Source: Natronolimnohabitans sp. A-GB9 (GTDB lineage Archaea > Halobacteriota > Halobacteria > Halobacteriales > Natrialbaceae). Taken from it: a stretch of DNA of 32,000 bases. Positions 1 to 32,000 of this stretch are shown here, piece after piece; position 1 is the first letter of the stretch; each line of letters opens with the position of its first letter. The notes under the pieces are model-generated. The model was given only the letters and a program-made list of their open reading frames with translations, had not been told where the DNA came from and searched no databases. The DNA lies in NCBI RefSeq assembly GCF_030848565.1, contig NZ_JAVDDV010000012.1, positions 1-32,000 on the forward strand. The letters are read 5' to 3'. A program made the translations under genes and the position numbers.

Positions 1-7
1 TTTAAGG
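1..7 (+). promoter_or_regulatory. TATA-like box (TTTAAGG) for a leaderless ridA transcript
   Basis: TTTAAGG at the window edge, centred about 27 nt upstream of the ATG at 31. No Shine-Dalgarno in between. Confidence 0.3.
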
Positions 8-30
8 TATCCGAACCGGTATGTGCGGAC

Positions 31-411
31 ATGAAACGCGTTATCAGCACCGACGATGCGCCGGCAGCCGTTGGCGCGTACAGTCAAGCGACGACAAACG
101 GCGACCTCCTCGTCACCGCGGGTCAGCTCCCGATGACGGCCGATGGCGACCTGCTAGACGACGAGCCCGTCGACGAGCAGACGAGACAGTGTCTCCGAAA
201 CGTCGAAGCGATCCTCGAGGCGGAGGGACTAGCGATGGAAGACGTCCTGAAGACGACCGTCTTCCTCGACGATATCGACGACTTCGAGGCGTTCAACGAG
301 GCCTACAGCGAGTTCTTCGAAGCGGAACCGCCCGCCCGCAGCGCCGTCGAGGCCGGCTCGGTTCCGAAAGGGGCAGCCGTCGAGATCGAGGCGATTGCGG
401 TCGCCGACTAA
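31..411 (+). CDS. ridA: RidA/YjgF/UK114-family reactive intermediate (enamine/imine) deaminase
   Basis: 126-aa ORF of typical family length. Family-typical segments: APAAVGAYSQA near the N-terminus and PARSAVEAGSVPKGAAVEIEAIA at the C-terminus. Acidic haloarchaeal composition. Confidence 0.9.
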   Translation: MKRVISTDDAPAAVGAYSQATTNGDLLVTAGQLPMTADGDLLDDEPVDEQTRQCLRNVEAILEAEGLAMEDVLKTTVFLDDIDDFEAFNEAYSEFFEAEPPARSAVEAGSVPKGAAVEIEAIAVAD

Positions 412-432
412 TACTGTCGGACAGCACTATTC
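409..432 (+). repeat. Half-copy of the palindromic repeat family, overlapping the ridA stop codon (TAATACTGTCGGACAGCACTATTC)
   Basis: 22 of 24 nt identical to 17969-17992. 23 of 26 nt identical to the reverse complement of 13944-13969. TAA at 409-411 is the ridA stop. Confidence 0.8.
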
Positions 433-518
433 AACGATCGGTCGCGCGACTGCGACCGTCCGCAAACGTATCGGCTCGAGTGACAACACTTACACTGTCG
501 GTCGCCTTCGGCCCCACT

Positions 519-2051
519 ATGACGACTGCACGTGGCGTCGTCGGCACGACACCGGCCGTCAGGGTATCCGGGCGGTCCGGTGACGCGACGGCGGTGCTCG
601 AGACGGCTCGAGAGGCAGCCGATACCGTCCAGATCGCCGAAGTCGGTCCGACGGGGGTCGACGCCCTCGATCCGCTCGTTATGGCCACCGTCGACGACTG
701 GACGGCGTTCGTCCCGCGGTGTTCTCCCGCCACCGTTCGGGACGTGATCGAATCGGTACGGAACGGCGAACAGCCGGCGTCGGCCTCGAGCGTCCTCTCT
801 CACGACGAGAACAGGGCGACGCTCCCGATCCCGGAGACGGGACCGCTCGCGGCCGGTGACCGTCGAGTTCTCGACGCCTGCGGCTGGGTCGTCCCGACAA
901 GCGAGGACGACTACCTCGCACGTGGCGAGCTGCTCGCTCGCGCTCGAGACGGTGACGAACTGCTGGAACGGGCGGCTGCAACCGGACTGTGCGGTCGCGG
1001 CCGCGGCGACATCGCCGCCGACGAACCGGTTGCCGACACCTGGCGAACGGTCCGGAAGGCCGACGGTGAGCCGGTCGTCGTCGTCCACGCCAACGAGGCC
1101 GATTCGCGGGCGACGGCCGACGCACTGTTGTTGGCGGCCGACCCGTTTGCCGTGATCGATCCCGCGGCCGCGGTCGCCGACGCCGTCGGCGCGCCGACGG
1201 TCGTCGTCTTCGTTACCGAGACCGAGGAGCGAGCGTATCGCAACGCGACCGCCGTCGCCGACGTCGTCGAATCCGTCGCGAACGTGTCGATCGACGTCGT
1301 CGCGGGACCCGACGAGTACGTCGCCGGCGAGCCGACGATGGCCCTCGAGGCCCTGGAGGGGAACGACCGCCTCGAGGCCCGACGCCGACCGCCGGGTCCC
1401 GAAGAGCACGGCCTCTTCGGACGACCGACCGTGTTACACACGCCGCGAACGCTCGCCCAGCTCCGACGGCTCGCGCTCGCGGACGGCGACCTCCCCGGTG
1501 TCGAGGACGATCCGGGGACGCGGCTGTTCGACGTCTGCGGCGACGTCGCCGCGACAGCGACTGTCGAACTCGCGACCGACGACACCCTCTCGACGCTCCG
1601 AGAGCCCGTTTCGCTCGAGGGTGAGCTGAAAGCCGCCGCCGTCGGCGGCGTCTTCGGTGGGCTGACGGAGACTCTCGACGTTCCGACGAACGCCGACGAG
1701 TTGACTGCGGCGGATCTCGACACTGCTGGGCCGGTCGAACTGCTAAGCCAGGATCGCTGTGCGGTCGCCTTTGCGGGTCGTCGGGCGGCGTTTGCCCACG
1801 AGGAAAACTGTGGGCGCTGTGTCCCCTGTCGCGAGGGGTCGACACAGCTCACCGAGTTGTTGCGCTCGGTGTACGGCGACGCGGACGCGATCGACGACGT
1901 CCGCGAGTTGGCTCGCGTCATGAACCGCTCGAGTCTCTGTGCGTTCGGCCGTGACGCTGCCCGGCCGGTGACGACGGCGCTGACCGCCTTCGAGTCCGAG
2001 TTTCTCGCCCACGCCGACGGGCGATGTCCCACTGGAGAGTGTTCAGAATGA
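519..2051 (+). CDS. NuoF-like (complex I 51-kDa family) iron-sulfur subunit associated with formate dehydrogenase
   Basis: In-frame ATG at 519 inside the 21..2051 ORF; upstream codons overlap ridA and are Arg-rich junk. C-terminal N3-type 4Fe-4S motif ENCGRCVPCREG...SSLCAFG. NuoF-like EYVAGEPTMALEALEG and RRRPPGPEEHGLFGRPTV segments. Its stop overlaps the fdhA start (ATGA at 2048-2051). Weak TATA-like ACTTACA about 28 nt upstream. Confidence 0.8.
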   Translation: MTTARGVVGTTPAVRVSGRSGDATAVLETAREAADTVQIAEVGPTGVDALDPLVMATVDDWTAFVPRCSPATVRDVIESVRNGEQPASASSVLSHDENRATLPIPETGPLAAGDRRVLDACGWVVPTSEDDYLARGELLARARDGDELLERAAATGLCGRGRGDIAADEPVADTWRTVRKADGEPVVVVHANEADSRATADALLLAADPFAVIDPAAAVADAVGAPTVVVFVTETEERAYRNATAVADVVESVANVSIDVVAGPDEYVAGEPTMALEALEGNDRLEARRRPPGPEEHGLFGRPTVLHTPRTLAQLRRLALADGDLPGVEDDPGTRLFDVCGDVAATATVELATDDTLSTLREPVSLEGELKAAAVGGVFGGLTETLDVPTNADELTAADLDTAGPVELLSQDRCAVAFAGRRAAFAHEENCGRCVPCREGSTQLTELLRSVYGDADAIDDVRELARVMNRSSLCAFGRDAARPVTTALTAFESEFLAHADGRCPTGECSE

Positions 2052-5000
2052 GTTCCGAGAATCCGATTCCACGCGTTCCCGACGTTACAGACCCACAACC
2101 GAGTACGCCGCTGACCGAGGACTTCGAGACCGGGACGGCAAACGACCCCGAACCCGCAGGCGCTACCGAACCCGCGACGCTGACCGTCGACGGCCGCTCC
2201 GTCACCGTCGACCCCGGCGCGACCCTGCTCGACGCCCTCGAGGAGGCGGGTGTTGCCGACGACGTACCGGCGCTGTGTCACGACGAGCACAGCGACGAGA
2301 TCGGGCCTCGCAGCACCTGTCGGACGTGTGTGGTCGAGACCGACAGTCACGGGCTGGTCCCTTCCTGTAGCTTCCCGGCCGAAGAGGGGCTGACGGTTCA
2401 CACCGACACGCCGGACGCGAGCGAAACGCGGGACGTCAACCTCGATCTGGTGTTGTCGAACCACAACCTTCGGTGTACGACCTGTGGGAAAAACGGCCGC
2501 TGTGAACTGCAGGATACGGCGATCGAACAGGAGGTCGAAGATCCCCGCTACGGTGTCTTCGACGACCGCGAGGCGTACGAACCCCTCGACGACACCTCGC
2601 CGTTCATCCAGATCGACCGCAACAAGTGCATTCTCTGTAACCGCTGTGTCGAAGCCTGCAACGACGTCCAGGTCGAGGGCGTCCTTCGTCTCGAGGGCAG
2701 CGGCTCGGACACTCGAATCGCCTTCCAAAACGACAGCGAGGCGATGGCCGCCTCGAGTTGCGTCTCCTGTGGCCACTGTGCGACGGTCTGTCCGACGGGC
2801 TCGATCACCGAAACGGGACTCGCAGATAGCGCGACGCTGCCGATTCCCGGCTTTACCCAGAAGAACTCGATCGGGACGACCGTCGACTACGACCCCGACG
2901 ACGCTGGCGCTCCCGCGACCGCGTCGGGTGCGGCGACGGCTGCCGAGGGCGGCGACGACGAGGAACTGTCGGGCGTCGCCGGCCTCATGGCACGAGCGAA
3001 ACGAAGCGCCACCGATCTCGGCGAGCGCGCCTTCCTCGAGGCCGAACACGCCGCCGAACACGTCGCCTCGAGCGTGCTCTCGGAGGGGCAGATGTTCGAT
3101 ATCGCCGAGGCAGTTTCCGACCACCGCCTCGCGGACGTCGAGGCGACGGAGACGACCTGTGGCTACTGTAGCGTCGGCTGTCGGTTCGACGTCTACACCG
3201 ACGACGAGGAAGTGCTGGGCGTGCGTCCGATCGACGCCGACCACGCGCCGGCCAACGACGGCTTCTCGACGTGTGTCAAAGGCAAGTTCGGCTACGACTT
3301 CGTCGACAGTGACGGCCGTCTCGAGCAGCCACTCGTCCGCGACGACGGCGAACTTCGCGAAGCGAGTTGGGAGGAGGCCCTCGCGCGGGTCGTCGAGGGG
3401 CTGTCGTCGATCCGTGAGGCGGCGGGGCCGGACGCGATTTCGTGTTTCGCCTCCTCGAAGTGTACGAACGAGGAGAACTACCTGATGCAGAAGTTCGCCC
3501 GGCAGGTCCTCGGAACGAAAAACATCGACAACTGCGCGCGACTGTGTCACTCCTCGACGGTGGCGGCGCTCAAACAGACCGTCGGCTACGGCGCGATGAC
3601 CAACCGGATCGAGGACGTCGCGAACACCGACTGTTACCTGATCACGGGGTCGAACACGACCGAGAGCCACCCGGTGTTGGCGACGCGGATCAAACAGAAC
3701 GTCCGCGACGGCGCGGAGCTGCTCGTCTTCGATCCGCGGAAGGTCGGCATCGCCGACCACGCCGACCAGTATACGCGCGTCGAGCCGGGCCACGACGTCG
3801 CCTGGATCAACGGGCTCACTCGGTACATCATCGAACACGACCTCCACGACGAGGCGTTCATCGAGGAGTGGACGACGAACTTCGAGGAACTGAAGCGGAA
3901 AGTCGAGCCGTTCACGCCGGCGGAAGTCGAACGCCTCTGTGGGGTCGCTCCGGACGACCTCGCCACGGCGGCGGAGACGATCGCGACCGCCGAGACGTGC
4001 GTGTTCGGGTGGGCGATGGGGATGACCCAACACTCCCACGGCACACAGAACGTGTTGGCGCTGGCGAACCTCGCGCTGGTGACCGGCCACCTCGGGAAGC
4101 CGAACGCGGGGCTGTCGCCGTTTCGTGGCCACAACAACGTCCAGGGCGGCGGTGGTGACATGGGGACGCTACCCGACAGCCTGCCGGGATACCAGCCGGT
4201 CGACGATCCCGACGTCCTCGAGGCGTTCGAAACCGTGTGGGGCGAGCGGCCCCCCAGCGAACCCGGGCTGACAGTACCGGAAGCGTTCACGGAAGCCCAC
4301 GAGGGCAACGTCCGGGGGATGTACGTGATGGGCGAGAACCCGGCGCTGTCCGAACCGGCTCTCGGCCACGCCGAGGACGCCCTCGAGGAACTGGACTTTT
4401 TGGTCGTCCAGGACGTTTTCCTGACGGAGACGGCCGAGCACGCCGACGTCGTGTTGCCGGCGGCGAGTTTCGCCGAGAAGGCGGGGACGTTTACGAACAC
4501 CGAGCGCCGGGTCCAGTTGGTGAATCAGGCGCTGTCACCGCCGGGGGCGGCCCGCCAGGACTGGGCGATCCTCCAGGCGCTTGCGACTCGCTTTGGCTAC
4601 GAGTGGGACTACGAGTCGCCAGCCGAGATCATGGACGAGATCAACGAGCTGGTGCCGATTTACGGCGGGATTTCCCACGAGCGCCTCGAGTCGGAGGGCG
4701 GGCTGCAGTGGCCGTGTCGGGACGCGGCGGATCCGGGGACGCCGTATCTCTACGCGGACGGGTTCAACTTCGAGGACGGGAAGGCCCGGTTCGTGCCGGC
4801 CGACCTCGGCCAGCCGGGCGAGTTGCCCGACGAGGAGTATCCGTTGACGCTGACGACGGGACGGGTGCTGTATCACTTCCACACCGGGACGCTGACGCGG
4901 AAGGTCGACGGGATCATGTCCCACGTCGGCGAGAGCTTCGTCGAGATCAACCCCGAGACGGCCGATCGACTCGGTGTTTCGGACGGCGAGACCGTGACGG

Positions 5001-5239
5001 TCGAATCACGTCGAGGTGCGATCACCGTCCGCGCACAATTGACTGACCGCGTCGATCCGGGCGTCGTCTTCATTCCGATGCACTTCGCCGCCGGCGCGGC
5101 CAACGAACTCACCGGCGAGTCGTTCGACCCCATCAGCGGCATCCCCGAGTACAAGGTCTCGAGCGTGCGGATTCCCTCCGAGGGCGAGCTGGATATCGAC
5201 GGCTCCTCGAGTGCGCCGGTAGCGGCCGACGACGACTGA
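2048..5239 (+). CDS. fdhA: Formate dehydrogenase alpha subunit (molybdopterin oxidoreductase with N-terminal 2Fe-2S and 4Fe-4S domains, Cys-type active site)
   Basis: 2Fe-2S Cys pattern ALCHDEH...CRTCVVE...PSC. NuoG-like HNLRCTTCGKNGRCELQ. Two ferredoxin motifs, CILCNRCVEAC and CVSCGHCATVCP. MopB cluster TCGYCSVGCRF. Active-site region NCARLCHSSTV carries Cys with no in-frame stop. The track ORF starts at 2024, but the ATG at 2048 gives ATGA coupling to the upstream gene. Confidence 0.9.
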   Translation: MSSENPIPRVPDVTDPQPSTPLTEDFETGTANDPEPAGATEPATLTVDGRSVTVDPGATLLDALEEAGVADDVPALCHDEHSDEIGPRSTCRTCVVETDSHGLVPSCSFPAEEGLTVHTDTPDASETRDVNLDLVLSNHNLRCTTCGKNGRCELQDTAIEQEVEDPRYGVFDDREAYEPLDDTSPFIQIDRNKCILCNRCVEACNDVQVEGVLRLEGSGSDTRIAFQNDSEAMAASSCVSCGHCATVCPTGSITETGLADSATLPIPGFTQKNSIGTTVDYDPDDAGAPATASGAATAAEGGDDEELSGVAGLMARAKRSATDLGERAFLEAEHAAEHVASSVLSEGQMFDIAEAVSDHRLADVEATETTCGYCSVGCRFDVYTDDEEVLGVRPIDADHAPANDGFSTCVKGKFGYDFVDSDGRLEQPLVRDDGELREASWEEALARVVEGLSSIREAAGPDAISCFASSKCTNEENYLMQKFARQVLGTKNIDNCARLCHSSTVAALKQTVGYGAMTNRIEDVANTDCYLITGSNTTESHPVLATRIKQNVRDGAELLVFDPRKVGIADHADQYTRVEPGHDVAWINGLTRYIIEHDLHDEAFIEEWTTNFEELKRKVEPFTPAEVERLCGVAPDDLATAAETIATAETCVFGWAMGMTQHSHGTQNVLALANLALVTGHLGKPNAGLSPFRGHNNVQGGGGDMGTLPDSLPGYQPVDDPDVLEAFETVWGERPPSEPGLTVPEAFTEAHEGNVRGMYVMGENPALSEPALGHAEDALEELDFLVVQDVFLTETAEHADVVLPAASFAEKAGTFTNTERRVQLVNQALSPPGAARQDWAILQALATRFGYEWDYESPAEIMDEINELVPIYGGISHERLESEGGLQWPCRDAADPGTPYLYADGFNFEDGKARFVPADLGQPGELPDEEYPLTLTTGRVLYHFHTGTLTRKVDGIMSHVGESFVEINPETADRLGVSDGETVTVESRRGAITVRAQLTDRVDPGVVFIPMHFAAGAANELTGESFDPISGIPEYKVSSVRIPSEGELDIDGSSSAPVAADDD

Positions 5240-5321
5240 TACGGACTGCTGTCCCGATTACCCGCCGATCGCCGCCCCCGTCCTGGCGATCGCCGGTCGG
5301 TGACGACAGGAGACCGTATGA
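5237..5321 (+). repeat. 85-nt nested-hairpin repeat element (MITE-like or structured 3' UTR) beginning with the fdhA stop codon
   Basis: TGATACGGACTGCTGTC...GACAGGAGACCGTATGA. Terminal inverted repeats pair 14/16. Inner GC-rich palindrome built around GGCGATCGCC. Loop GCCCCCGTCCT. Same length as 17421-17505 and about 80% identical to it by eye. Confidence 0.8.
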
Positions 5322-5437
5322 GCGTACCCACCGGTCTCAGGATGTGTTTCGGACCCGGTAGAACCGAACTTCTCCGTCAGTTGATCTGTCGTGTTAGGCG
5401 GTGGCTCCTGTATCGAATCCTCAGTCTCGATTGCTTC

Positions 5438-5453
5438 ACACTGATATCAGTGT
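5438..5453. repeat. Perfect 16-bp palindrome ACACTGATATCAGTGT in the fdhA/purU convergent spacer
   Basis: The sequence equals its own reverse complement. It lies in a locally lower-GC stretch between two gene ends. Confidence 0.6.
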
Positions 5454-5532
5454 TATTCACTTCACAGCACGATCGTCGGTACGCGCCTCTCGATGTCGAT
5501 CTAGTGGCCGCCGATGAGAAATACGAGCGCGT

Positions 5533-6507
5533 TCAGTCGTCCGCGACGGCGGTCGTCTCCCCGTCGGCGACGAGTTCCTCGCGGTTGTCGATCGGTCGAC
5601 TGGGATTTGCCTGATCCAGCGCCGTCGGTGCGCCGAGTTGCGTGTCGGCGCCGTCCGGATCGGCGAGTTTCGTCTGGCCGTCGTCGACGACGAGTTCGTC
5701 CTCGAGGTGGAGTCGGATCGCTTCCAGGAGGGCGTCGGCCTCGAGGGGCTGGCCGCGTTCTTTGAGATCCGCTTCGGACGCGCCAGCGGGAACGTTGAAC
5801 GCCCGCTGGGTGATGATCGGCCCCTGATCGAGGTCCGTGGTAACGTAGTGGGCCGTCACCCCGGCGATCCGAACGCCCGCCTCGTGGGCCTGTCTGTACG
5901 CCGCTGCGCCGGGGAACGCCGGAAGCAGGCTCGGATGGACGTTGATGATCCGCTTCTCGTACCGGAAGACGACCTCCGGGGAGAGGATCTGAATGTACCG
6001 GGCCAGCGCGATGAGGTCGATCTCGTACTCCGAGAGGAGTTCGAGCAGTTCGCCCTCGTCGGGCGTCCCGTTCTCGTCGCCAATGTCGTAGAACGGGACG
6101 TCGTAGGCCGCTGCGAGCGGCCGAAGGATATCGTGGTTCCCGATCACGACTTCGATGTCGGCGCCGAGTTCGTCGTTCTCCCAGGCCTCGAGCAGCGCCT
6201 CCAGACAGTGACTCTCTTTGGTGACGAGGACGGCGAGGGACTGATTCTCGCAACTCGAGGGGAACCGAACCTGGACGTCGACGGCGAACTCGTCGGCGAG
6301 GTCGTCCAATTCCTCGCGGAACCGATCCCGTGAGACCGTCATCTCGTCGATTTCGACCTGGAGCGTCGTTCGACACGTTCCCTCCCGGACGGCCTGATCG
6401 AGGTCGACGATGTCGACGTCGTGTTCGAACAGCAGGTCGGTCGCGTCGGCGATGACTCCCGAATCCTCGTCGCCGACGATCGTAATCTCGGTTCGGTCAC
6501 GGCTCAT
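5533..6507 (-). CDS. purU: Formyltetrahydrofolate deformylase
   Basis: Start at MSRDRTEITIVG (ATG 6507-6505), preceded by GGAGGTG. N-terminal ACT-like domain, then a formyltransferase core: VLVTKESHCLEALL, IINVHPSLLPAFPGAAAYRQAHEAGVRIAGVTAHYVTTDLDQGPII. About 45 aa of acidic C-terminal extension. Confidence 0.9.
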   Translation of the reverse strand: MSRDRTEITIVGDEDSGVIADATDLLFEHDVDIVDLDQAVREGTCRTTLQVEIDEMTVSRDRFREELDDLADEFAVDVQVRFPSSCENQSLAVLVTKESHCLEALLEAWENDELGADIEVVIGNHDILRPLAAAYDVPFYDIGDENGTPDEGELLELLSEYEIDLIALARYIQILSPEVVFRYEKRIINVHPSLLPAFPGAAAYRQAHEAGVRIAGVTAHYVTTDLDQGPIITQRAFNVPAGASEADLKERGQPLEADALLEAIRLHLEDELVVDDGQTKLADPDGADTQLGAPTALDQANPSRPIDNREELVADGETTAVADD

Positions 6508-6513
6508 CGGTTC

Positions 6514-6520
6514 CACCTCC
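6514..6520 (-). promoter_or_regulatory. Shine-Dalgarno GGAGGTG for purU
   Basis: Reverse complement of CACCTCC, 6 nt upstream of the purU ATG. Complementary to the conserved 16S 3' end (..CACCUCC..). Implies a leadered or co-transcribed mRNA. Confidence 0.6.
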
Positions 6521-6750
6521 AGGCGTTGTGCTCGCGTTCGTTCGTCGGCCGTCGTCGATCGATCCTGGATACACGTACCGGTCGGTCTGCCGCCTCGAGG
6601 GACGGCTCGCGCTGTGCTAGTGACATCCACTCACCCGTTTCAGACCGCCGCTAATGAACCTTGGTCCTCCTGAAATCGCGGAGAGAGGACGTGTTTGCTC
6701 TCACCATTCGTGTCGATAGAATGACGGGTTGAAAAGTGGTCGCCAGAATC

Positions 6751-7968
6751 CTACGACTCCGTTCGCAGGTAGTCGACGACTGCGGTCGGCTCGCCCTCGA
6801 GGCCACCACCCTGTGCGAACGTCGGCCCGCCGCCGCCACCGCCACCGAACGTCGCCGTAACGTCGTCGACGACCTCGCTCGCGTCCGTCTCGCCGGTCGT
6901 ACCGACGACCACGAACGCGTTCTCGTTTCCGTTTCCACCGGTTAGTGCGACGACGTCGCCGACGTCGCCCGCGAGTTTCCGCACGCGATCCGAGACGTCG
7001 TTAGGTCCGATCCCGTCGACCGCGAGCTCGCCGACGACCCACTCCTGGCCGGCTTTCGAGACGGTGTCGTCGACCAGCGACTCGAGACGTGCCTCGAGCA
7101 GTTGCTCGCGCAGCGTCTCGAGTTCCGATTCGAGAGCCGCGTTCGCGTCGACGACGCTGCTCGCACGATCGGGAAGTGTTCCGACGTTCGTATCCAGTGC
7201 TCGAGCAGCGCGGGTCGCGGCCCGCCGTTCGTCGAGCCGTGCGCGAACGGCCGCCGGGCCGACCGCGTACTCGACGCGGACGAGTCCCGCACCCGGGTTC
7301 GACACCTCGAGGACGGTGACGGGACCGATCTCGATGGTGTTCTCGACGTGGGTGCCGCCGCAGGCGGCGATATCCCAGTCGTCGATCTCGACGAGACGGA
7401 CCGTTTCGGCCCCCTCGGTCCCACCGGTCTCGTTGAAGACGATCTCGTCGCGGTCCCGCGCCTGCGCCGCGTCCATCTCTCGCCAGGAGACGTCCCGCGA
7501 CTCCCAGACGACCTCGTCGACCAGCCGCTGGAGGGTGAGTTCGTTCACCTCGTCTGGGTCCCTGTCGGTCTCGAAGTCGAGTCGCACTTTCTCGGAATCG
7601 ATGCCGAAGCCGCCGTAGCCGTGTTCGTCGAACAGTTCGCGGCCGGCGCCGTACAGGACGTGACTGGCGGTGTGGGCTCGCATACAGTAGGTCCGGAACT
7701 CGTCGTCGATCGAGCCGGTGACGGTGTCGCCGGCCTCGAAATCGGGTTCCGCTTCGAGCGTGTGAACCGTCTCACCGTCCCGGCTTTGGACGTCGACGAC
7801 GTCGATGCCGCCGATCGTCCCGCGGTCGGCCGGCTGTCCGCCTCCCTCGGCGTAGAAGTACGTCTCCTCGAGTCGGACCTCGGTGTCGTCGATCGCCCGT
7901 ACTGTCGCCTCGAACTCCCTCAGGTACGGCTCCGCCGCTGCACGGTTGTCTGTCGTTTCGGACGCCAT
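6751..7968 (-). CDS. alaX: Alanyl-tRNA editing protein, AlaX-L type (AlaRS second-additional domain plus DHHA1-like C-terminal domain)
   Basis: Start at MASETTDN (ATG 7968-7966); upstream track codons are Arg/Cys-rich. Zinc motifs RAHTASHVL (HxxxH) and ACGGTHV (CxxxH). Gly-rich FGGGGGGGPTFAQGGG tail. A T-tract (ACTTTTCAA) follows the stop. Confidence 0.85.
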   Translation of the reverse strand: MASETTDNRAAAEPYLREFEATVRAIDDTEVRLEETYFYAEGGGQPADRGTIGGIDVVDVQSRDGETVHTLEAEPDFEAGDTVTGSIDDEFRTYCMRAHTASHVLYGAGRELFDEHGYGGFGIDSEKVRLDFETDRDPDEVNELTLQRLVDEVVWESRDVSWREMDAAQARDRDEIVFNETGGTEGAETVRLVEIDDWDIAACGGTHVENTIEIGPVTVLEVSNPGAGLVRVEYAVGPAAVRARLDERRAATRAARALDTNVGTLPDRASSVVDANAALESELETLREQLLEARLESLVDDTVSKAGQEWVVGELAVDGIGPNDVSDRVRKLAGDVGDVVALTGGNGNENAFVVVGTTGETDASEVVDDVTATFGGGGGGGPTFAQGGGLEGEPTAVVDYLRTES

Positions 7969-8018
7969 GGTCACGAGTGTCGGGTTACACCGTGATAAAC
8001 CGTGTGGGCTACCATCTC

Positions 8019-8041
8019 GGCGACAGATTAATACTGTCGCC
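8019..8041. promoter_or_regulatory. Palindromic promoter element GGCGACAG-ATTAATA-CTGTCGCC in the alaX/folCP divergent spacer
   Basis: 8-bp inverted repeats flank a palindromic TATA-like ATTAATA (8027-8033). The TATA is centred 28 nt upstream of the folCP ATG at 8058, consistent with a leaderless transcript. Confidence 0.45.
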
Positions 8042-8057
8042 CCGTGCCACGTTTGGT

Positions 8058-10466
8058 ATGGAGTATCACGAGTCGGTCGACTACCTCGAGTCGTTACAGC
8101 GGTGTCGACCCAAACTCGGCACGGAGACGACTGCTGCGTTGCTCTCACAACTCGATCGCCCACACGAGGACCTCGACTGTGTCCAGATTGCCGGCTCGAA
8201 CGGCAAGGGAAGTACCGCGTGTATGCTCGATCGGATTCTTCGTGATGCGGGCCTCGACGTCGGCCTCTATACGTCGCCGGACCTGAACGACCTCCGCGAA
8301 CGAATCAGAGTCAACGGTCGGAAGATCCCGAAACGACGGGTCCGAGAGTTCGTCGACGAGATAGACGACCACGTCGAACGGCTCCGCGAGGCCGACGACA
8401 CGCCGACGTACTTCGAAGTCCTCACGACCCTCGCTATGTCCCACTTCGCCGCCGAGGACGTCGACGTCGCCGTCCTCGAGGTCGGGATCGGCGGCCGGTA
8501 CGACGCCACGAGCGCCGTCGATCCGGTTGCCAGCGCCGTGACGAGCGTCACGCTAGAGCATACGGGCATCCTCGGTGAGACGATCGAGGAGATCGCCCGC
8601 GACAAAGCACAGGTCACGCCGGCCGACGCCCCGCTCGTGACCGGTGCCGACGGCGCGGCTCTCGAGGCGATCCGTTCGGAGACGGACGTGATCACCGTCG
8701 GGAGCGACGACGCGGACGTGATCGCTCGGGAACACGGGCTGGCGTCGCGGATCGAAAGCGACGTCTCGATTACGACGCCGGAGTGGTCACTCGAGACGAC
8801 GCTTCCGCTGCTTGGCCACCACCAGGCGACGAACGCCGGCGTCGCGGCGATGCTGGCTGAACAGGTCGCCGACGTCGATCCGGAGACGATCGCACGCGGC
8901 CTCCGGAAGGCTCACTGGCCGGGCCGGTTCGAGATCATGTCGACGGCGCCACTCGTGATTCTCGACGGCGCACACAACCCGGGCGCTTGCGAGACGCTTG
9001 CCGAACTCGTCGATCGGTACGCGTACGACGATCTCCACCTCGTCTTCGGGGCGATGACTGAGAAAGACCACCGGGGAATGGCCGCGGCGCTGCCGTCACC
9101 CGAGACGCTCTATCTCTGTGAACCGGCGGTCCCACGCGCCGAGAACGCCGACGCGCTCGCGACAGCGTTCGACGGTCACGCCGACCGGATCGACCGCGCT
9201 GGAACCGTCCTCGAGGCGACCGAACGGGCGCTCTCGGCGGCCGACGAGGACGACTGCGTGCTCGTCGCCGGCTCGCTGTACGCCGTCGCCGAAGCGCGCG
9301 ACCGCTGGACACGACTTCAGATCCCGAAACGTACGCCCACGCGCGAGCGGGCACAGGCCGCGTTTACGAGCGCAGACGTCTCGACCCGGACTGCCGAGAC
9401 CGCCGCCGAAGAGGCCGTCCACCGAACGATCAAGACGTACCTGCGCGCCCAGCAGGCCGACCGCCTCGAGCGGGTCTTCGAGTCGGTCGGTGGCACGTGT
9501 GTCCTCTCGGAGACCGACACTGCTGGCCGACGCGTCACGGCGGTCCTCTCGGGAACGTCCTCGCAGTTTCGGACGCTCATCGACTCGCTTGCCGACGACG
9601 AACTCGGGCTCGCTCACGTCTCGAGTCAGCTCCGTCGTGCCGTCGACACCGACGAGCGATCCGACGGATCGCCGTGGGACCGCGAGCCGGCGGTGATGGG
9701 CGTCCTGAACGTCACGCCCGATAGCTTCTCCGACGGCGGTGCCTACGATCGCGTCCCCGCAGCGGTCGAGCGCGCTCGCGAGATGGTCGCCGCCGGGGCC
9801 GATATCGTCGACGTCGGTGGCGAGAGCACTCGTCCCGGCGCCGATCCGGTGTCGGTCGCCGAGGAGATCGACCGCGTCGTTCCGGTGATCGAACGGATCG
9901 CGGATCTCGACGTCCCGATCTCGGTCGACACGCGGAAGGCGGCGGTCGCCGACGCAGCGCTCGAGGCCGGTGCCGACATCGTCAACGACGTCTCCGGCCT
10001 CGAGGATCCCGAGATGCGGTTCGTCGCGGCCGACCACGACGCCGTACTCGCGCTCACACACAGCCTCCAAACACCGGTCGATCCCGACCGGAGCGCGACG
10101 TACGACGACGTCGTCGAGGACGTGCTTCACGAGCTCTCGGAGACCGTCTTACTCGCGGAGCGTGCCGGTCTCGACCGCGACCGGATCGTCGTCGATCCCG
10201 GACTCGGATTCGGAACGGAGGCCGCCGACTCGTTCGAACTGGTCGCGAGACTCGAAGAGCTCCAGGCGCTTGGCTGTTCGGTCATGGTCGGCCACTCCCG
10301 GAAGTCGCTGTTCGAGGACGTCGGCTGTCGACTCGGAGAACGATTATCTCCAACGCTTGCGGTGACGACGATGGCGGCCGAACGCGGCGCCGACATCGTC
10401 AGGGTTCACGACGTGGCCGAAAACGCCGCAGCGATCCGGACGGTGCGGGCGACGATGGACCGATAG
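8058..10466 (+). CDS. folCP: Bifunctional folylpolyglutamate/dihydrofolate synthase (FolC) fused to dihydropteroate synthase (FolP)
   Basis: N-terminal Mur-ligase P-loop AGSNGKGST. C-terminal pterin-binding domain: MGVLNVTPDSFSDGG, DIVDVGGESTRPGA, VDPGLGFG. About 130 aa of linker domain between them. ATG at 8058 (MEYHESVDYLESL) preferred over the track start at 7977. Confidence 0.9.
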   Translation: MEYHESVDYLESLQRCRPKLGTETTAALLSQLDRPHEDLDCVQIAGSNGKGSTACMLDRILRDAGLDVGLYTSPDLNDLRERIRVNGRKIPKRRVREFVDEIDDHVERLREADDTPTYFEVLTTLAMSHFAAEDVDVAVLEVGIGGRYDATSAVDPVASAVTSVTLEHTGILGETIEEIARDKAQVTPADAPLVTGADGAALEAIRSETDVITVGSDDADVIAREHGLASRIESDVSITTPEWSLETTLPLLGHHQATNAGVAAMLAEQVADVDPETIARGLRKAHWPGRFEIMSTAPLVILDGAHNPGACETLAELVDRYAYDDLHLVFGAMTEKDHRGMAAALPSPETLYLCEPAVPRAENADALATAFDGHADRIDRAGTVLEATERALSAADEDDCVLVAGSLYAVAEARDRWTRLQIPKRTPTRERAQAAFTSADVSTRTAETAAEEAVHRTIKTYLRAQQADRLERVFESVGGTCVLSETDTAGRRVTAVLSGTSSQFRTLIDSLADDELGLAHVSSQLRRAVDTDERSDGSPWDREPAVMGVLNVTPDSFSDGGAYDRVPAAVERAREMVAAGADIVDVGGESTRPGADPVSVAEEIDRVVPVIERIADLDVPISVDTRKAAVADAALEAGADIVNDVSGLEDPEMRFVAADHDAVLALTHSLQTPVDPDRSATYDDVVEDVLHELSETVLLAERAGLDRDRIVVDPGLGFGTEAADSFELVARLEELQALGCSVMVGHSRKSLFEDVGCRLGERLSPTLAVTTMAAERGADIVRVHDVAENAAAIRTVRATMDR

Positions 10467-10484
10467 CGGCTGATCGGTCCCGTA

Positions 10485-12434
10485 TCAGGCGTCGACGGCG
10501 AACGAGGACGTCGAGACGGTCGGATAGCGCTCCTCGAGCTCCGCTGCCTCCTCGGGGAGGACGGCGGCGACGACGTGTTCGGCGTGGCGTTCGAAGAACT
10601 CCAGGAGTCCGCGGATCCGGTTCGCGTCGAGCATTTCGACGGCGTCGATGACGATCACCGGAAGCTCGTTTGCGACGTCGTGTGCGAGATAGCCAGCGAA
10701 GGCGACGACGAGCCCGATCACCTCGCGTTCGCTCTTGCTCAGGTTCTCGACGGTGTCCTCGTAGGCAGCGCCGTCCTCGCTCGAGCGAACGACGTGCAGT
10801 TCGAACTCGGTTGCGGACAGCGAGTCGTCGGCAGTCGTAAGCCGTTCGATCCAGACGCGCTCGATGTTCCGATACTCGAGCCTGTCGAGTACCCGCTGCA
10901 TCGATTCGTTGAACGTCGTGACCAGCTCGCGCTCGAGCGACTCGATCCGATCTCGCTGTTCGCGAAGCTGCGTGGCCACCGAATCGCGCTCGTCCTCGAG
11001 GTCGTCGCGTTTCGCGAGTTCGTCCTCGAGGTGTGCGATCTCGTCTTCGATGTCGCTCAGCTCGTTCTCGTGTTGTCCCCGCTCGTACTCGAGATCGCTC
11101 ACGTCGTTGTAGAGTTCGAGCAGTTCGTCGTCCCGTTCGTCGAGCTCCTCGGCGTCTGCCTGTAGCGAGTCGATCTCGTCGTCGAGCGACGCCGTACGCT
11201 CGCGGAGCTCGGCCAGTTTCGTTTCGCGGCGGTCGATCTCGTCCTCGATCGACGCTGCTTTCTCCGCGAGTCGCTCGCGCTCGTCGCGCTGGCGCTCGAG
11301 TCGTCGTTTCTCCTCCTCGAGTGACTGAATGCGATCGGTGAGCGTCTCACGCTGGGTGCGCTTTTCCTGGAGAATCTCCCGCACGACGCGAACTTGTTCG
11401 GCGATCTCCGCTCGTTCGACGGTGTTGCCACACGTCCAGCAGGTGATCGACCGTGACGACGGATCGAGTTCGGCGACGATCTCGTCCGATTTCATCTCCT
11501 CGGGGATCTCCTTCTCGTCGTCTAACAGCTGGTCGTTCATCTCGACGATCGGACTCAACGCGTTTATCGTGGTCGACAGCTGCTGTTTCTGGTGGTGGAG
11601 CTGCTCGATCTCTGCTTCGATCGCATCGACGTCTCCCGTTCCCGACGCGTCCGTCGACTCGAGTTCCTCGCGTCGCTCGCGGACGTCCTCGAGTTCGTCC
11701 TCGAGCGACCGGATCGCGTCCCGTTGGGTTTCGATCCGGTTGCGGACGGTCTCGCGCTTGGATCGCGTCTCCTTGAGTTGGTCGAAGACATCGTGTCCAC
11801 CCGTCTCCGCTGCCGTCTCTCGCTCGTCGATCGCCTCGCGTTTCTCCCGAAGCGAGGCCTCGATCTCCTCGATCTCGTCTCGGACCGTATTCGCACGCGT
11901 TCGCAGCGTCGGGAGTCGGTCTTCCATGCGGTCTACCTCCGCGAGGCGATCGTCGAGTTCGTCTTTTCGGGCTTTGAGTCGCTCGATCTCCGCTTCGATC
12001 GCGTCGGTATCAACGGGTCGCATCAACAGCTCGTAGAGATCCCCGTCCGTGAGGACGTTCCGCCGAATCGGATTCGTCTCGTCGAGGGCGACGAACAGCT
12101 CACAGAGGTCGGCGCGGTCGGAAACTCGATCCGCGTCGGTGACGACAGGCTCCCCGTTTCGGTTCTCGATCTCGAGGGCGTACTCGTCGTCGGCCGTTCG
12201 AAGCGTTACCGATCCGGACTCGGCGTCGCTTTTGATCGGCGGTGCGGGGCCGCCGAGTACGCCGGCCAGCCCGCGCAGAAACGACGACTTGTTCGACGCG
12301 TTCTCACCCGAGAGAAGCGTCACGCCCTCTGAAAGCGTCATTTCTCCCTCGGAGATGCCGCCGACGTTCCGAACGCTGACGTGTACCTCTCCCAACTCGC
12401 TTTTCGATTCCGGATCCGGACTATTTACTGACAT
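10485..12434 (-). CDS. Archaea-specific SMC-related coiled-coil protein (Sph3-like)
   Basis: 649 aa. N-terminal P-loop-like LLSGENASNKSS. About 450 aa of highly charged coiled coil with a central CWTCG (CxxC, hook-like). C-terminal head carries LSKSEREV and VIVIDAVEMLD. Lies immediately downstream of the rdfA-like gene. Confidence 0.75.
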   Translation of the reverse strand: MSVNSPDPESKSELGEVHVSVRNVGGISEGEMTLSEGVTLLSGENASNKSSFLRGLAGVLGGPAPPIKSDAESGSVTLRTADDEYALEIENRNGEPVVTDADRVSDRADLCELFVALDETNPIRRNVLTDGDLYELLMRPVDTDAIEAEIERLKARKDELDDRLAEVDRMEDRLPTLRTRANTVRDEIEEIEASLREKREAIDERETAAETGGHDVFDQLKETRSKRETVRNRIETQRDAIRSLEDELEDVRERREELESTDASGTGDVDAIEAEIEQLHHQKQQLSTTINALSPIVEMNDQLLDDEKEIPEEMKSDEIVAELDPSSRSITCWTCGNTVERAEIAEQVRVVREILQEKRTQRETLTDRIQSLEEEKRRLERQRDERERLAEKAASIEDEIDRRETKLAELRERTASLDDEIDSLQADAEELDERDDELLELYNDVSDLEYERGQHENELSDIEDEIAHLEDELAKRDDLEDERDSVATQLREQRDRIESLERELVTTFNESMQRVLDRLEYRNIERVWIERLTTADDSLSATEFELHVVRSSEDGAAYEDTVENLSKSEREVIGLVVAFAGYLAHDVANELPVIVIDAVEMLDANRIRGLLEFFERHAEHVVAAVLPEEAAELEERYPTVSTSSFAVDA

Positions 12435-12541
12435 GGATAGCTGAGACGCCGCTGGTCACTGATCGCTCAGTAGCGTATCTGACGTATTCAACCTTGTGCT
12501 GTCGTCGGTCTCGTGCGCTCTCGAGACCGTCCAGCCTCTCG

Positions 12542-13165
12542 TCATCGCTCGGTTTCGGAGTCGCTTGCTTGGTCGTCCTCCTGACACGAACAGCCCCCTC
12601 GGTCGACGAGCCGACCGAACGGATACTCCTCACCACACTCCGAACATGCGACGCGGAGGCTGAGTGTTACTTCCGGCGTTCCGATCGTCAGATGCCCGCT
12701 CGAGCGGAGCCGATCGATCGTTCGCTCCGTGATCGATTCGGTCCGGGAGAGGAGTTTGAACACGATGTTCTTCCCGTCTGTCGGCTCGAGTCCCGACTCC
12801 CGGTTCGTATCGACGTCCAGACAGTCGTTTAGATGCGTCCGGACGGTCTGATAGCTGACGAAATCGCTTTCGACCGCGTCCGGGTCGAGCCCGTGTCGCT
12901 CGAGTCGCGACTCGGCTTCGACTCTCGTTCCGGCGCTGACGTCGTCGTCGGTGAGGAGGTGATACAGGTTCTCGACTTCACCGTCTACGGTTTCGATTCC
13001 TGCCTCTGCCATCGCCGCTGCGAGTACCTGCCGATTGAAGAACTGCTCTAAGTCGCGGAGACTGGCACCTGCCTCCCGTCGCTCGAGAAGTTGCTCGTCG
13101 ATGGTCTCGAGGGCCCATCGCCGGGCGACTCGATCGATCTTGCAGTTTCCGTGCTCGTCCGTCAC
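12542..13165 (-). CDS. rdfA: Putative rod-determining factor RdfA-like protein (small acidic protein with C-terminal Cys cluster)
   Basis: 207-aa ORF with a GTG start. TTTATAA TATA box lies 28-34 nt upstream. C-terminal CSECG...CSC zinc-ribbon-like cluster. Assignment rests mainly on my recollection of the conserved rdfA-sph3 gene pair in Haloferax, not on an alignment. Confidence 0.5.
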   Translation of the reverse strand: MTDEHGNCKIDRVARRWALETIDEQLLERREAGASLRDLEQFFNRQVLAAAMAEAGIETVDGEVENLYHLLTDDDVSAGTRVEAESRLERHGLDPDAVESDFVSYQTVRTHLNDCLDVDTNRESGLEPTDGKNIVFKLLSRTESITERTIDRLRSSGHLTIGTPEVTLSLRVACSECGEEYPFGRLVDRGGCSCQEDDQASDSETER

Positions 13166-13192
13166 TGTACTCGTACGTGGGTGAACACACTA

Positions 13193-13199
13193 TTTATAA
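13193..13199 (-). promoter_or_regulatory. TATA box (TTATAAA on the minus strand) for the rdfA-like gene
   Basis: Plus strand reads TTTATAA at 13193-13199, centred about 30 nt upstream of the GTG at 13165. Confidence 0.4.
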
Positions 13200-13339
13200 C
13201 TGAACGGGAGCGACATCCACCGCCAGTGATCGAAACCCCAGTTGGGCTGGTATTTGAATGGGTGGAGTATTCCACGTCAATCGCCATCGGGGGTACGCAA
13301 CAATATTCGTTGTATGGATCGTCCCATGAACTCGGTAAC

Positions 13340-13399
13340 CGATACTGCCGGACAGCAGCCACGCGGCCGATCGGTGCATCGTGCTGTCCGGCAGTATGA
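13340..13399. repeat. Inverted pair of repeat-family half-copies forming a perfect 16-bp stem
   Basis: ATACTGCCGGACAGCA (13342-13357) and TGCTGTCCGGCAGTAT (13382-13397) are exact reverse complements separated by a 24-nt loop. The right arm ends in TGA. Confidence 0.85.
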
Positions 13400-13453
13400 T
13401 TCGACGTCACGTCGTTTCAGACGGGGCCGAGACGAACGAGGTGAGCGGCTCGC

Positions 13454-13864
13454 GTGAACTCGGGTGTCTTGTTCGGCGGGATCACGATGGTAACGTGGGG
13501 ATTGTGGGTCGTCGCTGCCACCTACGCCTCGGAGTCGATCGCTCCGGTGACGGCGGCAGCGATCTCGTATGCCGTCGCGACGGCCTTGACCGTCGGATAC
13601 GTAATCGTCTCCGGGGCGTCACTTGCCGTCACGCCGAAGGGAGGGGTGTTCGCCGTCGTCGCCGGCGTCTTCGCTGCCATCGGTCTCGTCGCGACGTACG
13701 TCGGATTATCGATCGGTTCGACTGCGACCGTGACGACCGTCGGCGCGCTTTACTTCGTCGTCGCAGCGCTTATCGGCATCACTATCCTCGGCGACCCGGT
13801 CTCACCGTCGAAAGTTGCCGGTATTATCCTCGCGGTCGTTGCGATCGCGCTCATTACGTACTGA
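13454..13864 (+). CDS. Half-size EamA/DMT-superfamily membrane protein (4 TM)
   Basis: 136 aa with four hydrophobic helices. EamA-like C-terminus: LGDPVSPSKVAGIILAVVAIALITY. GTG start at 13454 keeps TM1 intact (alternative ATG at 13487). A T-tract (ATCTTTTCCC) follows the stop. Confidence 0.7.
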   Translation: MNSGVLFGGITMVTWGLWVVAATYASESIAPVTAAAISYAVATALTVGYVIVSGASLAVTPKGGVFAVVAGVFAAIGLVATYVGLSIGSTATVTTVGALYFVVAALIGITILGDPVSPSKVAGIILAVVAIALITY

Positions 13865-13943
13865 GACAGATCTTTTCCCATCGGACTACTGATAGACAGC
13901 GATTCGGCTCACCACTCCTCGAGGACTGTCGTGCGACCGAGCG

Positions 13944-13969
13944 TTGCATAGTTCTGTCCGACAGTATGA
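13944..13969 (-). repeat. Half-copy of the repeat family, minus orientation
   Basis: The reverse complement TCATACTGTCGGACAGAACTATGCAA matches 409-434 at 23 of 26 positions. Confidence 0.75.
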
Positions 13970-14186
13970 GTGATTCGTCGCAGCTGCGACCTCTTCAGTG
14001 TACACCGTTATGGACGGTCGTACGGCCGGATAATTGGTAGCATCCCTTCGACCATACTCTTATAACGATCCCCGAGACAGTGTGTGACATGCTCATACGG
14101 TCGATCGAGACGGACCCAGCGGTGACACTCTGTTCCGGTGGGCGCGAACAGTCGTGGAAACGAGCACAACGGAGACCAGTACAGCG

Positions 14187-14843
14187 ATGTCGATAACGGT
14201 CAAAGCATACATCGAACACGACGAGCTCGCCCTCGTCCCGACGCTACGGCGCCTCGAGGATATCGAGATCGAAGTGATAACGCAAGCGAACACCGACCCG
14301 GACTCCGACGTCTTTCCGTTTCTCATCGAGTACGACGATCCCGACGAACTGGAGGCGTATCTCGACCGCGATCCGACTATCGACAGGTACGAACTCGTCG
14401 ACGCAAACGACGGGACGTTCATCTACTACATCGAACATCCGAACGGAACGCAGTTGTTGAGTCCCGTCGTCACGAGTGTCAACGGGTTCATGCTGCGTGC
14501 GGAGACCAGACGCCGCGGCTGGTTCGTCCAACTCCAGTTGCCGGGTCGAGATGCGCTCAATACGATCTGGGAGTACGCAGCGGAGTGTGACATGAACTTC
14601 GACATCATCGAGGTGTATGGGAACACGGATACCGGAACGAACGTCTCCTTCGGGCTGACTGACGAACAGGTCGAGGCACTCACGACGGCCTATCGATGTG
14701 GCTATTTCAACGAACCGCGGGACATGGCACTGAGCGACGTCGCCGACGAGATCGGTGTCTCCTCGACGGCGATGAGCGGTCGGCTTCGGCGTGGAATGCG
14801 AAACCTGATCTCCGCAGCGCTGATCGACGAGGACACCGAGTGA
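14187..14843 (+). CDS. Bat-type HTH_10 transcriptional regulator (bacterio-opsin activator-like DNA-binding protein)
   Basis: C-terminal LTDEQVEALTTAYRCGYFNEPRDMALSDVADEIGVSSTAMSGRLRRGMRNLI is the HTH_10 signature. ATG at 14187 (MSITVKAYIEH) preferred over the GTG at 14154. Confidence 0.85.
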   Translation: MSITVKAYIEHDELALVPTLRRLEDIEIEVITQANTDPDSDVFPFLIEYDDPDELEAYLDRDPTIDRYELVDANDGTFIYYIEHPNGTQLLSPVVTSVNGFMLRAETRRRGWFVQLQLPGRDALNTIWEYAAECDMNFDIIEVYGNTDTGTNVSFGLTDEQVEALTTAYRCGYFNEPRDMALSDVADEIGVSSTAMSGRLRRGMRNLISAALIDEDTE

Positions 14844-14890
14844 TGCGGCCTTCTGTCGTCACTGATACCGTCGGATAGCAGTCCGTATGA
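14841..14890 (+). repeat. Short composite copy of the repeat family (both terminal arms, no central hairpin), starting with the regulator's stop codon
   Basis: TGATGCGGCCTTCTGTCGTCAC + TGATACCGTCGGATAGCAGTCCGTATGA. The arms align to the left and right arms of 17421-17505. CGTTTTC follows. Confidence 0.7.
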
Positions 14891-14930
14891 GCCTCGTTTT
14901 CACCGATCGCCTCGAGCTGGCTCTCGAGGA

Positions 14931-15159
14931 AATCCAAATATAAACCATCAATTAGTTTGTCATCTATATATCCTTCCGTATTACGCTTTTAGAACGTGAA
15001 TAGCCTACTTCACTCTAATAATTAAAATCGTATTTACATTTATAATGTGTAGAACTGTCGTTTGACGGGTGAACTGAGTTCCCCGCCATATATCGGGTAC
15101 TTAAAGACAGGGAATATTACTCGTCAAACGTCATTTATGTGTGTGTCAATAGCAACCCT
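14931..15159. promoter_or_regulatory. AT-rich (about one-third GC) intergenic island with several TATA-like boxes and a 9-bp inverted repeat, upstream of HalOD1-aor
   Basis: Sharp composition drop relative to the flanks. Boxes TCTATATATCC, TTTATAATG, CCATATATC and ATTTATG (15133-15139, about 24 nt upstream of the ATG at 15160). CGTTTGACG (15059-15067) and CGTCAAACG (15122-15130) are inverted. Confidence 0.55.
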
Positions 15160-15453
15160 ATGAGCAGTGCCCGAAACTCGGCAACTGATCGTCCGACGCA
15201 TCACTTGCACCACGATTGGGCTGGTGAGAAGTGGGTGAGTGATCGGATCGTCCGGACGATCGCGGAATACGAAGACGAAAGTCCGGACGACCTCCCGCCG
15301 TTGAGCGACAGCATCAATCCGAACGCACTCGATAGGGCGTTCGAATCTGTCGACGGAACCGTCGGTAAAGCAGGCTGTATCACCTTCTCGTACTACGGCT
15401 ACACCGTACTCGTTCAGAGCACTGGCCAGATTCTCATCAAAAAGAACTCATAA
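15160..15453 (+). CDS. HalOD1 (halobacterial output domain 1) stand-alone protein
   Basis: 97 aa. Family-typical VSDRIVRTIAEYEDESPDDLPPLSDSINPNALDRAF...ITFSYYGYTVLVQSTGQILI. The stop TAA lies 3 nt before the aor ATG. Confidence 0.75.
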   Translation: MSSARNSATDRPTHHLHHDWAGEKWVSDRIVRTIAEYEDESPDDLPPLSDSINPNALDRAFESVDGTVGKAGCITFSYYGYTVLVQSTGQILIKKNS

Positions 15454-15456
15454 CAC

Positions 15457-17406
15457 ATGACTGCTATTGGCGGCTTTCAGGACCACGTTGCACGAATCGA
15501 TCTCGGAACCGACGGCGTCGCGTACGAGGGAATCGACGAGGCGGACGCGAAGAAGTACATCGGGGCCCGTGGCCTCGGCGTGAAGTACGTCTTCGACCAG
15601 GGGCCGGACGTCGATCCGCTCGGGCCGGACAACCTGCTGGCGTTTATGAACGGACCGCTCTCGGGAACGCAGACGACGATGAGCGGTCGAATCGCCGTCT
15701 GTACGAAGTCGCCGCTGACCGGCACCGTCACGGACAGCCACCACGGTGGCTGGTCGGGTGCCCGCCTCAAGTGGGCCGGTTTCGACGGACTCCTGTTCGA
15801 GGGTCAGGCCGAGGAACCGGTCTATGCCTACGTCGAGGACGGGGAGGTCGAACTTCGCGACGCCGCTCACCTCTGGGGGATGGGCGTCCACGAGACCTGT
15901 GAGACGGTCGAGGAGGAGGTCGACGGCGAGTACGGCAAGAACCTCTCGATCATGGCGATCGGACCTGGCGGCGAGAACGAGGTCCGGTATGCCTGCATCA
16001 TGAACGAGGACGACCGGGCGTCCGGTCGCGGCGGCACGGGCTGTGTGATGGGCAACAAGGGGCTGAAAGCGATCGTCATCAAATCGGCCACCGAAATGCC
16101 CCAGCCGGCGGATCCGGAGACGTTCAAAGAGGGCCACCAGCAGGCGATGCAGGCGATCACCGAATCCGACGTCACCGCACCCAACGAGGGTGGCCTCTCG
16201 ATGTACGGGACGAACGTCCTGATGAACATGACCGAGGAGATGGACGGCCACCCGACGAAAAACGGCCGCTACACGTCCGGCGACGCGTACAACGAGGCCG
16301 AAGCGGACGGCGAGACGGTGATCGACGCCGAGCGGATCAGCGGTGAGAACGTCCGCGAAAACATCCTCGTCGACGAGCCGACCTGCCACTCCTGTCCGGT
16401 CGCCTGCAAGAAGGAAGTCGAGGTCGACGTCATGCACAAAGGCGAGGAGATGAACGTCCGGATGGAGTCCTACGAGTACGAGTCCGCCTGGGCGCTGGGG
16501 ACCAACTCGCTCAACGACGACCGCGATACGATCGCCGTGATGATCGACCGCTGTAACGACATGGGGGTCGACACGATCGAAGTCGGCAACATCCTGGCGA
16601 TGGCGATGGACGCCACCGAGAACGGCTATCTCGAGGACGTCGGGGACGGTGACGGCATCGACTGGGGTGACGCCGACACGATGATCGAGATGATCGAACG
16701 CATCGCTACCCGTGAAGGCGAACTCGCGGACCTCCTCGCGGAGGGCCAGGCGCGCTTTGCCGACGCTGTCGACGCTCACGACTGTCGACTCGACGTCAAG
16801 GGACAGGCGATTGCTGCCTACGACCCACGCTGTATGAAGGGGATGGGAATCGGCTACGCTACCTCGAACCGTGGTGCCTGTCATCTCCGAGGGTACACGC
16901 CAGCGGCCGAAATCCTGGGCATCCCGGAGAAGGTCGATCCCTACGAGCACGACGGGAAAGGCGAACTCACCGCGCAGTTCCAGGATCTCCACGCCATCTC
17001 CGACAGCTTCGACATCTGCAAGTTCAACGCCTTCGCCGAAGGAATCGAAGAGTACGTCCTCCAGTACAACGGGATGACCGGCCTCGACGTCACCGAGGAC
17101 GAACTGCTCGAGGCCGGCGAGCGCATCTACAACTTAGAGCGCTACTACAACAACCTCGTCGGCTTCGACGGCGACGACGACTCCCTGCCCGAGGTCTTCC
17201 TCGAGGAAGGCGAGACGCCCGGTCAGGGCGCAAGCGAAGGCGAGTACTGTGAACTCGAGGCGATGAAAGAGGAGTACTACGACCACCGCGGCTGGGTCGA
17301 CGGGGTCGTCCCTGACGAGAAACTCGCAGAACTCGAGATCGAGATTGGTCCCGGAACCGGCGTCAGCAGCGGGGGAAGCGGCGCGGCGGCTCCGTCCGAC
17401 GACTAG
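15457..17406 (+). CDS. aor: Aldehyde:ferredoxin oxidoreductase (tungstopterin AOR family)
   Basis: 649 aa. N-terminal AOR_N segment: ARIDLGTDGVAYEGIDEADAKKYIGARGLGVKYVF...MSGRIAVCTKSPLTG. 4Fe-4S ligands CHSCPVACKK plus a downstream Cys. The AOR catalytic-domain pattern runs throughout. Confidence 0.9.
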   Translation: MTAIGGFQDHVARIDLGTDGVAYEGIDEADAKKYIGARGLGVKYVFDQGPDVDPLGPDNLLAFMNGPLSGTQTTMSGRIAVCTKSPLTGTVTDSHHGGWSGARLKWAGFDGLLFEGQAEEPVYAYVEDGEVELRDAAHLWGMGVHETCETVEEEVDGEYGKNLSIMAIGPGGENEVRYACIMNEDDRASGRGGTGCVMGNKGLKAIVIKSATEMPQPADPETFKEGHQQAMQAITESDVTAPNEGGLSMYGTNVLMNMTEEMDGHPTKNGRYTSGDAYNEAEADGETVIDAERISGENVRENILVDEPTCHSCPVACKKEVEVDVMHKGEEMNVRMESYEYESAWALGTNSLNDDRDTIAVMIDRCNDMGVDTIEVGNILAMAMDATENGYLEDVGDGDGIDWGDADTMIEMIERIATREGELADLLAEGQARFADAVDAHDCRLDVKGQAIAAYDPRCMKGMGIGYATSNRGACHLRGYTPAAEILGIPEKVDPYEHDGKGELTAQFQDLHAISDSFDICKFNAFAEGIEEYVLQYNGMTGLDVTEDELLEAGERIYNLERYYNNLVGFDGDDDSLPEVFLEEGETPGQGASEGEYCELEAMKEEYYDHRGWVDGVVPDEKLAELEIEIGPGTGVSSGGSGAAAPSDD

Positions 17407-17420
17407 TGGCGGTCCACGCC

Positions 17421-17505
17421 TGATACGGTCTTCTGTAGTCAATTACCGCCGATCGCCGACCCCGTCCTGGCGATCGGCGGTAACTAGTTACAGCAGTCCG
17501 TATGA
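17421..17505 (+). repeat. 85-nt nested-hairpin repeat element, 15 nt after the aor stop codon
   Basis: Outer arms GATACGGTCTTCTGTA / TACAGCAGTCCGTATGA. Inner perfect 15-bp stem TTACCGCCGATCGCC (17443-17457) / GGCGATCGGCGGTAA (17469-17483). Loop GACCCCGTCCT. Twin of 5237-5321. Confidence 0.85.
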
Positions 17506-17551
17506 ACTGCTGGGTCGAATCCTGCGGTGTCGTCCGATTCGACCCAGCAGT
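17506..17551 (+). terminator. Perfect 15-bp stem-loop directly following the 85-nt element
   Basis: ACTGCTGGGTCGAAT (17506-17520) and ATTCGACCCAGCAGT (17537-17551) are exact reverse complements with a 16-nt loop. The arm shares ACTGCTG and ATTCGA with the repeat family. Confidence 0.5.
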
Positions 17552-17592
17552 CGACGGGTGGAACGGTACTAAACTGGCTGGTCACCGTCCGT

Positions 17593-17620
17593 GAGACCGT
17601 ATGATACGGACTGCTCCGAC
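17593..17620. repeat. Back-to-back junction of two repeat arms sharing one TGA (GAGACCGTATGATACGGACTGCTCCGAC)
   Basis: The left part matches the right end of 5237-5321 (GAGACCGTATGA). The right part matches its left end (TGATACGGACTGCT). Confidence 0.65.
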
Positions 17621-17626
17621 GACCAC

Positions 17627-17633
17627 AATATTT
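17627..17633 (+). promoter_or_regulatory. TATA-like box AATATTT for the ASCH gene
   Basis: Centred about 30 nt upstream of the ATG at 17660. Confidence 0.35.
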
Positions 17634-17659
17634 GAGACGAACGCGCCGAATCGATACGT

Positions 17660-17971
17660 ATGGCACGCATCGACGCAGCCGAGTTACTGCCGGCAGAGCG
17701 GATCAGACGAAAGGCCCTCGAGGGCGAGATCACGCAGTTACACCGCGGCGATCCCCACGCAGCGGAGGGCGATACCTTCGTCATCGAGGAGACGGTCTTC
17801 GAGGTCACGAACGTCGAGCATCGACGATTGGGCGAACTCACCGACGAGGATGCCCGTGCGGAGGGGTCGCCGAACCTCGAGGCGTACAAGCGCCGCATCG
17901 AAGCGACACACGACACCGAATGGGACGACGAGAGCGAGGCGGTGTTACACGAGTTCGAGCCGCGCTCGTGA
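17660..17971 (+). CDS. ASCH domain-containing protein (PUA-like fold)
   Basis: 103 aa. ASCH-like pattern: GDTFVIEETVFEVTNVEHRRLGELTDEDARAEGSPNLEAYKRRI. Confidence 0.7.
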   Translation: MARIDAAELLPAERIRRKALEGEITQLHRGDPHAAEGDTFVIEETVFEVTNVEHRRLGELTDEDARAEGSPNLEAYKRRIEATHDTEWDDESEAVLHEFEPRS

Positions 17972-17992
17972 TACTGTCGGACAGCACGATTC
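17969..17992 (+). repeat. Half-copy of the repeat family overlapping the ASCH stop codon (TGATACTGTCGGACAGCACGATTC)
   Basis: 22 of 24 nt identical to 409-432. Sits in the 36-nt convergent spacer before the HTH_10 gene end. A CGAGGGC...GCCCTCG stem follows. Confidence 0.8.
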
Positions 17993-18007
17993 GAGGGCAA
18001 GACTCGA

Positions 18008-18742
18008 TCAATCGCCCTCGGCGGTCGGCGACACACGCTGTGTCTCCGCACGCAACACGTCTCCCTGCGTTTCGGTCAGGAGTCGCACGAACTGCCCGGC
18101 GTTCGTGACGAGTTTGTTCTCCGCCTTCCGCAGGTGTTCTTCGAAGGTCGCCCTGGCGACGGTCGTCTCTTCGGCGAGTTCGGCGACCGACGCGTTCCGG
18201 GGCTGGTCGTAGTAGCCCGCGTCCAGCGCGATCCGCAGGGCCTCGAGTTGGCGATCGGTGAGCCCGTCGAATAGACGGTCGACCGAGAACAGCGAACTGT
18301 GAGGGACGTGGCGCTCCTCGATCGAGGTCTTCGAGAGGACGTCGATCTCCCGATCCTCGTCGAGTTCGGCGAGCAAGGCAGTGACGTCGCTCTCGTCGAA
18401 TCCGATCGCGGAGTAGTGCTCCCAGCCGTTTCGGTACACCGTCGGCGGGAGGTGTACGCAGTTGTGGCGCTCGAACCGACGGATGATCGACTCCTCGATG
18501 GGACAGGCACACGACTGGACGATCACGTGCAGGTCCGAGCCGTCGATCGTGGTGTGAAGCACCGACCCGAGTTCGTCGATCTCCTCGAGCAGTTCGTCGT
18601 CGCCGGCCTCCGGCGCGGTGAGCTCGAGGATTTGGCAGTCCTGGAGGTACCACTCCCGGATCGACACCGCCGGAAACCGCTCGGAGAGCCCCCGGTAGGG
18701 ACACTCGTGGCGGAGTTTAAACGAGACTTCGTACATGCTCAT
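18008..18742 (-). CDS. Bat-type HTH_10 transcriptional regulator
   Basis: Start at MSMYEVSFKLRHECPY (ATG at 18742). C-terminal LTDRQLEALRIALDAGYYDQPRNASVAELAEETTVARATFEEHLRKAENKLV is the HTH_10 signature. Divergent from the rhodanese-MBL gene. Confidence 0.85.
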   Translation of the reverse strand: MSMYEVSFKLRHECPYRGLSERFPAVSIREWYLQDCQILELTAPEAGDDELLEEIDELGSVLHTTIDGSDLHVIVQSCACPIEESIIRRFERHNCVHLPPTVYRNGWEHYSAIGFDESDVTALLAELDEDREIDVLSKTSIEERHVPHSSLFSVDRLFDGLTDRQLEALRIALDAGYYDQPRNASVAELAEETTVARATFEEHLRKAENKLVTNAGQFVRLLTETQGDVLRAETQRVSPTAEGD

Positions 18743-18828
18743 AGATCGTACGTGGCCCCTGCCCTCAATAACGATGCCGGTCATAACTGGCACTGCTGAT
18801 ATGCCCTCGCTCTCCCTATCAGCTATCG

Positions 18829-19941
18829 ATGTCAGAGATTACGCCGGAAACCGTCGCCGAGCGACTCGAGCAGGGAGATGACGACGTCACGCTGATCGAC
18901 GTCCGTGACGCCGAGTCGTTCGCCGAGTGGCACGTTCCGGGAAGCGAGAACGTCGACGTCTACGACGAACTGAAAGACGACCCCGACGCGGCAGCCGAGA
19001 CGCTGGCCGAACTCCCCGAAGACGAGGAGATCGTCACCGTCTGTGCTGCAGGTGTGCTCGCAGGGGACGCAGCAGAGTTGCTCCAGGAAGAGGGCTACGA
19101 CGCCAAAACCCTCGAGAACGGCATGAACGGCTGGGCACGCGTCCACCGCCACGCCGAACTCGAGGCCGATCTCGAGGGTGCGTTGGTCCAGGTCGCCCGC
19201 CCTGGCACGGGCTGTCTCTCTCACGTCTTGATCTCCGAGGGCGAGGCCGCCGTCTTCGAACCCTCTCAGTACACCGAGGAGTACGAGGCGATCCTCGAGG
19301 CCTACGACGCCGATCTGGCGGGCGTCTTCGACACCCACGCCCACGCCGACCACGTCTCCGGCGGGCAGAGCCTCGCCGAGGCCCACGACGCGCCCTACTA
19401 CCTCCACCCTGCCGACGACGACGGGATCGGTGCCACCCACGTCGAGGACGGCGATGTCCTTGAGGTCGGTGCCGTAGCGATCGATGTGATCCACACGCCC
19501 GGCCACAGCCCTGGCAGCGTCACCTACGCCCTCGAGGACGAAGCCCTCCTGACCGGCGATACGCTCTTTCACGACAGCGTCGGTCGTGTCGAACTCGGCG
19601 TCGACGCCGGACTCGAGGATACGGACGTCGAGGACAACGCTGAGACGCTCTCCGAGAGCTTAGAGCGCCTTCGCAATCAGGACGGCGACCCACTCGTGTT
19701 GCCGGCTCACGACCCCGGCAGTCCCCAGCCGCCGGTGGCAGCCCGCCTGAGTGAGGTCGAAGAGCGAAACGAGGTCTTCGGCCAGGACCGCGAGACGGTA
19801 GTCGCGGAACTGGCCGGCGACGTGCCGGACCAGCCGGCGAACTTCGAGCGGATCAAACTCGCCAACGTCGGCACCGAAGAGATTTCGGATGAAGAGGCGG
19901 ACGAACTCGAACTCGGTCCCAACCGTTGTGCGGCCGAATAA
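18829..19941 (+). CDS. Rhodanese domain fused to an MBL-fold metallo-hydrolase (persulfide dioxygenase/glyoxalase II-like)
   Basis: N-terminal rhodanese: LIDVRDAESFAEWHVPGSENV, loop VTVCAAGVLAG. MBL motifs THAHADHVSGG (HxHxDH), IHTPGHSPGS and LLTGDTLF. About 90 aa of acidic C-terminal tail ending in GPNRCAAE. Confidence 0.8.
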   Translation: MSEITPETVAERLEQGDDDVTLIDVRDAESFAEWHVPGSENVDVYDELKDDPDAAAETLAELPEDEEIVTVCAAGVLAGDAAELLQEEGYDAKTLENGMNGWARVHRHAELEADLEGALVQVARPGTGCLSHVLISEGEAAVFEPSQYTEEYEAILEAYDADLAGVFDTHAHADHVSGGQSLAEAHDAPYYLHPADDDGIGATHVEDGDVLEVGAVAIDVIHTPGHSPGSVTYALEDEALLTGDTLFHDSVGRVELGVDAGLEDTDVEDNAETLSESLERLRNQDGDPLVLPAHDPGSPQPPVAARLSEVEERNEVFGQDRETVVAELAGDVPDQPANFERIKLANVGTEEISDEEADELELGPNRCAAE

Positions 19942-19944
19942 CCC

Positions 19945-21255
19945 ATGAGCGGCGAGTACGCACAGGGAATCCGTCGGAACTGGCAGCAGTTCACCCTGCA
20001 GATCGTCACGGTCTTTGCCGTCGGGCTCACGATGGGCTCCCAGCGCAACGTGGTGCCCATCATGGGCGAGGAGACCTTCGGCGTCGAGTCGCTTCTCGTG
20101 ATCGGCTCCTTCGTCGTGAGTTTCGGGATCGTCAAGGCGATCCTCAACCTGTATTCGGGGAAGTGGGCCGACGCCTACGGCCGGAAACCGATCCTGATCG
20201 CGGGCTGGGTCGCCGCCGTTCCGATTCCCTTTATCCTCATCTTCGCGCCGAGTTGGAGCTGGATCGCGGTCGGGAACGTCCTGCTCGGGATCAACCAGGG
20301 CGTTGCCTGGAGCATGAGCATGATCTCGAAGATCGAACTCGCCGGCCCCGACGAGCGTGGGCTCGCCGCCGGGCTCGACGAGGCCTTTGGCTACACCGGC
20401 GTCGCCGCCGGGGCGTGGCTGACGGGCGTGATCGCCGCTCAGTACAGCCTCCGGCCGGAGCCGTTCTACTTCCTCGCGGCGGTGATCGTCGTCGCCCTGC
20501 TGATCGCCGTCGTCCTGATCGAGGAAACGCTGCCCTACGCGAAAGCGGAAGCGGAAGGACTCGACGACGACGGCGTCGAAGCCGACGGCGGAAAGAACGA
20601 GGCCGACCTCTCCTTTACCGAGATCGTCAAGCGTGCGACCTACAAGGACCGGACGCTGTTTACGGCCGCACAGGCGGGCCACGTCGAGAATTTCGTCGAT
20701 ACGCTCGTCTGGATCGCCTTCCCGCTGTTCCTGGTCGCTCAGGGCTTAGACGTCGCTCAGGTGGGAGTCGTCGTCGGCGTCCACAGCGCCGCGTACTTCC
20801 TGCAGGTCTACACCGGCCGACTCGGTGACCGTGTCGGGCGCAAGCCGCCGATCGTCGCCGGCTTCTTCCTCGCCGGCGCGGGCGTCCTCGGGATGGTGCT
20901 CGTCGAGGGGTATTACCTCTGGATCCTCTTTTCGGGGCTTTCGGGCGTCGGGATGGCACTGCACTACCCCAATCTGATCGCGGTCGCCAGCGACGCGGCC
21001 CACCCCCTGTGGCGCTCGACCGGCCTCGGTGTCTACCGGCTCTGGCGTGATCTGGGCTACGCCGTTGGGGCCATCCTCATCGGCCTCTCGGTCGATCTGC
21101 TCTCGATCGAGGCCGCCTTCTACGGTACCGCCATCGCGATGTTCCTCTCCGGCGGACTGGTCGTAATCTGGATGGAGGAGACCCACCCCGACTTCGGCAC
21201 CCACGAGCCGCCGTCGGTCGACCTCGAGGCCAGCAAAACCGGGTCCGAGGATTGA
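19945..21255 (+). CDS. MFS transporter (12 TM)
   Basis: 436 aa. MFS loop motif GKWADAYGRKPIL after TM2 and its repeat GRLGDRVGRKPPI in the second half. Starts 3 nt after the upstream stop. Confidence 0.85.
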   Translation: MSGEYAQGIRRNWQQFTLQIVTVFAVGLTMGSQRNVVPIMGEETFGVESLLVIGSFVVSFGIVKAILNLYSGKWADAYGRKPILIAGWVAAVPIPFILIFAPSWSWIAVGNVLLGINQGVAWSMSMISKIELAGPDERGLAAGLDEAFGYTGVAAGAWLTGVIAAQYSLRPEPFYFLAAVIVVALLIAVVLIEETLPYAKAEAEGLDDDGVEADGGKNEADLSFTEIVKRATYKDRTLFTAAQAGHVENFVDTLVWIAFPLFLVAQGLDVAQVGVVVGVHSAAYFLQVYTGRLGDRVGRKPPIVAGFFLAGAGVLGMVLVEGYYLWILFSGLSGVGMALHYPNLIAVASDAAHPLWRSTGLGVYRLWRDLGYAVGAILIGLSVDLLSIEAAFYGTAIAMFLSGGLVVIWMEETHPDFGTHEPPSVDLEASKTGSED

Positions 21256-21275
21256 CTGCCGGACAGCAGTCCGTA
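21253..21275 (+). repeat. Repeat-family copy starting with the MFS stop codon (TGACTGCCGGACAGCAGTCCGTA)
   Basis: Contains the CTGCCGGACAGCAGTCCGTA core, which joins both sub-blocks of the family. Confidence 0.7.
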
Positions 21276-21420
21276 CCAGTCGGTGCGACACAGCCACGAT
21301 CGGTCTGCGGTTTCGCCGGGTCACAGCACGGGGAACGTCTCCACCGCTCGCATTCGTCTGTCTACTGTTGCGAGCGAGGCAAACACTTATCGAATACACC
21401 GGTCTATGTTAGCGTGGATC

Positions 21421-21720
21421 ATGAGCGACGACGAGCTGGAGGGCTTCCTCATCCTCCGTGCACTCGAGGAACCGATCACCGAGGACGAACTCGATGCGGC
21501 CGCCGAACAGTCTGGAGCGGTCTTACAGGAACTTCGCGATGAGGGCGTCGACATCCGCTGGGTCGAGTCCGAGGTCCTTCGGAACGAAGACGAACGAATC
21601 ACGGGCACGTTCTGTCATTATCAGGCGGAAGACGAGGCCGCCGTCGAAGAACACGCCGAACGAGCGGGCCTCCCGACCACCCGCATCGACCGCCGCGGAC
21701 AGCCACTCGAGGGCGAGTAA
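21421..21720 (+). CDS. DUF4242 (SCO4226-like, ferredoxin-like fold) protein
   Basis: C-terminal TFCHYQAEDEAAVEEHAERAGLPTTRI matches the family pattern TFC.Y.A...EA....A...GLP...I. ATG at 21421 preferred; alternative ATG at 21406. Confidence 0.65.
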   Translation: MSDDELEGFLILRALEEPITEDELDAAAEQSGAVLQELRDEGVDIRWVESEVLRNEDERITGTFCHYQAEDEAAVEEHAERAGLPTTRIDRRGQPLEGE

Positions 21721-21789
21721 CGGCTTCCCTCTCGTACCGACGGGAATTGAGGTGTGGTATTTATTGTCGTGGATAGCGACACGCGTGTC

Positions 21790-21975
21790 ATGGACCGTTC
21801 CGACGGAGACCGACGACTGCCACGGGTGTGTCCCGATACGGGAGGCGACGCGCTCCTTCGCTGTGCCGAGTGTCGCGTAACCTTCCCCCGAAGCGATGCC
21901 CGGATTCCGACCAAGGGGACGCTTACCTGCCCGGAGTGTCACTCGACCGACGTCCGGGACGTCGATCGAGACTGA
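21790..21975 (+). CDS. Small zinc-ribbon protein (61 aa, four Cys in CPxxG/CxxC/CPxC arrangement)
   Basis: VCPDTGG...CAECRV...CPECHS. TATTTATT (21758-21765) is centred 28 nt upstream of the ATG at 21790, consistent with a leaderless transcript. Confidence 0.5.
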   Translation: MDRSDGDRRLPRVCPDTGGDALLRCAECRVTFPRSDARIPTKGTLTCPECHSTDVRDVDRD

Positions 21976-22021
21976 CCGCCGCTTGTCAGCCACGTCTCTC
22001 GTCTCTCGAGAACGGTTTTGG

Positions 22022-22711
22022 CTACCGATAGGCCTCGAACTCCTCACCGACGGTGTCCGCTTCGGCCTCGTACAACAGGTGCTGGGCGACCGTTCCGAGG
22101 ACGGCGAAGACGATGGCGATCGCGAGAACCCACAGGAACCCGGGCATGAGTTCGTCGGCCACGAGGACGGCGACGATCAGCGGGGCGATCAGAAACGCCG
22201 TCCGCCGGAACGTTTCCGTGCTGGCGAACCCACGGGCCAGTCGGCTCGGATCGGTGCTCTGTTTGACGATCGCGTAATGGCCCCCGATGCCGAACGACTT
22301 CCAACACTGGGCCAACAGTAAGCCGACGAACACCCAGACCCACGGCTCGACGGTAGTCACACCCAGATCGATCGCCGGGACGTACGCGGAGGCCAGCCAG
22401 ATTCCGAACCCGAACGTCGAGAGGAACCCGAACACGGTCAACGCGTATCGTGAACCGACCCGATCCGAGACGATCCCACCGTAGTACGGGTAGATCGCGC
22501 CGATGACGTTCCCGAGCGTGGCGAACAGTCCGACGACGAACCCGGTCGCGCCGAGGTACACGAGATAGTCCGGGAGGAATCGATTGGTCATCTGAAAGCC
22601 GAGGCTGAACGCGAACATCGCCAGCGAGAGCACCAGCACGTCCCGCTGCAGGGAGAAGAACTGCCGGAAGGTCGACGAGACGGTCGGCGAGTCGGCGTCG
22701 TCGGTAGCCAT
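22022..22711 (-). CDS. Half-length MFS-type membrane protein (six TM only; possible truncated remnant)
   Basis: 229 aa. MFS-like GGIVSDRVGSRYAL loop after TM2. Ends in what would be the central cytoplasmic loop. No second half is recognisable downstream. Confidence 0.6.
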   Translation of the reverse strand: MATDDADSPTVSSTFRQFFSLQRDVLVLSLAMFAFSLGFQMTNRFLPDYLVYLGATGFVVGLFATLGNVIGAIYPYYGGIVSDRVGSRYALTVFGFLSTFGFGIWLASAYVPAIDLGVTTVEPWVWVFVGLLLAQCWKSFGIGGHYAIVKQSTDPSRLARGFASTETFRRTAFLIAPLIVAVLVADELMPGFLWVLAIAIVFAVLGTVAQHLLYEAEADTVGEEFEAYR

Positions 22712-22760
22712 CGTCGTCCAAATAGACGACCGACCGGAATGATATTATCGAACGATATCG

Positions 22761-25658
22761 TTACAGCCCGTCACTCGAGTCGGATCGACCGAACACCGGG
22801 AGCGGATGTGTCGCCTCGATAGAGACGGCGACTGGCGTGTCGATGTCGTACCACTCCTCGTGGTCGTGACGACACCAGACGACGTCGCCGTTCTCGAGTG
22901 CGATCCGGTACCGAACGACCGTCCCCATGAACTGGCGGTTGACGATCCGGCCGTCCGCGTTCCCGTTCTCGTCCGTCGGCGTGATCGCAACGTCGTCCGG
23001 GCGGACGAGGACGTCGACGGTCTCCGATCGAACCCGATCGACTCGCGTAACGCGCTCGTCCTCGAGACGACCGATGGGCGTATCGATGGCCGCACCGTCG
23101 ACGTGACCGGTGAGGTAGCTCGTCCGCCCGAGAAACTCCGCGACCATCCGCGAGTCGGGTTCCATGAACACGTCCCGTGGTCCGTCGACCTGCTCGAGGA
23201 CGCCGCCGTTTAAAACCGCCGTTCGGTCGCCGACCGAGAGCGCTTCCTCCTGGTCGTGGGTGACCCAGACGGCAGTGACGTCGACGGAGTCGAGAATCGA
23301 GGTGATCGTCTCCCGCATTCGAATTCGCAATCCGGCGTCGAGATTCGAGAGCGGTTCGTCGAGCAACAGGACGTCGGGCTCGGGAGCGAGCGATCGGGCG
23401 AGTGCGACGCGTTGTTTCTGCCCGCCGGAGAGTTCGTGTGGATAGCTTCGCCGGTACTGTCGTAGGCCGACGAGATCCAGCAAGTCGGTGACGACCTCGT
23501 CGGCCTCGTCGGTAGACGTGTCGTGCAGTCCGTAGGCGACGTTTTCTCCGACGGTCTTGTGAGGGAACAACGCGAACTCCTGGAAGACGATACCGACGTC
23601 CCGCCCCTCCGAGGGGACGAATTCGTCGTTGCCGCCGTCGGCGACGGACCGGCCGTGGATGCGGACCGTTCCCGCGTCGGGTCGCTCGAAGCCGGCGATC
23701 AGCCGCAGCGTCGTCGTCTTCCCGCAGCCGGAGGGTCCAAGCAACGTGAGTAGCTCCCCGTCTTGTACCGTCAGCGAGAGGTCGTCGACCGCGATCTCGC
23801 CGTCGTAGGCCTTCGTTACGCCCTCGAGTTCGAGGACTGGCTTTCGTTCGGTCCGCTCGTTTGCCGCGCGATCGACCGCGTGACTGCCGTCGCTTCGCAG
23901 GGGTGTGGTCGGTTCCCCGATCGGTTCGTCGTCCGGGCCGCTCTCGTCGCCGTTTCGTACGAACGACCGGAGCCACGTCCAGAATCGCGTCCAGTACTCG
24001 TAGTCGCCACGGGACAACACCGCGACGATCGCGAGCCCCGAGACAAAGATGAGGACGAGCGCCGGGATCGCCGCGTAGCCGTAGTAGGCGTTTCGTTCGG
24101 CGCCCCAGATGAACGTCGCGAGCGTTTCGAACCCGGACGGTCGAAGCAGCAACGTCGCCGGAAGCTCTTTCATCCCGTGAAGGAACACGAGCGCCGCACC
24201 GGCGGCGACGCCGGGGAGCATCATCGGGAACGTGATCCGTCGAAACGCCTGCAACGGTGTCGACCCCAGCGATCTCGCGGCTTCGATTACACGTGGGTTC
24301 ACGTACAGGACCGACGTCCGAACCGAGCCGACGGCCAGTGGCAGGTAGAGTACGACGTAGGCGAACACGACGAGCGGGACGGTCTGATAGAGCGACGGAA
24401 GATACGTCGACCCGAAGAAGACGAGGCTCAGCCCGATGACGACGCCCGGAATCGCGAAGCCGACGTACGTCGCTCGCTCGAGGAGGCCCGAGACGACCGA
24501 CCGGTATCTGGCGGCGAGATACGCGACCGGCAGCGCGAGGAGCGCGGCGATGACGGCTGCCAGCGCCGAGACGGTCATCGAATTGAGCGCGTACTCCCAC
24601 TCGAACGCGAGCGAGCCGACGTACACCTCCGGACCCCGGACGAGCCACCAGAGCAGAAAGCCCACCGGCAACACGATACTGAGGAGGAAGACGCCAGCAC
24701 AGACCGCAAGCGCCGGCCACGTCCACCGACCGAGCCGGAGCGTGTACGAGCGCGACTCGCCACGGGCCTCGCCGTGGATCCGTTTGTGATCGCGAACCTG
24801 TGACTCGAGTGCGAGAATCACGAGCGTGATCGCGACCAGTTGCAGCGACAACATCGCGGCGTAGTCGTGTGCCAACGCGTTGTACTCGACGTAGATCTGG
24901 CGTGTGAGGACGTCGAACCGCAACATCGCGGGAACGCCGAAGTCGCCTGCAGTCTCGAGTGCTGCAAGCAACGCCCCGGCTACGATCGCTGGCTTGGCCA
25001 TCGGAAAGACGACCTGTGTGAACACGCCCCGGAGGTCGTTCTCGAGCGAGCGGGCGGCGTCGAGATACGTCTTGTCGAACGCTCGCAACCCCGCGATCGT
25101 CGTGATGTAGACGAACGGATAGTTGTACAGCGTGAGGATGAAGACGGTCCCCCAGAAGCCGTACAGCTCGGGCAGCGAGGAGACGCCGAACGGTTCGAGC
25201 ATCGACTGGACGAGCCCTTGTGGCCCCCAGACGGAGATGAACGCGAACGCGCCGGTGAAATTCGGGACGACGAGCGGAAGCGCGAGCGCGCCCATCCAGA
25301 ACCGTCTGAACGGGAGGTCCGTAAGCGTCGTGAGTACCGCAAGTGGGACGCCGATCAGCACCGAGAGGGTCGTGACGACGCCGACGAGTACGATCGTGTT
25401 CGCCAGAATCTCGAGCGTGCGCGACCGAAAGACGATCGACCAGAGCCGGTCGAAATCGACGCTGAACGCGACGACGACGATCCAGAGAATCGGAACGACG
25501 ACGACCGCAGCGACGGCTCCCGCAAGCAGCGTGAGCCCGAGCGGGAGCGTCGATCCGTCGCCGCGACCGACGTCGGCATCGGTCTCGCGGTTCGCTCTCG
25601 ATGAGCGTGGTTTCCCGCTGGAGTGTGTCTCGAAGTCGAACGGATCCGGTGCCGTCAT
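22761..25658 (-). CDS. Fused ABC importer permease (duplicated FbpB/ThiP-type, about 12 TM) and ATP-binding domain (FbpC-like with TOBE-like tail)
   Basis: Single 965-aa ORF. N-terminal about 550 aa is polytopic, with two binding-protein-dependent permease halves. About 60 aa acidic linker. NBD motifs GPSGCGKTT (Walker A), LSGGQKQRVALARSL (signature) and LLLDEPLSNLD (Walker B). Confidence 0.85.
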   Translation of the reverse strand: MTAPDPFDFETHSSGKPRSSRANRETDADVGRGDGSTLPLGLTLLAGAVAAVVVVPILWIVVVAFSVDFDRLWSIVFRSRTLEILANTIVLVGVVTTLSVLIGVPLAVLTTLTDLPFRRFWMGALALPLVVPNFTGAFAFISVWGPQGLVQSMLEPFGVSSLPELYGFWGTVFILTLYNYPFVYITTIAGLRAFDKTYLDAARSLENDLRGVFTQVVFPMAKPAIVAGALLAALETAGDFGVPAMLRFDVLTRQIYVEYNALAHDYAAMLSLQLVAITLVILALESQVRDHKRIHGEARGESRSYTLRLGRWTWPALAVCAGVFLLSIVLPVGFLLWWLVRGPEVYVGSLAFEWEYALNSMTVSALAAVIAALLALPVAYLAARYRSVVSGLLERATYVGFAIPGVVIGLSLVFFGSTYLPSLYQTVPLVVFAYVVLYLPLAVGSVRTSVLYVNPRVIEAARSLGSTPLQAFRRITFPMMLPGVAAGAALVFLHGMKELPATLLLRPSGFETLATFIWGAERNAYYGYAAIPALVLIFVSGLAIVAVLSRGDYEYWTRFWTWLRSFVRNGDESGPDDEPIGEPTTPLRSDGSHAVDRAANERTERKPVLELEGVTKAYDGEIAVDDLSLTVQDGELLTLLGPSGCGKTTTLRLIAGFERPDAGTVRIHGRSVADGGNDEFVPSEGRDVGIVFQEFALFPHKTVGENVAYGLHDTSTDEADEVVTDLLDLVGLRQYRRSYPHELSGGQKQRVALARSLAPEPDVLLLDEPLSNLDAGLRIRMRETITSILDSVDVTAVWVTHDQEEALSVGDRTAVLNGGVLEQVDGPRDVFMEPDSRMVAEFLGRTSYLTGHVDGAAIDTPIGRLEDERVTRVDRVRSETVDVLVRPDDVAITPTDENGNADGRIVNRQFMGTVVRYRIALENGDVVWCRHDHEEWYDIDTPVAVSIEATHPLPVFGRSDSSDGL

Positions 25659-25730
25659 TGGTGTGTACTAGGGTGTGTCGACCGATTGCTCGAACCGACG
25701 ACCGTCAGTCGAGACCGTCTTCACGAACGA

Positions 25731-26843
25731 CTACAGTATCCCTTCCTCTCGGAGTAGTTCGAGCGTCGGCTCGAGCTCCGAGAGCTCGTTGAGGTCGAGT
25801 TCGGGCGGTTCGAACTCGTCTGTCCCCGGAAGCTCGTCGAGAGGATCGACGCCATCGATGGTGGGATACTCCCACGTCGTCGTCGCGAAGTACTCCTGGG
25901 CTTCCGCCGAGAGCAGGTGTGCGACGAAGTCGGCGGCGGTCTCCCGTTGCTCGCTTCCCTCCATGACCGTCCCACCGGTAACGTTGTACATCGCCCCGGC
26001 GTCGCCGCTCGTGAAGGTCAACTCGAGGTCTTCGCCACCGTGGTCGCGCACGACGTAGTGGTTGGTCAATCCGACGCCGACCTCGCCGTCGCCGACGGCC
26101 TGTGCCAGTGCGCTGTCGCCACCGGGTGACGCCTCGATGTTCTGGTCGTCGACCATCGAGCGGACCCACTCACGCGTTTCCTCCTCGCCGTGAAGCTGCC
26201 GCATGGCAGTCACGAACGCCTGGAACGATCCCTGATCCGGTGGCCACATGATGTCGTCTGCGAACCGGTCGTCCTCGGCATAGGCGAAGATGTCGTCCGG
26301 AAGTTCGTCTTCGTCGAACACGTCTGCGTTGTACGCGACTGCCCGAAACCGTCGGGTAAAGCCCGCCCAATGTCCGTCCGGGTCGACGGAGCCGGTATCG
26401 ACCATCTCGAGGACGTCGTCGGGGAGTTCGGCGGTATACCCGTCTTCCTTGAGGTGTGTCATCGATTGAGACTCACTCCCGTAGAAGACGTCGGCCGGCG
26501 TTTCGGCTTCCGTCTCGATCGTGTTGACCAGATCGGCCGTATCGTCGTATCTGACCTCGAGTGTCAGTTCGTCGTACTCGTCGTCGATGTACTCGAGCAA
26601 CTCGCCGACTCGGGTCTCACTTCGACTCGAGTAGACGGTGAGTTCACCGTCGAGGTCGGGAAGTTCGTCCATCGAGACGCCGCCTGGATCGGGTCGGTTT
26701 TCGGCATATTCCGGATCGCCGAGGACGTCGTCGCCGTTGCCTTCCCCACCGACGCAACCACTGAGTACGGCCCCGCCGACGAGACAGCCGACGGCACCGA
26801 GATACCTTCTCCGTGGGGTGTCACCCATCTGCATACCCGTCAC
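25731..26843 (-). CDS. ABC transporter substrate-binding lipoprotein (Fe3+/thiamine-type family), Tat-exported
   Basis: N-terminal twin-arginine TPRRRYLGAVG and lipobox LSGC, then an acidic periplasmic-binding-protein-like domain. Heads the permease-ATPase gene. Alternative ATGs at 26834 and 26828. Confidence 0.8.
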   Translation of the reverse strand: MTGMQMGDTPRRRYLGAVGCLVGGAVLSGCVGGEGNGDDVLGDPEYAENRPDPGGVSMDELPDLDGELTVYSSRSETRVGELLEYIDDEYDELTLEVRYDDTADLVNTIETEAETPADVFYGSESQSMTHLKEDGYTAELPDDVLEMVDTGSVDPDGHWAGFTRRFRAVAYNADVFDEDELPDDIFAYAEDDRFADDIMWPPDQGSFQAFVTAMRQLHGEEETREWVRSMVDDQNIEASPGGDSALAQAVGDGEVGVGLTNHYVVRDHGGEDLELTFTSGDAGAMYNVTGGTVMEGSEQRETAADFVAHLLSAEAQEYFATTTWEYPTIDGVDPLDELPGTDEFEPPELDLNELSELEPTLELLREEGIL

Positions 26844-26875
26844 CGTCGATGGTCGGCGAAATAACCCTAGGGATT

Positions 26876-26908
26876 CGTGTACACTAACACATTGAACTAT
26901 TGTACACG
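26876..26908. promoter_or_regulatory. 8-bp inverted repeat CGTGTACA-N17-TGTACACG upstream of the binding-protein gene (candidate operator)
   Basis: Exact inverted repeat in an AT-rich patch 35-65 nt upstream of the start codon. It lies just distal to a TATA-like GGTTATTTCG on the minus strand. Confidence 0.35.
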
Positions 26909-27091
26909 CAATGCGGTAGCCGGCGGATCGCTACCGGTCGCTCGTTGGTCGGATAGAACGCCGACTGGCTGCGGAGTCGAAACATCGGTACCTAACAGTA
27001 GATAGTAAGTCACCTGCACTAAACCGGGCCGTTTGATTACGACACGTACTCACTTGCCGCTCGCTTCGCTCACGGCGCGTTCGTCGTACCA

Positions 27092-27940
27092 TTACGTCTC
27101 GGTCGTCACCTCGAGGAAGACATCCTCGAGCGTCGAGTCCGCGCCCTGCTCGAGGCGGGCAATCAACTCGTCTGGCGGGCCGGATTCGACGAGTTCTCCG
27201 TCGTAGAGAATGCCGACCTCGGTCGCGATCCGTTCGACGACCGAAAGGACGTGCGTCGAGAGAAAGATCGTTGTGCCGTCAGCGGCCAACTCCGACAGTA
27301 CCTTCCGGACTGTCCGCGTCGCGCGCGGATCGAGGCCGCTGGTTGGTTCGTCGAGAAAGACCACGTCAGGGTCGTGCATGATTGCCTGGATCAATCCCGT
27401 CTTCTGGCGCATCCCTTTCGAGTAGGTGACGATCCGGTCGTCGGCGTCGTCAGCGAGGTCGAACCGTTCGAGCAGGTCCTCGACCCGCGCGTCGATCGCG
27501 TCCGGCTCCATCCCGCGAAGGCCCCCGTGGTACTCGAGTTGCTCGCGAGCGGTGAGTTCCTCGTGGATCGGCGGCGATTCGGGGAGGTAACCGACGTACT
27601 CGACGAGCCGTTCCCGATCGGTGATCGGCGCGTCGGCGACCCGACCCTCACCGCCGGTCGGTGGGAGCAGCCCTGTCAGCATCCGGATCGTCGTCGTCTT
27701 CCCTGCGCCGTTGGGGCCGAGAAAGCCGTAGATCGCCCCGGCCGAAATCTCGAGATCGAGTCCGCCAACGGCCGTGGTCGAACCGTACCGTTTCGTCAGA
27801 TCGTGAGTGACGATGGCCGGCTCCATGGACGCTGTAGAGTCGTCGGTAACGGTGCTCGCCGGTGTGTCAGCGGATTCGGGGTCTTCCGTCTCGGTGTTCG
27901 CCGATGCGTCGGTCGGAACGTCGTTCGATCGGTCTGTCAT
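27092..27940 (-). CDS. ABC transporter ATP-binding protein (ABC-2/DrrA-CcmA-like)
   Basis: GPNGAGKTT (Walker A), YSKGMRQKTGLIQAI (signature-like) and VVFLDEPTSGLD (Walker B). About 45 aa of acidic N-terminal extension. Start is 4 nt after the upstream gene's stop. Confidence 0.85.
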   Translation of the reverse strand: MTDRSNDVPTDASANTETEDPESADTPASTVTDDSTASMEPAIVTHDLTKRYGSTTAVGGLDLEISAGAIYGFLGPNGAGKTTTIRMLTGLLPPTGGEGRVADAPITDRERLVEYVGYLPESPPIHEELTAREQLEYHGGLRGMEPDAIDARVEDLLERFDLADDADDRIVTYSKGMRQKTGLIQAIMHDPDVVFLDEPTSGLDPRATRTVRKVLSELAADGTTIFLSTHVLSVVERIATEVGILYDGELVESGPPDELIARLEQGADSTLEDVFLEVTTET

Positions 27941-27944
27941 GTGT

Positions 27945-29561
27945 TCAGTTTAGTGTTATCGCTCGGTATCGTCGGACGGCGATCCGGAACGCGATCGTGG
28001 CGACGACGAGGGCCAGCAGAACCGTCACCAGCAGCGATCCGAGGCGGACAGCGCTCGTCGGAACGGCCCTGAGAGTCGGATGGTCGTAGACCGCCGCCGT
28101 GCTCCCCGCCATCGCAGGGATGCTGACGAGCGTGACGACCGCGAAGGTCCCGGCGAGTCGCAGAAAGGGTCGAGCTCCGGTTTCGGCGTAGACGGGAATG
28201 CTGGTGAAGAAAAACGGGACCGTGGCGACGTCGTCGCGGTCGACGGCCATGTCGATCGCAGCGGTCGTCGCCGCGGTACACGCACAGACGGCAACCCCGA
28301 CGAGGACAACCGCGATCGTCTCTGCTGCCCCAACGGGGCCGAGCAGTCCGAGTGAGAGCACCACCAGCGTTACCGCGGGAACGCCGACGACCAGCGCCGC
28401 CGTCACCAAGCCGCCGACGACGGCCCGCCCGCTGACGGTCGTCAGGAGCATCGGAAGCGTCCGGTATTCTACCTCGAGCGGACCGATAGCGAACGTGATC
28501 CCGGCGGCCATCCCCAGAACGATCGGGACGAGCAGGAACGCCGCGGTGCCGCTGAACACGAACGCCGGGAGGAGGATCACGCCGACGAACAGCAGTACGT
28601 ACCCCGTCGACAACAGGCCCCGCGGGACACGGCGCTCGAGCAGGAAGCGCTCGCGGGCGACAGTGAGCATCGGGCGGGAAATCCGTCCTGCGAGGAGCCG
28701 TTCCAGCGGACCGTCACCGACGAGCGATCGAGAGACGGAGCGATGGCTCGAGTCAGTGGGTTCTGTCTCCCAGATCCGGCGCAAGAGGACGGTCGTCGCG
28801 CCGATCAATAGTGGTATCGCAGCCAGCAGCCCGACCGCGGCGAGTCCGCGAACGGGATCACCGATGCCGGCAGATCGTACACCCACGATCGCGAGGTCGC
28901 CGAACCACGCCACGGGCTGGACGTCGACCCAGGTGAGCAGATCGACGATTGATAGCGACACCTCCCGGATGACGAACCAGCCGATCAGCAGGGGGAGCCA
29001 CGCGAACATGAGGAACAGATCCCGGAGGAGTCGTGCACGGGCGATTCGCATCCCCACGAGACGAGCGGCGAGACGGCCCGTGACACCGACCGCGACGGCG
29101 AGACTTCCCAGTGCAGCGATCGCCACCATCGTCGTCACGGCCAGGACAGGCGCCTGCAATCCGAGCGCAGCACCGATCGCGACGCTGACGGTCGGGAGCG
29201 CAACCCGGGCCGCGACTCGAGCGCCGACGAACAGCACTAGCCCCACGGCTGCGGCCCTGGTCGGGACCGTCGTCAGGAGAAACGTCTCGTTCAATCGCTC
29301 GAACCGGTCGTGGGTCATGGACCCGCTTCGTGCTACCAGTGCGACGAAGAGGAGACTCGCGAACAGGCCGATCCCGTTCGCCAGGGGCGTCGTCGTGACG
29401 ACGCGCCCGGCCGCGAACGCACCGACTCCGAGGACGACGGCAGCTGCGAACAACGCGGCGACTAGCAGCCGTTCGCTCCACCGTCCGTTGCGCTCGCGGC
29501 GGTGACGTAGCCACTCGACGCGAGCGATCCGGATGCCGTCACGAATCGTTGCCCTGCCCAT
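27945..29561 (-). CDS. Polytopic membrane protein, probable permease partner of the ABC-2 ATPase
   Basis: 538 aa from the ATG at 29561 (MGRATIRDG); the 23 upstream track codons are AT-rich and atypical. At least 10 hydrophobic helices. ATAATT at 29582-29587 fits a TATA box for a leaderless start. Tightly followed by the ATPase gene. Confidence 0.65.
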   Translation of the reverse strand: MGRATIRDGIRIARVEWLRHRRERNGRWSERLLVAALFAAAVVLGVGAFAAGRVVTTTPLANGIGLFASLLFVALVARSGSMTHDRFERLNETFLLTTVPTRAAAVGLVLFVGARVAARVALPTVSVAIGAALGLQAPVLAVTTMVAIAALGSLAVAVGVTGRLAARLVGMRIARARLLRDLFLMFAWLPLLIGWFVIREVSLSIVDLLTWVDVQPVAWFGDLAIVGVRSAGIGDPVRGLAAVGLLAAIPLLIGATTVLLRRIWETEPTDSSHRSVSRSLVGDGPLERLLAGRISRPMLTVARERFLLERRVPRGLLSTGYVLLFVGVILLPAFVFSGTAAFLLVPIVLGMAAGITFAIGPLEVEYRTLPMLLTTVSGRAVVGGLVTAALVVGVPAVTLVVLSLGLLGPVGAAETIAVVLVGVAVCACTAATTAAIDMAVDRDDVATVPFFFTSIPVYAETGARPFLRLAGTFAVVTLVSIPAMAGSTAAVYDHPTLRAVPTSAVRLGSLLVTVLLALVVATIAFRIAVRRYRAITLN

Positions 29562-29811
29562 ATTTCGGCTGTAGATCTCGGATAATTCTCTCTTTTCATA
29601 CCGTGTGGAAAAAGCTTGCTGTTTAATCAACTTCTCACGCTGACCTCAACTTCCGAACTGTCTGATTCAGTTATTTTCCCAACTGCTGGATACGTTGGGC
29701 GAGGCGTACAAGATACACAGCCGTATCTCGTATCGGTGCCAGTCGATATTTCGTGGCTGGAATGGGGTTGTAGCGGTAGTCTCAATGGGGTGGTGTGAGT
29801 GAGGTAATCAC

Positions 29812-30425
29812 ATGGAACGCTATGATCTAACAACCGATGTCTGGAGGCTCGATGCGACGGACTTTCCAGCCAACGAGCTGCTCACGAAACGTGTGCGATT
29901 TCTCCTCCAGTACGCCATCTTCGCCCCATCGAGTCACAACTCTCAACCCTGGGAGTTCGTCATTGATACTTCCGGACAACACGATGCACACACCGATCGC
30001 ACTCGAGACGCGATCGGGTGTTTACTGACTGTTGTCCGGTAGTATGAGAACGAACAACTAAGATCCACGCAGACGACGATCGCTGGCTTGAGGTGGTGCT
30101 ATCGAGAATTTCTGTATTGCTGCCGAACGGTTCGACCTCGATTTCGATACCGAATATCACAACGATACACCACCAGTCGTCATCACGCTTCAGCCCGATA
30201 GTGAGCCATCATCCGACCGTCCGCCAGAACTGTTCAAGATCGGTCAGATCTTCGAACGCATAGCTTTGACTGCGACCAGCAACGACGTCGCTGCCCACCC
30301 GATGAGCCAGGAACGGGGTGAAACCCCGCGACGGCAGCATTTTGGCATCAGAACGAACCGAAATCGAACGTCGTACCGACGACCATCGTGAGCCGACTTA
30401 CCGTCTCGAGTATTCGAATCGCGAA
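29812..30425 (+). pseudogene. Decayed nitroreductase-family gene (frameshifts, premature stop, probable internal deletion)
   Basis: Frame 1 gives RFLLQYAIFAPSSHNSQPWEFVI, then a stop at 30040-30042. Homology continues in frame 3 (KIHADDDRWLEVV, from 30060) and frame 2 (GGAIENFCIAAERFDL...GQIFERIALTATSNDVAAHPMSQE, 30092-30391). Confidence 0.6.
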
Positions 30426-30434
30426 GCGGCCGCC

Positions 30435-31280
30435 TCAATCCGAGACGGTCGCCGCCGTTTCGTCACTCATCAATAGCGCCAACGTCTCCACACTCTCCTC
30501 GGGAACTGTCACGTCTCCAAGCGGATCACCACACTCCCGGCAGGTCGTCCAGACCGAGACATGCGGCGGTTGACAGCACGGATCGAGACGCTCGTCGTTT
30601 CGTTCGACGGCTCCCCCACAGGCGGGACACCGCTCGAGGAGGAGGCGAATCCGCCGGAGGAGTTCTAGTCGGTCGTCGCCGTCGAGTACGTCCCAGTCGA
30701 GTCGTTCCCGAAGAACCGAGACGGCCGCGACGTCGGCGACGAGCGCGGCAGCTGACTCCCAGCGAAGCAGTTGGTTGCCATCGATCGAAAACGACTGTGG
30801 TCCCTTCGATTCGACCGTGTTCGCACCGACGAGCGCCGCGACGTCGTCGGCGTCGGGTGGTTCCGATCGCCGATTCGCTGCTCGCTGTAGCGTCTCTCGA
30901 AACGCCGCGGTGAGGGCGATTTCGTCGTCATTTCGGTCGACGACGCCAGCGGCCACCAGCGTCTCCCACGGATCGTCAGCTGTCGGCGCCTCGAGCGACC
31001 GATCCCCGACCGGGGCTTTCCCGAACAGACCCAACACCGACGCCGGAAGGTACTGTTCGGTGAGTCGTGGCGTTCCGGGAACGAGATAGCCCCGGAGGTA
31101 GATCACTGCGAGAGCGGCGAGGAACACGCCGACTCCGAGCCCACCGGTCGCTACGAGACTGACTCCGACCGCCAGCGCGGCTGCGAGACCGACGTTGACG
31201 ATCGTACACGGGAGACATCGGTGCTCCCCTGTGTACTCCGGCTGGCGGAGGGATGTCGTTACTGTGCGAATTAGACCCAT
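30435..31280 (-). CDS. Hypothetical membrane protein with N-terminal CxxC, two TM helices and a C-terminal zinc-ribbon-like Cys cluster
   Basis: 281 aa with acidic composition. HRCLPCT, then two hydrophobic helices. C-terminal CPACGG...CC...CRECG. Confidence 0.6.
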   Translation of the reverse strand: MGLIRTVTTSLRQPEYTGEHRCLPCTIVNVGLAAALAVGVSLVATGGLGVGVFLAALAVIYLRGYLVPGTPRLTEQYLPASVLGLFGKAPVGDRSLEAPTADDPWETLVAAGVVDRNDDEIALTAAFRETLQRAANRRSEPPDADDVAALVGANTVESKGPQSFSIDGNQLLRWESAAALVADVAAVSVLRERLDWDVLDGDDRLELLRRIRLLLERCPACGGAVERNDERLDPCCQPPHVSVWTTCRECGDPLGDVTVPEESVETLALLMSDETAATVSD

Positions 31281-31646
31281 TCCTATGGCGTGTTACGATA
31301 GCACTAGCAGCGCCAAAAGCGTTCGTCACCGACGGGGAGCCGCAACTGGTCTGCTTGTGATTCGGCCACGAGAAACGAGTCTACTCGAGATCGGTCTCGG
31401 AACGAGTATCTCAGCGGCATCTATCGTCGAGTGACGTCGATCACTCGACGTCTCACGGCAATTTTCACCGTTAAACTCCTCGTATCTACTTCAGACGGTA
31501 GTCCCCACTAAAAGCCGCTGGCGTACGCAACGATGACTGTCATCACTCGAGAGCCCCGAGTGCACCCGTCGAGCACACGATCACTGCGAGAATGACCGAA
31601 CTCGAGTCGTTATTCGATCAGTGACCACCATCCTCACTACAATACC

Positions 31647-31811
31647 ATGACTGCAACCGAACTTCTCGTCGACAAATGTCCAGTTTGCAAAACATACTTC
31701 GCCGTGGGCTCGAGTGCCGACCTGCAGCGCCGACTCAACGCCCACGAACTCGAAGAACACGGGAAAGTACGACCCTCTCGAGTCGACCACGGCGCGACCG
31801 AGTATAACTGA
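31647..31811 (+). CDS. Candidate 54-aa zinc-finger mini-protein (CxxC...HxxxxH); below the ORF-track cutoff
   Basis: MTATELLVDKCPVCKTYFAVGSSADLQRRLNAHELEEHGKVRPSRVDHGATEYN. GC3 is about 61% by my count. A hairpin follows the stop directly. Competing minus-strand ORFs look non-coding. Confidence 0.35.
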   Translation: MTATELLVDKCPVCKTYFAVGSSADLQRRLNAHELEEHGKVRPSRVDHGATEYN

Positions 31812-31815
31812 CGAT

Positions 31816-31852
31816 CCAAGCGGAAACTGAGACACTGGTTTCTCACGCTTGG
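31816..31852 (+). terminator. Bulged stem-loop just after the mini-ORF stop
   Basis: CCAAGCGGAAAC (31816-31827) pairs with GTTTCTCACGCTTGG (31838-31852): a CCAAGCG/CGCTTGG stem and a GAAAC/GTTTC stem separated by a bulge. Confidence 0.3.
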
Positions 31853-32000
31853 AGTCGAATCGTCCGGCCCAAAGACGCGTTTCCGTTCAACATGCGATCG
31901 GACATAAGATACGATATCGGTAGTCAAAACTGCTGGCTCTGTTCTCGCCCGGCTCGTCGGTCCTTCCAGTAACTGGTAACGGATACGCACTCCCCCTACT

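Follow-up and report, generated by a model that had tools for sequence, protein, structure and literature searches.

Among IS5/PIF-Harbinger (PHIS) transposons, the NuwaII group uses the target C|TNA|G (PMC4482050), and IS5 elements of the IS1031 group prefer TNA (PMC1676026). In haloarchaea, the SMRs of Haloquadratum walsbyi are 79-112 bp long, have inverted ends and no transposase of their own (e.g., HqIRS41, 79-80 bp), and were reported to make strain-specific insertions, to target other mobile elements and to leave no target duplication (PMC3119063). The PATEs of Haloquadratum, which derive from IS200/IS605, have subterminal hairpins and no terminal inverted repeats, make no duplication and require a fixed target of 4-5 nt, which lies to the left only. 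The literature that we searched gave general accounts of haloarchaeal MITEs, PATEs and SMRs, and nothing on elements with the ends TACTGYCGGACAG or TACGGWCTNCTGT or on the targeting of stop codons. These motif strings are also absent from the supplements of the SMR paper (PMC3119063), and a bias toward exact stops or acidic codons is not among the properties described for IS5/PHIS families in that literature.

Here we analyzed a 32,000-nt stretch of DNA from Natronolimnohabitans sp. A-GB9 (hereafter the window), in which an initial annotation had described a 26-nt palindromic motif at the stop codons of six genes. The results indicated that the motif is very probably the terminal inverted repeat of short, hairpin-shaped, non-autonomous transposons (MITEs) of about 22-117 bp. 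The family is one of MITEs with a noteworthy stop-codon bias.

Anatomy of the elements in the window

A search of the window for ATACTGYCGGACAG with at most two mismatches gave 9 sites, compared with a mean of 0.28 and a maximum of 2 in shuffled sequences (about 30-fold over chance), which established the recurrence of the motif as real. The six contacts with stop codons that had been listed were all correct when compared with the ORF map and the Pfam assignments, and the further copies proposed at 13340-13399, 13944-13969 and 17593-17620 proved genuine. However, what had been described as a single unit combines two related types of arm, A (TACTGYCGGACAG...) and B (TACGGWCTNCTGT...), and the supposed free-standing 26-mer constitutes the inverted-repeat termini of whole hairpin elements (Table 1). 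The inverted repeats lie at the extreme ends, as TACTGYCGGACAG...CTGTCCGRCAGTA in type A and TACGGWCTNCTGT...ACAGNAGWCCGTA in type B. The elements are 44-79 nt long in the window and 67-117 nt elsewhere, and each consists of a single hairpin without an ORF or other coding capacity, the internal sequence being wholly different from subfamily to subfamily. The window holds about 12 copies per 32 kb, including four complete elements with TGA or CGA as the left flank and TGA as the right flank. The intact copies fold at -36 to -48 kcal/mol (z -4.8 to -8.2), while the half elements at stops cannot fold into a hairpin (409-500 and 17969-18010, z about -0.8).

Table 1. Elements, arms and fragments of the family in the window (folding energies in kcal/mol; E values from the external profile)
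Position	Feature	Ends and flanks	Gene context	Folding or profile match
409..470	A-type element	left target-site copy TAA 409-411; left arm intact (TACTGTCGGACAGCA...); right arm eroded (...AAACGTA, ends 470), then TCG	TAA is the ridA stop	E=1e-6 on 409-447
5237..5321	complete B-type element	TGA 5237-5239, 79-nt hairpin 5240-5318, TGA 5319-5321	left TGA is the fdhA stop	-40.7, z=-4.9
10467..10487	B-type arm remnant CTGATCGGTCCCGTA		abuts the SMC-like stop TCA 10485-10487, minus strand; takes up the 18-nt spacer from the folCP stop to the minus-strand SMC-like stop	
13340..13399	complete short A-type element	CGA, 54-nt hairpin, TGA	rdfA start to EamA start spacer, away from gene ends	-36.2, z=-4.8
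13890..13969	A-type element	left arm eroded, begins after TGA 13890-13892; right arm 13931-13966 intact, then TGA	EamA stop 26 nt before the element	right arm E=1e-7
14841..14890	short B-type element	TGA 14841-14843, 44 nt, TGA; internal TGA-TACCGTCGGATAGCAGTCCGTA unit	left TGA is the HTH_10 stop	
17421..17505	complete B-type element	TGA, 79-nt hairpin, TGA	begins 14 nt past the AFOR stop (TAG 17404-17406)	-47.7, z=-8.2
17506..17551	third-family hairpin ACTGCTGGGTCGAATC...	16-bp perfect stem	inserted right at the right-hand TGA of 17421..17505; relative in L126, 354-400	z=-7.7
17589..17617	two back-to-back B-type end fragments	...GAGACCGTA TGA TACGGACTGCTCC, one TGA in common	upstream of the ASCH start	
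17969..17994	solo A-type left arm	TGA 17969-17971	TGA is the ASCH stop; then the remainder of a 36-nt spacer up to the stop of the convergent HTH gene, TCA 18008-18010	E=6e-6
21253..21287	A-type left arm without its first two bases	TGA 21253-21255	TGA is the MFS stop	E=0.002
29964..30047	complete variant A-type element	TGA, 78-nt hairpin TACTTCCGGACAACA..., TGA	intergenic	-40.9, z=-6.8
409, 13340-13399, 13893-13966, 17969, 21253, 29964-30047	A arms			
5237-5321, 10467-10487, 14841-14890, 17421-17505, 17589-17617	B arms			

An external profile, constructed only from the arms of copies outside the window, recovered the arms at 13969(-), 410(+), 17969(+), 13399(-), 13341(+) and 21255(+), all at E<=0.002, and scored 14863 at E=0.11. 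It detected neither of the degenerate copies that had been suspected at 12460-12510 and 13879-13905; the stretch 13890-13930 is at most the eroded partner arm of the arm at 13931-13969. The region from 21.3 to 32 kb had been thought free of copies, but a complete one with TGA/TGA flanks is located there (29964-30047, z=-6.8). The internal TGA-TACCGTCGGATAGCAGTCCGTA unit of 14841..14890 may be a nested 22-nt copy, and a simple short B-type element is likewise possible. Junctions of the end-TGA-end kind, as at 17589..17617, are also present in L158 and L168.

Flanking duplications and dispersal

The flank in the window is nearly always TGA, and the window alone cannot tell a duplication from a TGA borne by the element. 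A flank-free scan of hypersaline metagenomes, with both arms fixed, yielded 68 complete elements of 67-79 nt at 62 unique sites. Identical 3-nt flanks were found in 36 of the 62 copies (32 TGA/TCA, 3 TAA/TTA and 1 ACT; p=1e-48 against 1/64), and TA/TA flanks in another 12, which comprise one whole subfamily. Flank pairs TCA/TCA and TTA/TTA were also found in annotated plasmids. These flanks are true target-site duplications, as they are matching direct repeats that differ between copies. The variable duplications, together with the stops retained in element-free orthologues (see below), bear out an earlier suggestion that the motif belongs to an element with an insertion preference for TGA/TAA.

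Identical 78-79-nt copies occupy at least three different sites each (L128/L140/L154 and L146/L177/L182), and the ends of different elements can have one TGA in common, both in metagenome loci and at 17589-17617 in the window; both observations are evidence of recent mobility. Copies are present in Natrialbaceae, Haloferacaceae, Haloarculaceae and Halococcaceae, with 13-nt ends identical across haloarchaeal orders, and the MITE family is widespread in Halobacteria. A contig scan with the 15-mer TACTGYCGGACAGCA returned mostly chance bacterial matches, with 5 useful haloarchaeal loci among the matches listed. Scans of viral contigs yielded either no match or matches to unrelated coding sequence of low-GC phages, and a phage collection gave no match. 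A rule linking orientation to the strand of the TGA was also considered and dropped: the counts within polar subfamilies were 12:3, 7:2 and 3:1, and no robust rule emerged because the homologous arm lies on opposite sides in different subfamilies.

Orthologous gene ends without the element

Comparison of orthologous gene ends revealed the same stop and no element for five of the six genes. The fdhA orthologue in L193 ends with the identical GCCGACGACGAC TGA and is element-free, and the element-free ridA orthologues end at the same codon, TAA in L193 and TAG in L192. In L115 and L194, TGA stands at the same position both in the HTH_10 orthologues, which are element-free, and in the SMC-like orthologues, which are followed by unrelated spacers. 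All four MFS orthologues (L203-L206; proteins 93-94% identical) end in ...GAC TGA, and that of L204 has a 3′ coding end nearly identical to that of the window, element-free. At this gene end the window has an A-type copy, L203 has a B-type one that lies 24 nt farther downstream, and L204-L206 have no copy. More generally, the copies of the window are missing from the syntenic regions of three relatives.

Since element-free orthologues keep the same stop codon, the element did not donate it, and the idea that the motif supplies the stop is refuted for these five genes, whose stops are only abutted. For the sixth gene, ASCH, the evidence is consistent with this result; the final ~9 nt ahead of TCA 18008-18010 resemble native flank in L204. 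BLAST of the reconstructed empty junction of each element gave no base-precise empty site among the fetched loci, and the reconstructed fdhA empty site showed no significant similarity to L193 downstream of the TGA; the sister-genome DNA past the stop is too diverged for base-by-base alignment. As judged from these gene ends, the element appears to land on a pre-existing TGA or TAA and to regenerate the stop rather than donate it.

Stop-codon bias and target context

In the metagenome set, where gene ends were called by a GC3-based heuristic and no gene finder, 21 of the 62 copies lie directly at a coding-frame stop. Of the copies flanked by TGA, about half are placed exactly on one. For TSA-flanked copies from high-GC loci, the share rises to 20/29 (p about 1e-10), compared with an expected stop share of non-coding TSA sites of 12.4%, which rests on a periodicity-based coding mask (79% coding), or of 15% with half-site weighting. 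In RefSeq-annotated haloarchaeal plasmids, 3/6 copies start at an annotated stop. The excess at stops is ~5-fold above the prediction of a TGA target plus the loss of coding insertions. No copy among those counted lies 1-30 nt past a stop, and the interval 1-100 nt past a stop is at control level (4/21 vs 13%), without enrichment.

The codons that precede the stop were also examined. In stop-associated copies, the last codon is Asp/Glu in 13/16 (23% expected) and the last two are Asp/Glu in 8/16 (5% expected, p=3e-7), a preference replicated in independent cases at 6/9 and 3/9, respectively. The favoured gene ends are GAC/GAG-TGA. The Asp/Glu preference points to an extended target preference. 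At copies away from stops, C occupies -1 in 10/16 and G occupies +1 in 11/16.

We tentatively propose, as one possibility, that the integration machinery itself homes to stops, reading TGA together with the Asp/Glu codons (GAC/GAG) at the typical end of haloarchaeal proteins and duplicating the stop. Such homing would explain why about half or more of the copies lie exactly on stops and none just downstream, and why ...D/E-D/E-stop ends are ten times commoner than expected in the genes hit. If true, it would represent a 'safe-harbour' strategy adapted to hosts whose proteome is acidic.

It seems rather unlikely that the bias of these MITEs results only from TGA specificity and from purifying selection that removes insertions into genes and promoters. 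In favour of this reading, stops are the sole in-frame TGAs where a duplicating insertion spares the protein, contact with a stop is not obligatory (the subfamily with internal AAAACCTCGAAC... has 0/9 copies at stops), and the heuristic calling of genes may inflate the number of 'intergenic' TGA sites. Against it, 20/29 copies lie at stops, although stops make up 12.4% of non-coding TSA sites, the first 1-30 nt past stops hold no copies and the interval 1-100 nt is at control level, and the Asp/Glu codon preference is not expected from selection that keeps the ORF intact.

Alternative origins of the hairpins

The initial annotation had also offered a termination or 3′-end processing signal, or a protein-binding site at gene ends, as the origin of the motif. 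It is highly improbable that the hairpin is such a cis signal, whether terminator, 3′-end processing or stabilising element or protein-binding site, maintained at gene ends by its function. The great stability of the intact copies, the sharp enrichment exactly at the stop rather than across the next 100 nt, and the identity of the 13-nt ends across orders would suit a signal. E. coli REP hairpins <=~15 nt from the stop lower translation by stalling terminating ribosomes, which also counts for it. However, the same gene ends in syntenic relatives have no copies, and copies also occur in promoter-side spacers (13340-13399 and 17589-17617) and in nested or tandem arrangement. Moreover, the flanking triplets co-vary like insertion duplications, the subfamilies differ completely in internal sequence, and many of the stop-sited copies in the window are half elements unable to form the hairpin. 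No copy falls on any of the 15 terminator-like sites in 1-20000, no T-run of >=4 follows a copy in the window, so that the hairpin-plus-T-run arrangement of an intrinsic terminator (in archaea, an oligo-T tract) is lacking, and Rfam 15 gave 0 matches in the window at the gathering threshold.

Units of the IS200/IS605 type or REP-like units, moving as a single strand to the 3′ side of a fixed TGA without duplication and carrying a terminal TGA of their own, are scarcely credible: the nearly invariant TGA on both sides in the window, the hairpin shape, the single TGA common to tandem copies and the report of Haloquadratum SMRs without target duplication or known transposase (PMC3119063) would fit them, but the two flanks change together (TTA/TTA in L126, L184, L188 and L198; TA/TA in a whole subfamily), which a fixed element-borne TGA cannot yield, the inverted repeats, instead of forming subterminal hairpins, sit strictly at the termini and extend over the full element, and a GTAG-type REP head is missing. 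Assignment to PATEs was rejected on the same features, terminal inverted repeats and duplicated flanks co-varying on both sides, and assignment to REP/REPIN on the lack of a GTAG head in the elements, the variable duplications and the lack of a transposase among the window ORFs (Pfam).

Proposed mechanism and search for the transposase

For the MITE family, we infer an enzyme, a staggered-cut chemistry and a cause of the additional stop bias as follows. A putative transposase supplied in trans would bind the 13-15-bp element ends; the shape of the target suggests a DDE enzyme that is IS5/PIF-Harbinger-like or IS630-like. Integration would take place at 5′-T(G/C)A-3′ and less often at TTA/TAA, with C|TSA|G as the preferred context, and in one subfamily at TA. 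Repair of the staggered cut would duplicate the triplet and leave the copy bracketed as TGA...TGA. If that triplet were a stop codon, its upstream copy would remain in frame and the protein would be unchanged, whereas insertions at the far commoner intragenic TGA triplets would be lost. Integration or retention would additionally favour stops after Asp/Glu codons.

The search for a partner covered ~0.6 Mb of haloarchaeal loci and the surroundings of the plasmid copies, and revealed no autonomous element with matching ends; the loci held no long arm pairs. A Pfam scan of window ORFs revealed no transposase, and the surroundings of a DDE_3 fragment in L194 held no inverted repeats of relevance. 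A 0.9-kb repeat in L133, considered as an IS, proved to be an internal duplication of a 721-aa ORF. The ends of haloarchaeal IS630 elements (ISNpe3/ISNma7-like), TA|TAGTAWYCGKTAGAA, match the MITE end at 11/17 positions, which is a lead and not proof, and an ISHma11-like IS5 end matches it at CTGCCG, a partial similarity comparable to that of IS630.

Comparison with known systems

For annotation, these results mean that a strikingly regular gene-end motif in haloarchaeal genomes is best taken for transposon ends and not for a regulatory signal, and that the TGA past the hairpin is a duplication scar. A 3-bp T-S-A duplication turns stop codons into harmless landing sites, and the overrepresentation of copies at stops and at acidic C-termini is a hint that more than the triplet is recognised in the target. 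Intact copies put a hairpin of -36 to -48 kcal/mol at 0-3 nt past the stops of ordinary metabolic genes, and thus provide natural pairs with and without the hairpin for studying the response of archaeal ribosomes and the 3′-end machinery. The copies, dense in A-GB9 but without counterparts in the syntenic regions of three relatives, are also lineage-specific markers for strain typing.

REP/BIME sequences of enterobacteria are likewise abundant extragenic palindromes, often in head-to-tail clusters and frequently directly after stops; they differ in having a conserved GTAG head, a link to the RAYT (Y1) transposase and no target duplication. The SMRs can be likened to the present elements by description, being haloarchaeal, 80-110 bp long and prominent in their inverted ends. 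MITEs of the IS630/Tc1-mariner type, such as Correia of Neisseria and RUP of pneumococcus, have TA/TA flanks, as one subfamily here does, and are similar in size (about 80-150 bp), whole-length hairpin shape and intergenic position, often at gene ends; Correia elements have promoter, terminator or RNase III roles. The partly similar ends of haloarchaeal IS630 elements are a lead in the same direction, whereas most copies here duplicate three bases and not TA. MITEs of the IS5/PHIS type, including Tourist-like ones, resemble the elements in being short and non-coding, with terminal inverted repeats and a 3-bp T-N-A duplication. On the other side, N in the present elements is mostly G or C, with a strong bias, their length of about 22-117 bp is far below that of typical Tourist MITEs, and no IS5-type partner with matching ends was found. 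The C...G flank preference of the elements matches the C|TNA|G target of NuwaII and the TNA target of the IS1031 type (PMC4482050, PMC1676026).

Structure of the repeat elements in the window

The ORF map and Pfam analysis confirmed the genes named in the initial annotation, and the AFOR, RidA and MFS proteins encoded in the window (G+C content 63.5%) were 100% identical to Natronolimnohabitans sp. A-GB9 entries. The recurrence of the motif was likewise borne out, as ATACTGYCGGACAG with at most 2 mismatches occurred 9 times in the window vs 0.28 in shuffles, and each of the six stop codons said to contact the motif was directly followed by its TAC... on the same strand. Its description as a 26-nt palindrome had to be abandoned, since outward reading revealed whole-length inverted repeats. 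[quoted passage not shown]

Four complete elements were found, each forming one hairpin (54-79 nt, -36 to -48 kcal/mol, z -4.8 to -8.2), and one of the four carries CGA instead of TGA as its left flank. The stretch from 21.3 to 32 kb, in which no copy had been recognised before, holds a complete element that had been overlooked. Two related arms were distinguished, the A arm (TACTGYCGGACAG...CGATCGG) and the B arm (TACGGWCTNCTGT...CCGATCGCC); what had been called the extended core proved to be the first 22 nt of the A arm's long form, the opposite strand of which resembles the B end. A profile built from copies outside the window only re-found the A arms at E<=0.002 and did not detect the possible degenerate copies proposed at 12460-12510 and 13879-13905.

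Coordinates of genes, elements and associated features in the window and in comparison loci (L-numbers)
Feature	Locus	Position	Remarks
RidA	window	31-411	
FdhA, formate-dehydrogenase-like	window	2024-5239	
SMC-like ATPase	window	10485-12434	minus strand
EamA transporter, half-size	window	13454-13864	136 aa
HTH_10 regulator	window	14154-14843	
ASCH protein	window	17660-17971	
MFS transporter	window	19945-21255	
Complete element	window	5237-5321	TGA both sides
Complete element	window	13340-13399	left flank CGA, right TGA
Complete element	window	17421-17505	TGA both sides
Complete element	window	29964-30047	TGA both sides
Half elements or remnants	window	409, 10467, 13890, 14841, 17589, 17969, 21253	
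Third hairpin family	window	17506-17551	ACTGCTGGGTCGAATC..., 16-bp perfect stem, z=-7.7
Relative of third hairpin family	L126, metagenome contig	354-400	
Decayed element	window	17969-18010	
Decayed element	L196, Halopiger pHALXA02	405-462	
Joined element ends	L189, Haloarcula marismortui pNG700	1507-1523	TACTGTCGGCAGTA, 14 nt
Perfect palindrome	window	5439-5452	CACTGATATCAGTG, 14 nt
Perfect palindrome	L192	15288-15301	identical
Palindrome	L193	~15320	degenerate
GAYAACAYTTACAC	window	482-495	
GAYAACAYTTACAC	L192	10527	
GAYAACAYTTACAC	L193	10422	
ISNpe3-like IS630	L199	~818-1878	transposase frameshifted
ISNpe3-like IS630	L200	~818-1878	transposase frameshifted
ISNpe3-like IS630	L201	~525-1578	transposase frameshifted

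The right-hand TGA of the complete element at 17421-17505 is precisely where the third hairpin family begins. Twice, in genomes unrelated to each other, the whole spacer between convergent stops consists of a decayed element, whose left TGA is the plus-strand stop and whose right TCA is the minus-strand stop. The EamA gene sits between two A-type elements (13340-13969) and is absent from the rdfA/HTH_10 spacer of syntenic loci of Haloterrigena salifodinae (L115, 17384-17809) and Natronococcus sp. CG52 (L194); a homologous 141-aa EamA adjoins a B-type element in Natronorubrum thiooxidans (L192, 7789-8323) and is missing between the same neighbours in Natronococcus sp. CG52 (L193). EamA may have travelled with the elements as a passenger gene. 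CACTGATATCAGTG is conserved within the convergent fdhA/purU spacer, the flanking parts of which are not. GAYAACAYTTACAC, kept in three genera 5' of the NuoF-like gene after ridA, is probably a promoter or operator, and it is where the native spacer restarts past the 409-470 element.

Target-site duplications and mobility

The decisive evidence came from metagenomes, which were scanned for the two fixed A arms without constraint on the flanks (TACTGYCGGACAG N25-55 CTGTCCGRCAGTA); the scan yielded 68 complete elements, 67-79 nt long, from 62 unique sites. The 62 copies showed matching direct repeats that varied from copy to copy, namely TGA/TGA or TCA/TCA (32), TAA/TTA pairs (3), an ACT pair (1) and TA/TA (12, nearly all of one internal-sequence subfamily), and the remainder were mostly one position off a matching pair. 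The 3-nt flanks were identical in 36/62 vs 1/64 expected (p=1e-48). Annotated plasmids provided a TTA/TTA pair (Halobiforma) and TCA/TCA pairs (Natrinema, Natrononativus). Such co-variation on both sides is the hallmark of staggered-cut integration. An element just carrying its own TGA could not yield TTA/TTA or TA/TA. The subfamily with internal GCAGTGATACATTCCGCCGGG (L127, L133, L135, L142, L155, L156, L171, L175 and L186) shares its 15-nt ends with the others and is always flanked by TA/TA, not T-N-A/T-N-A.

The same ends, flanked by TGA...TGA, were present in Natronorubrum, Halobellus and Haloarchaeobius genomes, and also occurred on plasmids of Natrinema, Natrononativus, Halobiforma, Halopiger, Halococcus, Halobellus and Haloarcula. 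Identical copies at at least 3 unrelated sites indicate recent bursts. One TGA is often common to the ends of different elements (L158, L168, window 17589-17617), as expected if each insertion makes new preferred targets. On pNG700, a nucleobase:cation symporter gene has its annotated stop (GAC GAC GAC TGA) immediately followed by two joined element ends, which resemble the footprint of an excision or deletion.

Stop codons at element ends

A stop was scored as real when the in-frame codons upstream of it numbered at least 60 (at least 30 if the ORF leaves the contig) and showed haloarchaeal GC3 periodicity. By this measure, 21/62 metagenome copies abut a stop, whereas in the same loci stops made up only 2.7% of all TGA/TCA triplets and 6.3% of those outside called genes. 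Under a stricter periodicity mask (79% coding) in loci of at least 62% G+C, 20/29 TGA-flanked copies lay on a stop vs 12.4% of non-coding TGA/TCA sites (p ~1e-10), and the excess survived weighting for flanking-base preference. Among RefSeq-annotated plasmids, 3/6 copies start at an annotated stop (Haloarcula marismortui pNG700, Natrononativus plasmid 1 and Halopiger pHALXA02). The excess is sharp: no copies occurred 1-30 nt past a stop, and counts over 1-100 nt were at control level. Stop-codon occupancy is base-exact and roughly fivefold that expected under neutrality.

The suggestion that the motif supplies the stop was contradicted by syntenic regions of relatives that lack the elements, where orthologues end at the same codon. 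The fdhA gene of L193 ends in the identical GCCGACGACGAC TGA, ridA ends in TAA (L193) or TAG (L192), HTH_10 and SMC-like genes end in TGA (L115, L194), and MFS genes (L203-L206, proteins 93-94% identical) end in ...GAC TGA, with the 3' coding end in L204 nearly identical to that of the window and the element absent. For ASCH, compared at the protein level only, homologues of 106-109 aa finish at the same position to within a few residues. The downstream spacers were too diverged to align base by base, and no base-precise empty site was present among the loci compared. At the MFS gene end, the window has an A-type copy, Salinadaptatus (L203) has a B-type copy 24 nt downstream, and three other genomes have none, which implied independent hits rather than an inherited signal. 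The HTH/rhodanese-MBL/MFS cassette shows 93-94% protein conservation across several Natrialbaceae genera in differing surroundings; in L205 and L206 the HTH (HVO_A0563-type) gene and its neighbour converge with their stops directly adjoining, as TGATCA (~3637-3642).

Of the explanations offered initially, an insertion element preferring TGA/TAA is the right one, given the co-varying flanks and the same stops in element-free orthologues. A protein-binding site at gene ends and a termination or 3'-end processing signal are unsupported: no Rfam family matched in the window, no terminator-like hairpin-plus-T-run coincided with a copy, and half of the stop-abutting window copies are unable to form a hairpin.

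Target context and acidic C-terminal codons

Copies away from stops preferred C at -1 (10/16, p=0.01) and G at +1 (11/16, p=0.003), with GT at +1/+2 in 8/16, giving the target C|T-S-A|G. In stop-associated copies, Asp/Glu was the last codon in 13/16 (vs 23% of called TGA-stop genes), the penultimate codon in 12/16 (vs 19%) and both in 8/16 (vs 5%, p=3e-7). The genes, from metagenome loci L122-L188, are mutually unrelated; the Asp/Glu-ending set also includes the fdhA, MFS, HTH_10 and ridA ends of the window. The effect recurred in 9 independent cases (six window and three plasmid genes) at 6/9 (p=0.006) for the last codon and 3/9 (p=0.008) for the last two. An AC|TGA half-site accounts for part of the last-codon effect and not for the penultimate codon, and it is mainly on this account that recognition of more than the triplet is suspected. 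Genuine target recognition, rather than selection, is a possible but somewhat doubtful source of the stop-codon bias. The two respects in which this family rises above the routine are its degree of stop-codon occupancy and its preference for genes whose C-terminal codons are acidic.

Comparison with known systems

No autonomous element with these ends was found in ~0.6 Mb of haloarchaeal loci and the surroundings of the plasmid copies. The haloarchaeal ISNpe3-like IS630 end (TA|TAGTAWYCGKTAGAA) has 11/17 positions in common with the MITE end and, like one MITE subfamily, this IS makes TA duplications; CTGCCG is common to the ISHma11-like IS5 end and the MITE end. These likenesses of sequence may serve as leads only. 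In L200, the IS630 directly abuts an IS5-family element with CTGCCG in its end. Our elements have the defining features of neither IS200/IS605-derived PATEs nor REPs. Among described haloarchaeal objects, the nearest in size and shape, as compared by description, are the Haloquadratum 'small mobile repeats', especially the 79-80-bp HqIRS41, which unlike our elements are reported without duplication. The C|T-S-A|G target matches C|TNA|G, the target of the NuwaII group of the PIF/Harbinger-IS5 superfamily (PMC4482050), and agrees with the preference of IS1031-type IS5 elements for TNA (PMC1676026).

Follow-up and report, generated by a model that had tools for sequence, protein, structure and literature searches.

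Why does an 85-nt hairpin-forming sequence sit directly on the stop codon of an fdhA-like gene, with a twin downstream of aor, in the haloarchaeon Natronolimnohabitans sp. A-GB9? A preliminary description, made from the letters of the window alone (the whole 32-kb stretch of DNA analysed here), offered three candidate answers: a MITE with a 3-bp TGA target duplication, a structured 3' UTR or terminator, or a 3'-derived small RNA. We are largely confident that both 85-mers belong to a family of non-autonomous DNA transposons (MITEs) that duplicate a TGA/TCA target, depend on a transposase acting in trans and often land on stop codons. Hairpins seemingly fused to stop codons would then be explained without a new RNA, because the 3-bp target of the transposon is itself a stop codon.

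Hairpin copies and remnants in the window

Gap-free alignment of 5237-5321 with 17421-17505 confirmed that both are 85 nt long and represent one element. Their similarity is clear, but the earlier figure of about 80% identity has to be lowered to 65 of 85 positions (76%). The element proper, TACGG...CCGTA, occupies about 79 nt between 3-bp TGA/TCA duplications, and a 79-nt body is too short for any protein. The inverted repeats first described as 16 nt long are real, but their pairing was put at 14/16 and is 13/16 when the TGA is counted. The true ends, TACGGACTGCTGT / ACAGGAGACCGTA, pair at 11 of 13 positions; the terminal inverted repeats of the element, 13 nt each, are TACGGNCTNCTGT / ACAGNAGNCCGTA, with 11/13 complementary in the window copies. 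Other details of the preliminary description held: the two internal end mismatches of one copy match those of the other in position, the inner stem of the aor copy (TTACCGCCGATCGCC / GGCGATCGGCGGTAA) pairs perfectly over 15 bp, the loop G[C/A]CCCCGTCCT has the same orientation in both, both copies are bracketed by TGA, and the left TGA of the first doubles as stop codon for the fdhA-like ORF, a molybdopterin oxidoreductase by Pfam. The aor ORF (15457..17406) ends with TAG at 17404-17406, and the second copy begins 14 nt further on. Each copy folds into a single long hairpin, the first at -40.7 kcal/mol (z -4.9) and the second at -47.7 kcal/mol (z -8.9), and the opposite strands fold equally well. 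Counts in the window were 10 matches to the terminal motif with at most 3 mismatches (0.13 expected) and 2 matches to the core motif (0.00 expected).

About 10 copies or remnants of two families together are found in the window (Table 1). The second family, F2, is related to family 1 and has the same flanks, TGA/TCA, with TAA/TTA occasionally. The TGA to the left of a 50-nt family-1-like copy (14841-14843) is the stop codon of a BAT/HTH_10 regulator gene (14154..14843), and this copy folds weakly (-13.7 kcal/mol, z -0.8). The abutted ends at 17593..17617 are probably, from their sequence, the remnant of adjacent or nested insertions. At 21253..21278, a first impression of a solo family-1 right end was abandoned in favour of an F2 left end.

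Table 1. Positions in the window of the two hairpin element families, as interpreted here
Feature	Position	Strand	Detail
Left TGA, copy 1	5237..5239	+	Target-site duplication; stop codon of fdhA-like ORF 2024..5239
Family-1 MITE, copy 1, 79 nt	5240..5318	.	Sequence, fold; nhmmer with family profile, E = 1.3e-8
Terminal inverted repeats, copy 1	5240-5252 and 5306-5318		
Inner stem, copy 1	~5262-5273 with 5285-5296		Apical loop 5274-5284
Right TGA, copy 1	5319..5321	+	Second target-site duplication
Family-1 MITE, copy 2, with both TGA duplications	17421..17505	.	nhmmer E = 2.4e-13
Element proper, copy 2	17424-17502		Terminal repeats 17424-17436 and 17490-17502
Inner stem, copy 2, perfect 15 bp	17443-17457 with 17469-17483		Loop 17458-17468
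Family-1-like copy, 50 nt	14841..14890	.	Internally deleted or degenerate
Abutted ends	17593..17617	.	Right-end-like GAGACCGTA, TGA, left-end-like TACGGACTGCT
F2 full copy, body 78 nt	29964..30047	.	TGA both sides; terminal repeats TACTTCCGGACAACA / TGTTGTCCGGTAGTA
F2 short copy, 54 nt	13340..13399	.	TACTGCCGGACAGCA...TGCTGTCCGGCAGTA; flanks CGA and TGA
F2 left end	21253..21278	+	On TGA stop of MFS transporter gene 19945..21255
F2 left half	409..453	+	Directly after TAA stop of ORF 31..411
F2 right half	13928..13969	+	Ends ...TCTGTCCGACAGTA, then TGA
F2 left end	17969..17986	+	TGA before

Dispersal, target site and insertion

Multicopy dispersal of the element is demonstrated by a search of GTDB species genomes, in which the pattern ATACGG.CT.CTGT-N30-60-ACAG.AG.CCGTAT matched at least 107 DNA stretches, haloarchaeal and mostly from Natrialbaceae, in genera including Natrinema, Haloterrigena, Natrialba, Natronorubrum, Natronococcus, Haloarchaeobius, Halorhabdus and Haloarcula. 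Plasmid copies were found by BLAST in Natronorubrum, Natrinema, Haloarcula marismortui, H. hispanica, Halococcus and Halostella, and the viral contigs searched held none. Body length, measured from ATAC to GTAT, has a sharp peak at 81-82 nt among the matches listed. The pattern itself fixed the terminal repeats, so the invariance of the ends across the family is not independent evidence. Upstream genes are varied (antiporters, a glycosyltransferase, an aldehyde dehydrogenase, a DNA ligase), and some copies lie in divergent promoter regions, such as that between a phosphoribosyltransferase gene and thiC (locus L001). No described family was found in Rfam or in the literature searched, which gave general MITE, PATE and SMR classes only; the family appears to be undescribed, and the kind of element is ordinary.

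The flanks demonstrate both the 3-bp duplication and a target consensus. Among the matches listed, 117 hits divide into TG..GA (55), TC..CA (48) and other flanks (14), so that 103 of the 117 carry TGA..TGA or TCA..TCA, and TAA and TTA flank none of the family-1 copies. The flank logo of these listed matches is a palindromic preferred 9-mer, GAC-TGA-G(A/T)C, still visible in the 54 copies without gene fusion, of which 38 have C at -1 and 33 have C at +3.

The flanking TGA is the stop codon of the upstream gene in about 30-40% of copies and, among the matches listed, ends a coding-like long ORF in 39-40 of about 100. An open-frame test at a threshold of 100 codons or more gave 48/88, against 10/88 and 19/88 in two control frames. 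Copies lie at, or at most 30 nt from, a gene 3' end in 36 of 92 cases and inside a coding ORF in only one of 92. The gene caller, being strict, overlooked over half of the genes, which makes the computed chance share of stop-codon sites (1.8%) unusable; a rough estimate from typical gene density sets it at about 15%, against 28-39% observed. Of the 388 stops called, 216 are TGA, preceded most often by the codon GAC (42/216).

One exact empty site was obtained. At the nhaC stop codon, Natrialba taiwanensis carries the element and reads GACGAC TGA [79 nt] TGA. The corresponding sequence of N. asiatica is GACGAC TGA, with only one TGA, and the two align with a gap of exactly 82 nt between flanks that are near-identical, apart from some 13 nt just downstream of the empty site that are more diverged than the remaining flank. 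An antiporter gene of N. bangense likewise has the element on its stop codon, and two orthologues are without it. Comparison of other orthologous locus pairs yielded no further empty sites, the indels there being unrelated, and BLAST of a Natrinema locus against plasmids returned no orthologue. Identical copies at unrelated loci are demonstrated twice: two copies in N. taiwanensis (L054 and L111) have identical 81-nt bodies in unrelated flanks, and two in Natrinema gelatinilyticum (L108 and L104) have identical bodies, one in the chromosome and one on a plasmid, again with unrelated flanks. Flank statistics, palindromic target, exact empty site and identical copies together bear out the first candidate answer, a MITE with a 3-bp TGA duplication.

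With its 13-nt terminal inverted repeats and palindromic interior, the element can fold over its whole length into one hairpin. It would be inserted by a transposase acting in trans at T-G/C-A within the preferred palindrome GAC-TGA-G(A/T)C, and staggered 3-nt cuts, presumably of DDE-type chemistry, would duplicate the triplet and leave TGA...TGA on one strand, with the body either way round. Insertion at stop codons would be favoured because TGA is the commonest stop, GAC (Asp) the commonest codon before it, and GAC-TGA the target; it would be harmless because the duplication regenerates the stop codon and leaves the gene intact. Being both favoured and harmless, such an insertion could make the element look fused to fdhA.

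Search for a transposase partner, and comparable known elements

No autonomous element with related ends was found in about 930 kb of MITE-bearing DNA, and a half-site census returned no long element with the same ends. Pairs of the form TSATACGG...CCGTATSA gave 10 hits, of which the two checked held no transposase candidate: one (L018/L021) is a chance match at an orthologous SDR locus, the other (L046) two neighbouring MITEs. TAC...GTA ends with a T-N-A duplication and an end-complementarity test led to no autonomous partner in the sampled loci; the same was true of the features beneath BLAST matches of the terminal 40 nt on haloarchaeal plasmids and of 10 kb on either side of one recent insertion. 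The only transposase in the annotated 100 kb of a 115-kb N. bangense plasmid, one of the IS630 family, has unrelated ends, and the genes between close copies (L046, L100) encode, by reading of their translations, a lipoprotein-like and a membrane protein, not transposases. A known MITE family with a matching transposase, which the preliminary description had considered, was therefore not found in the DNA searched (about 930 kb of loci and the plasmid BLAST matches).

Elements of the IS1031 group (IS5 family) favour 5'-TNA-3' targets and generate an exclusive 3-bp repeat, and an end quoted for this group reads GAACCTGTCTAGTATCT, starting GAACCTG (PMC12016507). Family 1 fits this 3-bp TNA pattern, as does F2, and from the exclusive signature our guess at the partner would be an IS1031-like member of the IS5 family. 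The MITEs of this group share with the element the exclusive 3-bp T-N-A duplication (PMC12016507). They are also short and non-coding, have terminal inverted repeats and insert in either orientation. However, the element's ends start TACGG where the quoted end starts GAACCTG, the family-1 target is limited to TGA/TCA and the host is archaeal; membership of the IS1031 group is unproven, the partner search having been negative.

MITEs of the PIF-Harbinger type (Tourist, mPing) share the same likeness. Correia/NEMIS, ERIC, RUP and REPIN sequences also resemble the element, being about 80-150 nt long, folded end to end into a hairpin, located in 3' UTRs or intergenic DNA and co-transcribed, but they are bacterial and duplicate TA or nothing. 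We know of no bacterial hairpin repeat that prefers stop codons via a TGA duplication.

Closer to the host are the transposase-free repeats of Haloquadratum walsbyi, which comprise MITEs and the small mobile repeats SMR-A/B; these sequences measure 80-110 bp, have conspicuous inverted repeats at their ends and reach high copy number, and for the SMRs no transposon with related ends is known (PMC3119063). SMRs show no target duplication and prefer IS605-type elements, whereas the element has a 3-bp duplication at GAC-TGA-GWC, often a stop codon; the two are set apart by the description of SMRs alone. PATEs (palindrome-associated transposable elements) are IS200/IS605 derivatives with subterminal palindromes, no terminal inverted repeats and no duplication (PMC3119063). 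Like the element, they are palindromic, transposase-free, abundant in haloarchaea and placed beside a short fixed oligonucleotide; unlike them, the element has terminal inverted repeats, a duplication and both orientations.

The TGA on both sides and apparent nesting at 17506-17604 were the reason why a PATE- or REPIN-like alternative was considered first, in which an IS200/IS605-type or RAYT-like Y1 (HUH) transposase would move the hairpin in single-stranded form and insert it 3' of a target TGA, the element bringing its own right-end TGA, with no true duplication. The entire element is indeed one hairpin on either strand, an insert of TACGG...CCGTATGA lying 3' of TGA is an equally valid reading, and haloarchaea are rich in IS605-type elements and transposase-free derivatives (PMC3119063). 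Nonetheless, a strand-specific mechanism predicts one orientation, and, with the TGA flanks as reference, bodies demonstrably lie both ways: among the matches listed, 41 copies are in the T.T state and 32 in the A.A state, and those at loci L014 and L017 are whole-body inversions of each other with the TGA frame unchanged. The preferred target reads symmetrically across the two flanks, the element has true terminal inverted repeats, which PATEs by definition lack, and the census gave no long element with these ends. Insertion 3' of TGA was rejected on the two body orientations and the symmetric target, and single-strand transposition as a whole is improbable.

Role of the hairpin

A functional structured RNA placed after genes and spread by selection, whether as 3' UTR stabiliser, terminator or 3'-derived small RNA, would account for the many copies at or near gene 3' ends, which for that reason are probably co-transcribed, and for a hairpin that is very stable across the family (mean about -44 kcal/mol) and has compensatory changes in its inner stem. 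But orientation relative to genes, which the preliminary description had singled out as undermining an RNA role if random, is random in stop-fused copies for both body (14 vs 20) and loop (12 vs 15). Sense and antisense folding energies show no difference (p = 0.2), only 4 of 39 stop-fused copies are followed by a T-run in the next 40 nt, some copies occupy divergent promoter regions, and the empty site identifies the element as an insertion and not as a conserved part of a gene. Rfam 15 gave zero matches in the window at gathering thresholds; a relaxed search added sub-threshold generic miRNA-hairpin hits only, the best of which, mir-5880, scored 32 bits where the threshold is 97. Random orientation, absent energy bias, few T-runs and the lack of an Rfam match thus leave an oriented RNA or terminator role unsupported, and neither the terminator or 3' UTR reading nor the small RNA reading stands as the primary nature of the element; selection for such an RNA as the cause of its spread is highly unlikely.

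As for the two window copies, chance or a gene-family-specific duplication giving two Mo/W-pterin oxidoreductase genes a common 3' flank is already refuted and has next to no probability: both copies do follow such genes, as was first remarked, but more than 100 copies adjoin unrelated genes in many genera, so that the shared context is coincidental, and the window motif counts far exceed shuffle controls.

Within the MITE reading, the inner stem deserves separate attention. The covariation check proposed at the outset did reveal compensatory changes: the stem covaries strongly, 12 of 15 pairs being preserved through many double changes, a score that none of 500 shuffles attained. Simple neutral decay of a MITE would not produce such covariation, which to that extent speaks against the MITE reading. 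The apical loop occurs in both orientations across the family, and the A.A/T.T mismatch in the element ends is conserved. The covarying stem and flipping loop could stem from hairpin-templated template switching or from a need of transposition for the hairpin, and because compensatory changes exist, the hairpin may have a secondary role.

Covarying stem, two-way loop and conserved end mismatch suggest active maintenance of the hairpin, from which a wider, rather doubtful reading can be built: a haloarchaeal superfamily of at least two TGA-seeking hairpin MITE families that thereby settle on stop codons and are served by a novel transposase, with the hairpin actively maintained. The reason for its upkeep would be either an enzyme that recognises folded DNA or co-option of 3' UTR hairpins, for example in protecting mRNA from 3'-to-5' decay. 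Should the hairpins act on the 3' ends of mRNAs, the effect would extend to hundreds of genes in each genome.

The element points toward a transposase recognising GAC-TGA-GWC, and its copies are usable as strain-typing markers. For annotation, stop-adjacent hairpins of this kind could pass for terminators or small RNAs. One gene start is annotated within a copy.

A mobile family of hairpin elements

The two 85-nt twins claimed in the preliminary description, one fused to the stop codon of an fdhA-like gene and one following aor, align without gaps over 85 nt; the twin relationship stands, with identity counted from the alignment at 65 of 85 positions in place of the roughly 80% judged by eye. 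Both begin with TGATACGG, end with CCGTATGA, and form a single long hairpin (-40.7 vs -47.7 kcal/mol and z of -4.9 vs -8.9, copy 1 vs copy 2), the opposite strands folding equally well. The left TGA of copy 1 is indeed the stop codon of its upstream gene, ORF 2024..5239, which encodes a molybdopterin oxidoreductase of 1071 aa, and copy 2 begins 14 nt past the TAG stop of an aldehyde:ferredoxin oxidoreductase of 649 aa. Searches of the window returned 10 matches to the terminal 16-mer with up to three mismatches (0.13 expected) and two to the core (0 expected).

Beyond the window, BLAST with the 85-mers matched plasmid DNA from Natronorubrum bangense, with several copies per plasmid, and from N. 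daqingense and Haloarcula; a terminal 40-nt query matched plasmids of H. marismortui, H. hispanica, Halococcus, Halostella and Halomontanus. Species-representative genomes were scanned with a pattern fixing the terminal repeats alone (ATACGG.CT.CTGT, 30-60 nt, ACAG.AG.CCGTAT), yielding at least 107 DNA stretches. Nearly all matches listed were from Natrialbaceae (Natrinema, Haloterrigena, Natrialba, Natronorubrum, Natronococcus, Natrarchaeobius, Salinadaptatus and Halostagnicola), with others from Haloarchaeobius, Halorhabdus, Haloarcula and some MAGs. A profile search of the sampled loci gave approximately 137 copies of this family (F1), and body length peaked sharply at 81-82 nt across about 900 kb of these loci. 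Genes adjoining F1 copies bear no relation to one another; F1 is a dispersed family and not a feature of two pterin-enzyme genes, whose shared presence upstream of the window copies is therefore coincidence.

The F1 element is TACGG...CCGTA between direct repeats T-G/C-A, based on flanks among the 117 matches listed: 55 had TG...GA, 48 had TC...CA (the same layout on the other strand), 14 deviated, mostly by a single base, and none had TAA or TTA pairs. With flanks oriented by TGA, the logo reads GAC-TGA-G(A/T)C, a 9-bp palindrome centered on the duplicated triplet, and is retained in 54 copies without gene fusion, so it represents a target preference and more than codon context. The F1 body can face either way with respect to the flanking TGA, and its diagnostic mismatch at end position 7 (A.A or T.T) flips jointly with the asymmetric spacers.

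An empty site was found at the end of nhaC, where Natrialba taiwanensis reads ...GACGAC TGA, TACGG...CCGTA, TGA, and its N. asiatica orthologue (97% identical protein, near-identical adjoining DNA) continues from ...GACGAC TGA directly into the flank. The gap in the alignment measures exactly 82 nt, equal to the 79-nt element plus one 3-bp repeat. As a looser case, a cation:proton antiporter gene of N. bangense carries F1 on its stop codon and the N. magadii and Natronosalvus orthologues do not. Identical 81-nt bodies with unrelated flanks were present at two sites in N. taiwanensis, and in Natrinema gelatinilyticum they were shared by the chromosome and a plasmid. The empty site and the identical dispersed bodies prove that F1 is mobile and, together with the TGA/TCA flanks, bear out the proposal of a MITE with a 3-bp TGA target duplication. 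Some insertions are old, such as one common to Haloterrigena sp. H1 and Natrinema hispanicum at an orthologous locus, more diverged than the surrounding DNA. A SUI1 gene 3' of an element in N. taiwanensis (L118:11734-12141) is called at 135 aa with its start within the MITE, compared with 111 aa in N. asiatica, where no insertion lies upstream (L115:3224-3559); the longer call is probably a gene-calling artefact due to the element.

Stop-codon fusion and the hairpin

Of about 100 F1 copies, 39-40 have a flanking TGA that terminates a long frame of coding-like GC3, against a chance share of ~15% estimated roughly from typical gene density rather than annotation; a stricter gene call gives 26 of 92. 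Frames of at least 100 codons were open at the TGA in 48/88 copies vs 10/88 and 19/88 in control frames; 36 of 92 copies lay within 30 nt of a gene 3' end and only one of 92 within a coding frame. TGA is the majority stop of called genes (216/388) and is most commonly preceded by GAC, GAC-TGA being the left half of the preferred F1 target. Since the duplication restores TGA, insertion on a stop codon is harmless to the protein. Target preference and purifying selection thus account for the association, and the fusion itself is a consequence of the TGA-duplicating insertion mechanism.

The other two proposals, a structured 3' UTR or terminator and a 3'-derived sRNA, were unsupported. Among stop-fused F1 copies, for which the transcribed strand is known, orientation was random for both body (14 vs 20) and loop (12 vs 15), an outcome the preliminary description had itself named as counting against an RNA function; no sense-over-antisense folding advantage was detected (mean difference -1.1 kcal/mol, p = 0.2), and only 4/39 had a T-run within 40 nt downstream. 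Some F1 copies are located between divergent gene starts. Rfam gave no match at gathering thresholds and, at relaxed thresholds, only generic miRNA-hairpin models scoring far under the cut-offs. Co-transcribed F1 hairpins may still affect mRNA fate.

Compensatory changes, for which a test had been suggested, were found in an alignment of 103 F1 copies in which the search pattern left the inner stem free: pairing was kept through many double substitutions, with 12 of 15 pairs varying on both sides (one being U-A in 46 copies, C-G in 37 and A-U in 4). Pairing reached 88% in the true register vs 27-43% in slid controls, and none of 500 shuffles equalled the observed covariation. In the main subfamily the apical loop (consensus GACCCGTCCT) shows moderate conservation, ~70% per site, a value inflated by orienting sequences on the loop; other subfamilies have a different loop. 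Its orientation relative to the remaining body varies, even among near-identical copies of one genome: in Natrinema gelatinilyticum, AGGACGGTC (L057:4184-4264) and GACCGTCCT (L095:6915-6995) lie between the same spacers and flanks, the 9-nt loop of the former being the exact reverse complement of the latter. Family-wide, loop and body orientation are loosely tied (48 copies in the commoner arrangement, 24 in the other). One-step 'compensatory' changes and loop inversions could both arise from hairpin-templated template switching; the alternative is selection for a hairpin required in transposition. Within the terminal repeats, position 7 (columns 7/77) is unpaired in 83/103 copies, mostly as A.A or T.T, and position 10 (columns 10/74) is a frequent second non-pair; the F1 left and right ends thus differ systematically.

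A second family, candidate relatives and neighboring DNA

A second, related hairpin MITE family (F2) was also present, its end TACTGCCGGACAGCA matching the window nine times (0.52 expected) with T-N-A flanks as in F1. In other genomes, F2 measures ~105-110 nt, flanked by TCA (10), TGA (8), TAA (1) or TTA (1). By our own reading of the sequences, the ends of F1 and F2 share the 12-mer GGACTGCTGTCC in inverted orientation. The two families together contribute some ten copies or remnants to the 32-kb window.

F1 and F2 copies and remnants in the window
Feature	Element	Whole span	Length	Remark
F1 copy 1		5237-5321	85 nt with flanks	TGA at both ends
F1 copy 2		17421-17505	85 nt with flanks	TGA at both ends
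F2 full copy	29967-30044	29964-30047	78 nt	TGA either side
F2 short copy	13343-13396	13340-13399	54 nt	
F2 partial	412	409-453		on TAA stop of ORF 31..411
F2 partial	13952-13966	13928-13969		
F2 partial, left end	17972	17969-17986		
F2 partial	21254	21253-21278		on TGA stop of MFS transporter gene

Searches of the sampled loci, the DNA under the BLAST matches, 100 kb of a 115-kb N. bangense plasmid and the surroundings of a recent insertion revealed no transposase-bearing element with F1-related ends. The 3-bp T-N-A signature is known from eukaryotic PIF/Harbinger-Tourist elements, which are related to the IS1031 group. An exclusive T-N-A duplication of 3 bp is the published signature of that group, within the IS5 family (PMC12016507), and suggests a link to F1 as a lead, not as membership. 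Beside an IS630-family element on N. bangense plasmid unnamed4, ~8 kb (L116:26400-34250) has no annotated CDS or ORF of at least 170 aa.

Transposase-free haloarchaeal repeats have been classed as MITEs, PATEs and SMRs (PMC3119063). F1 fits the definition of a MITE, save for the partner transposase, none being found in the sampled DNA; it is not a PATE, given its terminal inverted repeats, its duplication and its insertion in either orientation, and not an SMR, because it makes a duplication. No description of F1 was found in the searchable literature; it appears to be an undescribed family of a known kind of element.

Directly 3' of copy 2, a perfect 16-bp hairpin (17506-17550) has arms opening with ACTGCTG, resembling the terminal repeat, and at 17593-17617 the right-end-like GAGACCGTA, TGA and the left-end-like TACGGACTGCT abut; 17506-17617 may hold what is left of nested or tandem insertions, or represent an end-to-end junction. 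A strikingly A+T-rich stretch in G+C-rich DNA (14930-15140), between a BAT/HTH_10 regulator gene and the HalOD1 and aor genes, is possibly a promoter or regulatory region of the flanking genes. Between 17600 and 18800, long ORFs overlap on opposite strands (17601..18212, +; 17838..18704, -), both without a Pfam match, and the F2 left end at 17972 lies inside this region.
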